A stretch of DNA of 64,000 bases, taken from the NCBI GenBank assembly GCA_000146045.2, contig BK006945.2, forward strand, positions 320,001-384,000, read 5' to 3'. The notes under the pieces are model-generated. The model saw only the letters and a program-made list of their open reading frames with translations, ran no database searches and had not been told where the DNA came from. Both the position numbers and the translations under genes were made by a program. Source of the stretch: TPA_inf: Saccharomyces (lineage: Eukaryota). Positions 1 to 64,000 of the stretch are shown here, piece after piece; positions within the stretch are counted from its first letter, which is position 1; each line of letters starts with the position of its first letter.

Positions 1-700
1 AGACAGTGATAACATCGTGGAGAGAGCAAAATAAAGACTGGGGAAATATATTTATATGCGTTCAATTGAGAAGCAGAAACAATTAAATGCGGGGGAGAAA
101 CAAAGAAGCTGGTCCTGTTCTCGAGCAACGTGTGACTAGTATGAACAACTAGAGTAAAATAGCGAGAAAGCAGTAGTAGTAACGGAAGAGCTTTTCCTAG
201 TATGGTCCGCGGGTCACGATCGTTTACAAAGGGCGCAGCAAACTCTAAATACGTCAACCACAGCAGGTCAGAAGAGTACGTGAAGTTGTCTCAACGAAAG
301 GTCGAAAATCGTTAGGCTTGGACCCCTTCAGAATGAAAAAAAAAAAAGACGCAAGAGTGAAAAAAAAACCAGTACTGTAAAAGCAGAAAACGTCTAATGG
401 GAAGTGCTACTATGTAAGATTATATCATGAATGTGCTGTGTATTATATATGGATTATATAGCCACGAATATGCGGTAAATAAACATATGCATATATGTGT
501 GTGGGGCAGCGCTCTGCTGTGCAATCCTTGTTTCTTTGTTTCTTGGGTCGGGATTTGAGTAGCGACGAGCCATCCTCTGCAGAAGGGAAGAAGAAAGAAA
601 GGCAGAGAGGCAAAGAAAGAGTCAGGCTTATCTTATCTTAAGAGATATGCCGCTTGGACCCAAAAGAAAGGGAAAAGTAAGTACGCAGGTGTAGTTTTGA

Positions 701-2080
701 ATGAGTGGCAGTGATAGAGGAGACCGGTTATACGATGTGTTGGGGGTGACGAGAGATGCGACCGTGCAAGAGATTAAAACTGCTTACAGAAAGCTTGCCC
801 TGAAACATCATCCGGACAAGTATGTGGATCAAGACTCAAAGGAGGTAAATGAAATCAAATTCAAAGAGATCACTGCCGCTTACGAGATCTTGAGCGATCC
901 GGAGAAGAAATCACATTACGACTTGTATGGTGATGATAATGGTGCCGCTAGCAGCGGTGGCGCTAATGGCTTTGGAGATGAAGATTTTATGAACTTCTTT
1001 AACAATTTCTTCAATAATGGAAGTCACGATGGAAATAATTTCCCTGGCGAGTATGATGCGTACGAAGAGGGCAACTCTACAAGCTCTAAGGATATCGATA
1101 TCGATATATCTCTTACTTTGAAGGATTTGTACATGGGCAAGAAGCTGAAGTTTGATTTAAAGAGACAGGTCATCTGTATAAAGTGCCACGGTTCTGGCTG
1201 GAAACCAAAGAGGAAAATTCACGTTACACACGATGTGGAATGTGAATCATGCGCTGGAAAGGGTTCAAAGGAACGTCTGAAGAGGTTTGGTCCCGGTTTG
1301 GTAGCTTCGCAATGGGTGGTCTGTGAGAAATGTAATGGTAAGGGGAAGTACACTAAAAGACCCAAGAATCCAAAGAACTTTTGCCCCGATTGCGCAGGCT
1401 TGGGGCTCCTGTCAAAGAAGGAAATCATCACAGTGAACGTGGCTCCGGGACACCACTTTAACGACGTAATTACAGTCAAGGGGATGGCGGACGAGGAAAT
1501 CGATAAGACCACATGTGGTGATTTAAAGTTCCATCTCACTGAAAAACAAGAAAACTTGGAGCAGAAGCAAATCTTTTTGAAGAACTTTGACGACGGCGCC
1601 GGGGAAGATTTGTATACAAGCATTACCATATCGTTAAGCGAGGCCTTGACGGGATTTGAGAAATTTTTGACAAAAACCTTCGACGACAGGTTACTAACAT
1701 TGAGCGTTAAACCTGGCAGAGTAGTAAGACCTGGTGACACCATCAAAATCGCCAATGAAGGTTGGCCCATTTTAGATAACCCTCATGGCCGGTGCGGCGA
1801 TCTGTATGTTTTCGTTCATATTGAATTTCCACCAGATAACTGGTTCAATGAAAAATCAGAACTACTAGCAATAAAAACGAATCTGCCGTCATCTTCATCT
1901 TGTGCCTCACATGCGACTGTAAATACTGAAGATGACAGCAACCTGACTAACAACGAAACTATATCAAATTTCCGGATCATTCACACGGACGATCTTCCAG
2001 AAGGGATAAGGCCGTTCAAGCCAGAAGCACAGGATTCAGCGCATCAGAAAGCAAGAAGTTCGTACTGCTGTATCCAATGA
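701..2080 (+). CDS. XDJ1: Type I DnaJ/Hsp40 co-chaperone: J-domain with HPD motif, Gly/Phe-rich region, four CxxCxGxG zinc-finger repeats, C-terminal CCIQ (CaaX-like)
   Basis: The 459-aa ORF begins MSGSDRGDRLYDVLGV...HHPDKY, a J-domain. It has four CxxCxGxG repeats (CIKCHGSG, CESCAGKG, CEKCNGKG, CPDCAGLG). Length and neighbours match YLR090W. ATG verified at 701. Confidence 0.9.
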   Translation: MSGSDRGDRLYDVLGVTRDATVQEIKTAYRKLALKHHPDKYVDQDSKEVNEIKFKEITAAYEILSDPEKKSHYDLYGDDNGAASSGGANGFGDEDFMNFFNNFFNNGSHDGNNFPGEYDAYEEGNSTSSKDIDIDISLTLKDLYMGKKLKFDLKRQVICIKCHGSGWKPKRKIHVTHDVECESCAGKGSKERLKRFGPGLVASQWVVCEKCNGKGKYTKRPKNPKNFCPDCAGLGLLSKKEIITVNVAPGHHFNDVITVKGMADEEIDKTTCGDLKFHLTEKQENLEQKQIFLKNFDDGAGEDLYTSITISLSEALTGFEKFLTKTFDDRLLTLSVKPGRVVRPGDTIKIANEGWPILDNPHGRCGDLYVFVHIEFPPDNWFNEKSELLAIKTNLPSSSSCASHATVNTEDDSNLTNNETISNFRIIHTDDLPEGIRPFKPEAQDSAHQKARSSYCCIQ

Positions 2081-2296
2081 TGGCATCAATAACTTTTTAT
2101 TCTATTTTTTTTTTTTTTTCATAAGTTATCCTACCTGTATATATGTATATATATGAAATTCATTTACTGAATGCGGTGAAGAATGAAGTCTTTCGCACCT
2201 TCAGTAGAAAAATAGGAAGAATCCCCATCGCGGCGGACATAAAGCAAGCATACAAAGGCCTTCTATCAGAACAGCGATTGCGAACTTGGAGCAACA

Positions 2297-3178
2297 ATGG
2301 CGTCCCAGGTTAACGCCTTATTACTGCCGGTCATAGAGTCTACGCCGCTTCATCAAATAACCAAGGTAGCATTGACGACCACACTCACAAGTAAACAAAG
2401 CGATTACAAGTTCAAAGAAATAGCCGTGCCGTTAACAAAATCACTACAACTGTACGAGAAGGCGCAAAGAAGACAAGATTTAAGGGCAAGCTTAAAAGCA
2501 CTGGAGAGTATCATTTACCAAACGCACTTCCAATGGAATAACCCGCTCCCACGACATGCGCATCTCTTCCAAAAACACTACCACTTTCTACTGACTCACT
2601 GGCCATTTGAGAACCACAGAGACTTGGTAGATTCCATCGCTGTAAACAATGGGAAACTAAATTCAACGTCTTCAAGGAGCGTCTGGCTGAAGGCGGATTG
2701 GATAACACTGTTTAACGTTAAAAACCCTTGGGTCCAAACGCCGCCATCGTTAATGCGTCTGAGTGGGACAGATCTTGATACCTTCACACCAGAGAGGATA
2801 TTCCTGATAAATTCTCTTGGAAACCACTACAAATTTTTAATAGCGAACAGTCATCTAAGCTACAATCACAAAAAATACCCCTCCCCTGGCGTGCAAATTC
2901 CTGTCAGGAACGCTCTTGGCGAAGTTTCTCCGGCCAAACAAATTGCCCAACTTTTCGCAAGACAGCTGTCTCATATTTACAAGAGCCTCTTCATAGAAAA
3001 CCCCCCGCTCTCTCCTGAGAACGAGCTGGCATTGACTGCCGTCTTCTATGACGAGACTGTAGAGCGACGCCTTAGAAGGCTCTATATGCGAGCTTGTGCA
3101 AGGGCATATACGACTACTAATGCCGACTCCACCACGGAGCCTTTGATGTTTCATTGCACCCGGTGGGAAGTTGATTAG
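2297..3178 (+). CDS. GEP5: Mitochondrial genome maintenance protein (293 aa)
   Basis: A 293-aa ORF lies between XDJ1 and SUL2, in the position and with the length of YLR091W. I recognise no strong domain in it. Confidence 0.7.
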   Translation: MASQVNALLLPVIESTPLHQITKVALTTTLTSKQSDYKFKEIAVPLTKSLQLYEKAQRRQDLRASLKALESIIYQTHFQWNNPLPRHAHLFQKHYHFLLTHWPFENHRDLVDSIAVNNGKLNSTSSRSVWLKADWITLFNVKNPWVQTPPSLMRLSGTDLDTFTPERIFLINSLGNHYKFLIANSHLSYNHKKYPSPGVQIPVRNALGEVSPAKQIAQLFARQLSHIYKSLFIENPPLSPENELALTAVFYDETVERRLRRLYMRACARAYTTTNADSTTEPLMFHCTRWEVD

Positions 3179-3209
3179 TTGTTGTTGGCTGTTATACTGG
3201 AGTAAATGT

Positions 3210-3241
3210 CACGTGCCACTGTGGCCGTGTCAGGTCACGTG
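3210..3241. promoter_or_regulatory. Two Cbf1-type E-boxes (TCACGTG) flanking a Met31/32-like CTGTGG core, about 300 bp upstream of SUL2
   Basis: CACGTG occurs at 3210-3215 and 3236-3241. CCACTGTGGC at 3216-3225 carries the CTGTGG core of the Met31/32 AAACTGTGG element. This is the expected architecture for a MET-regulon sulfate permease gene. Confidence 0.45.
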
Positions 3242-3543
3242 AAGAGAGAAATTCGGCCACAGTTGTGGTCCTAAACAAGGACTGAAAAAGATCGCAGAAA
3301 CTAGCAACGTCGGATAGCGGTATGGTTGAACCAAAGTCCAGTTTTTAGTCATAGCCGGTTGAGGGATGATCTGCCGTTCAGTGTTCTGCGTTCAATAATA
3401 CGCATATATATATATATCAAGGTATCAACACAATACTTGAACAGGTTAGGCTCGTACTAAAGCCTGGAAGTTTTTATCTTTCTGTAACATTTTTCTTTCT
3501 TGAGGTGTGTGTGTGTATAGATTAGCAGGGAATTATCTAAGAT

Positions 3544-6225
3544 ATGTCCAGGGAAGGTTATCCAAACTTTGAAGAGGTAGAAATTCCTGACTTTCAGGAA
3601 ACTAACAACACCGTTCCAGATCTTGATGATTTAGAATTAGAGTATGACCAATATAAAAATAATGAAAATAATGACACGTTTAATGATAAGGACTTAGAGA
3701 GCAATTCTGTAGCAAAGCACAACGCAGTGAACAGCTCAAAGGGCGTAAAAGGCTCGAAGATTGACTACTTTAATCCTTCAGATGTCTCGTTGTATGACAA
3801 TTCCGTTTCCCAATTTGAAGAAACAACGGTATCGCTAAAAGAGTACTATGACCACAGTATACGATCTCATCTCACGGTGAAAGGAGCATGTAGTTATCTT
3901 AAGAGTGTTTTTCCCATCATCAACTGGCTACCACATTACAATTTTAGCTGGTTTACTGCGGATCTTATTGCAGGAATTACCATTGGCTGTGTTCTCGTGC
4001 CGCAATCCATGTCATATGCACAAGTCGCCACGCTACCAGCGCAGTATGGGTTGTACTCCTCGTTTATTGGTGCTTACTCCTACTCTTTTTTCGCTACATC
4101 AAAAGATGTTTGTATTGGGCCCGTGGCTGTCATGTCTTTGCAGACCGCCAAAGTCATTGCGGATGTCACGGCAAAATATCCTGATGGAGATTCTGCCATA
4201 ACTGGTCCCGTTATTGCAACGACTCTAGCGTTACTATGTGGTATCATTTCGGCAGCAGTTGGCTTCTTGCGTCTAGGGTTTCTTGTCGAACTGATTTCCT
4301 TAAATGCAGTCGCTGGATTTATGACTGGATCCGCGTTTAATATCTTATGGGGTCAAGTTCCAGCACTAATGGGTTACAATAGTTTGGTTAACACGAGAGC
4401 TGCCACCTATAAAGTGGTCATAGAGACCTTGAAACATTTACCAGATACCAAACTGGACGCAGTTTTTGGGCTAATCCCGCTTTTCCTTCTTTATGTTTGG
4501 AAATGGTGGTGCGGAACATATGGACCAAGGTTGAACGATAGATACAACTCCAAAAACCCAAGGTTACACAAAATTATCAAATGGACATATTTTTACGCTC
4601 AGGCTTCCAGAAATGGTATCATTATTATTGTATTCACTTGTATTGGTTGGGCAATCACAAGAGGCAAATCTAAATCGGAGAGGCCCATCAGCATCCTAGG
4701 CTCAGTTCCATCCGGTTTGAAAGAAGTCGGGGTTTTCCATGTTCCACCAGGATTAATGTCTAAGCTTGGTCCAAATTTGCCTGCATCCATTATTGTGTTA
4801 TTGTTGGAGCATATCGCTATTTCGAAGTCTTTTGGTAGAATCAACGACTATAAAGTCGTCCCCGACCAAGAATTGATTGCTATTGGTGTCTCGAACCTTT
4901 TAGGTACTTTCTTCAATGCTTACCCAGCGACTGGTTCCTTTTCAAGGTCTGCTTTGAAGGCTAAATGTAATGTCCGTACGCCGTTATCTGGTTTGTTTTC
5001 GGGTTCATGTGTTCTTTTAGCATTATATTGTTTGACCGGCGCATTCTTTTACATTCCAAAGGCTACCTTATCTGCAGTTATCATTCACGCTGTATCTGAT
5101 CTTTTGGCCTCTTATCAAACTACCTGGAATTTCTGGAAGATGAATCCATTGGACTTCATCTGTTTCATTGTCACCGTCCTAATAACGGTATTTGCCTCTA
5201 TTGAAGATGGTATTTATTTTGCCATGTGCTGGTCATGTGCAATGCTCATTTTAAAAGTGGCTTTCCCAGCGGGAAAATTCTTGGGTCGTGTGGAAGTCGC
5301 TGAAGTTACTGATGCTTACGTCAGACCGGACTCCGATGTGGTTAGCTACGTGTCTGAAAATAACAATGGTATTTCCACTTTAGAAGATGGTGGTGAGGAT
5401 GACAAGGAAAGTTCCACCAAATACGTCACAAATTCCTCCAAGAAAATAGAAACAAACGTTCAAACAAAGGGCTTTGATTCTCCATCTTCTTCGATTAGCC
5501 AGCCAAGGATAAAATACCATACTAAATGGATACCGTTTGATCATAAATACACAAGAGAATTGAACCCGGACGTTCAGATTCTCCCCCCACCAGACGGTGT
5601 TCTTGTTTATAGGCTATCAGAGAGCTACACCTATCTCAACTGTTCCAGACACTACAACATCATAACCGAAGAAGTTAAAAAAGTTACCAGACGTGGTCAA
5701 TTAATTCGCCACAGAAAAAAATCTGACCGTCCATGGAATGATCCTGGTCCATGGGAAGCACCTGCTTTCTTAAAGAATTTGAAATTCTGGAAGAAAAGGG
5801 AGAACGACCCTGAATCCATGGAAAACGCGCCCAGCACCTCAGTCGATGTTGAAAGAGATGACAGGCCATTGCTGAAAATACTATGCTTAGACTTCTCACA
5901 AGTGGCACAGACAGACGCTACGGCTCTTCAATCATTGGTTGATTTGAGAAAGGCCATAAATCAATATGCAGATAGGCAAGTTGAATTCCACTTTGTGGGT
6001 ATCATTTCACCATGGGTGAAGAGAGGTTTAATTAGCAGAGGATTTGGTACTCTGAACGAAGAATACAGTGATGAATCCATTGTTGCCGGTCATACAAGTT
6101 ATCACGTCGCCAGAGTACCTCAAGGCGAAGAAAATCCTGAAAAATATAGCGTTTATACCGCTTCAGGAACAAATCTACCTTTCTTCCATATCGATATCCC
6201 AGATTTTGCTAAATGGGATATCTAG
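3544..6225 (+). CDS. SUL2: High-affinity sulfate permease, SLC26/SulP family with C-terminal STAS domain
   Basis: The 893-aa ORF has multiple hydrophobic TM segments in the N-terminal two-thirds and a hydrophilic C-terminal domain. Length and position match YLR092W. Confidence 0.9.
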   Translation: MSREGYPNFEEVEIPDFQETNNTVPDLDDLELEYDQYKNNENNDTFNDKDLESNSVAKHNAVNSSKGVKGSKIDYFNPSDVSLYDNSVSQFEETTVSLKEYYDHSIRSHLTVKGACSYLKSVFPIINWLPHYNFSWFTADLIAGITIGCVLVPQSMSYAQVATLPAQYGLYSSFIGAYSYSFFATSKDVCIGPVAVMSLQTAKVIADVTAKYPDGDSAITGPVIATTLALLCGIISAAVGFLRLGFLVELISLNAVAGFMTGSAFNILWGQVPALMGYNSLVNTRAATYKVVIETLKHLPDTKLDAVFGLIPLFLLYVWKWWCGTYGPRLNDRYNSKNPRLHKIIKWTYFYAQASRNGIIIIVFTCIGWAITRGKSKSERPISILGSVPSGLKEVGVFHVPPGLMSKLGPNLPASIIVLLLEHIAISKSFGRINDYKVVPDQELIAIGVSNLLGTFFNAYPATGSFSRSALKAKCNVRTPLSGLFSGSCVLLALYCLTGAFFYIPKATLSAVIIHAVSDLLASYQTTWNFWKMNPLDFICFIVTVLITVFASIEDGIYFAMCWSCAMLILKVAFPAGKFLGRVEVAEVTDAYVRPDSDVVSYVSENNNGISTLEDGGEDDKESSTKYVTNSSKKIETNVQTKGFDSPSSSISQPRIKYHTKWIPFDHKYTRELNPDVQILPPPDGVLVYRLSESYTYLNCSRHYNIITEEVKKVTRRGQLIRHRKKSDRPWNDPGPWEAPAFLKNLKFWKKRENDPESMENAPSTSVDVERDDRPLLKILCLDFSQVAQTDATALQSLVDLRKAINQYADRQVEFHFVGIISPWVKRGLISRGFGTLNEEYSDESIVAGHTSYHVARVPQGEENPEKYSVYTASGTNLPFFHIDIPDFAKWDI

Positions 6226-6512
6226 CCAATGCATTTACAATGGACATGCAAACATTTATATCATCTCTTTTTTTCTATATTCCTAAACCAAAAAGTTTTC
6301 CCCCTTAAAAGTATACATTTAATATCATAATGAGATAGACACTGTTTATATAATAAGAAATAATAGGTAGGATGGTGCCATCGTGAGCATATACATACCT
6401 ATAAATATTTACCTTATTTTTATTTTATTTTTCTCTTCCTCTCAGGAACAAAAGAAATACAACCGTTATTAATGTTATTGTCGTGGGACAGCTCCCCTTT
6501 TTTTTTATTTAC

Positions 6513-7415
6513 TTACCACAGATAGAAAAACATGAAAGCAGCACTTACAAATAGTATAATAGTGAAAGTTAATAACGTAATATTTTTGACCTTCTGCCAC
6601 CACATTATTTCTTTTATATTGACCGCTTTGCGCCTAAATTTATTACTGCTGCTATTTAGTTGGGAAGTTTTATCCACCAATAAAGAAACTCTTTCTTGTC
6701 TCTCCAAGAACTTGTCGATGTTATCGTTCATTATCTGGATGACGTCCTTTATTTGGTCTTCGGTGGCATCCCCGATGTCACTTATAGTGTTCTGACCATT
6801 CCCATTACTAGATTGGCCATTTCCAGAACTATTTAAAGTTTGGTTACGGTATTCGACCAGCTCTTCATGGAAAGAGTCTAGTATTTGACCTACATGCGAA
6901 CTTAAAAGTTCGTTTGTAGCGTTGGACTCGTATTCCTGCAGCCCACTTAGTATCCTGATGGGCAAAATCTTGGGCATATCTACTAATGTGAAGCAAACGT
7001 ACACAGTTTTGGGGTCATGGTCATCCGTGGAGTAGAAACAATCGAATCCGTCGATGAGATTCATTGACATCTTGGTAACTTTGTTCCCCTTGATCGGAAC
7101 TACTTTGGGTAATACCATATCCATGATCAAATTATGGAAAATGACCGGCGTTATCTGCTCGTTTGCTGAAGTTATTGTACCATAGTTTTCGTTTTTCTGG
7201 AACGGCTGGAAACAACTAGATATTGTTTCACCATTTTTTATAACTTCCACATAACTTACTAAGACCATATGCAAAATCAAGCAAAATGGAACGTTAGTCT
7301 ACTGAATGTAACATAGTAAAATTATGGCATGGGGGGATGAGCATTCGCATAATCCCTTTTTTAAACATTTGTTAATTGTGTAGAAATATTTATACATACC
7401 ATTAAAGCGTTTCAT
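6513..7415 (-). CDS. NYV1: Vacuolar v-SNARE (longin/synaptobrevin-like), spliced: exon1 7400..7415 (ATGAAACGCTTTAATG), exon2 6513..7258; product begins MKRFNVSYVEVIKNGE
   Basis: The ORF track gives only exon 2 (6513..7280, with a TTG pseudo-start). On the minus strand there is an upstream ATG at 7415-7413 followed 16 nt later by GTATGT (7399-7394). A GACTAAC branch-like site sits at about 7293-7299 and a TAG acceptor at 7261-7259. The spliced reading restores the known MKRFNVSYVEV N-terminus. The C-terminal hydrophobic TM anchor (IILFVSAAFMFFYLW) is typical of SNAREs. Confidence 0.85.
7259..7399 (-). other. NYV1: Spliceosomal intron of NYV1 (141 nt, GTATGT...GACTAAC...TAG)
   Basis: The canonical yeast 5' splice site GTATGT begins 1 nt after codon 5. 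The 3' TAG lies 34 nt downstream of a GACTAAC branch-like sequence. Confidence 0.8.
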
Positions 7416-7729
7416 TTGGTAAAAATATAAAAGTCCAATGCTCTAACAGCTTAATAAATTGTCGCTTTTCACTCTGTTCTTCAAATTTAATAGCTGTTGC
7501 TCCAACTTAGTCAAGTGCTAGAAAATTCATAGAGGGGCTTTTTTTCATCATTATTGTGACCTCATTTTTTCTTTCTTCGATCGTTTGAGGCGAATATTAC
7601 CCGGGCGCTTGGTGGTAATGCGTTGTTTTAAATATTATATATAATGAATGTGGTGGTAGAATATATAGTTTACTATTTTTAGATAATGCAAATGGGTGGG
7701 GTGAAGGCGATGAAAAGGTGGGGGGTCTA

Positions 7730-9238
7730 TCAGAGAAACCTGCTGTCACACCAGCCCTTTACGACATATTGAATCTCTCTCGTAGGTGCGGAAGTCTTAT
7801 TGGTGACTTTGCCTAAATTTAGTTTTCCGCATGGTTTGAGCATTGTGCCGCCATTGTTGAACCATGGCTTGACGTCTGAGTGTACGCGGACCAAAGAACT
7901 TTTCAAATCCGCCGTTGCATGTTCGCTTGCGGATTCACGGCCTTGCGAAGGTTCCGTATTGCTTGTCGTTGCAACAAAGTGCAAATTCCAGGGGGTAGAA
8001 TCGCCAAAAAGATCATTTCTTGTTTCATGGACCATGTCAGACCATAATTTTTTCCTAGTAATTAGGGCAAGCTTAATATCGTTCGTAGAGACATTTGGCT
8101 CCTTTTTGATTTCCAAAGACCGAATTTCGGAATACGTTAGCTGCTTCAACAGATGGTCATCTACTTCGACTTCGGGTAAAATACTCTTCCTTTTACATGA
8201 TGTTTCAATAGAGTATAACTTTAGGAAATTGGTATTCAAACTTTTTTGTCTTATTCTTTTATTGGGCAAGAGCTCGCTAGATGCAATCGAACCGTCGGTC
8301 TCGGGCGATGGTGATGCAGATGGCCATTGTTCTAATTCTACCAGGTCATTTTCGTAAATCATGTTTTCTGTAGTCGATTTGCTCCTACTCTTCCTTCTTG
8401 AAGTCTTGCCGCCTTTCTTGTCGATGATTTGGAAGTCCACAGAGGTCGGACGAAGTTTGGCATCGGACGACGCAGAAACCAGTGAAAGGGCAGAGGACGA
8501 TCGCGGACGCCGTTCGTATACGGGAGGAAAGATATCGACTAAATCCTTAACCTCCCAGTCGTCGAACAAATCGAGATCATTTATGTTTATTATTTTCATT
8601 TTGGGCACGACCGGCTCAGCCAGTACCTCATCGCCAATCGCGGGGGTCTGCAAATCGACAGCGTCAGCAATATCATCTGTCAAGGGATGAAGTTTAGAGG
8701 AGCTCAATGAAGAACAGTCGCTTTGAGCTTCCTCGGAGAACTTCCTCTTTATGCTCTGTGTTAAGTGGCCCTCATGTATGGGGCATTCGCCCGATAACGT
8801 CTTGGCGGAATTTGTTTTCCTAACTTGCGACATGACCGAGCTTAAGGACGGGGTCATCAAAGATGAGCGATTTTCGTTCAGCAGTTCGGAATCGTCTCGA
8901 GCCTTCAGTATTCTAGTCCTCTTGAAGCTATTCCTCTTGGTTAGTGTTCTAGTACGTTCAGCGCTTCCTTGACCATCGAACTGCGGCTTAGTGGAGTGGA
9001 AATAAATCTCATCGCTCACCGTCCTATTACTTGTGGCGGTCTTGTTCATGCTGGCGCTGGCTAACTTGTTATTCTTCTTATTAGTAGCGGTAGCGTAAAA
9101 TGACTTGGGATAAAATACCTTTGATGAGTCGCTCCATGAGTGCAATGCGCCATCATCACGTATGCTTTTGATGAGGCAATGTTCATGCACATGAGCATCG
9201 TGCATTAGTGTGTGATTTGTGTTCACGTCCAGCAGCAT
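7730..9238 (-). CDS. GIS3: Ser-rich low-complexity protein, 502 aa (GIg Suppressor)
   Basis: The 502-aa ORF matches YLR094C in length and position. It is Ser/Thr/Lys-rich with no clear catalytic motif. Confidence 0.75.
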   Translation of the reverse strand: MLLDVNTNHTLMHDAHVHEHCLIKSIRDDGALHSWSDSSKVFYPKSFYATATNKKNNKLASASMNKTATSNRTVSDEIYFHSTKPQFDGQGSAERTRTLTKRNSFKRTRILKARDDSELLNENRSSLMTPSLSSVMSQVRKTNSAKTLSGECPIHEGHLTQSIKRKFSEEAQSDCSSLSSSKLHPLTDDIADAVDLQTPAIGDEVLAEPVVPKMKIININDLDLFDDWEVKDLVDIFPPVYERRPRSSSALSLVSASSDAKLRPTSVDFQIIDKKGGKTSRRKSRSKSTTENMIYENDLVELEQWPSASPSPETDGSIASSELLPNKRIRQKSLNTNFLKLYSIETSCKRKSILPEVEVDDHLLKQLTYSEIRSLEIKKEPNVSTNDIKLALITRKKLWSDMVHETRNDLFGDSTPWNLHFVATTSNTEPSQGRESASEHATADLKSSLVRVHSDVKPWFNNGGTMLKPCGKLNLGKVTNKTSAPTREIQYVVKGWCDSRFL

Positions 9239-9676
9239 TCTATAATTATGTCTTGTTGAAAGTGTTCTGTATGTTCGTGTCTATCCAAAGAAACAAGTAA
9301 TTGAGAAAACTAGCCATCAAATACTTGTGAAGAAGCGAGTTTCCATTCTCTGTTTCACTCGTTTGGCGTTCTCACCATCCCACTTTTATTTCATTGGCTT
9401 TTTTAACACAATAAGGCGCCTTCAGCACCTTTGCCGCGCATTAAGGATGGCCACTGACGAAAAACCGGATAAAAAAAGACGAAAAAATGCCGTCTGACCC
9501 TAGTCAGGAGCCGCCTCATACACCCTAATTATTTTGGCGCTAAGCCCTAAGCATCATTATTACCCGACATGAAGCGACAGAAGCCCTACGGATGTGCGGC
9601 TGGAAAAGAAAGTTTCATGAAGAACCAGTTGATATATATTTTACTATATACTTTTGCTGTGTATTTCTATATGAGG

Positions 9677-9729
9677 CTAGTTGGTTGGTGGGAACTGGAA
9701 GTGAAAGTTCTGTTCTTTAGGGTGCAGCG

Positions 9730-9763
<34 letters not shown>

Positions 9764-12115
9764 TGGTTGGATTGATGCTTGTGATGTTTGTGGTGCCTGT
9801 GGTGCTTGTGGTACAGTTTTGCTGCCAGTTTGCTGCGAGTATGTAATTATGGGGTGAGCGGCATTTACATTAGGTGCTGGATTGATGGCTGGATTTGTTT
9901 TTTCGTAAGCGGCGATACTAGGCGTTGTGCTACTTGACATGTTTGCAAATGCATTATTAAACACTGGAGGTGAGACAGACTCGGTTAGTTCCCTTTTCTT
10001 TGCAAGCTCTTCGAGCCTTTTCTTTTCTTCCTTCATTTTTTTTCTTCTTTCACGGTCTTCCTGTTGTTTTCTTTGTTTGGCCCTTATTATTTTCAATTCA
10101 GGCACAAAAATGTTGCGCAGCTCAAGTTCCAAGTCCCTGATGCACCAAGCGCAGATAAAAGTGGAGCATTCAGACAGCGGTTTGCGTTTATCAGTAGGTC
10201 TTGAAGACTTGGTGCTGGGTTCAAGTGTGGATTGGGGTCTGCGAGAAGACCTTCTATTGCCGTGCGAATTTCCCATTATGATGACGCCAAAATCACGTTG
10301 CGACAGCGTGTGCTGTGGGGATTTTGTGGTTGAAGATATAAGCTCTATAATTTTTGGAGGTTGGCATTCCCAATGCTGCCACCTGTAACAATGATCACAG
10401 CATATCAATGGGCGGTTATTGAAGAGGTCAGTCTCCGTGTCTTCGGTGATAATCATGGGCGCCAGCTCTGGTTCGCCCGGACATTGGAAAACAGAATCTT
10501 GGTTGTCGGGCTCTTGCTGCGGAGTAAAGATCCCGTAGTTGGCAAGCTCATCTAGCTCTTCCTTTGTTATGCAGAAGTCACTAGGCAATTCAGGGACGTC
10601 TCCCGTCTGTAGTGGCCCAACAGTTCCAGGAATTGGTGGTTCCACCGGGATTATACTAGATTGAAAGTTAGGGCCGTGATCAAGAACTCCGATATCGATT
10701 TCATTTAAGGGATTGTCCTCCTCCCTGCCCAAAGACGTTTCAAAAAACGGTGTACCAGAACCACTTCTATCTTTGAGCTCGTTACGCCTGGTCAATTTTT
10801 CATCTCTATAATCTTGATCGTACAATTGCCACAATTGGTTCCAAAGAAGATCTTTTATCTTTTTGATTTCCTTCGACACTAGCTTGTTTCTGTGCCTTAT
10901 AAATTGTTCTCTTTCATCTAGTTTTTCAAACCACTCACTTTCCAAGTCTTTTTTCTTGTTTTCTTCCTCTTTCGCTACCAGTCTCGAAGATCTTTTCCTC
11001 CTTGTCATTAGCTCCGCAATTGCTCTCTCCTTTTCTCTGTTGGCCAAAAGTTTTGCCGAATATAGTCTATGTTCGGCATACACCGGTATTAAGTTAGTTA
11101 TGAACTCATCTATGGCTTTCGAACTTTTATTCTCTGACCAGTATTCTAGCATGGACCCCCAATTAGTTGTAATCACATCATAATCAATTGTAATCGATTG
11201 AAGATATGCATCGATATCGTGAGAGTACTCGAGATGAATAAGCTCCACTGAATCAGGAATGTCTGGGTCGCTTTCTTTTATAGTACAGTTCTGTAGTTTT
11301 ATTGGGATATTCAGAGTTTGAGAGACTTGGGAGGAAGAGCCTTCTTTTACTCTGTGAATGGTTTTCTTTACGAGTACACCAACATTGGGTAAGGCAAACA
11401 AGCTCTTCATTTCCTCCCCTCCACTATTATCATCATCCAGTATAACTTCACTAAACGTAAACAGATGCAAGTTATTCGCTAAGTAGTTTTTGAAGATCAT
11501 ATTTTTCATTTCAATTAATTTTATGATACTGTAAATGATGTCGAATTGGCGTGCAATTTCAAGCTCCAAAAAAGGTAAGTCCGTAACCAAATCTGAATAC
11601 GCGCTCGAGTTTTGCAAGTGATGGTTAACTATAACATTCCAATCTTTCAATTGCCCGCTTTTATTTCCCGCTAATTGATGCAATAATTGCAATCTAATTC
11701 TGTCGTACAAATTTTGCGATCCTTCATCTACGTCGACTTCATCATTGTAATAGTTCGAGTCCTTCCCGTCTATCTTCGAAAATACGTCAGTTACAAATAC
11801 ACCTTCATCGAATTTGATATTCTTCCACAAGCATTTGGTAGAGCTACCGCCATACTGGTCAGTATTAAATGTCGTTGTAGTATATGATTCGCAGACATTG
11901 GAAAGCCAAGCCATCACATACTGGAAGTGCCAGTGATTGGCCAAGTCCGCGATCTTCTCATCTAATATTTCAGAATACGGCAGCTGGTGCTTGTTCAATT
12001 GGGCTATTATGTCTTCGGAGACATATTCTTTCCAGTCTTCACTATCCGCATTCGCAGCGCCGGCAGGCATGCTCGCTCCTACATTTCTTGTACCCCTAGT
12101 TCTCTTCGTTCTCAT
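9677..12115 (-). CDS. IOC2: ISW1b chromatin-remodelling complex subunit; PHD-like Cys/His cluster; C-terminal poly-Gln
   Basis: The ORF-track start at 12181 is a TTG. The first ATG is at 12115-12113 (M23 of the track protein), giving 812 aa, which is the size of YLR095C. A CCDHCYRWQHWEC Cys/His cluster is present. The sequence ends ...QQQQQQQQQQQPLHPKEQNFHFQFPPTN. Confidence 0.8.
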
Positions 12116-12589
12116 CGATCGCTGATTCACCGCTTTGTATCTATATATGATTAGCCAGTGTGTATGAGTAAAATAGAGCAATTGATCTAGTTTCTTAGTC
12201 GTGTCACTATTGAATAAATAAATGTTAATGTTGCTGGAAAGGAAGAATTATGTCACTTTTGACGCTCTCGCATTCCGTGTGCGGTGATAGCGGTAACTTG
12301 GTCTAGCAACGAAAATTTAAAAAGGTTGGAAAAGGAAAAGAAGAGCTCAAGTGGACCTAGAAGTCCTGCTTTGCCACCGTTTAAGCAAGGAATAGAGCAC
12401 GCCGTTGACACAAATTCACAGTCAAGGACGGGCCACGAGAACTTTATTACAAAATATACTGCATTACACGAAATTCAGCGGAACTCTGAGCGCGAACAGC
12501 ATTAGGTACCGAGAAACGCTTTTCAAAAGAAATTTCTAAAAGTTTTATTGTGCCATTAATATCGCGGCTCAATTGTTAAGTATTTCACT

Positions 12590-15500
12590 ATGCCTAATCC
12601 GAATACAGCAGATTACTTGGTGAATCCAAATTTCAGGACCAGTAAGGGCGGATCTTTATCGCCGACGCCAGAAGCTTTCAACGACACGCGAGTTGCTGCA
12701 CCAGCCACTCTTCGCATGATGGGCAAGCAATCTGGACCAAGAAATGACCAGCAACAAGCACCACTGATGCCTCCTGCAGATATCAAACAGGGCAAGGAAC
12801 AGGCAGCTCAGAGACAAAATGATGCATCGAGGCCTAATGGCGCCGTGGAATTAAGGCAATTTCATAGAAGATCTTTGGGAGATTGGGAGTTCCTTGAAAC
12901 GGTTGGCGCAGGCTCTATGGGTAAAGTTAAATTGGTCAAGCATCGTCAAACAAAGGAAATTTGTGTAATAAAGATTGTTAATAGGGCTTCCAAGGCTTAT
13001 CTCCATAAACAGCACTCTTTACCTTCCCCAAAGAATGAGAGTGAGATATTAGAAAGACAAAAGCGGTTAGAAAAAGAAATTGCGAGGGATAAAAGGACTG
13101 TTAGGGAAGCCTCTTTGGGCCAAATCCTTTACCATCCTCATATCTGTCGTTTATTTGAAATGTGCACTATGTCAAACCATTTTTATATGCTTTTTGAATA
13201 CGTTTCCGGTGGACAGCTGTTAGATTATATTATTCAGCATGGCTCATTAAAGGAACACCATGCGAGGAAATTTGCCAGAGGTATAGCTAGTGCGCTGCAA
13301 TACTTACATGCCAATAATATTGTTCATCGAGATCTGAAAATTGAGAATATAATGATATCTAGTTCAGGTGAAATTAAGATCATTGATTTTGGTCTTTCCA
13401 ACATTTTTGATTATAGGAAACAATTACATACGTTTTGTGGTTCCTTGTACTTTGCAGCACCAGAACTATTAAAAGCGCAGCCATACACAGGACCTGAGGT
13501 AGATATTTGGTCGTTTGGTATTGTTCTTTATGTCTTGGTCTGCGGTAAAGTACCATTTGATGATGAGAACTCAAGCATTTTACATGAAAAAATAAAAAAA
13601 GGTAAAGTAGACTATCCTTCACACTTATCCATTGAAGTTATATCTTTATTAACCAGGATGATTGTTGTCGACCCATTAAGAAGAGCAACATTAAAGAATG
13701 TCGTTGAGCATCCATGGATGAACAGAGGATACGATTTTAAGGCTCCATCATATGTTCCTAATCGTGTTCCATTAACCCCTGAAATGATAGATAGCCAAGT
13801 TCTGAAGGAAATGTATCGCCTAGAATTTATTGACGATATTGAAGATACAAGAAGATCATTGATCCGATTAGTAACTGAAAAGGAATACATCCAACTTTCC
13901 CAAGAATACTGGGACAAATTATCCAACGCCAAGGGGTTGAGTTCAAGTTTAAATAATAACTACCTAAATTCAACGGCACAACAAACCTTAATACAAAATC
14001 ATATTACAAGTAATCCATCGCAAAGTGGTTATAATGAACCAGATAGTAATTTTGAAGATCCTACTTTAGCATATCATCCATTACTATCAATATATCACTT
14101 GGTTTCAGAAATGGTTGCACGGAAATTAGCGAAGTTGCAAAGAAGGCAAGCATTGGCCCTGCAAGCGCAAGCTCAGCAAAGGCAACAACAGCAACAAGTA
14201 GCACTTGGCACTAAGGTCGCCTTAAATAATAACTCCCCGGATATTATGACCAAAATGAGGAGCCCTCAGAAAGAAGTAGTACCTAATCCTGGTATTTTTC
14301 AAGTGCCGGCAATTGGAACATCGGGAACCTCAAACAACACTAATACCTCAAACAAACCTCCACTGCATGTAATGGTTCCTCCTAAACTAACAATACCGGA
14401 ACAAGCGCATACTTCTCCAACATCTAGGAAGAGTTCCGACATTCATACGGAATTAAATGGTGTTTTGAAATCAACACCAGTCCCCGTGTCTGGCGAATAT
14501 CAGCAACGTTCTGCTTCACCCGTAGTAGGTGAACATCAGGAAAAGAATACAATAGGCGGCATATTCAGAAGAATATCACAAAGTGGACAATCTCAGCATC
14601 CCACACGGCAACAGGAACCTCTTCCAGAAAGAGAACCTCCAACATATATGTCAAAATCAAATGAAATTTCCATCAAAGTACCGAAAAGCCATAGTCGTAC
14701 TATATCAGATTATATTCCTAGCGCTAGAAGATATCCATCTTACGTGCCAAATTCTGTTGATGTAAAACAGAAACCCGCTAAAAACACTACCATAGCACCT
14801 CCTATAAGGTCAGTATCACAAAAGCAAAACAGTGATCTTCCAGCTTTACCTCAGAACGCCGAACTAATTGTTCAAAAACAACGGCAAAAACTATTACAGG
14901 AAAATCTCGACAAATTACAAATTAATGATAATGATAACAACAATGTGAACGCTGTAGTCGATGGTATCAATAATGATAATAGTGACCATTATCTCTCCGT
15001 TCCGAAGGGTCGTAAGTTACATCCTAGTGCAAGGGCTAAATCGGTGGGGCATGCTCGTCGTGAATCTTTGAAATTTACTAGGCCGCCTATACCAGCAGCC
15101 CTTCCGCCATCAGATATGACAAACGATAACGGCTTTTTGGGAGAGGCAAACAAGGAGAGATACAATCCTGTTAGCAGTAACTTTTCGACCGTTCCTGAAG
15201 ATTCTACCACATACAGTAACGATACTAACAATAGACTGACTTCGGTGTATTCTCAGGAGCTTACTGAGAAGCAAATTTTGGAGGAAGCTTCAAAGGCACC
15301 CCCCGGGTCTATGCCATCAATTGATTATCCAAAGTCAATGTTTTTGAAGGGTTTTTTCTCTGTACAAACAACCTCCTCTAAACCATTGCCTATTGTTCGT
15401 CACAATATCATATCTGTTTTAACAAGAATGAATATTGATTTCAAAGAAGTGAAAGGCGGGTTCATATGTGTCCAACAAAGGCCATCTATTGAGACTGCAG

Positions 15501-16033
15501 CTGTCCCTGTTATAACCACTACTGGCGTGGGTTTGGATTCCGGAAAGGCGATGGATCTGCAAAATAGTTTAGACAGTCAATTATCATCCAGTTACCATAG
15601 TACAGCGTCCTCAGCATCAAGAAATAGTTCGATAAAACGCCAAGGTTCTTATAAGAGGGGCCAGAATAATATACCACTAACACCTTTAGCGACCAATACA
15701 CATCAAAGAAATTCATCTATCCCAATGTCTCCAAACTACGGAAACCAAAGTAATGGTACATCAGGGGAACTATCTTCCATGTCATTAGATTATGTTCAAC
15801 AACAGGATGATATTTTAACAACATCAAGAGCCCAAAATATAAATAACGTAAATGGTCAAACAGAGCAAACCAATACTTCTGGTATAAAAGAAAGGCCTCC
15901 TATTAAATTTGAGATTCACATTGTAAAGGTTCGTATCGTCGGCCTAGCAGGTGTACATTTCAAAAAGGTTTCTGGTAATACGTGGCTATATAAAGAATTG
16001 GCATCGTATATTTTAAAAGAATTAAACCTATAG
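12590..16033 (+). CDS. KIN2: Ser/Thr protein kinase of the MARK/PAR-1/Kin1 family with C-terminal KA1-like domain
   Basis: The 1147-aa ORF has a kinase domain ([10 protein letters not shown] Gly-loop, HRDLKIEN catalytic loop, DFG, APE). It has a long low-complexity middle and a C-terminal KFEIHIVKV...ILKELNL segment. Confidence 0.9.
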
Positions 16034-16230
16034 ATACGTTGTTCTTACTAAATATTTCAACGTGTGTCTTTCAATTTTTATTATCTAATATTTATCTTTT
16101 TTTAATATTATAGTATAATTTATTTAAGCTGAGATCTGCTTTCTTTAATCTTTCATATGATGAAATAATAGTTCTACATAAATCTATAAGAATAATAAAT
16201 AAAGTAAAACAACTGCAAAAAACATCGATG

Positions 16231-17265
16231 TCATCCAGGATCCTTGAAAGATTTCACTCTGGAGAAGAAAAAAGATTTCTCATTTCTCAACGAACAGTTA
16301 GATGCATTCCCTTCCTTATCCACTACAATTGAACTTAGCCATTTCAACCGTTGATATCTCTTATTGCCTTGATTCTTGATTTGGAATTCTTCGATAAACG
16401 TATACTTTTCATCTGACCTTGTTATCTTTAAATGACCAAAATCATAATCAAATCCGAGGCTCCAATAACACATATGACTATGCCTGGGTTTGTTCTCTTT
16501 GGAGAAGTGCTTCACGACAGCGCTAGGTTCATCTGTAGAAAGTAATCTCAAACATTGGCCGTTCTCATAAAATCTGAAATACCTGTAATAGGTGATCATG
16601 TGAACTGGCTTTAAAAGAGATAACGAACTTTCTGCATTGGAACCGTATCTTACATAATTTACTACACTGATGTAAACACCTTCGAATTTAATATATGGCC
16701 TTTCCCTTAACATACGATAATCATCACCCCGCCATATTTCCTTTTCAAAGGTATTTATATCGGTGATTCCGTTAAGATCCATTGCCATTTTGTCGTATAT
16801 TTGCTTAGAATATATGTACTTCGCGAAAGTTTTAAATGGCACAGAATCGTGGAAGCAAAGCTTGCTAAAGGTGGAACAAGTCATCGACAAATTCACCCAA
16901 GATTCACCAGACATTAATATAACTTTTTTAATAATTCTCAGTAAAATGTCGTCAGGCAAGATTTCCAGAATCCAGCAGGGTTGAAGTTCAGCATTTTCTT
17001 CAACAGATAAGTCATCTTTACCGGTTTCATTTTGTTCATCTGGAGCATCAGTAGTCATTGATAATCCCGATAGTTTTTTGTGCAGCATCCACTCATCAAG
17101 TATTTTTTTTCTGTACAGTGATTCCACATTATCATGGATTTTCAATGCACTTCGATAGAAGTTTATAGCATCTGACATTGACCCATCCTTCTCTTTCAGT
17201 ACACCTTTTTCCCAAATAGCAATAGCCTCTTTAGCCCTAGGGTCCTTTTCATAATCTACTATCAT
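16231..17265 (-). CDS. HRT3: F-box protein, putative SCF substrate adaptor
   Basis: The 344-aa ORF contains an F-box-like LQPCWILEILPDDILLRIIKKVI segment. It matches YLR097C in size and position. Confidence 0.8.
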   Translation of the reverse strand: MIVDYEKDPRAKEAIAIWEKGVLKEKDGSMSDAINFYRSALKIHDNVESLYRKKILDEWMLHKKLSGLSMTTDAPDEQNETGKDDLSVEENAELQPCWILEILPDDILLRIIKKVILMSGESWVNLSMTCSTFSKLCFHDSVPFKTFAKYIYSKQIYDKMAMDLNGITDINTFEKEIWRGDDYRMLRERPYIKFEGVYISVVNYVRYGSNAESSLSLLKPVHMITYYRYFRFYENGQCLRLLSTDEPSAVVKHFSKENKPRHSHMCYWSLGFDYDFGHLKITRSDEKYTFIEEFQIKNQGNKRYQRLKWLSSIVVDKEGNASNCSLRNEKSFFFSRVKSFKDPG

Positions 17266-17526
17266 TTGCTCCTTGAGTTTAGCTTATGGAACACATGTGT
17301 CGTCGCCAAAGATGATGGGGAATGTTTGCTTTTATCTTGCTCAGTCGATTTCGCTATCTAGGAACTACAATCCTTTTTTTTGTCATTTGGAAGGCTCTTT
17401 AAAATTCCGAATCGATAAGTTCGGAGGTGGGAAAGGATAGCGGTATATTCCTTCCCAAATAAAAAGGCTACAAACACATTACATAAAGAATATTTGTTCA
17501 AGTAAACATATCCTCTTCACTCAAGA

Positions 17527-19473
17527 TTACTTCGACAAACCATCATTGGTGTTTCCACCAATCAGCATATCAATCTCATTCAATAAAGTAAAGTCAAAAT
17601 TGTACTCTAAGGCAAAATCGTTACCGTGAGATAGAGTCCCTAATAAATCCATAGTTTCTGAATTATGCAAAGCATCTTCAGAGTTTTCTATGAATTTTCT
17701 AGCAAGTTCGTAATTCAGGGTAGGCGCACTTAAAAAATTTAAGAAGTCTTGTTTTCTATCCTTTTTAATCAAGTTGGACTTCATGCATTGGATGGCTAAA
17801 ATCGCAGAATAAATCATGTAAATTGTGGCCTTCTCAAACGTCTTAAATTTATTTTTCCAAACTTTTAAAAGATAATACAGTTCATCAACATAACCTTCAA
17901 CCAATTCCCGGCTTTGTTTGATTTCGTATATGAAAGGTTTATTATAGGAAATTAGCACGATATAGTAATGAAACCATACGTAAGCTATGGTTGGGTTAAA
18001 ATCTGTCATTTCCATCAATGACCTCTTGGTCCATTGTAGTTCAGGGGGCAAATCCCTTCTCCAATTGTATACCTCCAGATTAAATTTGGCCAAGTATTCA
18101 CTCCTTTGAAGTAGAGTTTCGTTTGGGCTGAAAATCTTGGATGCAAAAATCTCCGTTATTCTCGATAACACAATCAGTTTCTTCAAGGGGTTTGCAGTGG
18201 ACAATATTACTTTTGGGTCATATATGTACTCCTCTATACCAGTCTCAATTTCAGGTAGCTCGTCTGTTTCTGGAACAGTGGAATTGGACAAACGCAAGGA
18301 AGTTGATCTTCCAAAGAGGATCGCTATTAAATGATCAGCAATGTAGCAGCCCCAATAAATTCTACTTCTCACTTCAAAATCCATTATTGACAGCTCGTCT
18401 TCATAAACATTACTCCATGCTTCTGGATTCAAATGTAGGCCGATTTCGTGGGCAATCCTAAATGCCAGCCCAGAAAGATACCAAGCCATGGGGTTTTCTC
18501 CGCTTCCAATGTCATAAAATGCCAAACACAATAGAGTCTGGATGATTGCTAATTTCGAAGAGGACGACGATTCAGCTAACGAAGAATCTTCCAGTTGAAA
18601 AATTTTTTTGAGTACTATCGTCTTGGCTCTTTGATAAAACACTTCAGATTGTTGAAAAAGCTCAGTTTCTGATTTGTATGAAATCAAAGATCCCAATGCA
18701 GCGATTGCAAATACCAATTCTTCGGAACAATAGTAACTTTTAGTGTTAGTATCACCGAAGAAAGCACTTAAGAAAGTTTCTCTATGAATGAAAAGGTAAT
18801 GTCCCGGGTATAGCCATTTGAAAAAGAGTGACAACGATCTTAAGATAAGGGGACTTCTTGATAAATTTTTTAGGCTGACCTGCTGTTGCTGATATCTTGT
18901 GCTTCCATCCGTCTTCTTTTTTATTATAGACAAGGAATTTGATGGATATATACTATTTGTGCCAACTGGTGGAGGGCTCTCGGAAGGCATTTTCTTGGTG
19001 AACGCATCAGACTCATTCTCATCGTTGCTTTCAGATGATGGTAGTGCTGATTGTGCTGTTTCGCCATACTTTAAGATTTTTTCATTAGGAGCATCACCAT
19101 GATCACTGTTGTTTTTTAACGAGGAGAGAGCATTGCTAGCAATTGTGGAAGACGAGGAACTTAATATTTGCAACTGTTCTTTCAAAGACCGAATCTGGCT
19201 CTGTAAAGCTTCTACGTAAGTCGTAGAATATCTTTTGTTCCTTAAGTCTTGTTGAGTGAATACACATTCGGTACGAAACTTGATACAGTTTGAACAAGGC
19301 TTTTCCATGTTACATTTCCTTCTTCTTCTACGGCAATTCTGGCATGCTAGTTTTCTCTTCCTGGGCACGTTGTTATTATTCTGGTCATTATCTGTCACAG
19401 ATTTCTTTAAACTGGACGGAAGGGAGGGTGTTACCGTTGTTGTTAAAGGTGGAGGTGAAGGCTCCAACATCAT
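17527..19473 (-). CDS. CHA4: Zn(II)2Cys6 binuclear-cluster transcription activator (Ser/Thr catabolism)
   Basis: The 648-aa ORF has an N-terminal CQNCRRRRRKCNMEKPCSNCIKFRTEC (Cx2Cx6Cx6Cx2Cx6C) motif followed by a coiled-coil and a fungal TF middle homology region. Confidence 0.85.
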   Translation of the reverse strand: MMLEPSPPPLTTTVTPSLPSSLKKSVTDNDQNNNNVPRKRKLACQNCRRRRRKCNMEKPCSNCIKFRTECVFTQQDLRNKRYSTTYVEALQSQIRSLKEQLQILSSSSSTIASNALSSLKNNSDHGDAPNEKILKYGETAQSALPSSESNDENESDAFTKKMPSESPPPVGTNSIYPSNSLSIIKKKTDGSTRYQQQQVSLKNLSRSPLILRSLSLFFKWLYPGHYLFIHRETFLSAFFGDTNTKSYYCSEELVFAIAALGSLISYKSETELFQQSEVFYQRAKTIVLKKIFQLEDSSLAESSSSSKLAIIQTLLCLAFYDIGSGENPMAWYLSGLAFRIAHEIGLHLNPEAWSNVYEDELSIMDFEVRSRIYWGCYIADHLIAILFGRSTSLRLSNSTVPETDELPEIETGIEEYIYDPKVILSTANPLKKLIVLSRITEIFASKIFSPNETLLQRSEYLAKFNLEVYNWRRDLPPELQWTKRSLMEMTDFNPTIAYVWFHYYIVLISYNKPFIYEIKQSRELVEGYVDELYYLLKVWKNKFKTFEKATIYMIYSAILAIQCMKSNLIKKDRKQDFLNFLSAPTLNYELARKFIENSEDALHNSETMDLLGTLSHGNDFALEYNFDFTLLNEIDMLIGGNTNDGLSK

Positions 19474-19743
19474 TGCTGCGATTGTGTAGAGCTTCGAGTT
19501 TTAAAAGGGCTATTTTTGAAAACTTACGGCGATGTCAACTTGTTGATTTTGCTTTGTTTCGTTCGGGATGGATCGGAACATCCGCTCACATATGAGAGGT
19601 TTACACTCTTGATGTATATGTTGCTCTATCTTGTATACGGTTAAGTAAAGTGATGTATTATGTATATGTATGTATTTATATATATATATATATATATGCG
19701 TGGTTTTCCATATTGTATTTTTCTTCTCTACTCTATATAGGCA

Positions 19744-20928
19744 TTACTTTGACAGGAACGAGACTAAAGAAGAGGCAAAGTGCTGCGGGTTGTCCAGGAA
19801 AAGATTATGGCCAGCATCAGGGACTTCAACGTAGCTAGCCTTTGCCTTGTTTTTTAGCATTGATTCAGTAGTCAAGTAGCCCGCATATTTATCCATCCAA
19901 TCGTGCTCGCCATACATGAACATGACAGGCGTTGCTGGGTTCAAAAAACGAACGTTGTTTATTATCGGATCTCTAGCGATCAGATTCCTTTCAAACAAAT
20001 GGGTGAACACCTTGATTGTCTGTGGTTGCACCGTCTGGTTCTTCCCGACAAATGAGTGCAAAAGATAGTCCTTATATATCTGATCCGGAACTTTTACGTA
20101 TGCGGTGGAGATGTAGTTCGAGCACAATTTGGAGCCTATGGGTCCCATCCACTTCAAAACGTTTAGCTGGTTTTCAAAGATAAACCGCGGTACGTTCAGC
20201 TTTCTTGTATAATATCGGGACGATGGGTCGGTAAACGTAAGTGGATAGGTGGTGTTGGGCTCCCATTTGTGGGTGATAGCATGTATACTGTTTTCCACAC
20301 CAAGAGGAGATATGAGACACAGTTTCTCAATGGAATCAGGGTACTTGAGGGCGTATTTGAATGAAATATATCCTCCGAATGAATGGCCCACCACGTTTAT
20401 TTTGCGAAGCTTGTTATCCTTCCGCCATTGCTCTATCCTGTCTACGAAGTAGCTTTCGTACTGCTCCAGGTGTGACTTGATGTCCTCTGCTGGGGGGCGC
20501 TTCTCTATCACAGGGATTACTACGTCATCTTCTATATGCTTAAACCTGAGAGACTTGATCTTCTTGGTTTTGTTCACTTGCAATGCTGGCGCCTCTGAGG
20601 CACCATTGGCTGGCAAGTCGATGGCATATAGATCTTTAATGTTGTCTGACAGGTTCTCAAACGTCCTGTAGAACGCCATCGACGAGGCAGCGTATCCATG
20701 GATTAGTACTGTAGGCGTGCACACTTTGTTCGCACGCTTATTGTGGAAATGCCACTGGTTAATCCCGCCTGGAGTCATCGTGTTATTAACGGACCCACGC
20801 ACAGTGGTGCTATCCATAATTTGCTGCTGCAGGGCCTTCAGGCCCTGCACGCTAGCACACACCTTGGCGTCTGCAGTAGTGGTCTCCTTCTCAGTTTTGC
20901 TGCACCATTTGAAAGTGTTTGTCCACAT
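19744..20928 (-). CDS. ICT1: alpha/beta-hydrolase-fold lysophosphatidic acid acyltransferase (GHSFGG nucleophile elbow; C-terminal HxxxxD: GHNLFLD)
   Basis: The ORF track starts at a GTG at 21027. The first ATG is at 20928-20926 (M34), giving 394 aa, which matches YLR099C. GxSxG and HX4D motifs are present. Confidence 0.85.
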   Translation of the reverse strand: MWTNTFKWCSKTEKETTTADAKVCASVQGLKALQQQIMDSTTVRGSVNNTMTPGGINQWHFHNKRANKVCTPTVLIHGYAASSMAFYRTFENLSDNIKDLYAIDLPANGASEAPALQVNKTKKIKSLRFKHIEDDVVIPVIEKRPPAEDIKSHLEQYESYFVDRIEQWRKDNKLRKINVVGHSFGGYISFKYALKYPDSIEKLCLISPLGVENSIHAITHKWEPNTTYPLTFTDPSSRYYTRKLNVPRFIFENQLNVLKWMGPIGSKLCSNYISTAYVKVPDQIYKDYLLHSFVGKNQTVQPQTIKVFTHLFERNLIARDPIINNVRFLNPATPVMFMYGEHDWMDKYAGYLTTESMLKNKAKASYVEVPDAGHNLFLDNPQHFASSLVSFLSK

Positions 20929-21324
20929 TCTACTGAAGAAAACTACGCTTACGTATGTATATGTCCTGAACAATGAGAGAAAGACCTGCGAATATACTTC
21001 TACTACTCCACGTACAAAAAAGAGCACGCTGCTTTATTTATACTTTTGTGCCACAAGAATGATCAACATCAACATAAATATCAACTAGTATCTGCAACAC
21101 ATCTGCTCCACGGAACTAAACCCGTTGAGCAGTGCCCCGTGGAAACGTAAACTATCGCAAATTGGGATTAACAAGCCAAAAACAGCCAAGCAAGATTCAC
21201 GAAACCGCGCCTCGTTTGGACCCCGAAGGCCCATTTAACGGCCGGCCGTTACAAGCAAGATCGGCAGAGCAAACCACTCCCCAGCACCACAGCACATCAC
21301 TGCACGAGCAACAATAACTAGAAC

Positions 21325-21588
21325 ATGGCAGATAGCGAGGATACCTCTGTGATCCTGCAGGGCATCGACACAATCAACAGCGTGGAGGGCCTGGAAGAAG
21401 ATGGTTACCTCAGCGACGAGGACACGTCACTCAGCAACGAGCTCGCAGATGCACAGCGTCAATGGGAAGAGTCGCTGCAACAGTTGAACAAGCTGCTCAA
21501 CTGGGTCCTGCTGCCCCTGCTGGGCAAGTATATAGGTAGGAGAATGGCCAAGACTCTATGGAGTAGGTTCATTGAACACTTTGTATAA
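21325..21588 (+). CDS. MIM2: Small mitochondrial outer-membrane import protein (87 aa, single TM near the C-terminus)
   Basis: The 87-aa ORF has an acidic N-terminus and a hydrophobic LLNWVLLPLLGKYIG segment. It matches YLR099W-A in size and position between ICT1 and ERG27. Confidence 0.65.
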   Translation: MADSEDTSVILQGIDTINSVEGLEEDGYLSDEDTSLSNELADAQRQWEESLQQLNKLLNWVLLPLLGKYIGRRMAKTLWSRFIEHFV

Positions 21589-21809
21589 GTGTTTGTTGTT
21601 TATGTATCCGCATATAGCAGTTATAACAGATAAATGGCACTTTTCGCACACCCGTTGTTTTATCTCCGATAGTACGTGGGCCTTTATTTATGGTCGTTTA
21701 ACGAAAGAACGGCATCTTGAATTGAGCAGGTATTTAAAAGATAGGACGAGAAACAAGCACATGATCTGTGTCGAAAAAAAGTAGCAAAGAGAAAAAGTAG
21801 GAGGATAGG

Positions 21810-22853
21810 ATGAACAGGAAAGTAGCTATCGTAACGGGTACTAATAGTAATCTTGGTCTGAACATTGTGTTCCGTCTGATTGAAACTGAGGACACCAATG
21901 TCAGATTGACCATTGTGGTGACTTCTAGAACGCTTCCTCGAGTGCAGGAGGTGATTAACCAGATTAAAGATTTTTACAACAAATCAGGCCGTGTAGAGGA
22001 TTTGGAAATAGACTTTGATTATCTGTTGGTGGACTTCACCAACATGGTGAGTGTCTTGAACGCATATTACGACATCAACAAAAAGTACAGGGCGATAAAC
22101 TACCTTTTCGTGAATGCTGCGCAAGGTATCTTTGACGGTATAGATTGGATCGGAGCGGTCAAGGAGGTTTTCACCAATCCATTGGAGGCAGTGACAAATC
22201 CGACATACAAGATACAACTGGTGGGCGTCAAGTCTAAAGATGACATGGGGCTTATTTTCCAGGCCAATGTGTTTGGTCCGTACTACTTTATCAGTAAAAT
22301 TCTGCCTCAATTGACCAGGGGAAAGGCTTATATTGTTTGGATTTCGAGTATTATGTCCGATCCTAAGTATCTTTCGTTGAACGATATTGAACTACTAAAG
22401 ACAAATGCCTCTTATGAGGGCTCCAAGCGTTTAGTTGATTTACTGCATTTGGCCACCTACAAAGACTTGAAAAAGCTGGGCATAAATCAGTATGTAGTTC
22501 AACCGGGCATATTTACAAGCCATTCCTTCTCCGAATATTTGAATTTTTTCACCTATTTCGGCATGCTATGCTTGTTCTATTTGGCCAGGCTGTTGGGGTC
22601 TCCATGGCACAATATTGATGGTTATAAAGCTGCCAATGCCCCAGTATACGTAACTAGATTGGCCAATCCAAACTTTGAGAAACAAGACGTAAAATACGGT
22701 TCTGCTACCTCTAGGGATGGTATGCCATATATCAAGACGCAGGAAATAGACCCTACTGGAATGTCTGATGTCTTCGCTTATATACAGAAGAAGAAACTGG
22801 AATGGGACGAGAAACTGAAAGATCAAATTGTTGAAACTAGAACCCCCATTTAA
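21810..22853 (+). CDS. ERG27: 3-keto sterol reductase, short-chain dehydrogenase/reductase family
   Basis: The 347-aa ORF has an N-terminal Rossmann motif [14 protein letters not shown] and an SDR-type YxxxK region. Confidence 0.85.
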
Positions 22854-22961
22854 TATATCTCTGCGTACATATGTATATATATATATGTGTGTATATACAT
22901 GTATGTCTGTATAGAAAACGCATATCAACTGATATATATACACGTGAAGCAAAAAAGGCAT
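22566..22961 (-). CDS. Dubious ORF (YLR101C-like) overlapping the 3' end of ERG27 and a TA/TG microsatellite-rich terminator region; probably not protein-coding
   Basis: The 131-aa ORF is antisense to the ERG27 C-terminus. Its first codons lie in the low-complexity tatgtatatatatatatgtgtgtatatacatgtatg sequence, and it has no recognisable domain. Confidence 0.12.
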
Positions 22962-22969
22962 TGCCTCTG

Positions 22970-23767
22970 TCAGAGAAACGAACTATCCTCGTTGCTATAG
23001 TGTCTTCTGCACTTATCGCGTAGACTTTCTATTGGCACTCTGTCATGGCATTTAATCTTGTACACATTCTTTAATTCTTCTTGCAAAAGAAGGTACTCTT
23101 CATGCAAATGATGACTTTGGAGTGAATTGACTAATCCTGAGTCGTTCCAGAAACTTTTTAAGGCGTTCGTTTCATGATTTATTATGTCATCCAACCGTCT
23201 CATATTAGGTTTCGAATTTGTTACAAATTCTCGCCTTGATAACCTCTCCAGGTCTTCTTTGTTGCATCCAGGTACACTCTCTAACAACATTGAACCATTG
23301 CCCTCCGGATTCGCACTGTCATATTTATTAGCCTCTTCGCCGCACATGATGTCAATATCGGGTCGATAGCTGTCTATGCCGTCTAGATGGCCCACCTTAT
23401 GAAACACAAGACAATGTGCTGCCCTTTCGGCTTTCAAAAAACTGTCAATTCTACTTTCCCTTAGCGTATTGCGCTCACAAAACGGTGAATAATCGTATTG
23501 CTTTTCTTCCTCGATGTGGCTCAAAGTATTCAGATAGTCGACTTCGTCTACGTCCATATTTATCCCATAGAGATCATCTGCAGTCCTCTCCTCTAGTACT
23601 TCGCCTGTTATGGGCATCGAATCATCATTTATTACCCTTGTCGACCTTTTCCGTAGCGGTGTGGTAAAATTGTTAAAGTTGGCTTTGTTGAACCTTGGTG
23701 TTTTCCAGGGCGGCAATGACGGTAGTTGAAACAACTTGCCTTCGTTCTTATCACCATTTTGGTTCAT
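22970..23767 (-). CDS. APC9: Anaphase-promoting complex subunit (265 aa)
   Basis: The 265-aa ORF matches YLR102C in size and position. Confidence 0.7.
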
Positions 23768-23988
23768 CTTACTTTGTCACAGCTATTTCTTTCCTTCCTG
23801 AATTTGTCCTTCCAAACCTAGTTCCCTGTTCTTAATTTCCTTTTATTTAGGTTTTTTTTTTTGTTTTGTCAAGAGCCGCGCACAAAATATGGTATTATTA
23901 TAGAAAAGTTGGACTTAAAAGCTTGAAAAAGCTTAGATTTTATATTCATATGCTGGTATATATGTACGACTAAATAATATAAATTTGA

Positions 23989-25941
23989 TTATAACAATCC
24001 ACTCAAGGTCAGCTTCTCCAGGAATGGTGAAAGATCTTCACGACGTATTTCAATTATGGAACTTTCAAAATTATCTATTCTCACTTTAGCATCCGTTTCT
24101 GCAGTTATTTGTTGAAACGCCATGCTGAAATTATTCAAAATAGGTTTTTTTGTGTGTATCGTGTCTAGTCCGCGAGGATACCTAGGTGTTAACCCAGCAA
24201 CCAAGTAAGTGTCCGTATTTTCATCTATGCTGGCAAGCACCATGGGCAACAATTGCTTGTCTTCAGATTCCGCACAGCATTCTATGAGCCAATTTCCTAA
24301 TCTTAATAACGTCAATGGGTTTCTGTACAAGTCTAAATCGGGTCCGTCTTGTAAGACGCATAATCTATAAATTCTTAAATGCTTGATTAATTTCTTCTCC
24401 AATATAGCAACCCCGGTATTAAAAATTGCTCTCTGTAAGTCTTGTGCTAGTTGAATGCCACGGTTTAATAGTTCCACCTTTCTGTCATCTAGAGCATCCC
24501 AACTGAGCCAAAAATTCGAAACCCATCTTTTTCTCAAATTCGTCAATTTTTGAGCGCTGTTATCTTCTTCTTCCTCTCCATCTGTATCGTCATTATTGTC
24601 ATTATTTATTTTCACACTATCCTTATCAGTTGAATTACCTACTTCCAAAAGAGCTGTTAGTGCTTCGACAAATTCACTGGCACTTATGGACCCACGATAT
24701 CCAAGAGTTCTAACAAACCCATCTCTAATTATATCTTGCAACCCATAACGATCCAAATTTTTGTCAAATATTATCCCAAGTTCTCTCTTAATAGAATGAT
24801 CCATGTATAACCATGTTTCTTGTGCAGTACTTAATGGTATACCCATTCTAGCAAACATCTTATGCAATCTCTTTTTCCCATTTTCATTCCATAGGGATAG
24901 TTTGGCATTGACATAGTTAGAATAATAAAAACTGTCGTACAATGAAGAATGCCTCAGTAAGAAAAGGTAGTAATCCGGTTGGATGTTTAACGTCAATGTA
25001 TCAGGGGTCTTTACTGAGTTTCTACTGCTTGGTGTGAGACGCTTCACTTCATCTTGCAATAAGGGGTATAATCGATTGTAAACTTGAGCATATGCTATAT
25101 CTAACGAGGTCGTACCAAGTATATTCAACCACAGGTTTGAAAGATTTGTTTCTCCGATAGCAGACAATAATGAATAGATTTGTGCAGATATCGAGTTAAC
25201 CACTGTTGTGCCTTGAGAATAGTATTCCTCCAAAACACCTTCATATTCATGGATTTGCTTCTTTCGTTGCTTTCTTTTTGAGAGATCATTCGGTCCTATT
25301 GAAGAATTACCTCTTTTATTAGATATTGTCTCATCTTCGTCTTCTTCGTCCTCGTCTGTGACTTCATCGGCATCAGTTGCCTCATCGTCACCCCCATTAT
25401 TATCGTTCTCGTCACCTGAGAGCTCATCGTCACCACTCTCCTCGTCCAGTTCAAGCAATTTATAGTATGCTTCTTTTTGTTCGCCTAATGTGTCATCCAC
25501 CGTACCGTCGTCAAAACATTGGATGATTTGTGATCCAAATATATTGTCGAGATTCCACGGTCTATGAGCATCCAACACGTAGATGTCTCTCCTGAAACTT
25601 TGTTCCCCCGACTTTTCATCTGTATCGATAACATACTCTTGGGGATCGATTTCTAAGAAAGCCTCCAGATCAATAACGCCTCCAAACCCTACTAATAGCA
25701 GACTATTTATATTGTCATCCAATTGAGAATAGTGGCGTCGTAATTCAGAGTACCCAAATATCGGTACTATTTGAGATTGTACCAATTGTTTTTTGAATAA
25801 TAGTGACAACATCTTCGTCGCACACAGCGCATCGATGTTAAGACAAGAAACGAAAATGACCAATTGACATGATGAATGAGACGATGAATTCCTTAAGATT
25901 TTGTTGTAGGCTTCGCTAAACTGGCTGATTCCATAATACAT
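23989..25941 (-). CDS. CDC45: DNA replication initiation factor, CMG helicase component (Cdc45/RecJ-like fold, acidic insert)
   Basis: The 650-aa ORF has a long D/E-rich insert (DEESGDDELSGDENDNNGGDDEATDADEVTDEDEEDEDE) characteristic of Cdc45. Size and position match YLR103C. Confidence 0.9.
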   Translation of the reverse strand: MYYGISQFSEAYNKILRNSSSHSSCQLVIFVSCLNIDALCATKMLSLLFKKQLVQSQIVPIFGYSELRRHYSQLDDNINSLLLVGFGGVIDLEAFLEIDPQEYVIDTDEKSGEQSFRRDIYVLDAHRPWNLDNIFGSQIIQCFDDGTVDDTLGEQKEAYYKLLELDEESGDDELSGDENDNNGGDDEATDADEVTDEDEEDEDETISNKRGNSSIGPNDLSKRKQRKKQIHEYEGVLEEYYSQGTTVVNSISAQIYSLLSAIGETNLSNLWLNILGTTSLDIAYAQVYNRLYPLLQDEVKRLTPSSRNSVKTPDTLTLNIQPDYYLFLLRHSSLYDSFYYSNYVNAKLSLWNENGKKRLHKMFARMGIPLSTAQETWLYMDHSIKRELGIIFDKNLDRYGLQDIIRDGFVRTLGYRGSISASEFVEALTALLEVGNSTDKDSVKINNDNNDDTDGEEEEDNSAQKLTNLRKRWVSNFWLSWDALDDRKVELLNRGIQLAQDLQRAIFNTGVAILEKKLIKHLRIYRLCVLQDGPDLDLYRNPLTLLRLGNWLIECCAESEDKQLLPMVLASIDENTDTYLVAGLTPRYPRGLDTIHTKKPILNNFSMAFQQITAETDAKVRIDNFESSIIEIRREDLSPFLEKLTLSGLL

Positions 25942-26085
25942 GTGCGAGAGTATATTCTTGTTATTATGTGCCTTCTCTCTAGTGTTTATTGCTACACTTT
26001 TATTGCTCTATAGTGCGTTGTATAAAGTAGCCACAATGGATTGTTGGCATTACTACAGCTTCATTATTTACTGAAATTTCTTAAA

Positions 26086-26121
26086 ACGCGTTAGATGATA
26101 TGTTGAAAAAAAAATACGCGT
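26086..26121. promoter_or_regulatory. Two MluI cell-cycle boxes (ACGCGT; MBF sites) 145-180 bp upstream of the CDC45 start
   Basis: ACGCGT occurs at 26086-26091 and 26116-26121, separated by 24 bp. CDC45 is a G1/S-expressed replication gene. Confidence 0.5.
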
Positions 26122-26584
26122 CGTGAATGAAACTTATTAGGTTTTACGACTAGTTAAAGCAAGAGAGAGAAGATCGAATTGACTAAATGTCTTCACTTTG
26201 AATTTATTCTAGTAGGATTCGCATGGCTTTTTCATAATAAAAATCTCGTTTATTTATGCTTTTGGTTGGTTTTCCTTTGATAAATGCGGCCCTTGCTTTG
26301 TTTGTGGTTGCAACGAGTTCGTCAAATGATAAATTGACGCTTAACACAGACGCATGGGAACCACGTAATTGAATTAATGTTTTCTTCTCGAAACAATTGC
26401 AATGTGACTTTCTTGTTAGGCAATGTGAGATGAAAGATGGCCTTTACCTTTGCAGATGTTTGGGTGTGGCTCTGAGCTGTCCTTTATAATTATAGAGATA
26501 ATTTTGATGAAAGCTCAGAAGACCTTTAATGACGAAAAATAGGCATGGTTTGCCAGGCAAAAAACGACCAAATTTTACTGTAGT

Positions 26585-26980
26585 ATGAGTCAAAGTCGCT
26601 GGAGTATCGTTCTCATCTTTGCATTGTTTATTTTTGGCAGCACTGGAGTGAATGCCTTCTTCAATTTCGGTCATCATCAGCAACAGCAACAGCAACAGCA
26701 ACAATCATATGAAGATCAAGTTTTAAATAACCCTTGTGATGGGTATTTGTGTCCGGACACCCTAACGTGCGTTGCACAGCAGAAAGACTGTCCTTGTCCC
26801 TTCCCTAAATCTCAGTTGAAATGTGTCCTTCCTGATAATAAATTTGTTTGCATATCCAAACCAGCCACACACAATGAAAAGTTTAGAGCAATATATGATG
26901 ACCCTGTCAAGGGCCCCAAAGCAAAGAACAAGGGGTTTAGGGATTGTGGATGGGTATCAGATGCTTACAAAAACCATTGA
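26585..26980 (+). CDS. LCL2: Small secreted Cys-rich protein with signal peptide and poly-Gln/His tract
   Basis: The 131-aa ORF has an N-terminal signal-like MSQSRWSIVLIFALFIFGSTGVNA, then HHQQQQQQQQQ, then 8 Cys. It matches YLR104W. Confidence 0.75.
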   Translation: MSQSRWSIVLIFALFIFGSTGVNAFFNFGHHQQQQQQQQQSYEDQVLNNPCDGYLCPDTLTCVAQQKDCPCPFPKSQLKCVLPDNKFVCISKPATHNEKFRAIYDDPVKGPKAKNKGFRDCGWVSDAYKNH

Positions 26981-27046
26981 AATCTGTATAAAAAATACAT
27001 ACACATACATATATACATACGAAGGATTTATCTTCTCATTGATATT

Positions 27047-28180
27047 CTAGTCTCTATTTCTTCCGGGAACCCATCTCTTATACAATACTTCACCAACTTG
27101 AAAACTATTGAACAATTTAGTAAAGTTGTTTGATTTCCATAGTGCTATCGCCTCCTGTTCCGAGATTAGTCTCTCCACGTAGCATAACACAAACGTCTTC
27201 TTTGCGCCGCCCACAACACGGGCTATGCTAGAATACCACGTATAATCTTTAGAGACGTCGTGGTCAAGACCCATAACACAAAATTCAGCGTGTTGAAATG
27301 GTGGCCCTCTCTTATATAATAAATAATCGCAGCCGAATTTTATACCAGATCTTACGCACCAACCGTGTGATCTGTAGTGATGGTATATAACGTATGATCT
27401 GACAAAGGAGTGAATATCTTTATATTTGGCATCGAATTGAAACAGTTTCCCTGCCAGGCACGCGGGAGATATGTCAAGAACAGGAAGTGCAAAAGTTAAA
27501 AACATAGCTTCCACTGGCATTAGTTCTAGTGACTCTAGTGGCAAAAGATCACCGTTCTCATCAAGAAGATTGTTGTCTTCATCTCTTAAATTTGATTCGG
27601 AAATGTCTTGCTGTTGTGCAACGATGCCCACGTCTTCTGTTTGTTTTAGTTTAAATTTTCTTAATGATTCTCGTTGTTTCTCAAGGAGGATGTTTTCCTC
27701 ATCGATATGACCACCTTTTTTTCTTAATTCTAGTAATTCTCTTTCTAACTTCGCACGTTCTTTCTTGAACTCTAATCTTTGTAATCTCCTCTGTTGTGTG
27801 ACCTTCTCTAAAGTCATCTCCGTTTCAGTATTACTCTTTGTTCCTCCCCGATTGTGGAGGGGAGTATCATTGAGACCCAGTCTGGCCTCTGTTCTAGCTT
27901 TCCATGTAGGCTCACTCCTGCTAAATTGACCAGTGCCAAAAAATCCATTATTCCAAAGATATAGCATTTGCTTGTCATCTTGAACCGTGATGTGAAGAGT
28001 GGTATCTCCTATAAAATCTACATGTACTTTATCGTTCAGTGCGTTCGTACTCTTGTAATAGCGGTATGCCCAATATAGCCAAGATAACGGATTATGAAGG
28101 ATTAACTCTGGAAGGTCATCTACGGGGTGAATTGGAAGAGGATACTTGTAACGCTTCTGATTGACCCTCCCTTTAGACAT
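27047..28180 (-). CDS. SEN2: tRNA-splicing endonuclease catalytic subunit
   Basis: The 377-aa ORF has a C-terminal endonuclease core with conserved Y...H...K residues (YVIYHHYRSHGWCVRSGIKFGCDYLLY). Size and position match YLR105C. Confidence 0.85.
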   Translation of the reverse strand: MSKGRVNQKRYKYPLPIHPVDDLPELILHNPLSWLYWAYRYYKSTNALNDKVHVDFIGDTTLHITVQDDKQMLYLWNNGFFGTGQFSRSEPTWKARTEARLGLNDTPLHNRGGTKSNTETEMTLEKVTQQRRLQRLEFKKERAKLERELLELRKKGGHIDEENILLEKQRESLRKFKLKQTEDVGIVAQQQDISESNLRDEDNNLLDENGDLLPLESLELMPVEAMFLTFALPVLDISPACLAGKLFQFDAKYKDIHSFVRSYVIYHHYRSHGWCVRSGIKFGCDYLLYKRGPPFQHAEFCVMGLDHDVSKDYTWYSSIARVVGGAKKTFVLCYVERLISEQEAIALWKSNNFTKLFNSFQVGEVLYKRWVPGRNRD

Positions 28181-29005
28181 GCTCCTTCTTGAGTCCTTCG
28201 TACTTATTGTCTTTTCAGCGTCGTGTTACAATGAAACGTTTTAGCATATTGAATTTCGATGGAAGTTCAAATGTTTTATGCACCGAAATGAAATACTAGA
28301 GCAAAGAGATGTTAGTGAAAGCACCAGCTAATATAGCTCTTTCAAATTTACGTGAAAAAGTTATGTGTGGCAATATAAATCTATAGCAAGAGTGGCTTCT
28401 ATAAAACATTTTTGACAAGAAATAAAATTCAGATACCGTTGTAGTCTTGAGAAATCATTGTGCTCACATCGATTAACTTCGAGCAACATAAATCATGCTA
28501 TCATCATTAAAATAAAGTGGAAGTATTAAGAACAGATATAATAGCACGAGAAAAAACTCGTTCAACTAAGTCTAGACACACCTCCTGGTGTTATTTAGTC
28601 CGTTCTCTTAACAACCAAAGCCTACGAGCTCTCAAACAGCTCTTTTGTTTTAACTTCCTATAGAACTGAATGGGAAACTTGCATCTTGAAGAAAATTTTT
28701 CTCTTTAAATATCTGACTGAAGTATTGATCCCTTCAAAAAAAAAAAAAAAGAGAGTTGGTTACCCATATGGGAATAATATTTCTTAGGGCTAATTGACAA
28801 AGGATTGCTAACAGAAAATGCAAAGGACTAATAACTTGAATCATTTTTATATCAGGTTTATATAGGTATACGTTCAGTCTAATTAATAATTTATAGTTTA
28901 CAGTAGTTTTTTACAGTAGTTTTTTTTTTTTTTTTTCAGTTCCATGATTTTTTTGTTCCTTTGATTCGTGTAGTAAACCTCCTCTTCTTGGTTTTCACGA
29001 TATAC

Positions 29006-32000
29006 TTAGCTGGATGCCAGGTCTGTAAAGTATTGACGCAAAATCAGTGAAAGCATTTCGGGTAGTTCGCTTATATCGTGTACAACAACATAAAATTCAA
29101 AAGGAAATGTGTCCAAGTATTTGGTAATCTTTAATTGCGGATTGCCATACTGATCTGGAATGTAGTTCACTTGGCTCATGTCTAAGATGGATTCATTAGA
29201 AGTAATACCATCTATGATGACAAAAACCAGCATAATTTTGTTTTCTCTAGCACGGCGGACCAGTTTTTGTATTGTTTCATGGTCTTCGCAAATACCATCA
29301 GAGATTACAATTTCTAGTTGCCATTGGTCATTATGTACCATAGCGCGAGCACGTTCAAAAATTTTAGTAGATTCAGCCACAAGTTTCTTAACGTCTGTTT
29401 TAGTTTCTTGGAAACCAAACCATTGAAAAGCTCTTGCGCCAGATTCGTTACTAAATTGTTGGTCAAATGAGTGAACTTCTTTAATATTTTCACCGAATTT
29501 GACAATAGATAACCCTCCAGCCTCTAGCTGAGTTAACGTCTTGGAGACCAAGCATAAACTATCAAAAGCGAGTTTAACGCATTTAGATTCGCTCATAGAC
29601 TTAGAATCATCAAGCGCAATCATTATTTGATACTGACGTTTGCTTGGTTTAGTTCTTCTCAACCAGATTTTATCTTTACGGAATTGTGAGGCAATATATG
29701 GAATGATCCGTTTCATATTCAGTCTCTTACCTGTTTTGTAATCACCCTTCAGCTTTGTAGCCAAGGTAGGTTCCAAGATTAGTCTTAATTGTTCTCCAAG
29801 ACGTGATACTAAATCGGCGGTCGAAATTTCACTTTTATGCCACAATTCACGGGATTCTTCTAACGATCTTTCCGGTGTCAAACTAGCACTTGCATCAGGT
29901 GGATTATCCTCAATGTTTTCAATTAAAGATTGTATTTCACTGTCATCCTCTTGATCAGCCGAGAAGTGTTCATTTGAAAGTTCGTTCTCAAAATCTTCCT
30001 CACTCTTTCTTTTACCGATGAATCCTGACTTTTTGCTGTCAACGTCATTGTTAGCGTCATGCGCGTCGATATCAGATAGCATCTCTTCTTCATCAATATC
30101 CATTTTTTCATCATCGGCGTCTTCTACTAACTCTTTCTGGTCCACTTCTTGCTCCTCCCTATCATCATCAATGGCCATGTCTTCATCAATGGTTTGTAAT
30201 TGATCCTGTGTTGCAGAACCTAAAGCTTGCGTATCTGTTTCAGTATTTGCACCCTCAACATGTTCAAATTCATCGGGACGTTCATTGTTTTTTTCCAAAT
30301 TTTCGTCCTCTTCGCCATTAGTTTGTGCTTCTTTTATATCTTGACGACGTCTATGATATTCTTTCATGCTATCACCTAGTTGCTTTAAAGCAGCCGTAGC
30401 CTCTTCGCGTGATTCTTCATTATTCTTTGTCACATCTTCTTGATCTTCTTCATAGGTATTCTGAGTCGTTCCTGAACCTCCAACATCGTCCTGTTCTTGT
30501 GTGTCCGTAGCATCAGCACCAGCACCTTTGGATCCAGAATCTTGTTGAACGGCAGCTTCTTGATCGATGTCTTCAGTATCAGCCTTTTCCTCAACGCCAT
30601 CAAGACCTTCTGTATTCTGCTCACCTCCTTTCTCTTTGTTTTCTTCCATAGCAGCATCTTGCTTTAACTCTTCTTCATCAGACATGGCTTGCTCTTCTGG
30701 GCCATTTTCTTCGTCTTCCTTTCCCTCATCATTAGTCATATCCACATCCTCTTCAGCACCTTCTTCTTCGTCAAGAGCTGTTTCTGTCTCGCCGGCATCT
30801 TCCTCAGGACCAGGTTCGTCGTTTTCATTATCACTTTCGATACCGGATTCTTGTTTGACTTCTTCGTCTTCGTTTCCAACCTCTTCCTTGTTTAGGTCAT
30901 CAGGCATTCCATCTGACATATCAACATCTTCGTCTGATTCTTCATGCTCTGAATCTAAATTCATATCTTCAGGAAGGTCTAGGGTTTCGATTTCAGGAAC
31001 ATTAGCCTCCAAATCCTCGCCTTCTTCATCTTTAACTTCGTCCTCCTGTTCACCAACGTCGTTTTCCTCTTCTGCATTTTCATCGTTTTCAATTTCCTCA
31101 TCGCCATCTTCAGGTGCATTTGGGTCCTCATCCCCTCCTTCCTTGTTATCCCGCTGTTGTTCGTCATTTTCAGCAGCTTGTACATCTTCCTCTTGATTTT
31201 TTCCATCTAAATTCTGGTCTGTATCTTTTTCTTTTGAATTATCACTTGCCTTATCATCCCACATTTTATCATCAATAGCGTTGGGGTCATCTTCATTCAG
31301 GTCATCAATTTCTTCATCTAATTCTTCTTCTTCGCTATCAGTATCTTCATCATCATTTTCTTCACCATTAGACAAATCTTCCAATTCACCAGCCATATCG
31401 CCCTCCATCTCAACTGCATCATCTTCATTCTCGTCATCCCTCTCATCTTTATCTTGTTGTTCTTTGTTTTCGTTTTGTGCATCCTCAGTCAAATCTTCGT
31501 CTTGTTCGACGTCTTTATTGTTATTTTGAGCACCTTCACCGTCTCCCAAGCCTGTACCCTCTTGCAAGTTTTTGTCGTCAACTTCTTCAGATGGTGGCTG
31601 CGGAGAACAGAACCCATTTTTGGCTAAGCTATGCAATATCGTCGATAGAATGTACATACCACGACTTGTGTTCGTGTAGTAGATTCTAGATCTTTCAAGA
31701 ACCACGGTCATTGCGTTGTAATAACGTGTGATTACCGGTAGTGTAAAGGATATAACTGATTTAACGTAAATTGATTCAGTAGTGGTAAAATCAAAGTCCT
31801 TCAACAAGGATAATGCTGTCTCTATATTTTTAGAAACAACACTGGATCGTAATAGTTTAACGTTTACCATAACTTTCTTGAAGCTAGCTGATAACCAGTT
31901 ATCATCAGTTTCGGATATAGATTCAATTCCATCTCCAATTACCTTCTGGAAAGATAATATAATAGATGTGAAAGTACGGCGGAAAGCCTGTTCAACATCT

Positions 32001-35000
32001 TCCACCGAAGGGCCTCTCTTCTGTTCCTTTTTAATAGGACCCCCTTTATTTGCTTTGATCCACTCTATAATGATATCAAAAACGAAAGCGTTCCCTGTCT
32101 CCTTTGCATTTTCAAGCTTCTTCAATAATTCATTAATGAATAACTCAAATCTAGAATATGACTCGATAAATGAAGAATCAAAAATTCGACTGGAATTGAA
32201 GTGTACGAAAAACGAAGATAAGGTCGATTTTGCATCTAACAAGATCTTTTGTTGTTCTGAAGTTGCTGAGTATTTCGAAATAACAGACAAGGTCTGTGCG
32301 GCATAGTCTAACAAAGAAGGCAGCCACTTTTCAAACAATCTGACATTATCTACATTCGCTTTTAATGAAGAATGAACAATATCGCCCTTTAAGCAAGTAA
32401 AGTGTTCTAGGTCTAACATCATACCATTAATCTTACAGTAATCATTCGTGAACTCTGATAGAGGGTGACGAACTGTAATCAGGGAAAACATCAAACTCTG
32501 TGCGAGTGCCATACCTCTTTCTATAGCAGCAACAGGGATATCATCACTTGGATTCGATGCAGCGCTTCTCAGCTTGGGTAAAAGGTCAAGGATTTTGAAA
32601 AAGAATGCGTCTGACGAATTTAAATATTCATTATTGAAAGGGGCAATGTTTGCCAAAATAGTTGTTGTAGAAGATTGAACTTTTTGAATGTCTTCCCTAA
32701 AATTGACTTTTAAACCGATTCTTCTCAATTCTTTCAATGCATCACCTAAAAGTTTACTTTTTTGAGTCTTCAAGTATGCCAACCTCTTTTTGTTCTCCTT
32801 TGTATATACATTAGGGGTTTCCTTACGTAACCTTTCAGCTTCAGCATAAAAGTCCGATGCTAAATCTGCGAAGTTAGGGAATTCCTGTGATGATATCTTT
32901 TCCAAGTAGGAGTCCATGTTACTTGCTACCGTGTCAATATTCCTTAATGGCGCAGCTCTCATACTCCAAGTAGAAATTTCTTTCACCAAATTTTTCGAAG
33001 CCTCTAAGTTGGGGTCTTCGTAAAAATGTTGTTTTAAAGTAGGGAGTTTTAGTTTATTTTCGTTGGAATACAAAAGACCGGCCTCAATAATGGTTTTCGC
33101 ATCCCCATTTAGCAAATCACGGTATTTTCTGACAATTTTGTAAAGGTTGTTATGAGACTTACGAGAACTTTGTTTCAGGGCATCAACGTTAACATCTTTC
33201 CAACTGGCTAAAAGAATTATATCGTCAATTTCTTTTTCCAGACTCTTTTTTCCATTCGTAATCCGCTCATCAATTAATGGTTTGAACTGATAATAGAATT
33301 TTATAGTATTATGGAGCAAGCCCGCTATCTTCGAGCTCCTCAATCCAATTAGTTGAATGTGCTTGTAGAATGCTTTTACAAGATCTAGCCTGGCGTTGAA
33401 TTCGCCCAATGTACTCTTACTAAAAAATAAGTTAAGTGAGCTTACCAAAAGTGTAGCGTTAGGGGCCGTTTCCTTCTTTTCACTAACAAAATTTGAAATG
33501 ACAATTGACTCGTACAAATAAAACCACCATTTTCCAATAGATTTTCTGGTTTTTGCGTCTTCCGAGTTGAAAAGACCTTTCCAGGTGCGTAATTCTAGTT
33601 TTCTCCATGAAACTATCAAATCTGTAATCAGTTTAACGGTGTTATTCAGGGATACTTCCGAGGAAGCGTATTTTTCCCATTCAGCTAGGTATGTATATAT
33701 TTGTTCGATCTTTTGAAGCTGTCTTGCTAAGGGTGTTTTAATGGGGTAGTTTAAAAATTCTTGGGAAACTCGATATAATTCTTTGAGGGTGGCATGTTCT
33801 GGCCACTGCTTCAACAATTTCAAGACTGACTTAAGCACAGTTTCAATGATATCACCTGCTTTTTGAAACTCCGGAATAGAGAAATCGTGGTAAAAATCGA
33901 TATTACCAAAAACTTCCGTGTTTTTGAAAGATTGTGTTTCTGCATCAAGTGTATTAATCACAGCAGACAACGATCCGCTTTTCAACTCTTCTATCCTGGT
34001 GTTTTTTAAATCTTCACTCAAAATTGTTGTTATTATCGCACCGCTCTTCAACTCAGAAGAAAAGTTGGCGTCATGATCTTTGTCAAATACCGAGATATAT
34101 GTGTCGGCAAGCTTGAAATAGATGTCATCAAGATTTTCAGGACTCGAAATATCTTTTTCATTAGTTACCAAAGCTGTGTCCTCATAATCTGGAAACAGCT
34201 TTCTAAAGTCTGCCTCGTAATCATCTGAATTATCATTGAATTTGAACATATTTGACTTTTCGTTTTCCTCCTGCTCCTGTCTGAAACGTCTCACAGACCA
34301 TCTTGAATACAGAGTATACAAAGCAGCCTCAAAAATTTCCAGTAAATTTGTATCCCTCTTATGGAACTTAAACAGCGTCAAGAAGTACATCAAAACCTTT
34401 TCAATCGAAGTATCTTCCATATCACCCTTTTTGAAGAACCTTGACAGCTCATGATAAGCGCTTAAAACATTCTCTGCGCATGAAATATTGATAGGGTCCA
34501 TACTCCATAAAGGAGAAATTTGGAATGATGCTCTATCCTTAGATTTTTGAAGCTTCAATAAATCAAAGCCAAAGTTGATACTGTAAATATATCCCGCGAG
34601 GATATCATTTAAATCAGCAAATTTTGAATAACCGCTTTCGAGACGATTCAAAAAATGTGCACTATTTTGTTGGAGCATTTCTAATCTACGATCCGATTGA
34701 TCTGAATTGCACTTGTAGGAACTCACTAGCTCTTTTATTTGACGAGAACTCATAGTTGACGACAAAAATGCCATCCATTCATCAAATAAAGAGTCAATAG
34801 ACATGCCTGTACGATATACCCTAGGGGATTGAGGTGCGTCGTCATCGCTTATGGTATTGATAAGTTTTTCTGTGAAAATCTCCTCATCGCCACTGATTAC
34901 TTTACGAACATTTCTCCAACTTTTCATTAGGTTTTGAGAAAATGTCTTTGTCTTCAAAAATAAATCATATAAAACGTAATCGTGTATTGCCGGATCATAG

Positions 35001-38000
35001 GGAGAATCTGGGACGAATAGCAGAAGCAAACCTGTACCAAATGTGATCCAAGCTTCTCCCAGTTCTTCTAATGATTTCGAACTTTCAGCCAAATCTAGAG
35101 CGGGAAAGATGTATTCTGCAAAAGTCACGCGTGTCTCTGAAGCAGTTTTTTCTTCTATGAGAGAGCAAAGTTCTTTCAAAGTCAATTTCAAGCAGTCCCC
35201 GCCGACGTGAATATCAATAACTTTTCTGAGCCATGACAGTAACATATTTTTATAGTACTCCATTTGGCTCTTAAGTAGGTTAGGTGAACACTTGATAGTG
35301 GAGGAAAGTAGCAATTCTGCGTCACTAATAGATTGTTTGATCTGATTTCCCGAAAATGATTTCAAATTATTAGATTTACGAACGACATCTTCGAGAAACT
35401 GGGATGAAAATATGGTAGAAGTAAAGGAAGTCAATTTAGCATTTTTTTCTGTCCAAAGAACATCAAAGATAGGCGGATAATTGTATTTGTTGGTAATAAG
35501 TTTTGTAAGTTTTTGCGTGGCTAAAGAAGAAGCGGGAGCAAGTTCTTTTATTAGCTCGGCTGTGTCAACTGAGAAGGTATATCTGATCAAATTGTCAAAT
35601 TCGTCAGCAAAATAATGTTTTCTTTTGTTTAAAAACTTATTTGAAATTAGTTCCAATTCATTTATACCATCTTCTAACTTTGATAGCAAGAGATTAAACT
35701 CACTTAATTTATTATTCAACACATCATCATTTAGCAACCGGAAAACGTCCATCAAATCCTTAATGGAATTGTATGATTCAGAAAATTGGAGCAGACGTAC
35801 TTTGTCAAATTTTTCAGATAAATTAATGAGCTTTTCGAAAGCTAGCCAGCTGTTGGAGGTTGTCGGATAATTTTTTCTGAATATATCCCATAGTAAAGTT
35901 ATGGAGTGGCCCCTCGACAACTGTAAAACATCGGTAAATTCCAAATTGATGTTAAGGAAGGGAGTTATCTCAATGTCTGATTTGGATTTTACGGACGCAA
36001 TCCAGCTATCTATCAACTCCTTATATACTCTTAGACGTGCTTCATCCTTTGTAACGGCGGTTTCTAATGCTGCAATTACAATTACCAGTAAATCCCAATA
36101 ATATTGATATTGGTTGGAGCCGCAAAATAAACTTTCCGTCTTAAGGTTTTCAGACATTACTGTTAAAATATTGTAGAGAATACAGAATATTGGAATGCGA
36201 GGAATATTCTTCAAATGGCGACCGTTAAAGGCAGCCGCAGATAATTCAATATACGTCAGTTCGTCAATTTTACCATGAGTTGATTTTTCATTGATTAATT
36301 TGAGAGCGTTCAAAGAGTTGAGTAGCAGACGTAAACTTGATAATAAGTATAACGACTCTGGAGATTTGATCTTATCTGAATACTTGCTGACTGTTGGAAG
36401 AACATATTCGTTCAAGGTAAGCGAGACAGTTTCCTCTGTCAATTGCTTATCATGCAGCCCCAAAGCCTTCTGGAATTTTAGGTTTGCAGGTTTGTATAGG
36501 TTATTAATCTTTTCTAAGACACCCATATCAGTCAAAAATGTTATAAAAACATAAAGCCTTTCTGCGATCTTTTTTTCTGAGTACTCCGTGCAATTCAATA
36601 CATTATTGGCCCATTTACCAACTTCCCCTAAATGGGAAATCGGAATAACAGCAGCAAGAGATTCTTCAATTGGTTCTTCGTCAGATAATAATAAAATATC
36701 ATGTACTTGTGCAAATATGCATGGTCTGCTTAAATAGGATGGAACATAGTGTTTTAATGGTATCGACATATCAGGTTCATTTAGTTTTATTTTTTTGATG
36801 CCATCATCAATAGAAACAAAGTCTATATTCTCTCCAAGTTCAAAGCCTAGGGTGAGGCGATCGAAGGCTGTAGAACGACTGTGCAATTCGTCGATATAAA
36901 TCTCCACACCTCTGTTTCTCATAGCTCGGGATAATTCACCATATTTTGGATCCATGGTCAAAAATAATCTGAAGTTAGGGTGGGGTTTGAGAACCCTTGG
37001 TTGGCCATCTTCTTGGCTACATTCATTGATGAGCAGCGACCCGTCTATCTCCAATAGAGAGTTCAGTCTATCAAGAACAGAAGGAGAACAAAGATTAGCA
37101 TTATCTAAGATTAGCCAATGGCCCTTTTCAACTGCTTTGACCAACATGCCATCAAACCATTCAAATTTAACCGAAGCTTCCTTAGTGATGATTTCAGTCA
37201 TTTTTTCAATATTCATACTCATAGTTTTTAATAGGGGATGCCCTTCTAAGTGCGAAAAGAACCTATTAAAACGATTTCTGAAATCTTGGAATTTCTCAGG
37301 TGTGACGATATTATTGAGCAAATATTTCAATAAGTTCAAACCTTCCATGATTGCGGTAGCATTTGGTGAGAGCTTCATATTCATCGAGATTATTTCTCTT
37401 ACGATATTTGTTAACTCCTCAGTGATATATGATATTTGTCTAGTCAAATCAACTTGTTCATAACCACCAAGGATATCCATACTATCTATATCACTATTCA
37501 TGGAAAACACGTCTACTCTGGGACCCAAGATTGAAGCTAAAAATCTTATCGTTTCCGTTTTACCGGAGTTTGAGGGCCCAACAAGTACCAACGGCCAATT
37601 ATTGTTGATTGCTTTCAAAACAGATTCATAAACGGCGACATTGCACTCTAATGGGAAAAGATTCTGGGTAATTGGATAGCGGTAATGGGGATTTCTTAGA
37701 GCTACCTCGTTGTTAATTTGAACATAGTCTTCTGTAAGTTTGAAAAAGTTCTCTTTAGTTGAGAATTTACCAAAAATATCTTCAATGAGAAGCTGTGCTT
37801 TATTCTTATCGCTGATAGTACGGAACCTCTGCTTAACGATTATATCAACAAAGTCAAACACGTCCACATCTTCGCAAATCGAATATTGGTTGAGTAACTT
37901 TAGCCAACGCAATGTATCTCTCAAATTGAACTCCCATGGTGAACCAGAATTACCCCAAAGTTTTCTTTTACAGACTTGATCCTCTAAAGTAGACATTAAC

Positions 38001-41000
38001 TTAATCATTTTCGCGATGATATCTGGCTCAATACTTGGATATAAGTGTTTTGCAATCAAAAGGAGATCATCAGATGTAAGCATGTCAATAAATACCACGC
38101 TAAATCGATTAACGAAAGATTTAGGAAGACCTTTCCTACCACCACCTTGATACTGAGGATTTTGAGCAGCAAAGACCAGAAAATTGGGGTGGCAGGAAAA
38201 CGATATGTCCAACTCGGGGATATACGCTTCGCCTCGATGATCTAAACAGGCATTCAACCCTTCTAGGACGGATTGGGAGGCTAAATTCATTTCATCTAAT
38301 AAAACCCACTCACCTTTCTTCATTGCTCTTAAAAACGGAGCATCGTGCCATAAAAATTCACCACTTCGCTCACCAGGAGCGTCTGCACCGAAAAGATCTA
38401 CTAGATCCGTTTGTTCAGACAAATTGATTCTTGTAAGCTTATTTCCTGTAATATTGGCAAGAGCGGTGATTAAACTTGTTTTACCAACACCTGGACTACC
38501 TTCAAGTAAAATTGGCTTGTGTACTTGCATAGCCCGTACAACCCTTACTAAGTTTGAGGCAGTAGTGGGGGCGGTTAAGTTAAAGGATGAAGACTGAGCA
38601 TCTGGAAATCTTGGTATTTTGAACATTCCGACTTGTAATTCATCCTGAGTCACAATAATTTCGTTCGTTTCAATTTGTTGTAGTTCCAAATCGTCACCAC
38701 ATAGTTTCAATAGTTGTATAATACATTCTGTTCTAAGTGACTTTAAATCATTTTCGTTTTCAGCTAAGTAAGCAGTGTTATTTGTACCAAGGGCGTCAAT
38801 AAAAACCATTGAGGCACCTTGAATTAAGGCAGTTGACTTGTTCTGTATTTTCGGAAACACTTTATTAATAAATTCAACCCATGCAAGTATGTCACGTAAA
38901 GAAATGACACCACTTGTTGCATTTCCGCCTCCCAGCTTCTTGCCAAACCATTCAGAGAATTTCACAATTGGATTAGCAAGATCTTTCAAGTCCTCTAAAA
39001 GCCTTGAGGATACGATCATGTTTACATCGTTGAAATCTTCCATGGATGGTACCCATATTTCAGTAAATCTATTTCTTAACGCTGGAGATAATTCTTTTTT
39101 ACCGTAATCTCCACCAGGGTTCATGGTTGCGAAGAATTGAAAGTTTTCTGAAGCCGTTACAAGGCTATCGGATGAACCCTGTTCTGCTAACAACAAACTC
39201 CTTTCTGGCTCCAAAACACTATTTAGTCTTTCAAGAACGGAATCATCTGCTAGCGATATTTCATCAAGTAGAAAAAAATTTCCCGTCCTCATAGCTTGAA
39301 TCAGAGGCCCGTCACTCCATTCAAATAAAACATTCAAACTATCCCTCAGCTTTTGTATTTCCAGTTGAACATCTTCGGCTATATTTTTATTATCTGACTT
39401 AGAATATAGCTGTAATAACTCTTTCAAGTCTACATCTTGGTCATTAGCAATATTCAATGCTGTTTTTAAGGATTTTATTAGCTTATATTGAATTTCAGAC
39501 CTGTTACGAACAGGTCTTTGAGCACCTAATATGTCTCCAGTTTCTGTGTTTTGATGGGCATTTAGTGTGATCAGTTCTCGACCCATGAATTGCGCCAATA
39601 ATTGGCAAATTGTTGTTTTGCCGCACCCAGTTTCACCTACCAGTAGTACTGGCTCCTTATTCTTTAAACAACTAGAAACTAAGACGGATAGTCGGCGCAT
39701 TCCTTTTGTCCAAGTAACAGAGCCAATGGCTTCTAAGGATTTATCTTCCAGACTTGCATAATATTGGTCCATATCTAATTTAACTTTCATTACTTTTTCT
39801 AAAGTCTTTTTGACTGTAACTTTTTCTTGTGGAGTTCTGCACCTTTCTGCAAGAAGCATATAGCCACTGGCAGCAAGCTGCTCATATCCCACTGCGTCCC
39901 TTAAAGCCCAGCGGAAAAGATCACGTAGAGTTGCAAAACTATTTTTCTGTTCGAACAACCTTGAAGCGGAACGTTCGATGGATAATTGGCGGTATACTTC
40001 AACGATTTTCTTTGCATATGATGGGGCAATTTGGCAGCGCTCACGTAGGATAATTTCTAATTCATCTTGCGGAATATCGTCGAAGTGCAACTCCAGAAAA
40101 CGATTCCTAAAAGCTCTTGAAAGAATTTTACGGCCACCGTATATCCCAGGTGGATTCTGGGTAGCAAAAAGAAGGAAATCAGGATGAGGATGTACAACTT
40201 CTTGTGTTTCTGGAATAAAAAGTTCTCTGTTATCGTCAAGTAACCTATTTAAGGCTTCTAAAACATCGGTTGGGGCAAGATTTAATTCATCCAAAACAAT
40301 CCAATATCCTTTTCGTAGTGCCTCGACTAAAACACCTTCCTTAAACGACAGCTTTCCGGTATCATCGGTAACATATGTACCTAAATATTCCTGTAAATCT
40401 GTATGCTCATGGTTATTTATACGGACAAACTTATGGCCCGTTATATCCGCAAGATATTTGATCATACTGGTTTTTCCCGATGAAGTTGGACCTTGAATAA
40501 GCACAGGAAATCTTTTGCCTGATGTAGCTCTTACCAAATTCATCATATTCTTTTCAACAAAAGGCGTAATGATATAGTGAGCTTGTTCTTGAATTGTATT
40601 AGGGCCCTTTTTCATCCAATAATGCTTAAACTGAACATAATCTGGTCCTGGAGAGGGAGGTGTCTGTGACATGATTGACTTGACATTTTTTAGCCTCCCC
40701 AATGTGAATTTTTCTATTACTGGCTTCAGAATGGCCTCAGATTTTTGGTCCAGTAAAGTCAAAAAACTCATACAGAATCCATCATACAGGGAACGGCGTA
40801 GACCGTAGATATGAATAATATCAGTAACATAAAGCAATGTACGCGTCAGGGTACGGATACTAAAGTGTGGTTTTTGGTTTGAGCCATCAACTATAGTATT
40901 GTTATCGGAGAGTTTTTTGGCTTCAAGGTAAAGTTCAGCGATGTCATTTCCTACCCATTCATCGCTGACGCTGTACTTTCCAATATATTTATCAATTATG

Positions 41001-43738
41001 GAAAGCAAATCAGTAATATCACGTTCCGGAGAATGTACATATATTTCGGTAAATCTTGATCTGATACCCATAGGTAAGTCTCTTTTACCAACATCAGTAG
41101 CGGGGTTCATACAAGCAAATATTCTAAAATCGGGGTGAGCTTTTATAGGCTCAGCGTCACCCTTTTCTGAAAGAAGAATACTACGAGAATCAGGCTCGGT
41201 GAGAAGGTCAGAAATACTTTCTAAGGTATCTGCGGTTGCTAAATTCACTTCATCGAGCAATAGCCACTCCCCAGCCCTGATAGTCTTTACCAAAGAACCC
41301 TCGACAAAATTGAAGACAAACGAGTTTTCAATAGAGCTAGACTGGGCCTCAAACTTCTTCACTGAGTCATTGAAGTCAGCCCATTTGTCAAGTAACAATT
41401 TTTTTTCATGAGTATTGAGTCTTCTTTTCTTCTTCTTTGCATTTTCGTTTTCATTTTCAGTGTTTGTAATTTTTAATATGCTTTGAGCCATTTTGTACGC
41501 TTCGTTCCAAAGTTTAACAACGTTCTTCCATTGATTCTTGTTGAAGCACCTATGTAGCATCTTGTGAAACTTCTCGTTCTTCTTTAAGGAAAATGTAGCA
41601 TTAAAAAGAGTTTCAAAATTTTCTTGTATAGGAACTGCAACTGTTTTAGAATTTACGGGTTTGTACCCACCAAGAAGATCACCAGTTTCTGTTTGTTGTG
41701 AAACATTGATTACCGTTAATTTTTTTGCTAACATCTTAGCAAGTTGTTGAACGACTGTAGTTTTCCCGGTACCCGTTTCACCGACTAGTAAAACAGGTTC
41801 AGTCATCTGTATACAAACAGAAATCTGTTCCATTAGTCTTAAAGAATGATTCGTAAATGCGAACAATGTGCTGTTCATTGATTTTTTTTGTATATTTAGC
41901 TTTTCCTTAAGTAATACGGCTCTTCCAATTTTAATGCTATCATCAAGGTTTTCCAAAGTGGGCACATGTTGGGTCAAAAATAACGAAATCCTTGAGGAAG
42001 CAATGTCTAATGACTCGCCGATTGCTTGTATAATAGGTTCCAAAGCTTTGAATTCTCCAATAGCGCCAGCGAAACAGTCGGCGGCTTCGGAGAAAATACT
42101 GTCGTAGACAGAAGACTGGATTAGTTGGTCAGGTTTGTTGATGCCATTGTTTTTGAATAGGATGTCTAACCTTTCGCACAGCTTAATTAAATCTCTTACA
42201 GATACAACTCTTGTGTGTGCCCCCTTGTTCAATGAAATGAACTTGGTGTTCATATAAATACTTTTGACGTTTTTGTATGAATCGATTAGTTTGGGGATAA
42301 GGTTGGTCAAAATGGGAAACTTTTGGGCTAAAATGTGTGTCAAATCCTCTTCGCTAGGTTCCTCTAATTCAATAACATTCCAGATTCTCATACCAATCAT
42401 ATTCAAGTTATAGATCTTATTGGAACTATCCTTCTGATGATCTTCGTTTATTCTAACAGTTGATATTAACTGGAAACCATTTGCAGCCTTTACAGTCTCT
42501 CCTCTGGATGGAATGGTTAGTTCGCGCTTTTCTAAAAGCGATAAAAGTATTGATAAAACATCTGTAGGAGCTTTATCTATGTCTTCTATAAGTACCCATC
42601 TCCCTTCTTTGACCGCGGTAGCGAGAACACCAGCTCTCCATTCAAACGTGCCTGGCTTGTCACCAGAGGTATAAGTACCAATCAGTAACTTGGCATCAGT
42701 TTGTTCACCTAAATGAATTTTCACAATGGAGTCATGGCAACCCATATATTTACTTAGCTCATTGATTAAAAAGGTTTTACCGGATCCCGCTTTTCCAATG
42801 AGCATTATTGGAGTTGAATTTTGAATCTTTCTCCCGAGTTGACGAAGAGAGGAAACCGTTTTATGAGTAGGGACAAAGGTTAATGGGTAGAATACTTTGT
42901 CGTGGATAGTGTGGACCTTAGGGACGATAACGCCACAGATTGACGCGACCTTAGTACTCAAATCCTGAGGCTCAATAATGAAGTAGCTAGATTTTTTTTC
43001 TATAGTGAAACATTCTGGAACACTGGGTAGTTTAGAGAAATTTGCACATCTCTTAGCTTCGTTCAGTTCGAGGAAGCTGTAATCAATTCCAGAATCGCCC
43101 TCAAAATGGCCCAACAATGAATCGCGTGATTTTATATAAGTGTCGAGCATATCGTTTAATGTTTTTTCTCCCATGTCTAAGTATAAAGATAAAACCTTTA
43201 ATGCTAGAAATATAACAACCTGATTTTCTTGTTCTTTGGTGAGTAAATCCACAAGTTGGTATAAAATGTCGGGTTGAATGAAGCGTGCAAATACTTCTTT
43301 ATTGTGATATAGTAACCTATAGTATGCTAATAGTATTTTAAACATGTCGGAATCCTTTTGTGTGGATGGATTTTGAAGAATAGTGATGAAATGATCATTC
43401 TCTTTATCTAAATAGTCTTCAATTAATGGCATTGCAACGGGAAATATTGTAATTATACTTGCCAACTTTTCAATTACAAGAACGTAATCTTTTTTTTTGG
43501 AGTCCTTTATCCAACGTGCCACTATCTCTAAAAAAATATGTTTGTAAAGGAAAACATGACCAGTGATGGAACGGCTATGTAGTATAGTTCCTGCTAAATT
43601 GTCTAAATTCTCAGAAGTTGATTCCTTGTTGCTAAAGTGGAAGGGCGCTTCAATAGCATCAGAGGGAAAAGCAGAATTGAAGAGAATTAACCTTTGGTTA
43701 ACTACGTCTAAATCTAACAAAATTCTATCCTGGGACAT
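29006..43738 (-). CDS. MDN1: Midasin/Rea1: giant AAA+ ATPase of 60S ribosome biogenesis; six tandem AAA protomers, long helical linker, D/E-rich region, C-terminal MIDAS domain
   Basis: The 4910-aa single ORF has six Walker A motifs (GKAGSGKT, GETGTGKT, GPTSSGKT, GETGCGKT, GSPGVGKT, GPSNSGKT). It has a roughly 600-aa Asp/Glu-rich segment and a C-terminal vWA/MIDAS domain with the DxSxS motif (ALDDSKSMS). Confidence 0.97.
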   Translation of the reverse strand: MSQDRILLDLDVVNQRLILFNSAFPSDAIEAPFHFSNKESTSENLDNLAGTILHSRSITGHVFLYKHIFLEIVARWIKDSKKKDYVLVIEKLASIITIFPVAMPLIEDYLDKENDHFITILQNPSTQKDSDMFKILLAYYRLLYHNKEVFARFIQPDILYQLVDLLTKEQENQVVIFLALKVLSLYLDMGEKTLNDMLDTYIKSRDSLLGHFEGDSGIDYSFLELNEAKRCANFSKLPSVPECFTIEKKSSYFIIEPQDLSTKVASICGVIVPKVHTIHDKVFYPLTFVPTHKTVSSLRQLGRKIQNSTPIMLIGKAGSGKTFLINELSKYMGCHDSIVKIHLGEQTDAKLLIGTYTSGDKPGTFEWRAGVLATAVKEGRWVLIEDIDKAPTDVLSILLSLLEKRELTIPSRGETVKAANGFQLISTVRINEDHQKDSSNKIYNLNMIGMRIWNVIELEEPSEEDLTHILAQKFPILTNLIPKLIDSYKNVKSIYMNTKFISLNKGAHTRVVSVRDLIKLCERLDILFKNNGINKPDQLIQSSVYDSIFSEAADCFAGAIGEFKALEPIIQAIGESLDIASSRISLFLTQHVPTLENLDDSIKIGRAVLLKEKLNIQKKSMNSTLFAFTNHSLRLMEQISVCIQMTEPVLLVGETGTGKTTVVQQLAKMLAKKLTVINVSQQTETGDLLGGYKPVNSKTVAVPIQENFETLFNATFSLKKNEKFHKMLHRCFNKNQWKNVVKLWNEAYKMAQSILKITNTENENENAKKKKRRLNTHEKKLLLDKWADFNDSVKKFEAQSSSIENSFVFNFVEGSLVKTIRAGEWLLLDEVNLATADTLESISDLLTEPDSRSILLSEKGDAEPIKAHPDFRIFACMNPATDVGKRDLPMGIRSRFTEIYVHSPERDITDLLSIIDKYIGKYSVSDEWVGNDIAELYLEAKKLSDNNTIVDGSNQKPHFSIRTLTRTLLYVTDIIHIYGLRRSLYDGFCMSFLTLLDQKSEAILKPVIEKFTLGRLKNVKSIMSQTPPSPGPDYVQFKHYWMKKGPNTIQEQAHYIITPFVEKNMMNLVRATSGKRFPVLIQGPTSSGKTSMIKYLADITGHKFVRINNHEHTDLQEYLGTYVTDDTGKLSFKEGVLVEALRKGYWIVLDELNLAPTDVLEALNRLLDDNRELFIPETQEVVHPHPDFLLFATQNPPGIYGGRKILSRAFRNRFLELHFDDIPQDELEIILRERCQIAPSYAKKIVEVYRQLSIERSASRLFEQKNSFATLRDLFRWALRDAVGYEQLAASGYMLLAERCRTPQEKVTVKKTLEKVMKVKLDMDQYYASLEDKSLEAIGSVTWTKGMRRLSVLVSSCLKNKEPVLLVGETGCGKTTICQLLAQFMGRELITLNAHQNTETGDILGAQRPVRNRSEIQYKLIKSLKTALNIANDQDVDLKELLQLYSKSDNKNIAEDVQLEIQKLRDSLNVLFEWSDGPLIQAMRTGNFFLLDEISLADDSVLERLNSVLEPERSLLLAEQGSSDSLVTASENFQFFATMNPGGDYGKKELSPALRNRFTEIWVPSMEDFNDVNMIVSSRLLEDLKDLANPIVKFSEWFGKKLGGGNATSGVISLRDILAWVEFINKVFPKIQNKSTALIQGASMVFIDALGTNNTAYLAENENDLKSLRTECIIQLLKLCGDDLELQQIETNEIIVTQDELQVGMFKIPRFPDAQSSSFNLTAPTTASNLVRVVRAMQVHKPILLEGSPGVGKTSLITALANITGNKLTRINLSEQTDLVDLFGADAPGERSGEFLWHDAPFLRAMKKGEWVLLDEMNLASQSVLEGLNACLDHRGEAYIPELDISFSCHPNFLVFAAQNPQYQGGGRKGLPKSFVNRFSVVFIDMLTSDDLLLIAKHLYPSIEPDIIAKMIKLMSTLEDQVCKRKLWGNSGSPWEFNLRDTLRWLKLLNQYSICEDVDVFDFVDIIVKQRFRTISDKNKAQLLIEDIFGKFSTKENFFKLTEDYVQINNEVALRNPHYRYPITQNLFPLECNVAVYESVLKAINNNWPLVLVGPSNSGKTETIRFLASILGPRVDVFSMNSDIDSMDILGGYEQVDLTRQISYITEELTNIVREIISMNMKLSPNATAIMEGLNLLKYLLNNIVTPEKFQDFRNRFNRFFSHLEGHPLLKTMSMNIEKMTEIITKEASVKFEWFDGMLVKAVEKGHWLILDNANLCSPSVLDRLNSLLEIDGSLLINECSQEDGQPRVLKPHPNFRLFLTMDPKYGELSRAMRNRGVEIYIDELHSRSTAFDRLTLGFELGENIDFVSIDDGIKKIKLNEPDMSIPLKHYVPSYLSRPCIFAQVHDILLLSDEEPIEESLAAVIPISHLGEVGKWANNVLNCTEYSEKKIAERLYVFITFLTDMGVLEKINNLYKPANLKFQKALGLHDKQLTEETVSLTLNEYVLPTVSKYSDKIKSPESLYLLSSLRLLLNSLNALKLINEKSTHGKIDELTYIELSAAAFNGRHLKNIPRIPIFCILYNILTVMSENLKTESLFCGSNQYQYYWDLLVIVIAALETAVTKDEARLRVYKELIDSWIASVKSKSDIEITPFLNINLEFTDVLQLSRGHSITLLWDIFRKNYPTTSNSWLAFEKLINLSEKFDKVRLLQFSESYNSIKDLMDVFRLLNDDVLNNKLSEFNLLLSKLEDGINELELISNKFLNKRKHYFADEFDNLIRYTFSVDTAELIKELAPASSLATQKLTKLITNKYNYPPIFDVLWTEKNAKLTSFTSTIFSSQFLEDVVRKSNNLKSFSGNQIKQSISDAELLLSSTIKCSPNLLKSQMEYYKNMLLSWLRKVIDIHVGGDCLKLTLKELCSLIEEKTASETRVTFAEYIFPALDLAESSKSLEELGEAWITFGTGLLLLFVPDSPYDPAIHDYVLYDLFLKTKTFSQNLMKSWRNVRKVISGDEEIFTEKLINTISDDDAPQSPRVYRTGMSIDSLFDEWMAFLSSTMSSRQIKELVSSYKCNSDQSDRRLEMLQQNSAHFLNRLESGYSKFADLNDILAGYIYSINFGFDLLKLQKSKDRASFQISPLWSMDPINISCAENVLSAYHELSRFFKKGDMEDTSIEKVLMYFLTLFKFHKRDTNLLEIFEAALYTLYSRWSVRRFRQEQEENEKSNMFKFNDNSDDYEADFRKLFPDYEDTALVTNEKDISSPENLDDIYFKLADTYISVFDKDHDANFSSELKSGAIITTILSEDLKNTRIEELKSGSLSAVINTLDAETQSFKNTEVFGNIDFYHDFSIPEFQKAGDIIETVLKSVLKLLKQWPEHATLKELYRVSQEFLNYPIKTPLARQLQKIEQIYTYLAEWEKYASSEVSLNNTVKLITDLIVSWRKLELRTWKGLFNSEDAKTRKSIGKWWFYLYESIVISNFVSEKKETAPNATLLVSSLNLFFSKSTLGEFNARLDLVKAFYKHIQLIGLRSSKIAGLLHNTIKFYYQFKPLIDERITNGKKSLEKEIDDIILLASWKDVNVDALKQSSRKSHNNLYKIVRKYRDLLNGDAKTIIEAGLLYSNENKLKLPTLKQHFYEDPNLEASKNLVKEISTWSMRAAPLRNIDTVASNMDSYLEKISSQEFPNFADLASDFYAEAERLRKETPNVYTKENKKRLAYLKTQKSKLLGDALKELRRIGLKVNFREDIQKVQSSTTTILANIAPFNNEYLNSSDAFFFKILDLLPKLRSAASNPSDDIPVAAIERGMALAQSLMFSLITVRHPLSEFTNDYCKINGMMLDLEHFTCLKGDIVHSSLKANVDNVRLFEKWLPSLLDYAAQTLSVISKYSATSEQQKILLDAKSTLSSFFVHFNSSRIFDSSFIESYSRFELFINELLKKLENAKETGNAFVFDIIIEWIKANKGGPIKKEQKRGPSVEDVEQAFRRTFTSIILSFQKVIGDGIESISETDDNWLSASFKKVMVNVKLLRSSVVSKNIETALSLLKDFDFTTTESIYVKSVISFTLPVITRYYNAMTVVLERSRIYYTNTSRGMYILSTILHSLAKNGFCSPQPPSEEVDDKNLQEGTGLGDGEGAQNNNKDVEQDEDLTEDAQNENKEQQDKDERDDENEDDAVEMEGDMAGELEDLSNGEENDDEDTDSEEEELDEEIDDLNEDDPNAIDDKMWDDKASDNSKEKDTDQNLDGKNQEEDVQAAENDEQQRDNKEGGDEDPNAPEDGDEEIENDENAEEENDVGEQEDEVKDEEGEDLEANVPEIETLDLPEDMNLDSEHEESDEDVDMSDGMPDDLNKEEVGNEDEEVKQESGIESDNENDEPGPEEDAGETETALDEEEGAEEDVDMTNDEGKEDEENGPEEQAMSDEEELKQDAAMEENKEKGGEQNTEGLDGVEEKADTEDIDQEAAVQQDSGSKGAGADATDTQEQDDVGGSGTTQNTYEEDQEDVTKNNEESREEATAALKQLGDSMKEYHRRRQDIKEAQTNGEEDENLEKNNERPDEFEHVEGANTETDTQALGSATQDQLQTIDEDMAIDDDREEQEVDQKELVEDADDEKMDIDEEEMLSDIDAHDANNDVDSKKSGFIGKRKSEEDFENELSNEHFSADQEDDSEIQSLIENIEDNPPDASASLTPERSLEESRELWHKSEISTADLVSRLGEQLRLILEPTLATKLKGDYKTGKRLNMKRIIPYIASQFRKDKIWLRRTKPSKRQYQIMIALDDSKSMSESKCVKLAFDSLCLVSKTLTQLEAGGLSIVKFGENIKEVHSFDQQFSNESGARAFQWFGFQETKTDVKKLVAESTKIFERARAMVHNDQWQLEIVISDGICEDHETIQKLVRRARENKIMLVFVIIDGITSNESILDMSQVNYIPDQYGNPQLKITKYLDTFPFEFYVVVHDISELPEMLSLILRQYFTDLASS
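29820..31620 (-). repeat. MDN1: Asp/Glu-rich low-complexity coding region of MDN1 (GAA/GAT/GAC-rich); generates spurious Ser-rich antisense ORFs
   Basis: The protein segment runs from ~SPQPPSEEVDDKN... to ...NIEDNPPDASASL and is >50% D/E. The plus strand is strongly TC-rich. The ORF-track antisense ORFs 30018..30203, 30567..31196 and 31281..31529 are poly-Ser artefacts. Confidence 0.85.
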
Positions 43739-43937
43739 TCTCAGCAGATTATAACGGTTTTAAAAATAATGTGACCGCGTAAAGTAGAGGTACCTTAAAA
43801 TAATAAGAGTAGAATTCGATGTCAAATTAACTCAGAGGTACTTTGAATCTTTAAAATAATCACTTTGGAGAGGAATGTCTAAAGTAAAGCAGTAAGTGAT
43901 ATAATGTTTTCTTTTCATAAAGCTAAATAGACCTTAG

Positions 43938-43960
43938 CTCATCGCTTCTTTAAAATTTTT
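43938..43960. promoter_or_regulatory. PAC (CTCATCGC = GCGATGAG rc) plus RRPE (AAAATTTTT) pair, about 180-200 bp upstream of MDN1 start
   Basis: CTCATCGC is at 43938-43945 and AAAATTTTT at 43952-43960, 6 bp apart. This is the signature promoter pair of ribosome-biogenesis regulon genes. Confidence 0.5.
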
Positions 43961-44115
43961 CACTCGAAAAAGAAAAAATACCTCGTAAAGGGCGACAATA
44001 AATGATGAGTAGAAAAAGAAATGGAATAACGGTTCAAGTGCATTTAAAATCAATGCCTTGAATATGTGTTTCAGTATACATTCAGTTTGACTATATATCA
44101 AGAGAAAGCTTTAGT

Positions 44116-45330
44116 ATGGGAAGTTTGTTGAGACCGGTTGATCTGGTAAATCAACCGCTTGGATTCCAAGAAAGATATAAAATTTTGCAGAAATTATTCA
44201 AGCAGCTACAAAAGGCATATGCACACACAAAAGGAACTAATATTGACCTTGAAAGACTTGCCACTCGCTTAGAAGTCCATGTTGCTAAAAACAGCTTGTC
44301 TGGTCAGAGTTACAAGTTTAACATGAGCATTTTACTGCGGGATGTGCTTAAATATAAAGGAGATCTCTCGAAGATCAAAATTAATGGGCGCCCCCTTAAA
44401 GGAGCTAAGCCTCATTTATCCTCAATTGGTAATGCAAACTCTATCACTACAAAATCAAAAGCGATGGAAGCTTTAAAGGCTCTGATTTTGGATTCGAAGG
44501 TCTTAGAGAAAAATGGGTATATTGTTAAGGAAATGCAAAATAAAACTAATGATGACAATAGTACGCAACTGTATGCACCTTGTTTGCGTTGCAGCTCAAA
44601 TTTCAAAAAAACAGACATCATGGAAAAGACTCTATGTAGGTATCACCCTTTGAAAAGAATATACAACAGAGATACCAAGAACCATCAGTATCCATGCTGT
44701 GGTGAAACTACTGATTCCGTTTCTTTTCTAAGGCTAGGATGCAAGACGTTTTTTCACCATGTGTTTAGAGGAGAATCATATGACGAGTTATGCAAAATTT
44801 CGAAGTTTTCTAGTACAGATGACATTGATGGTGTTGAGAATGTTCTTTCTCTTGACTGTGAAATGGCTTTTACATCATTGGGCTATGAGATGATACGTTT
44901 AACAATTGTGGATTTTTTCACCGGCAAGACACTATTTGATCATGTAATTCAGCCAATAGGGGATATTGTCGATCTGAATTCAGACTTCAGTGGTGTCCAT
45001 GAGATTGACCGAACCAATTGCCCGACGTACAAGGAGGCACTTGATGTTTTTTTATCCGAAAACTTAATAAATAAAAATAGTATTCTTATAGGGCACGGAC
45101 TAGAGAACGATCTGAACGTCATGAGGCTATTTCATAATAAGGTTATAGATACTGCAATACTTTATTCAAGAACAAAGTTTAAGGTTTCTTTGAAGAACTT
45201 AGCGTTTGAAGTTTTGAGTAGAAAAATCCAAAATGGCGAGCATGATAGTTCTCAAGATGCAATAGCAACGATGGACGTTGTTAAAGTCAAAATAGGTATT
45301 TCTCCAAGTCAAAACAAGTGGGAAAAATAA
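44116..45330 (+). CDS. REX3: DEDDh-family 3'-5' RNA exonuclease (RNase T/D-like)
   Basis: The 404-aa ORF has a C-terminal exonuclease domain with LSLDCEM (DxE motif), HGLENDL and HDSSQDA motifs typical of DEDDh exonucleases. Confidence 0.85.
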   Translation: MGSLLRPVDLVNQPLGFQERYKILQKLFKQLQKAYAHTKGTNIDLERLATRLEVHVAKNSLSGQSYKFNMSILLRDVLKYKGDLSKIKINGRPLKGAKPHLSSIGNANSITTKSKAMEALKALILDSKVLEKNGYIVKEMQNKTNDDNSTQLYAPCLRCSSNFKKTDIMEKTLCRYHPLKRIYNRDTKNHQYPCCGETTDSVSFLRLGCKTFFHHVFRGESYDELCKISKFSSTDDIDGVENVLSLDCEMAFTSLGYEMIRLTIVDFFTGKTLFDHVIQPIGDIVDLNSDFSGVHEIDRTNCPTYKEALDVFLSENLINKNSILIGHGLENDLNVMRLFHNKVIDTAILYSRTKFKVSLKNLAFEVLSRKIQNGEHDSSQDAIATMDVVKVKIGISPSQNKWEK

Positions 45331-45809
45331 TGTGATCATATTCAAAGTTGAGCAGACATATATAGTTATTACATTTCATACGGTTCACATGAGTTTTATT
45401 AAGTAATTACGTTAAGAAACAACATGATAAAAGTAATGATTTCGTATTGCTTTCCTATTTTCTGTATTTAAGCGAACAATAATAATGCACCTTTTCAATA
45501 TCTGAATATTAAAATATCGTGAAATTGGGTTCAGGATGTACCAAACTTGATGATAGCTGAAGCACCATAATCCTATTTAAAGAAGTACCTGTTATCCGTC
45601 AGTAATTACCAGAACAAGTTAATTTTAAGTTTAATCTAAAAAAGTATTGCATGCGGCATTAAAAGACAACATAAAACATCTAAACGGTAAAGTATGATCG
45701 ATAATTCTCCATAATAGTTCTGTTATTTATAATCTCCAGCACTAATAAATGCTATACGTATATTTGTACACAATATAATTTCAGAATTTATATTGCTACC
45801 ATGACTGTC

Positions 45810-46134
45810 TGAGAATTGGGGGAATAACTTGATAATTGTTGGGATTCCATTGTTCGTAAACGCAATAATATTAGGTATATAGAAGATACTAAATGTTCTC
45901 TCCGAGGATATAGGAATGCTCACAATGGAATCGATATATTTCTACATAATAGTATTGAGATTATTCCTCTTTTAGTTTTATATAATTCATTATCCTATTA
46001 CATTATCAATCCTTGCATTTCAGCTTCCATTAGACTTAATGACTGTTTCTCAATTTTTATGTCATCTTCCTGGACCTCATGTGATACTATACCAGTAGCA
46101 TGAATACTACTGAATCGATGATACTTTAGAGTTT
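45810..46134 (-). mobile_element. Solo Ty1/Ty2 delta LTR (diverged, about 325 bp), reverse orientation, about 100 bp upstream of SNR6
   Basis: The plus strand reads TGAGAATTGGGGGAATAACTTGATAATTGTTGGGATTCCATTGTTCG...TATAGGAATGCTCACAATGGAATCGATATATTTCTACATA...CATTATCAATCCTTGCATTTCAGCTTCC...TTTCATTGCAACA. This is collinear with the reverse complement of the delta consensus from ...CCCATTTCTCA back to TGTTGGAATAGAAA. Confidence 0.75.
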
Positions 46135-46204
46135 CATTGCAACAGTTTCAACACAGCCTGGCATGAACAGTGGTAAAAGTATTTCGTCCACTATTTTCGG
46201 CTAC

Positions 46205-46212
46205 TATAAATA
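46205..46212 (+). promoter_or_regulatory. TATA box (TATAAATA) at -30 of SNR6
   Basis: Read directly from the sequence. The spacing to the U6 5' end at 46235 matches the known SNR6 upstream TATA element. Confidence 0.55.
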
Positions 46213-46234
46213 AATGTTTTTTTCGCAACTATGT

Positions 46235-46346
46235 GTTCGCGAAGTAACCCTTCGTGGACATTTGGTCAATTTGAAACAATACAGAGATGATCAGCAGTTC
46301 CCCTGCATAAGGATGAACCGTTTTACAAAGAGATTTATTTCGTTTT
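46235..46346 (+). ncRNA. SNR6: U6 spliceosomal snRNA gene (RNA polymerase III transcript, 112 nt)
   Basis: GTTCGCGAAGTAACCCTTCGTGGACATTTGGTCAATTTGAAACAATACAGAGATGATCAGCAGTTCCCCTGCATAAGGATGAACCGTTTTACAAAGAGATTTATTTCGTTTT. It contains the invariant ACAGAGA box and AGC triad and ends in a T-run Pol III terminator. Confidence 0.92.
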
Positions 46347-46466
46347 TTTTTTATCATCGAGTGAAGTATCGTGACTTGTACATTTGAAGATACCCAGCGT
46401 ACAGCAGTGTATCTTTATCTTCCTGTATGATATAGATAACTAACATCTCGAATAGAAAATTGTCTC

Positions 46467-46477
46467 GCGTTCGAACC
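46467..46477 (+). promoter_or_regulatory. SNR6 downstream B-box (TFIIIC site) about +234 relative to the U6 5' end
   Basis: GCGTTCGAACC matches the GGTTCGANNCC B-box consensus. It lies about 120 bp downstream of the U6 terminator, which is the unusual extragenic B-block position known for yeast SNR6. Confidence 0.6.
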
Positions 46478-46666
46478 TAAGCCTTTGCTATCGGTTGAAC
46501 ATAGAAGACCGCGTGATTCATTTTAGTGCGTAAGAATGCTATTAGTACTTATGTGCTTTATGAATGTGAATATTGTTACAGCTATGCAATGGTACGATCA
46601 TACTCTGAACGATCCATTTAAATTATATATGTCAAACAGAAGAGAAAGGTTTTTTTATTGAAGATT

Positions 46667-48124
46667 TCACAGAAAATCAATCATTTTGCAATATTCCTTC
46701 GTCCCAGAGAAGGTTTCGGCTTTTACAGCAACGAGAATGATTCTTCCATTATTTGTACCTAGCTTCCACATGGATTTCGATAAGTGTAGTTTCAAACCAT
46801 GAACGCAATTCAAAACTTTCAAATTGGTGCAATCCAAGACCCTCCCTTTACATTTGGAGTCGTTAACTAATGAGAAAATATTACAGCATTTTGCGCCATT
46901 TACCGTCAAGTCACAAATGGAGACACATGCAGGAATAATTAAGTGGGATTCAACTTGCATTTGACTGTCACGAAGTTTGACCTTATATTCGGACAGATCA
47001 ATTTTAAAATCTGGGTTTTCCAATAAAACATCCGAGAACTTGTTTTCAAACAACACTGCAGCCTCTCTGGATAGGTCTACATGAACAGTCTTATTCTTTT
47101 TGTTGAATATTATTTTGCACTGGTTAGAGTGTAATTGGAAAATAAGATCGTGCGAAACTGTATCGATATAAGGCCTTTGGTATTTTAACATGCTCCAGTG
47201 TCTTTCAATACAATGTTTTACCTTTTTTGTTGGAGGTTCATATTCATCATTGTTGCCTGAATCAGTCTCGGTTTTATGAAATCCAGTAGCGGCTTTTTCA
47301 CCCTCAGTTCCATTGAGACAACTGCTTACCGCTAAAGATTGGTTTCCGGTATGAAGTGATGTTAACCTTTCAATGGTTACACCCTTCTTGGAGACGCTAT
47401 CAAGAGCTATGCAAACTTCTTGACAATTAGTTAAGGGATTATATATAATTTTTGCCCGCACTAATTCCTGCTCCAACCTGTTGAGACGGTAATAACGACA
47501 CTCTTTTATCAGAGATGCGGTTCTTTCCTCAGACAGTTCTAATTTGGAACCGCCCAGTAAAGATAATATATCTCGGAAAAATTCTGGGGACCTTGCAATA
47601 TATGAGGGTGGTAATAAAGGTGGAAAGCCCGGCTTCTTATTTGACTCCCACTTCTCAATTTCCTCATAAGATATGCGAGAAATCGTTTCAAAATAGTTCA
47701 ACCGGTTCCCTTCTTCATGGAATAATGATTTTGGTACCTTAAAGGGAACACCTCCAATATTAGTGAAGTGGTAGTCGTATTCTTTTATGAGTTTAACTAA
47801 CTTGGGTAACTGAAAATATAATGCGTCCGCGAAAAGACAGGTAAATTGTACTTCGTTCTTAATATCGGGAAAATAACCTTGTAAATGTCTGTATATTATG
47901 ATGAACACGTCTTCCGATCTATCAACAAATAGAATCGTATTTTTATCGTGCGTATTGAAGAATTGGGTGAAAAAATTGGGCGCATCCGAATTCAATGTAG
48001 CACCTGAGATCTCAAATAGCTTTTGGCCAATCCTAATCTTGAAAACTTCATGGTTTGGTAAAAGCTCGGGGGTAGTTTCTAACTCTTTTGTATAAACCAC
48101 GATCTCGCCCTTTTGGCCAGACAT
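46667..48124 (-). CDS. Uncharacterised protein with N-terminal KCTD-like BTB/T1 (potassium-channel tetramerisation-type) domain
   Basis: The 485-aa ORF (YLR108C by position) has an N-terminus FKIRIGQKLFEISGATLNSDAPNFFTQFF...ILFVDRSEDVFIIIYRHLQGY that fits the BTB_2/T1 pattern (V.L.VGG..F......L......FF..........FIDRD...F..IL.YLR.G). Confidence 0.8.
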   Translation of the reverse strand: MSGQKGEIVVYTKELETTPELLPNHEVFKIRIGQKLFEISGATLNSDAPNFFTQFFNTHDKNTILFVDRSEDVFIIIYRHLQGYFPDIKNEVQFTCLFADALYFQLPKLVKLIKEYDYHFTNIGGVPFKVPKSLFHEEGNRLNYFETISRISYEEIEKWESNKKPGFPPLLPPSYIARSPEFFRDILSLLGGSKLELSEERTASLIKECRYYRLNRLEQELVRAKIIYNPLTNCQEVCIALDSVSKKGVTIERLTSLHTGNQSLAVSSCLNGTEGEKAATGFHKTETDSGNNDEYEPPTKKVKHCIERHWSMLKYQRPYIDTVSHDLIFQLHSNQCKIIFNKKNKTVHVDLSREAAVLFENKFSDVLLENPDFKIDLSEYKVKLRDSQMQVESHLIIPACVSICDLTVNGAKCCNIFSLVNDSKCKGRVLDCTNLKVLNCVHGLKLHLSKSMWKLGTNNGRIILVAVKAETFSGTKEYCKMIDFL

Positions 48125-48285
48125 CTGATATGAGCGTGCGTGTGAGTGACTTTACACTTGTCTATCCACGTCCTGAAGTTGTTCGTGTTCTTTGGATATT
48201 CGTGTTCAAGCTAATAATGAGCCTTTAAGGTAATACAATTTATAAACCACCACCTTGGCCTCGATCTATTGCGCTTATGTTGTCT

Positions 48286-48292
48286 ATTAGTA
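48286..48292. promoter_or_regulatory. Yap1 response element (TTAGTAA = TTACTAA rc) in the AHP1 upstream region
   Basis: This is an exact match to the YRE core, about 490 bp upstream of the AHP1 ATG. AHP1 is a thiol peroxidase expected to be Yap1-responsive. Confidence 0.35.
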
Positions 48293-48352
48293 ATCAAGAA
48301 AAGAACCCTAAATCATCGGCGTCCCCTGTGGGGCTCTCGGAAAAACCGGTCC

Positions 48353-48360
48353 TGACGTCA
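48353..48360. promoter_or_regulatory. Palindromic CRE-like TGACGTCA (bZIP ATF/CREB-type site, e.g. Sko1/Aca1/Cst6 class)
   Basis: This is a perfect 8-bp palindrome, about 420 bp upstream of AHP1. Confidence 0.3.
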
Positions 48361-48780
48361 CTGAAAAGATTTCGGCACATGGTCATGGGACCAGAGAAAA
48401 ATTAATCCGACATGTGGAATATTTCCTTCCGTTAAGGTAGTGAGCGCGGATTTTTTCTGATTTGTAATTATACGGGGAGCTCTGGCCAAAAAGGTCAGTA
48501 TTTGGTGATGAAGTTGAATATCATCTTTTGATTTTCTTCTGTATCATTCTTTTTCTTTTTCCACACCCCTTCCGGACGGTATTCACATATTGTTGAGAGG
48601 TTAAATGAAAAATAAAGGGGTGGAAAATTAAGGACGAGATGTAAGGGAAAAGCATAAACGAAACATTATATAAAGGAGCACAATTTCCTCTCCCTTGCCA
48701 ATTGTGCATATACCGTTTCTTTATAACGAAATTTCAACAAACCAGAACAACACAAGTACTACCAATAACCACAACAAAAC

Positions 48781-49311
48781 ATGTCTGACTTAGTTAACAA
48801 GAAATTCCCAGCTGGCGACTACAAATTCCAATACATTGCTATCAGCCAAAGTGATGCTGACAGTGAATCTTGTAAGATGCCACAAACAGTTGAATGGTCC
48901 AAATTAATTTCTGAAAACAAGAAGGTTATCATTACCGGTGCTCCAGCTGCTTTCTCCCCAACCTGTACTGTCAGCCATATTCCAGGTTACATCAACTACT
49001 TGGATGAATTAGTTAAGGAAAAGGAAGTTGACCAAGTGATCGTTGTTACTGTTGACAACCCGTTCGCTAACCAAGCGTGGGCTAAGAGTTTAGGTGTTAA
49101 GGACACCACACACATCAAGTTTGCCTCCGACCCAGGCTGTGCTTTCACCAAATCCATTGGTTTCGAATTAGCCGTCGGTGACGGTGTTTACTGGAGTGGT
49201 AGATGGGCCATGGTTGTTGAAAACGGTATCGTTACTTACGCTGCCAAGGAAACCAACCCAGGTACCGATGTGACCGTTTCCTCAGTCGAAAGTGTCTTGG
49301 CTCATTTGTAG
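48781..49311 (+). CDS. AHP1: Thiol-specific peroxiredoxin, Prx5-type alkyl hydroperoxide reductase
   Basis: The 176-aa ORF has the peroxidatic Cys in the PAAFSPTCT context. Strongly biased codon usage indicates a highly expressed gene. The upstream TATATAAA is at 48670-48677. Confidence 0.9.
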   Translation: MSDLVNKKFPAGDYKFQYIAISQSDADSESCKMPQTVEWSKLISENKKVIITGAPAAFSPTCTVSHIPGYINYLDELVKEKEVDQVIVVTVDNPFANQAWAKSLGVKDTTHIKFASDPGCAFTKSIGFELAVGDGVYWSGRWAMVVENGIVTYAAKETNPGTDVTVSSVESVLAHL

Positions 49312-49696
49312 ATGCTATGTAATAGACAATAAAACCATGTTTATATAAAAAAAATTCAAAATAGAAAACGATTCTGTACAAGGAGTATTTTTTTTTTGTT
49401 CTAGTGTGTTTATATTATCCTTGGCTAAGAGGCACTGCGTATACTTCAAGGTACCCCTGTGTTTTGAAAAAAAACAACAGTAAAATAGGAACTCCGCGAG
49501 GTTCAGGAACCTGAAACAAAATCAATAAAAACATTATATGCGTTTCGAACAAAATTAAAGAAAAAGAATAAATATAGATTAAAAAAAAAAAGAAGAAATT
49601 AAAAGAATTTCTACTAAATCCCAATTGTTATATATTTGTTAAATGCCAAAAAAGTTTATAAAAAATTTAGAATGTATAAATAATAATAAACTAAGT

Positions 49697-50098
49697 TTAC
49701 AACAACAAAGCAGCGGCACCAGCCAACAAAGCACCAGCAGCTGGCAAAGCCTTAGCAGCAGCACCAGTGTAAGAGGTGACAGAGTGAGTTGGAGCAGCAG
49801 AGGTGGTGTTCTTTGGAGCTTCAGTAGAGGTAACTGGAGCAGCAGTAGAAGTACCGTTCTTTGGGGCTTCAGTGGTCAATGGGCACCAGGTGGTGTATTG
49901 AGTGATAACGTCATCGACGGTGACGGTAGCGGTGGAAACCAAAGCTGGGGAGACAGTTTCAGAACAGACGTGGTCTTCACAAGAAGTGATGGTGACCAAA
50001 GTGGTAGATTCTTGGCTGACAGTAGCAGTGGTAACGTTAGCAGCGGCAGAAGCGACAGCGGCGACAGCGGCGATAGAAGCGACAGTAGAAAATTGCAT
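49697..50098 (-). CDS. CCW12: GPI-anchored cell-wall mannoprotein with N-terminal signal peptide, Ser/Thr/Ala-rich body and internal repeat (TEAPKN x2)
   Basis: The 133-aa ORF has the signal MQFSTVASIAAVAAVASA and a repeat TTEAPKNGTSTAAPVTSTEAPKNTTSAAP. Its C-terminus ends in a hydrophobic GPI signal ...GAAAKALPAAGALLAGAAALLL. Codon bias is extreme. The minus-strand TATATAAA is at about 50222-50229, about 125 bp upstream. Confidence 0.9.
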   Translation of the reverse strand: MQFSTVASIAAVAAVASAAANVTTATVSQESTTLVTITSCEDHVCSETVSPALVSTATVTVDDVITQYTTWCPLTTEAPKNGTSTAAPVTSTEAPKNTTSAAPTHSVTSYTGAAAKALPAAGALLAGAAALLL

Positions 50099-50390
50099 TA
50101 TTGATATAGTGTTTAAGCGAATGACAGAAGATTAATTTCTTGGTATGTTAGGAAAGAATAAAGGAGAATAAGAATAATTAGAACAATGTAGGATGGAAAG
50201 AAAGATTATCAAGCATGCCGACTTTATATACTTGAACGGAGGCAAAGGATGCAAAATTTTCTCACATTTCTTTCTGCCGTTATGTTGGAAGTAAGACTCC
50301 CATTATCGCAATACTGCAACACGAATATGCAAAATTTGCTGAGTTATCGCAGATAGTTGTTGCAAAGATAGCGGCGTAGGTGGCCGCGAA

Positions 50391-50723
50391 ATGGGGAATT
50401 CCAAAACAAACGGTTTTTTTACTCCTGAGAAATACTTGTACGGGATAATCCAGGGCCTACCACCCACGCTTCGAGGATTGGCTTTTATTTTTTTTTTTTT
50501 GGTGGCGTTTTATTTCTTTCCCGCTTTCTGGGACTTGTGCGGAGTTTTGAGAGGGGCGCGCGGCAAAGGATTCCCAAAACGGAAATCAGACGCCAATAGC
50601 CAGCACTCAAAGCAGTTCTGGACCCATTCCGATTTTCCCATTTGGTTCTTGCGCGTGCTGATTCCGACACGCGCGTCTATAAATAGCATGAAGTATCCGC
50701 ACACCGCAGCGTTAGTGAGGTGA
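50391..50723 (+). CDS. Dubious ORF in GC-rich CCW12 upstream region (YLR111W-like); probably non-coding
   Basis: The ORF is 110 aa with no domains. It lies in a promoter-like region of unusual base composition. Confidence 0.1.
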   Translation: MGNSKTNGFFTPEKYLYGIIQGLPPTLRGLAFIFFFLVAFYFFPAFWDLCGVLRGARGKGFPKRKSDANSQHSKQFWTHSDFPIWFLRVLIPTRASINSMKYPHTAALVR

Positions 50724-50781
50724 GGGTGGCAGCAAGCTAATTCCCGCATCTGGAATCTGAACTGCCCCTTTTGGACTAACC

Positions 50782-51210
50782 GTGTGGTTCATGGGTGGGC
50801 GAAGTGCGCAACCTCGAAGGTTTTCTTTTGCGTGTCGGATTTTACATCCGGCGGTAGCGCATGATGCCATGGCTGGCTCCAGATACATCCTCAGGGCACC
50901 AGCATCTATAATTAGATTGGCGCAACATGGCTGGCTGCACTGCTGTCTTCACTTCTTTCTTTTTCCGGCAATGAATGATGTATGTTTTGTGGCAAAAGGG
51001 TCCGCATTGTACCTGTTTACAGTTGAGATTATCGTTTTTGGTAGCCCTTCATTACGGCATAACGTATTAAGTTTCTTTTATTTTGCTTTGCCCTGGTTTA
51101 AAAGACAATGTCGATTAAAAGTTAATTTTAATCGATTGAAGGAAATAAGAGGAATAGCGCAAGTTGTTAGGAAAGCGTTCTTTATCTCCAAGACTTTGCC
51201 CTGTATATAA
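50782..51210 (+). CDS. Dubious ORF (YLR112W-like) in the CCW12-HOG1 intergenic region; probably non-coding
   Basis: The ORF is 142 aa with no domains. The track start may be non-ATG. Confidence 0.1.
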   Translation: MWFMGGRSAQPRRFSFACRILHPAVAHDAMAGSRYILRAPASIIRLAQHGWLHCCLHFFLFPAMNDVCFVAKGSALYLFTVEIIVFGSPSLRHNVLSFFYFALPWFKRQCRLKVNFNRLKEIRGIAQVVRKAFFISKTLPCI

Positions 51211-51619
51211 TTAAACACCTCAAAGCGCTTCGTCATGGATGGAGATTATTCGGCATTTTGACATACAGGAGTGCCACATGCGAAAGCGGAGTGGGCGTAT
51301 TCTCTGGTTACCCTACATGGTCTGGCGGCGTTATTATACGGGAGGATCTTCGAAGGGAAGGAAGGAAAAAAAAAAAGAAAAGGCCAACGAAAAGCAAATA
51401 TTATCTATCGTCGAAATTATCATACTATCTTACAATAAGAGTAGTAATTACTTTCTTGTTTGTATAGTGGAAGAGGAATTTGCGATAATAATAGCAAAAG
51501 TAACTAATCTCTAACAAGAAACCTTATTTATTTTCTCTTTCTTCTATATTGGTAAATACTAGACTCGAAAAAAAGGAACAAAGGGAAAACAGGGAAAACT
51601 ACAACTATCGTATATAATA

Positions 51620-52927
51620 ATGACCACTAACGAGGAATTCATTAGGACACAGATATTCGGTACAGTTTTCGAGATCACAAATAGATACAATGATTTAAAC
51701 CCCGTTGGGATGGGGGCATTTGGGTTGGTTTGCTCAGCCACGGACACTTTGACATCTCAGCCAGTTGCCATTAAGAAAATCATGAAACCTTTTTCCACTG
51801 CAGTGCTGGCCAAAAGGACATATCGTGAACTAAAACTACTAAAACATCTAAGACACGAGAACTTGATTTGCCTTCAGGACATATTTCTTTCTCCATTGGA
51901 AGATATATATTTTGTCACGGAATTACAAGGAACAGATTTACATAGACTCTTGCAAACAAGACCCTTGGAAAAGCAATTTGTTCAGTATTTCCTATACCAA
52001 ATTCTAAGGGGTTTAAAATACGTTCACTCCGCGGGCGTCATTCATAGAGATTTGAAACCGAGCAACATTCTGATTAATGAAAACTGTGATTTGAAGATTT
52101 GCGATTTCGGTCTAGCAAGAATTCAAGACCCTCAAATGACAGGCTATGTTTCCACTAGATACTACAGGGCACCTGAAATCATGCTAACGTGGCAAAAATA
52201 TGACGTCGAGGTCGACATTTGGTCCGCTGGTTGTATTTTTGCCGAAATGATTGAAGGTAAGCCTTTGTTCCCTGGGAAAGATCATGTTCACCAATTTTCG
52301 ATCATCACTGACTTGTTGGGATCTCCGCCAAAGGATGTGATAAATACTATTTGTTCCGAAAATACTCTAAAATTTGTTACTTCGTTACCACACAGAGATC
52401 CAATTCCATTTTCTGAAAGATTTAAAACAGTCGAACCTGATGCCGTAGACCTTTTGGAAAAAATGCTGGTTTTTGATCCTAAGAAGAGAATCACTGCGGC
52501 GGATGCCTTGGCTCATCCTTATTCGGCTCCTTACCACGATCCAACGGATGAACCAGTAGCCGATGCCAAGTTCGATTGGCACTTTAATGACGCTGATCTG
52601 CCTGTCGATACCTGGCGTGTTATGATGTACTCAGAAATCCTAGACTTCCATAAGATTGGTGGCAGTGATGGACAGATTGATATATCTGCCACGTTTGATG
52701 ACCAAGTTGCTGCAGCCACCGCTGCCGCGGCGCAGGCACAGGCTCAGGCTCAGGCTCAAGTTCAGTTAAACATGGCTGCGCATTCGCATAATGGCGCTGG
52801 CACTACTGGAAATGATCACTCAGATATAGCTGGTGGAAACAAAGTCAGCGATCATGTAGCTGCAAATGACACCATTACGGACTACGGTAACCAGGCCATA
52901 CAGTACGCTAATGAGTTCCAACAGTAA
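51620..52927 (+). CDS. HOG1: Osmostress p38-type MAP kinase with TGY activation-loop motif
   Basis: The 435-aa ORF has kinase subdomains ([19 protein letters not shown]) and an activation loop [14 protein letters not shown]. Its C-terminal Ala/Gln tail is [19 protein letters not shown]. Confidence 0.95.
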
Positions 52928-53768
52928 ACGTGTTTTTTTAATGTCCCTAACCACTCATTCTTACTTCTTTTTGATGTTTCTTTTTTTTATGGTACTCATA
53001 AAAGTATTTACGTATATAGTTGTATAGAGGAAACAAAAAAAAAAAGATAAAACTCAATTACAAAGTAAAGTGGACGTATTTCGATCATGATTTTTTTCTG
53101 TTTTAACCGCATTGGATTTTCTTGTAAAACTGGAAGAAAAAGGAAACTAAAAAGTCAAGAAAGACCTTTTTAAGACTCCAAGAACCGTCACTTATGGCGT
53201 ATTGTTTGTTTATCAGCACTTCTATCTTCGATAAAGGTTTGTCTGTCTTATATTGTTTACATTTCAAGTCTAATTCTGTGCTTTTACCGAAGAGGAATTT
53301 TCATAAATACGGAGAAAATATAAAAAAAAAGTAAATACAGAAAATAGAACAGTTGAAGCAGAAAAAGAGAACTTGCTAAATAGCTGTCTCACCCAGACAA
53401 GCGTATACTTACCACATTTAGTCTTTTGCAATCTCATTCTTGTTGAAGATAACTATTACATTCACGGACTGTGGCAGAAACTTCTCCTTAAGAAATTAGG
53501 AACTCATAAAAGGAATCAGCAGCTCTATGTAATATCAAAATCTTTTCTATTTTTTGTATTTATGCTCTCATTCATTAATTCTAACGGAGCTATTTATTAT
53601 AAACAGTGAAGATATAAACCATATGTCTAATAGAACAAATTTCAAAAAGTCTTCAATTTCGTGGATGTGGGAATGCATTTATTAAAAATAATGAATGGCA
53701 ACATACGACACCAAAATAGGAACACTTTCAGTACTATACAGAACTACGGATCTTAGTTTATTGAGTTT

Positions 53769-53960
53769 TGAGAAATAGGTTGATATGGAGACAATTTCTT
53801 AGCGTTATTAGAGGTTATAAGTATACAGAATAACCTACGAGTAGTCCTCAAGAAGATAAGACTCTGCAAAAGGTATCAATAATTTTACTTAATCATAGCA
53901 CTATTTCTTCTTTCGCTTTGTACAGCAGCTCATATATTCCATTACATTATCAATTCTTAC
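53769..53960 (-). mobile_element. Truncated, diverged delta-like (Ty1/Ty2/Ty4-family) LTR fragment in reverse orientation, abutting the sigma element
   Basis: TGAGAAATAGGTTGATATGGAGACAAT aligns to the delta rc TGAGAAATGGGTGAATGTTGAGATAAT. ...GTATACAGAATA...CCTCAAGAA... aligns to GTATACAGAATATACTAGAAGTTCTCCTCGAGGA. TCCATTACATTATCAATTCTTAC aligns to TCCTATTACATTATCAATCCTTGC. Similarity decays before the sigma insertion. Confidence 0.4.
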
Positions 53961-53998
53961 ATCGTAGCATAAAACACTAAGATTCAAAAATAGAAAAC

Positions 53999-54338
53999 TG
54001 TTGTATCTCAAAATGAGATACGTCAGTATGACAATACGTCATCCTAAACGTTCATAAAACACATATGAAACAACCTTATAACAAAACGAACAACATGAGA
54101 CAAAACCCGTCCTTCCCTAGCTGAACTACCCAAAAGTATAAATGCCTGAACAATTAGTTTAGATCCGAGATTCCGCGCTTCCACCACTTAGTATGATTCA
54201 TATTTTATATAATATATAAGATAAGTAACATCCGTGAGTTAATCTGATAAACCGTTTTGACAACTGGTAACTTCCCTAAGACTGTTTATATTAGGATTGT
54301 CAAGACACTCCGGTATTACTCGAGCCCGTAATAAAACA
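53999..54338 (+). mobile_element. Ty3 sigma solo LTR (340 bp) flanked by 5-bp target-site duplication AAAAC, 16 bp upstream of tRNA-Arg
   Basis: It begins TGTTGTATCTCAAAATGAGATACGTCAGTATGACAATACGTCA and continues through ...CCACCACTTAGTATGATTCATATTTTATATAATATATAAGATAAGTAACATCCGTGAG...CTCGAGCCCGTAATAAAACA, a near-identical match to the sigma consensus. AAAAC occurs at 53994-53998 and again at 54339-54343. Confidence 0.85.
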
Positions 54339-54354
54339 AAAACAATAAATCTTG

Positions 54355-54427
54355 TTCCTCGTGGCCCAATGGTCACGGCGTCTGGCTACGAACCAGAAGA
54401 TTCCAGGTTCAAGTCCTGGCGGGGAAG
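54355..54427 (+). tRNA. tRNA-Arg (anticodon ACG), 73 nt, intronless
   Basis: TTCCTCGTGGCCCAATGGTCACGGCGTCTGGCTACGAACCAGAAGATTCCAGGTTCAAGTCCTGGCGGGGAAG. The acceptor stem TTCCTCG/CGGGGAA has one G-U pair. The anticodon stem is TCTGG/CCAGA with loop CTACGAA. The T-arm is CCAGG-TTCAAGT-CCTGG. A downstream TTTTTTT terminator is at 54431-54437. Confidence 0.9.
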
Positions 54428-54943
54428 ATTTTTTTGCTCCGACAATTATGTCGCTACCCTTCAGTTTTGTTGAAAATGATGCTTTTATCGTTAACTTTAC
54501 TTATCTTTATTGTTTGCAAGATTACTATTAATATTAAAGAGGGTCTAGCAAGGATACTGCGATTGTTTCTAAATATTTCAACTTTCTACGTTATTCATCT
54601 TTAGGAAGCTAAAAAGCATTCAAAAGATTACTATGAAGTTAATCTTTAAACATAGTTTGATGAGCGTCTATGCAAATAGAATAACTTCAAAAAATTTTCT
54701 ATTCCATTTTTGGAAAGCCCCAAAAAGCTATATTCTATAATTTCTGAATCTTATTGTGCTTGTGGAGGTCACCCCAGTTTTCTATAAATTATTATTCAGC
54801 TATTATCCCAATACGACTAAAGGTATTGAGATTCACGGATATTTTTTCCCCTGCAACTTTCACAACTGGAGGGCTCTGTTTCTTGATTTTCTTTTTGTCA
54901 TATAAACATATCTTAGCGCGATTGCTAACAAATAGTATAGATA

Positions 54944-57238
54944 TCATAATTTTTCCTCATCCTGCACACAATTACCTATAGCAGCGTCATTCGCACCGCC
55001 CTCCTCATTGGATTTTTTAACTGTATTTCTCGTTTTAGATGAGTCTTCAACATTTCTATCGTTTTCATAAATATCAGTTTTACTGTCGGAATTTTTATTG
55101 CTCTCAGGACCACCTTCAATATCTTTATCTGCAACGGTTTCGTCCTCATTAAAATTTTCTGCATTACCCTCAAAATTCTGTTCATTTTCTTTATCATGAT
55201 CAGTGTTAATGTTCGTAACGTCTGTAAAACCATTGCTAAAATCTTGACTGTCTTCCTTATCGCCATTTTCATCGCCCTCACCGTCATCGCCATTTTCATC
55301 GCCCTCACCGTCATCGCCATTTTCATCGCCCTCACCGTCATCGTCATCGTCATCGTCCTCACTATCATCGTCATCACCACCATCATCATCATCATCCTCA
55401 GAGTCCTCATCAGTATCATCATCTTCATTGTCCTCACTATTTCCCACCTCTTCACTTTGTTGATCTGTCTCCGCATCAGGTTTATAATGTAAACCCAAGC
55501 CCATCATAGCTTTCTGTATCGCGTTCGATGTTTTACTTCTGTTTTTGAGATCTTCTGTGGATTCAGTAACATCTTCATTAGCAGTATTCTTTGGTTTATT
55601 GAAATATTCCTTCCATGAATTCCATAAGTTGGCTGCTGGCTTGTCTGTATTCTTTCCAGGATTTACAGAAATTTGGGAAACAGACTTTTTTGACTCGATG
55701 CTTTCCTGGTCTTTGATATCCTCCTCGCTTTGATGACCATTTTTATTGCTTGAAGAGTTGCTAGAGCTTCTTTTTAAATTATGAAATGTGGCCAAAAATC
55801 GTTGCTGTAATAGAGACAGAGTGTCGGCACCGTTATATATATGCTTCGGAGGAAACAAGTCGAACAATCTATCATCTGTTCTTGAGTTGAATATCAGAAA
55901 ATTTTGAGTCTCTTTCCAACTCTGAACCCAATTCAAATTGAATAAATGAACGGGATTGGAATTTAGCATATCCTCAGGTATAGTCTTCAAAGCTTGATCA
56001 TTCTCTTTATGCAGGTCCAAATAATCACTTAATTTAACACTGGAAAGTAACCCCGTTAAATAGTCCTCGAATTGCCACCTAATGAAATCCTCACTGCCTT
56101 CAAATTGAGAGTTTTTTGGAGTTTCATCATCATTTTCGTTCCATGTGTCTGATACAATTCCAGATATAGATTCAATCCATTTTTTATCATGACTTGACAA
56201 TTGGAGGACGGGGTTCAAAGTCTTGTCCAGAATATCTACAGTGGAATTGTCTGTATTGACAAATATGTGGCACAGTTCCTCCTTTTGTTCAGCAAGCAAT
56301 GTGTTGGAACTTCCAATCATAAAAAACAAAGTACGTTCTGACCGTATGTCATTCATTTGCTGCAGTGGAGTATAGGGTGAAAATAGTCCACCTTTTTCGA
56401 AAATCGGTAATGGAAAACCTAAGAATCTCAACACTGATTCTCGATTGCTTGATTTAAACGAGTCCACAACATTTAATTTCGAAATATCCTGAAACAACTG
56501 AGGACTGCCAGAATCCTGCAAATTTGACATCAAGTCCGGAATTAAGCTGATCAGACCGAACTGTAAATTACACAAAGCTTCCACGTCGTTGCCGTAAACT
56601 ATAATTTTTTTTTCAAGCATAATTGCTTTCAATAAGACTAAAGCGTTTCTCTTAAAATCATGTAGTATCTTTCTCAGACATAACCCAATATAAAGACGAT
56701 TTTCGGCATTTCTGACCAATGATGCAGGCGTGTAAATCGACTTCAGGTTTTCGTATAAAGACTGGATTATCTTCCTGTCCCCAAAATCATGCTGCAAGAA
56801 AAAAGCATTAGTCACAATACTAAGTTTGTCCTTGATTTGACCGAAGATTGGTTGCCTTGAGATGACTACAATTGCCTTCTGTACAGTAGATCGTGTTACA
56901 TCCTTATCTTTAGTGACCAATTCATCACTCTTTATCTGTCTCGAGCAAGATATGGCAAACAAAGTCGTGTTGTCATTGATGCTATCATCACTCAGATCAG
57001 TTGCCCCGTTGGGAGGGCTCCTTTGTCTTCTTTCATCATATAGTAATGTGAAATAAGTAAATGTTTCTTCAAACGAGTGAGAACCATCAGGAAGGGCCTG
57101 GAAGGGTAAATTTGGCCATAGTTCTGCACTTTGGGTGCCCTCAGGTAAGCCATACCAGTATTCTATTTCAGGGCCTCTTTTGTGATGAAAGTCCACAAGG
57201 CAGATACCGAAGATGACTGCTTCCTCGTGTTCATCCAT
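54944..57238 (-). CDS. AVL9: Late-exocytic-pathway protein (Avl9/DENN-like N-terminal domain) with long acidic, repeat-containing C-terminal tail
   Basis: The 764-aa ORF matches YLR114C in size and position. Its C-terminal 200 aa are a D/E/N-rich tail containing (GEGDENGDD)x3. Confidence 0.85.
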   Translation of the reverse strand: MDEHEEAVIFGICLVDFHHKRGPEIEYWYGLPEGTQSAELWPNLPFQALPDGSHSFEETFTYFTLLYDERRQRSPPNGATDLSDDSINDNTTLFAISCSRQIKSDELVTKDKDVTRSTVQKAIVVISRQPIFGQIKDKLSIVTNAFFLQHDFGDRKIIQSLYENLKSIYTPASLVRNAENRLYIGLCLRKILHDFKRNALVLLKAIMLEKKIIVYGNDVEALCNLQFGLISLIPDLMSNLQDSGSPQLFQDISKLNVVDSFKSSNRESVLRFLGFPLPIFEKGGLFSPYTPLQQMNDIRSERTLFFMIGSSNTLLAEQKEELCHIFVNTDNSTVDILDKTLNPVLQLSSHDKKWIESISGIVSDTWNENDDETPKNSQFEGSEDFIRWQFEDYLTGLLSSVKLSDYLDLHKENDQALKTIPEDMLNSNPVHLFNLNWVQSWKETQNFLIFNSRTDDRLFDLFPPKHIYNGADTLSLLQQRFLATFHNLKRSSSNSSSNKNGHQSEEDIKDQESIESKKSVSQISVNPGKNTDKPAANLWNSWKEYFNKPKNTANEDVTESTEDLKNRSKTSNAIQKAMMGLGLHYKPDAETDQQSEEVGNSEDNEDDDTDEDSEDDDDDGGDDDDSEDDDDDDDGEGDENGDDGEGDENGDDGEGDENGDKEDSQDFSNGFTDVTNINTDHDKENEQNFEGNAENFNEDETVADKDIEGGPESNKNSDSKTDIYENDRNVEDSSKTRNTVKKSNEEGGANDAAIGNCVQDEEKL
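55259..55339. repeat. AVL9: Perfect 27-bp tandem repeat x3 (ATCGCCATTTTCATCGCCCTCACCGTC) inside the AVL9 coding region, followed by (ATCGTC)n
   Basis: The three units 55259-55285, 55286-55312 and 55313-55339 are identical. They encode the DGEGDENGD repeat on the minus strand. Confidence 0.9.
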
Positions 57239-57984
57239 TATTTTGACAACAAGGTTGCAGCGAGGCAGAATGTATATGTTAGTTTGATATGGTCTTCCTG
57301 CTTGGATTCCTTTAAGGCTTCAAAATTTTCTTGAAAAGGAAACTTCGTGAATGAGCTGTAAGGATGCTTGATCGGGCCGTACATTCTTATGCAAGATCCA
57401 TTATTGACTGCTCTCTGTTGGGTTAGCTTCCATATCTTCCGTTACCCGTTCGTATAATCATTACCCGACGGACAAGCATCATTTCAGCGGCTATTTTTGC
57501 TAGGCAAACCTCCTAAGCAATGATACTTCTCAAACGTTCAATGGAAGTAATAGAAGTTCAACTTACCCCATTAATAATCCACACATTAGAAGGTTGGGAC
57601 AATAAAAATAAAAAGCATTAATTAGTGTAAACTTTGCTCCCAAATGCAAGTCTAAGGTAAGTTCTTTGGTTCATGGAGTTTTTGCAGTGTAATCTCACGT
57701 GCACTAGACTGAGTAAAGCGAACCTGAGTTCAAGAAATAATGATTCACCTATGACATATAGTCCAACTATACAAGCAATGAACCCTTACGGATTGAAGTC
57801 ATTCAATGTTCAATGTTTGTTGTAATAAGAAATATTACTAGAAAAAGATTTTTTCTTTCGGCGGCGTTTTCCCGCTTTTCTTAAACAATCTGCAGTTTTA
57901 ACATCGAATTCACGAATATTTGTTCGCTAAAGAAATAACACAGAAGATGAAATGAAGAACATACATTGAGGGCGACGAATATAT

Positions 57985-60564
57985 ATGACTTATAAATACA
58001 ATTGCTGTGATGATGGATCAGGAACCACCGTTGGTTCAGTGGTACGATTTGATAACGTCACCTTGTTAATCGATCCCGGTTGGAATCCATCTAAAGTATC
58101 GTATGAGCAATGCATCAAGTACTGGGAAAAAGTGATACCGGAAATTGATGTAATAATACTATCACAACCAACAATTGAATGTTTAGGTGCTCATTCCCTT
58201 CTGTACTATAATTTTACCTCGCATTTCATATCCAGAATTCAAGTTTACGCAACTCTTCCTGTTATCAACTTAGGGAGAGTTTCCACCATAGATTCATATG
58301 CATCTGCAGGTGTTATAGGTCCATATGACACAAATAAACTCGATCTTGAAGATATTGAGATATCTTTTGATCATATTGTACCTTTGAAGTACTCGCAATT
58401 GGTAGATCTACGATCAAGATACGATGGATTGACTTTACTGGCGTACAATGCTGGTGTGTGTCCAGGTGGTTCTATTTGGTGCATTAGCACATACTCAGAG
58501 AAATTGGTTTATGCAAAGCGATGGAACCACACTAGAGATAACATACTAAATGCTGCTTCTATATTGGACGCCACTGGTAAGCCCTTATCAACTTTGATGA
58601 GGCCCTCTGCAATAATTACTACTTTGGACAGGTTTGGCTCCTCTCAACCGTTTAAAAAACGTTCAAAAATCTTTAAAGATACATTAAAGAAAGGTTTGAG
58701 TTCGGATGGGTCCGTTATAATACCGGTAGATATGAGTGGCAAATTTCTGGACCTGTTCACACAAGTTCATGAGTTATTATTTGAAAGCACAAAGATCAAT
58801 GCGCACACACAAGTACCTGTACTTATTCTGTCTTACGCGAGAGGAAGAACTCTAACATATGCCAAATCAATGCTCGAGTGGCTGTCCCCTTCACTACTTA
58901 AGACATGGGAAAACAGAAATAATACTTCTCCATTTGAAATTGGATCACGGATCAAAATCATCGCACCAAACGAATTGAGTAAATATCCTGGTTCAAAGAT
59001 TTGCTTCGTATCTGAGGTAGGAGCTTTGATTAATGAAGTGATAATTAAAGTTGGTAATTCTGAGAAGACAACCTTGATTTTGACCAAGCCGAGCTTTGAA
59101 TGTGCGTCGTCTTTAGACAAGATACTAGAAATTGTTGAACAAGATGAAAGAAATTGGAAAACATTTCCTGAAGATGGTAAATCATTCCTCTGCGATAATT
59201 ACATTTCAATAGACACCATAAAAGAAGAACCCTTGAGTAAAGAGGAAACAGAGGCGTTTAAAGTACAGCTTAAAGAAAAGAAAAGGGACAGAAATAAGAA
59301 AATTCTACTGGTGAAAAGAGAGTCTAAGAAACTGGCTAACGGCAACGCAATCATAGATGATACCAACGGAGAGAGGGCAATGAGAAATCAAGACATTTTA
59401 GTGGAAAACGTCAATGGAGTACCACCGATTGATCATATTATGGGGGGTGACGAAGATGATGATGAAGAGGAAGAAAACGACAATTTGTTGAATTTACTCA
59501 AGGATAACTCTGAGAAATCAGCAGCGAAAAAAAATACGGAAGTTCCTGTAGACATTATAATTCAACCAAGTGCCGCTTCAAAACATAAAATGTTCCCATT
59601 TAACCCCGCTAAAATCAAGAAAGATGATTATGGTACTGTTGTAGATTTTACGATGTTTTTACCTGATGATTCTGACAATGTTAATCAAAATAGCAGGAAA
59701 AGACCTCTCAAAGACGGTGCTAAAACCACGAGCCCTGTAAACGAAGAAGATAACAAAAATGAAGAAGAAGATGGTTATAATATGAGTGATCCAATTAGCA
59801 AAAGGAGCAAACACCGTGCTTCTCGTTACTCGGGATTTTCTGGAACCGGAGAAGCAGAAAATTTTGATAACCTTGACTATTTAAAGATAGACAAAACGCT
59901 CTCCAAAAGAACAATCTCAACTGTAAATGTCCAATTGAAATGCTCCGTAGTAATCCTAAATTTACAGAGTTTAGTTGATCAAAGGTCTGCATCTATTATA
60001 TGGCCATCGCTAAAATCTAGAAAAATAGTTCTTTCCGCCCCCAAACAGATTCAAAATGAAGAAATTACGGCAAAACTTATCAAGAAAAATATTGAAGTGG
60101 TCAACATGCCATTAAATAAGATAGTGGAATTCAGTACAACAATAAAGACCCTGGATATCTCCATTGACTCCAACCTCGATAACCTTTTGAAATGGCAACG
60201 TATCAGTGATAGTTATACAGTTGCCACTGTCGTTGGCAGGCTGGTTAAGGAGAGCCTACCGCAAGTGAACAATCATCAAAAAACAGCGTCAAGGAGTAAA
60301 CTAGTCTTGAAACCATTACACGGTTCATCTAGGAGCCATAAAACAGGTGCGTTGTCAATCGGTGACGTTAGGTTAGCACAATTAAAGAAACTTCTCACAG
60401 AGAAAAACTACATTGCAGAATTTAAAGGGGAAGGTACACTTGTCATAAATGAAAAAGTAGCAGTCCGCAAAATCAATGATGCAGAAACTATTATCGATGG
60501 TACGCCTTCCGAACTTTTTGATACTGTCAAAAAATTGGTTACGGATATGTTAGCAAAAATCTAG
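57985..60564 (+). CDS. CFT2: Cleavage and polyadenylation factor subunit (CPSF-100 homologue; metallo-beta-lactamase/beta-CASP fold without intact catalytic His motif)
   Basis: The 859-aa ORF has an N-terminal MBL-like segment (VTLLIDPGWN), a beta-CASP region and an acidic insert (GGDEDDDEEEEND). Size and position match YLR115W. Confidence 0.85.
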   Translation: MTYKYNCCDDGSGTTVGSVVRFDNVTLLIDPGWNPSKVSYEQCIKYWEKVIPEIDVIILSQPTIECLGAHSLLYYNFTSHFISRIQVYATLPVINLGRVSTIDSYASAGVIGPYDTNKLDLEDIEISFDHIVPLKYSQLVDLRSRYDGLTLLAYNAGVCPGGSIWCISTYSEKLVYAKRWNHTRDNILNAASILDATGKPLSTLMRPSAIITTLDRFGSSQPFKKRSKIFKDTLKKGLSSDGSVIIPVDMSGKFLDLFTQVHELLFESTKINAHTQVPVLILSYARGRTLTYAKSMLEWLSPSLLKTWENRNNTSPFEIGSRIKIIAPNELSKYPGSKICFVSEVGALINEVIIKVGNSEKTTLILTKPSFECASSLDKILEIVEQDERNWKTFPEDGKSFLCDNYISIDTIKEEPLSKEETEAFKVQLKEKKRDRNKKILLVKRESKKLANGNAIIDDTNGERAMRNQDILVENVNGVPPIDHIMGGDEDDDEEEENDNLLNLLKDNSEKSAAKKNTEVPVDIIIQPSAASKHKMFPFNPAKIKKDDYGTVVDFTMFLPDDSDNVNQNSRKRPLKDGAKTTSPVNEEDNKNEEEDGYNMSDPISKRSKHRASRYSGFSGTGEAENFDNLDYLKIDKTLSKRTISTVNVQLKCSVVILNLQSLVDQRSASIIWPSLKSRKIVLSAPKQIQNEEITAKLIKKNIEVVNMPLNKIVEFSTTIKTLDISIDSNLDNLLKWQRISDSYTVATVVGRLVKESLPQVNNHQKTASRSKLVLKPLHGSSRSHKTGALSIGDVRLAQLKKLLTEKNYIAEFKGEGTLVINEKVAVRKINDAETIIDGTPSELFDTVKKLVTDMLAKI

Positions 60565-60821
60565 CCTTCTTGTATACAGCACAAATAAAAGGTTCAATTT
60601 ACGTTCGTGGACTGCCCACAAAACAGTATGTGACATAAATTGCTGTGTATCTCGCACCGCTATTATCTGTATATAACATTCTAACTCACTTTTAACGATA
60701 TTAGCATTATTGATTTCTTTCTTTTTCTGCTGAATTTCACCAAGCGGAAATTTTCAAAGCAGAATTTTTTCCCTAATTTGCTACAAGTGCTATTCTATCC
60801 CACAATAAAAGGAAATTGTTG

Positions 60822-62252
60822 ATGAGTTTTAGAAGGATTAACTCTAGATACTTTGAAAATAGAAAAGGAAGCAGTATGGAAGAAAAAAAAGCAAAGGTTC
60901 CTCCAAACGTCAACCTTTCGTTATGGAGAAAGAACACGGTAGAAAGCGATGTCCATCGATTCAATTCTCTTCCATCAAAAATTAGTGGGGCCCTAACTAG
61001 GGAACAAATATACTCCTATCAAGTCATGTTTAGGATTCAAGAAATTACCATCAAACTGCGTACGAACGATTTTGTGCCCCCCTCCAGGAAAAATAGGTCA
61101 CCTTCTCCGCCACCAGTTTATGATGCCCAAGGTAAAAGAACGAATACCCGTGAGCAGAGGTATAGAAAGAAACTAGAGGATGAACGTATTAAACTTGTTG
61201 AGATAGCCCTAAAGACCATCCCTTACTTCGTTCCTCCGGATGATTACAAGAGACCTACCAAATTTCAGGACAAGTATTATATCCCGGTGGATCAGTATCC
61301 TGATGTCAATTTTGTTGGTTTATTATTAGGTCCTCGTGGACGTACGTTAAGAAAGCTGCAAGAAGATTCGAATTGTAAGATTGCAATTAGAGGAAGAGGT
61401 TCAGTCAAAGAAGGTAAGAATGCAAGTGACTTACCTCCAGGCGCCATGAACTTTGAGGACCCCTTGCACTGTTTAATTATCGCAGACTCGGAAGACAAGA
61501 TCCAAAAAGGTATAAAAGTTTGTCAAAACATTGTTATCAAAGCGGTGACATCTCCGGAAGGCCAGAATGACTTGAAACGAGGACAACTGAGAGAATTGGC
61601 GGAACTTAATGGTACTTTAAGAGAAGATAACAGGCCCTGTCCAATCTGTGGTTTAAAAGATCATAAAAGGTACGATTGTCCAAACAGAAAAATCCCAAAT
61701 ATACAGGGCATTGTTTGCAAAATATGTGGACAAACTGGACATTTCAGTAGAGACTGTAACTCATCGTCTCAAAGAATGAGCCGTTTTGACAGAAACGCCA
61801 CGGTAAATAATTCTGCGCCAATACAGAGCAATGACGTACACTATAATAGCAATACTCATCCAATTCAAGCACCAAAAAGATCTCGTTATGACAATAACTC
61901 GACGGAACCTCCTTTAAAATTTCCGGCTTCTTCACGTTATGCACCATCACCTTCACCTCCTGCGTCACATATTTCGAGGCAAGCTCAAAACGTGACGCCT
62001 ACACCCCCTCCCGGCCTAACATCAAGTAGCTTTAGTTCCGGAGTTCCAGGAATCGCCCCTCCCCCATTACAAAGCCCTCCAGAGTCGGAACAACCGAAAT
62101 TTTCGCTACCTCCACCTCCCGGTATGACTACGGTACAATCCTCAATTGCACCTCCTCCTGGCCTAAGCGGTCCTCCAGGGTTTTCTAATAACATGGGCAA
62201 TGACATTAACAAACCTACACCTCCGGGACTGCAAGGGCCTCCCGGATTATAA
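60822..62252 (+). CDS. MSL5: Branchpoint-binding protein / SF1 homologue: KH-QUA2 domain, two CCHC zinc knuckles, Pro-rich C-terminus
   Basis: The ORF track starts at a TTG at 60816. The ATG is at 60822 ([10 protein letters not shown]...), giving 476 aa. A KH motif ([30 protein letters not shown]) is present. The zinc knuckles are [14 protein letters not shown] and [23 protein letters not shown] repeats are present. Confidence 0.88.
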
Positions 62253-62470
62253 TACACTCCCATTATACAATATCTGCATTTTTTTTTATTTGTGTTGAAG
62301 GTATGTAGTCTCTATTTTGCATAGTTCCTTTTTTTGTTGGTTTTTTGCCTTCCTGGTTATTATTAACTTTTGATATTTAATTTACTTACTAGCTTATTCT
62401 ACTACTGTTTAGTTTCTACGGCCTGAACTACAATGACAAAAATATTATTTCACGATACCCTTACCTTTAT

Positions 62471-64000
62471 TCAAAGTGCCTGTTCCTGTTTCCATTTTTT
62501 GGCTAGTTCCAAGAACTTTGATGGTTTTGGCTTGTCATCATCGATATCATCAGGAAAAATGTAATCCACGAATTCTTCTTCCACACCGTTCTGTAACCTC
62601 ACTTTTTTGATTACTTTAGGGAATCTTTTCTTGACGGTTTCTTGATCGAGTTCAGTACCGTAAGTTTCTTCATAGTCTTTTAGCGCTTCCAAAATAGACA
62701 GTCTCCCTTGTTTATCATCCTTCTCCTTGAAAAAAACTATCGCCTCTTCAAAAACTTTTCTTGCCTCCAATTTATTCTCATCGGTAATTTCAAACTCTAT
62801 GTCTTCATCCACATTTTCGCTTTGCAGTTTTGCTAAATCTAATAGTTGTTGCTCCGTCGGGGTTGAAGTTTGATACATGGCGAATTCGATCCAGCTTTGG
62901 GGGGAATATTGGTTGAGCTCCAAATATCTTCTATAAAGCTTCCTTGCCTTTTCAAATTCTTGTGATTCTGTCTCAAATGTTATGTATTTTTGAAGTAATA
63001 CAATTTTAGCCTCCTTTGTTAAGAAATCAGAATTTTCATCTAGTGCAATTGTATATATACCTCTTACTCTATCCCAATCTCCTAAATTTTCTTCTAGTTC
63101 TCCATATTGTGACCAAATTTGTAGATCAGAGGGCTGAAATTCAATAAATTTCTCATATATTTTTCTCACACGATCAAATTCCTTCAACTTCACTTCCAAC
63201 TCGATATATCCTTTGAAAGTTTTAGCCTTAGGACATAAACCGATTGCTTTACCCAAAATTTTTCTCGCCTTCGGTACATCATCATGTCGTATCAGAAATT
63301 TAGCATACATTAGCCATATTTTGGAAAAAGTGAAATGTTTATGAGGGATGATGTCGTCAATTAACCTCTGAAAAAGTTCTTCTTCTAAAAGCGAATTTTC
63401 CAATTCTAACTCAACATAGCATATATATCTCATCCACAGATAAATATACCTTTTCCACTGAACATTTTTTGATAGTTCTTTTGGTCGGCTGTCCACAATA
63501 GCTTTCTCGAAAGTTTGCATTATTTGTTTGGGGAAACTTTCTGAAATGAGATCCAAGTACAGCCACCAGGTGTCATAATCATAGGCGTTATTACTCAATA
63601 TTGTTTCATACTCCATTTTCCTTTTATAGCTAATAGTTTCTTCTATTGAGTTTATGTCACCAAACTGCTTTTCAAAATCCAACAGTCCTGCCTTGAGCAA
63701 TTGATTGGAGGGCCATTTTTCTATAGCAATTTGATAAAGAGCACTAGATCTTTCGTATTCTTGCTGCGCAGCTTCCCAATGAGCAAATGAATTTACTAAT
63801 TTTGCAACCTCCATATCAGACCAAATCTGTAAATTTTGGAGGTTAGCTACTGTGTCTATCGCTAAAGAATACACACTTCTCGTAAATTCAGTATTACCAT
63901 GTCTATTTTCAAACCTCACCCACTTTAGCCATGTCTGCATTTGCGGGTGAGCCATGACGTATTTTGAGTAAATCTCTCTTACACCGTTCCAGTTTTTCTG
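62471..64000 (-). CDS. CLF1: Crooked-neck-like splicing factor with HAT/TPR repeats; C-terminal ~510 codons only (N-terminus lies beyond the window end)
   Basis: The open frame continues to the window edge without a start. Repeated W..Y...E half-a-TPR motifs are present. Position after MSL5 matches YLR117C. Confidence 0.8.
   Translation of the reverse strand, partial: QKNWNGVREIYSKYVMAHPQMQTWLKWVRFENRHGNTEFTRSVYSLAIDTVANLQNLQIWSDMEVAKLVNSFAHWEAAQQEYERSSALYQIAIEKWPSNQLLKAGLLDFEKQFGDINSIEETISYKRKMEYETILSNNAYDYDTWWLYLDLISESFPKQIMQTFEKAIVDSRPKELSKNVQWKRYIYLWMRYICYVELELENSLLEEELFQRLIDDIIPHKHFTFSKIWLMYAKFLIRHDDVPKARKILGKAIGLCPKAKTFKGYIELEVKLKEFDRVRKIYEKFIEFQPSDLQIWSQYGELEENLGDWDRVRGIYTIALDENSDFLTKEAKIVLLQKYITFETESQEFEKARKLYRRYLELNQYSPQSWIEFAMYQTSTPTEQQLLDLAKLQSENVDEDIEFEITDENKLEARKVFEEAIVFFKEKDDKQGRLSILEALKDYEETYGTELDQETVKKRFPKVIKKVRLQNGVEEEFVDYIFPDDIDDDKPKPSKFLELAKKWKQEQAL

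Follow-up and report, generated by a model that had tools for sequence, protein, structure and literature searches.

As described in PMC9136082, the promoter of the yeast U6 snRNA gene, SNR6, combines a T7 element and a TATA box (at -30) with a box B that lies outside the gene, 202 bp from box A; the layout is credited there to Brow & Guthrie 1990 and Eschenlauer 1993. For the same gene, that account states that transcription can start from the TATA box on naked DNA without TFIIIC, that the extragenic box B is needed by TFIIIC on chromatin, where a nucleosome lies between the A and B blocks, and that published deletion and chromatin-transcription work has found the B block to be required at SNR6 (PMC9136082). 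Its drawing of the locus names the upstream repeat a "Ty1 solo delta element (YLRCdelta5)", and a -1 nucleosome is described there, citing Arimbasseri & Bhargava 2008, as covering the 5' end of the delta and repressing the delta's weak Pol II transcription (PMC9136082). De novo insertions of Ty1 have been reported at SNR6, among other genes (PMC3545840); Ty1 integrase has been located at SNR6 by ChIP, with targeting that depends on contact with the Pol III subunit AC40 (PMC7459421), and the integrase-Pol III complex has been described by cryo-EM (PMC10050235).

The 64-kb stretch of DNA analysed here (the window) encodes a 404-aa Rex3 identical to that of S. cerevisiae S288C (NP_013208), which identifies the locus as the chromosome XII interval from REX3/YLR107W to YLR108C that contains SNR6. 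The flanking ORFs, and a snoRNA gene found just downstream of the giant MDN1-type ORF, are as follows.

28427-28511, minus strand: C/D-box snoRNA snR79 (Rfam, 86.1 bits, gathering score 55)
29006-43738, minus strand: MDN1-type AAA protein, 4910 aa
44116-45330, plus strand: RNase_T exonuclease, 404 aa (REX3)
46667-48124, minus strand: BTB-like protein, 485 aa (YLR108C-type)
48781-49311, plus strand: peroxiredoxin, 176 aa (AHP1-type)

Apart from the insertions described below, the order and spacing of REX3, SNR6 and YLR108C match those of related species. The segment is almost certainly the SNR6 locus with its composite Pol III promoter and an upstream solo delta of the Ty1/Ty2 group, left by integration and LTR-LTR recombination. 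All three features, the gene, its extragenic B block and the solo delta upstream, are already known from textbooks or publications on the reference yeast genome. The elements of the gene were located at the following positions, numbered in parentheses relative to the U6 start site.

46205-46212 (-30 to -23), plus strand: TATA box TATAAATA, read directly
46217-46223 (-18 to -12), plus strand: T7 stretch, downstream of the TATA box and ahead of the start site, read directly
46235-46346, plus strand: U6 snRNA gene SNR6, 112 nt, from direct reading and Rfam RF00026
46255-46265 (+21 to +31), plus strand: intragenic A block TGGACATTTGG, read directly, its position taken from the published 202-bp A-to-B distance
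46343-46352, plus strand: Pol III terminator, T10, read directly
46467-46477 (+233 to +243), plus strand: extragenic B block GCGTTCGAACC, the only copy in the window and the TFIIIC site according to the literature (PMC9136082)

A complete U6 gene had been placed at 46235-46346 in the preliminary description, and these coordinates proved exact: the U6 covariance model RF00026 matched 46244-46347 on the plus strand over its full length (model positions 1-105 of 105) with 79.2 bits, far above the gathering score of 44 (E=1.8e-18). The match is overwhelmingly beyond chance. The gene begins GTTCGCGAAG and closes ATTTCGTTTT (...CGTTTT), and the ACAGAGA box (46281-46287, +47 to +53), the AGC triad (46293-46295, +59 to +61) and the T-run terminator, all claimed earlier, could each be read directly. 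The first four T of the T10 run form the 3' end of U6, and the run is conserved in four species. U6 is 98-100% identical to that of S. cerevisiae in S. mikatae, S. kudriavzevii and S. eubayanus; the S. kudriavzevii gene differs only by T>C at +3 and A>G at +9 (L130 5850 and 5856), and by our reading of the 5' stem-loop both changes would keep its pairing (U-G to C-G and A-U to G-U).

Upstream, the TATA box lies at -30 as had been described, and TATAA is kept at this position in S. mikatae and S. kudriavzevii; the S. eubayanus counterpart is TTTAAATA. The T run at -17 to -19 is present in four Saccharomyces species. The A block is a weak match, with 6/9 of the specified bases of the tRNA A-box consensus TRGCNNAGTGG, and its conservation is uninformative because it sits in invariant coding sequence.

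The TFIIIC B box had been described as lying not inside the gene but at +234, about 120 bp past the terminator. It was found at +233, or +234 when counted from the C according to the convention of the literature, and begins 114 bp after the last terminator T. The consensus GTTCGANNC occurs four times in the 64-kb window, where 5.3 occurrences are expected, and 0.37 copies of the 11-mer are expected with at most one mismatch, so the motif taken alone does not exceed chance expectation. The motif count was accordingly dropped as evidence and replaced by positional conservation. Orthologous loci of other Saccharomyces were fetched via their Rex3 homologues, and the B block, with the shared motif GCGTTCGA[A/G]CC, starts at the following distances from the U6 start site.

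+233: S. cerevisiae
+232: S. mikatae
+231: S. kudriavzevii
+234: S. eubayanus

The offset is thus held within 3 bp over four species, and in an alignment of S. cerevisiae, S. mikatae and S. kudriavzevii the B block forms an island of identity amid an otherwise unalignable spacer.

Ty1 and Ty2 share the delta class of LTR. The repeat upstream of SNR6 belongs to this class, and its limits and flanks are as follows.

45805-45809: CTGTC, left copy of a decayed 5-bp target-site duplication, read directly
45810-46144, minus strand: solo delta LTR of the Ty1/Ty2 family, 335 bp (YLRCdelta5 in the literature), from alignment and profile
46145-46149 (-90 to -86): GTTTC, right copy of the duplication, read directly

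Read directly on the forward strand, the element begins TGAGA at 45810 and ends ...TTGCAACA at 46144; its reverse complement begins TGTTGCAATG and finishes AATTCTCA. It therefore has the termini TGTTG...TCA, and its 335 bp fall within the expected length of about 330-338 bp; the 5' end (TGTTG) faces SNR6. A reference LTR was sought by scanning metagenome contigs for an 18-mer of the element and comparing the element by BLAST with the loci returned. Dozens of delta copies with 73-82% identity were recovered on unrelated yeast contigs, many of them covering the query from 1 to 335. The LTR chosen as reference (L076:2167-2498, minus strand, 332 bp, metagenome contig ERZ1106949.1609) is preceded by a 1347-aa pol ORF (Pfam RVT_2, rve and gag_pre-integrs) and a polypurine tract, GGGTGGTA, and on its other side come a primer-binding site, TGGTAGCGCC, and a gag ORF to which Pfam TYA gives 773 bits; because these landmarks flank it, we regard it as the genuine LTR of a Ty1/Ty2 element. 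The arrangement pol, LTR, gag reflects a low-coverage (2.9x) Ty assembly collapsed onto a single LTR, and its gag looks chimeric, with what we take to be a Ty2-like N terminus and a Ty1-like remainder, presumably an assembly chimera of Ty1 and Ty2 reads.

The SNR6 delta aligned with this reference from end to end, collinearly, with 257/323 ungapped columns identical (80%), at z=23.7 above shuffles. An nhmmer profile built from 21 independent deltas, none of them from the SNR6 locus, placed HMM positions 1-331 at 45810-46144 with E=1.8e-80. The match is overwhelmingly beyond chance. Of the preliminary description, which had a diverged delta in reverse orientation at 45810-46134, the identity, the orientation and the left end stood; the right end did not, since it lies 10 bp further on, at 46144, which leaves a spacer of 90 bp between the LTR and +1 of U6.

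The delta had further been called a solo LTR, and nothing beside it speaks for a larger element: no gag or pol ORF was found in the 1.3-kb intergenic region, where the nearest ORFs are REX3 and YLR108C, and the delta is flanked by REX3 3' sequence and the SNR6 promoter, with no second LTR adjoining. Because no Ty coding sequence adjoins it, we conclude that the delta is a solo LTR. Recombination between the two LTRs of an element is the standard route to this state, and by this standard inference the internal region of one element would have been lost. The signature of a single element collapsed in place is not intact: the flanking pentamers, CTGTC and GTTTC, match at 3/5 positions, a decay that fits the approximately 20% divergence of the LTR. 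The decayed duplication neither proves nor contradicts loss by LTR-LTR recombination.

The delta was present at the same place in 14/14 S. cerevisiae chromosome assemblies examined, with 100% identity in most, 99.7% in L143 and 97.9% in L135, and also, at 100% identity, in two metagenome contigs; among these assemblies it is fixed. Four Logan short-read contigs carrying REX3 (L124-L127) end at window positions 45812, 45819, 46014 and 46015, positions that fall either 3-10 bp inside the delta or at the conserved core, and we regard these ends as probable assembly breaks induced by repeats or polymorphism, as expected of a repeat.

An orthologous delta was searched for in S. mikatae, S. kudriavzevii and S. 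eubayanus by blastn with a word size of 7, by local alignment against shuffles and with the delta profile. S. kudriavzevii gave no delta match by these methods (local alignment score 18.5, shuffle mean 18.8). The same searches found no orthologous delta by U6 in S. mikatae or S. eubayanus: in S. mikatae they returned just a delta fragment of 80 bp, about 840 bp upstream, and in S. eubayanus just a delta-like fragment of 107 bp (L146 14917-15023) at 450-550 bp upstream of U6. Since no orthologous copy was detected in the three other species, the insertion seems to postdate the split from S. mikatae. An ancient shared insertion had been suspected when the S. kudriavzevii sequence TTGTTCCAACAGTTCC aligned with the junction of delta and flank in S. 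cerevisiae; this was rejected, as TTGTTCCAACAGTTCC is the end of a different LTR, of a 371-bp family, with its other end at L130:5392.

Insertions at other positions upstream of U6 were found in several of the S. cerevisiae assemblies, each with a perfect 5-bp target-site duplication (positions are those of the duplication in the window and relative to the U6 start site).

45801-45805 (-434 to -430): ATGAC, young delta, 95% identical to the reference LTR, in L135 (GCA_947369975.1)
46088-46092 (-147 to -143): TATAC, full delta nested in the old delta, in L138 (GCA_000977115.3) and four similar assemblies
46135-46139 (-100 to -96): CATTG, 371-bp LTR of another family, in L135

The two extra LTRs of L135 occupy 5692-6019 and 6360-6730 of that assembly's locus, flanking the old delta or nested in it; the nested delta of L138, at 5478-5814, is in the opposite orientation to the old one. 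Copies of the 371-bp LTR at 97% identity occur in L012 and L113, and we take this family to be Ty4 tau-like. Unrelated LTR ends were also located in the other species: one of the 371-bp family at -82 in S. kudriavzevii, two at -87 and -70 in S. eubayanus, and an LTR-end-like sequence, TTCCAATA, at -85 to -78 in S. mikatae. The spacer between REX3 and U6 is 4.27 kb in S. eubayanus (L146 11200-15470), swollen by LTR fragments, whereas that of S. cerevisiae measures 0.9 kb. Within the S. eubayanus spacer lie the delta-like fragment and three copies or fragments belonging to the 371-bp family, and its three short called ORFs (90-179 aa) gave no Pfam match. We conclude that the region upstream of U6 is a recurrent Pol III-upstream LTR target, and the earlier assignment of the site to the known class of Ty1 hotspots upstream of Pol III genes is strengthened by the polymorphic strain insertions and the independent LTRs of other species.

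The window holds a second cluster of LTRs upstream of a Pol III gene, in which a further LTR and a tRNA-Arg gene are preceded by two truncated delta fragments, both oriented like the SNR6 delta.

53431-53576: truncated delta fragment (delta profile, E=9.9e-09)
53770-53967: truncated delta fragment (delta profile, E=5.4e-14)
53999-54338: 340-bp LTR-like element, beginning TGTTGTATCTC and finishing AATAAAACA
54355-54427: tRNA-Arg(ACG)

The 340-bp element ends 16 bp before the tRNA gene and is probably a Ty3 sigma in its classic position.

Several other explanations of these features were considered. That GCGTTCGAACC at +233 is a chance motif, with the TATA box and the A block alone driving SNR6, would agree with the chance-level motif counts in the window and with the transcription from the TATA box without TFIIIC that is described for naked DNA (PMC9136082). 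It is nevertheless scarcely credible: the start of the motif stays between +231 and +234 in the four species, amid spacer that cannot be aligned, and the mutagenesis referred to in PMC9136082 shows the B block to be required. Positional conservation and published mutagenesis together refute it, and we retain GCGTTCGAACC as the B block of SNR6. With regard to the delta, recombination between two different Ty elements or LTRs, flanking a segment since deleted, would also leave a solo LTR; it would explain why the flanking pentamers do not match, and the LTRs that pile up side by side here in other strains would supply the substrate. The LTR is collinear and full length, however, with no visible chimeric breakpoint, an element diverged by about 20% is expected to lose one or two of the ten duplicated bases by mutation alone, and the order and spacing of REX3, SNR6 and YLR108C are otherwise those of related species. 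This origin is improbable, and collapse of a single element in place is the reading that we prefer.

Which element gave rise to the delta is a matter of label rather than mechanism. A Ty2, or an extinct Ty1-like subfamily, is a possible but rather unlikely source in place of Ty1 proper. Identity with the other full-length deltas recovered reaches only 73-82% in every case, and no copy is near enough for a subfamily assignment; the delta is 76-80% identical to the reference LTR adjoining a gag whose N terminus we take to be of the Ty2 type. Against this, the literature and the systematic name treat the element as Ty1, at least in the description of the locus in PMC9136082, and nothing in the sequence favours Ty2 either; on sequence grounds, the delta appears too diverged for an origin from Ty1 or Ty2 to be decided. 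A further idea is that an LTR at -70 to -100 of U6 is of use to SNR6, in which case selection, and not integration bias alone, would refill or retain the site. It was suggested by the presence of LTR ends 70-100 bp upstream in four species, from at least two unrelated families, and by the fixed and almost invariant S. cerevisiae delta. Such an LTR might, for example, contribute the sequence on which the regulatory -1 nucleosome is positioned, or might insulate SNR6 from transcription on the REX3 side. Integration bias explains the recurrence of LTR ends equally well, and we consider retention for SNR6 chromatin possible, though quite unlikely.

Taken with the literature, the features of the locus are consistent with the following course of events. 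RNA polymerase III transcribes SNR6, using a composite promoter in which the TATA box at -30 and the T7 stretch would place TFIIIB. TFIIIC would have to bind the weak A block (+21 to +31) and the consensus extragenic B block (about +234) together, and a positioned nucleosome between the two blocks would bring them near enough for this. An LTR retrotransposon of the Ty1/Ty2 group (copia-type) probably integrated 86-90 bp upstream of the U6 start site; the tethering of integrase to Pol III through AC40, which steers Ty1 to nucleosomal DNA on the upstream side of Pol III genes, would account for this choice of site. Its internal part would later have been lost by recombination between the two LTRs, leaving one 335-bp delta, oriented away from SNR6, that appears since to have diverged by about 20% from active LTRs.

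The analysis has value mainly as a control: a reading made without tools had placed a noncoding RNA gene, its dispersed promoter elements and a reverse LTR diverged by 20% to within 10 bp. The constant offset of the B block is a comparative addition, and a small further one is the record of independent LTR insertions, of different families and across strains and species, within a single 100-bp stretch upstream of U6. Together, the offset and the repeated hits illustrate known Pol III-directed integration and reveal nothing new.

Compared with SNR6 as described by Brow & Guthrie 1990 and Eschenlauer et al. 1993, the gene has the same sequence, neighbours and element positions; there is no difference, and the window contains that very locus. 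The same is true of the delta, which corresponds to YLRCdelta5 of Arimbasseri & Bhargava 2008 in its place, in its position on the Crick strand and in its 5' end, which lies under the -1 nucleosome by the SNR6 TATA box, again with no difference from the published element. With the solo LTRs upstream of tRNA genes, which derive from Ty1, Ty2, Ty3 and Ty4, the locus shares an LTR lying no more than about 100 bp upstream of where Pol III starts and, likewise, nested and polymorphic insertions with 5-bp duplications. It differs from them in its target, which here is a TATA-containing snRNA gene, not a tRNA gene.

Follow-up and report, generated by a model that had tools for sequence, protein, structure and literature searches.

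Upstream of a tRNA-Arg(ACG) gene on Saccharomyces cerevisiae chromosome XII lies a solo Ty3 LTR, or sigma element, which almost certainly records insertion of Ty3 at the Pol III initiation region of that gene and later reduction to a single LTR, next to a delta fragment that is an older, fixed remnant. The stretch of DNA analyzed here (the window) comprises 64,000 nucleotides of that chromosome, and positions are given in window coordinates unless stated otherwise. That Ty3 integrates position-specifically where Pol III starts transcription has been textbook knowledge since about 1990. The sigma at the tRNA-Arg gene and the delta remnants are already known and annotated, and nothing about them is new biologically. 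The locus serves as a positive control in that a first-pass annotation, working from raw sequence without tools, recovered a real mobile-element scar together with its exact boundaries and its mechanism; the claims of that annotation were followed up with the analyses described below.

The tRNA-Arg(ACG) gene and its setting

tRNA genes were called with ARAGORN and with Infernal/Rfam. ARAGORN reported a single tRNA in the whole window, a tRNA-Arg with anticodon ACG at 54355-54427 on the plus strand, and the same interval scored 60.8 bits against Rfam RF00005 (threshold, 29), which bears out the tRNA-Arg proposed there on first reading. We take this gene to be tR(ACG)L. A box-like and B box-like motifs were recognized by eye inside it at 54362-54372 and 54406-54416, respectively, and a run of 7 T follows on the same strand at 54429-54435; such a T run after a tRNA gene is the Pol III terminator. 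At every locus that we examined in S. cerevisiae, S. kudriavzevii, and S. uvarum, the gene sequence is 100% identical. Immediately upstream, 11 nt of native 5′ flank remain (54344-54354, plus strand; AATAAATCTTG), and they are conserved in S. uvarum (AACAAATCTTA) and S. kudriavzevii (AATAAATCTTA). Pol III initiation is expected in the region ~10 nt before the first base of the mature tRNA (PMC5911963).

The tRNA/sigma locus sits between HOG1 and AVL9. Open reading frames around it encode a protein kinase of 435 amino acids (aa), an Avl9-domain protein of 764 aa, and a CPSF100-like protein of 859 aa. The kinase sequence is identical in many chromosome-scale S. cerevisiae assemblies, and the 764-aa protein is named Avl9p (YLR114C) of S. 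cerevisiae in databases. AVL9 itself (54944-57238, minus strand) contains a 27-nt periodic repeat at 55232-55441 that encodes the acidic Asp/Glu-rich tract of Avl9; strain alleles of the protein range from 749 to 766 aa, and the common difference between 755 and 764 aa corresponds to one 27-nt repeat unit. Elsewhere in the window, Rfam models identified the C/D-box snoRNA snR79 at 28427-28511 (minus strand, 86 bits), which has no connection with the sigma but aided the assignment to chromosome XII, and the U6 gene, SNR6, at 46244-46347 (plus strand).

Identity of the sigma element

The element upstream of the tRNA gene occupies 340 bp at 53999-54338 on the plus strand, in the same orientation as the tRNA. 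It opens with TGTTGTATCTC at 53999 and closes with CGTAATAAAACA at 54338; the longer end sequences are TGTTGTATCTCAAAATGAGAT at the start and CCCGTAATAAAACA at the finish. To obtain a Ty3 reference, we used Ty3 Gag as a protein query; a match at 99% identity led to a contig of strain VL3 (L011). The gag protein encoded there is named "YIL082W-A-like protein [S. cerevisiae VL3]" at NCBI and carries the PF19259 Ty3_capsid domain. The order on this contig is a tRNA-iMet gene (minus strand), a 17-nt spacer, a 341-bp LTR, the PBS TGGTAGCG, and gag. The sigma aligned end to end with the 5′ LTR of this full-length Ty3 over 341 columns at 98.2% identity, with 5 mismatches and 1 gap of 1 nt. The segment had been read as a Ty3 LTR from the letters alone, with 70% identity set as the lowest value acceptable, and the alignment upholds that reading.

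The form of the element is also that of a Ty3 LTR, which is ~340 bp long and bounded by 8-bp terminal inverted repeats, TGTTGTAT...ATACAACA. The 5′ repeat (53999-54006) is exact. The 3′ repeat (54331-54338) matches at 7 of 8 positions: a C-to-A substitution at 54334 converts ATACAACA to ATAAAACA. Judged from the aligned copies, this mismatch is a private change of the kind that would be expected in a decaying solo LTR, and a four-way alignment with the L011 LTR and two further copies gave 4 private changes, this one among them, in the 340 bp of the window sigma. Neither a PBS nor a polypurine tract (PPT) adjoins the sigma, which is therefore a solo LTR, and no second sigma copy was found in the window. 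Set against full-length Ty3 (YIL082W-A/Ty3-I type, Metaviridae), the window element has the LTR identity given above, the terminal TGTTGTAT, the 5-bp duplication, and the spacing of 16 to 17 nt from a tRNA in common; it differs in consisting of the LTR alone, without PBS, gag, pol, or PPT, and in carrying the one substitution in the 3′ repeat and a 1-nt deletion.

We also compared the window with the supplement of Carr, Bensasson, and Bergman 2012 (PMC3511429), in which the chromosome XII coordinate equals the window coordinate plus 320001. The sigma is chrXII_s295+_TY3 of that study, named YLRWsigma2 in SGD-derived annotation, at 374000-374339 (window 53999-54338) on the plus strand of S288C chromosome XII. 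It is listed there as a solo, polymorphic element that belongs to the active clade and occurs in 15 of the 23 strains that could be scored. The window sigma is this very element, and we found no difference between the two. The RepeatMasker library used in that study contained Ty1, Ty2, Ty3, Ty3p, Ty4, and Ty5 (PMC3511429); because all of these families were represented, its calls independently support Ty3 rather than Ty3p for the sigma and Ty1/Ty2 rather than Ty4 for the delta remnant described below.

These comparisons leave next to no probability for the idea that the sigma belongs to the related, inactive Ty3p (Ty3_1p) family. Degenerate Ty3p solo LTRs do occur in S. cerevisiae, also at tRNA genes (PMC3511429, PMC5911963). 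However, Ty3 and Ty3p share only ~82% identity overall (PMC5555480), far from the 98.2% measured to the full-length Ty3 LTR; divergent Ty3-like LTRs of S. kudriavzevii are only ~67% identical to the window sigma; and the library that held both families returned TY3, active clade (PMC3511429). On sequence grounds, then, 53999-54338 is assigned to Ty3 proper as a sigma LTR.

Target-site duplication, empty sites, and allelic states

The sigma is flanked on the plus strand by AAAAC at 53994-53998 and again at 54339-54343, the latter covering positions −16 to −12 relative to the mature tRNA 5′ end. The interval from sigma to tRNA (54339-54354) is 16 nt. Ty3 is known to insert at a distance of 16 or 17 nt from the 5′ end of a tRNA, creating a 5-bp duplication (PMC5555480), and within 1 to 4 bp of the Pol III start site (PMC5911963). 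The sigma, at 16 nt from a Pol III gene, has this spacing. Other Ty3-family LTRs in our material lie 15 to 17 nt from tRNAs: that of L011 at 17 nt and two in S. kudriavzevii (L018) originally at 16 and 15 nt.

The first-pass annotation had treated the two pentamers as the true element boundaries and the 16-bp spacing as a Ty3 integration signature, and had suggested looking in other strains for an empty site with a single AAAAC. Such a site was present in two assemblies, L021 (strain BJ4, GCA_903819145.2) and L019 (GCA_947369975.1), where the tRNA comes immediately after ...caacaatagAAAACaataaatcttg; sigma is absent there, and AAAAC occurs once. Because the empty alleles hold a single AAAAC, the sigma boundaries and the 5-bp duplication are demonstrated rather than deduced. 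Among the strains lacking sigma, none was seen with zero or two copies of AAAAC or with any other junction, and we saw no sign that the tRNA gene is a pseudogene left unbound by TFIIIB/TFIIIC.

Ten S. cerevisiae assemblies carrying the HOG1 protein of the window were all sigma bearing, and their sigma sequences were 100% identical; an apparent 86-bp size difference in one of them (L005) is a run of Ns, an assembly gap inside the sigma, and not a variant. Further allelic states were found through assemblies with variant AVL9 proteins. In one of these (L020, GCA_947370505.1), a reverse-orientation sigma at 6891-7231 is 97.7% identical to that of the window, has GAAAC on both sides, and lies 16 nt from the tRNA. 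Its opposite orientation, its own duplication, and its 16-nt spacing identify it as an independent insertion at the same position. Tfc1 permits Ty3 insertion in both orientations (PMC5911963). Three short-read assemblies reached via AVL9 orthologues (L014, L016, and L017) break inside the tRNA gene, and the upstream site lies outside those contigs. Within S. cerevisiae, the locus has three allelic states: forward sigma, reverse sigma, and empty. The orthologous locus of S. uvarum (L015) is without an LTR, and there AAAACAACAAATCTTA precedes the identical tRNA gene.

The sigma is a young insertion for which S. cerevisiae is still polymorphic. The opposite polarity, in which the sigma would be old and ancestral and the empty strains would have arisen by its exact excision through recombination of one AAAAC copy with the other, is very improbable. 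A 5-bp direct repeat could in principle mediate such an event, and the empty alleles look exactly like its product. Yet the outgroup, S. uvarum, is empty; the sigma has only its 4 private changes per 340 bp and belongs to an active, short-branch clade; and both empty assemblies carry several substitutions in the flanking intergenic sequence (96.6 to 99.2% identity to the window). Furthermore, a 5-bp repeat recombines far less often than Ty3 inserts, and the reverse sigma of L020 shows that new insertions do hit this site.

A decayed delta remnant beside the sigma

On the other side of the sigma from the tRNA, a search with nhmmer and a delta profile identified a truncated Ty1/Ty2 delta LTR, the 3′ two-thirds of the element, at 53769-53983 on the minus strand. 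The profile was built from eight delta LTRs, drawn from the Ty2-type element of L007, solo copies in L001, L018, and L019, and the copy upstream of U6. Read as 53983-53769, the remnant corresponds to positions 126 to 333 of the 334 in the profile (E = 1.3e-16; aligned part, 53962-53771), and the 3′ terminus of the LTR, ...TCTCA, lies at 53769. Strict local alignment to an active delta recovered only 29 nt; softer scoring and the profile were needed. Pairwise identity to active delta is 62 to 66%, the alignment score of 35 compares with 13.4 ± 1.8 in shuffled sequences (~12 standard deviations [SD] above), and the delta core AAGGATTGATAATGTAATAGGA is recognizable.

A reverse-orientation, delta-like fragment had been proposed on first reading at 53769 to ~53960. 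Its identity and its starting position stood, and only its end had to be moved, to ~53962-53983. The fragment is a partial LTR that belongs to Ty1/Ty2 delta by homology that includes the LTR terminus. It is not a complete ~334-bp LTR with TG...CA ends and a 5-bp duplication: the first ~105 to 125 nt, at the 5′ end, are missing, and for this reason no duplication can be identified for it.

Could the fragment instead be a Ty4 tau remnant, or a chance similarity between AT-rich sequences? The low identity to active delta would allow it, but the profile match extends over 208 positions and reaches the LTR terminus with the E value given above, the score exceeds that of shuffled sequences by the margin stated, and the delta core is in place; against tau in particular, RepeatMasker with a Ty4-containing library called the fragment TY1 (PMC3511429). 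We regard either origin as highly improbable and retain the assignment to delta. The published entry is chrXII_st151-_TY1 at 373770-373969 (window 53769-53968) on the minus strand, a solo, inactive element fixed in 25 of 25 strains (PMC3511429). Every S. cerevisiae assembly that we examined, empty-site assemblies included, likewise carries the remnant, which is therefore older than the sigma.

Two further minus-strand matches to the delta profile were obtained in the window. One is a second delta remnant, older and shorter, at 53407-53602 (nhmmer E = 1.2e-6; profile positions 148 to 304; aligned part, 53582-53428; envelope, 53602-53407). The first-pass annotation does not mention this remnant. 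In the published supplement it is chrXII_st150-_TY1, at 373480-373534 (window 53479-53533) on the minus strand, fixed in 23 of 23 strains (PMC3511429). The other match, 46144-45811, is to a copy that is itself part of the profile. It is a complete solo delta at 45811-46144 (minus strand), ~100 bp upstream of U6, and is YLRCdelta5, listed at 365832-366145 (window 45831-46144, minus strand) as a solo delta upstream of SNR6 (PMC3511429). Assembly L001 (GCA_000975675.2) has two further delta copies between REX3 and SNR6.

Compared with delta solo LTRs such as YLRCdelta5, the remnant beside the sigma is similar in corresponding to delta positions ~126 to 334, in lying upstream of a Pol III gene, and in being fixed; it differs in its heavy divergence, in the loss of its 5′ part, and in being unusually close to the tRNA. 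In the empty-site allele, its end is ~26 to 47 nt from the tRNA, a shorter distance than a Ty1-type insertion would lead one to expect. A deletion that came with earlier insertions could plausibly account for this proximity.

Whether the sigma had gone into the older LTR or beside it was initially left undecided. Comparison of the flanks places the insertion beside the delta remnant, 10 to 15 nt from its end, and not into it. AAAAC and the next 11 nt match S. uvarum, which has no LTR there, at 14 of 16 positions, and the sigma target was therefore native tRNA flank. True nesting, with the 16 nt between sigma and tRNA derived from delta, draws on the short distance between the end of the delta envelope and the insertion point (only 10 to 15 nt) and on the untraced origin of 53984-53993. 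It is contradicted by the conservation of positions −1 to −16, AAAAC included, in LTR-free S. uvarum and of positions −1 to −12 in S. kudriavzevii; moreover, delta sequence does not continue on the tRNA side of the sigma, where there is room for 16 nt only. Nesting accordingly carries very little weight with us, and insertion beside the remnant is the reading used below.

Model for the origin of the locus

The sequence of events that we propose begins with TFIIIB (Brf1 and TBP), which recruits Ty3 integrase (PMC5911963) and which would have been bound just upstream of the tRNA gene. Ty3 would then have integrated at the Pol III initiation region of tRNA-Arg(ACG), with a 5-bp staggered cut by the integrase at AAAAC (−16 to −12) leading to duplication of the pentamer. 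Starting from what was presumably a full-length precursor, LTR-LTR recombination would later have deleted the internal part and left the solo 340-bp sigma. Recombination between LTRs appears to be frequent in the active Ty3 clade, given that most of its members are solo LTRs (PMC3511429). The reverse-orientation fragment is a much older, fixed, and decayed Ty1/Ty2 delta that would have come from the looser upstream targeting of Ty1-type elements.

This analysis provides direct observations of the LTR identity, the exact boundaries and duplication, the polymorphism, repeated insertion at one and the same nucleotide position, and the homology of the remnant to delta. The anatomy of the locus and the population and comparative data fit the Ty3 targeting model at every point, and nothing substantive stands against the explanation by Ty3 insertion.

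Repeated insertion at the locus in S. cerevisiae and S. kudriavzevii

The suggestion that retrotransposons had used this tRNA-proximal region repeatedly was confirmed by the reverse sigma of L020, by Ty2-type elements in two S. cerevisiae assemblies, and by three Ty3-family LTRs in S. kudriavzevii. One of the Ty2-type elements (L007:11847-17806, GCA_029991515.1) is a strain-specific, full-length Ty element of 5960 bp that inserted at the equivalent of window 53461-53465, ~890 bp upstream of the tRNA. It has the duplication TTCAC, and identity between its delta LTRs is 99.7%. The Gag protein begins MESQQLHQNPH, which we take to be Ty2-like. The other, at L019:7035-10286 in an assembly without sigma, is a Ty2-like element that interrupts the old delta remnant (insertion point, window ~53848-53851); at least 3.2 kb of it can be aligned with the L007 element, at 97% identity.

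In S. kudriavzevii ZP591 (L018, OX365891.1), the region 12657-19416 contains a stack of three Ty3-family insertions upstream of the orthologous tRNA-Arg(ACG) gene, whose flank is conserved at positions −1 to −12. Nearest the tRNA, at a distance of 15 nt, is a full-length Ty3-like element (12745-17851) with the duplication GATCA. Its two 374-bp LTRs are 100% identical to each other, the polypurine tract is GAGAGAGAGGAAGA, and the PBS is TGGTAGCG; Pol is intact (1290 aa), with Ty3 peptidase, RT, RNase H, and integrase domains. This element is young. Directly behind it, at 17858-18198, is a reverse-orientation sigma with the duplication TGATC, which occupied positions −16 to −12 before the later insertion, and the original spacings were accordingly 16 nt (TGATC) and 15 nt (GATCA). 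With every further insertion at the start site, the earlier elements were displaced upstream. That Ty3 targeting is precise and recurrent is illustrated by this stack in a sister species, along with the empty site and the reverse allele of S. cerevisiae.

The reverse sigma of S. kudriavzevii is 96.8% identical to the S. cerevisiae sigma and sits in genuine S. kudriavzevii flank. The two copies are far closer than neutral divergence between the species would permit, a hint that Ty3 of the S. cerevisiae type may recently have crossed between species, for example through natural hybrids. We put this forward tentatively, as a possibility that is on balance doubtful, along with a count, which includes the S. 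cerevisiae alleles, of at least five independent Ty3-family hits that would have fallen within the same 2-nt window. Both the Ty3 and the Ty3p lineages have been recently active in S. kudriavzevii (Carr et al., PMC3511429). The near-identical S. kudriavzevii sigma is the sole mildly novel thread of the present analysis. Further out at the same S. kudriavzevii locus are an older sigma-like LTR and then delta remnants.
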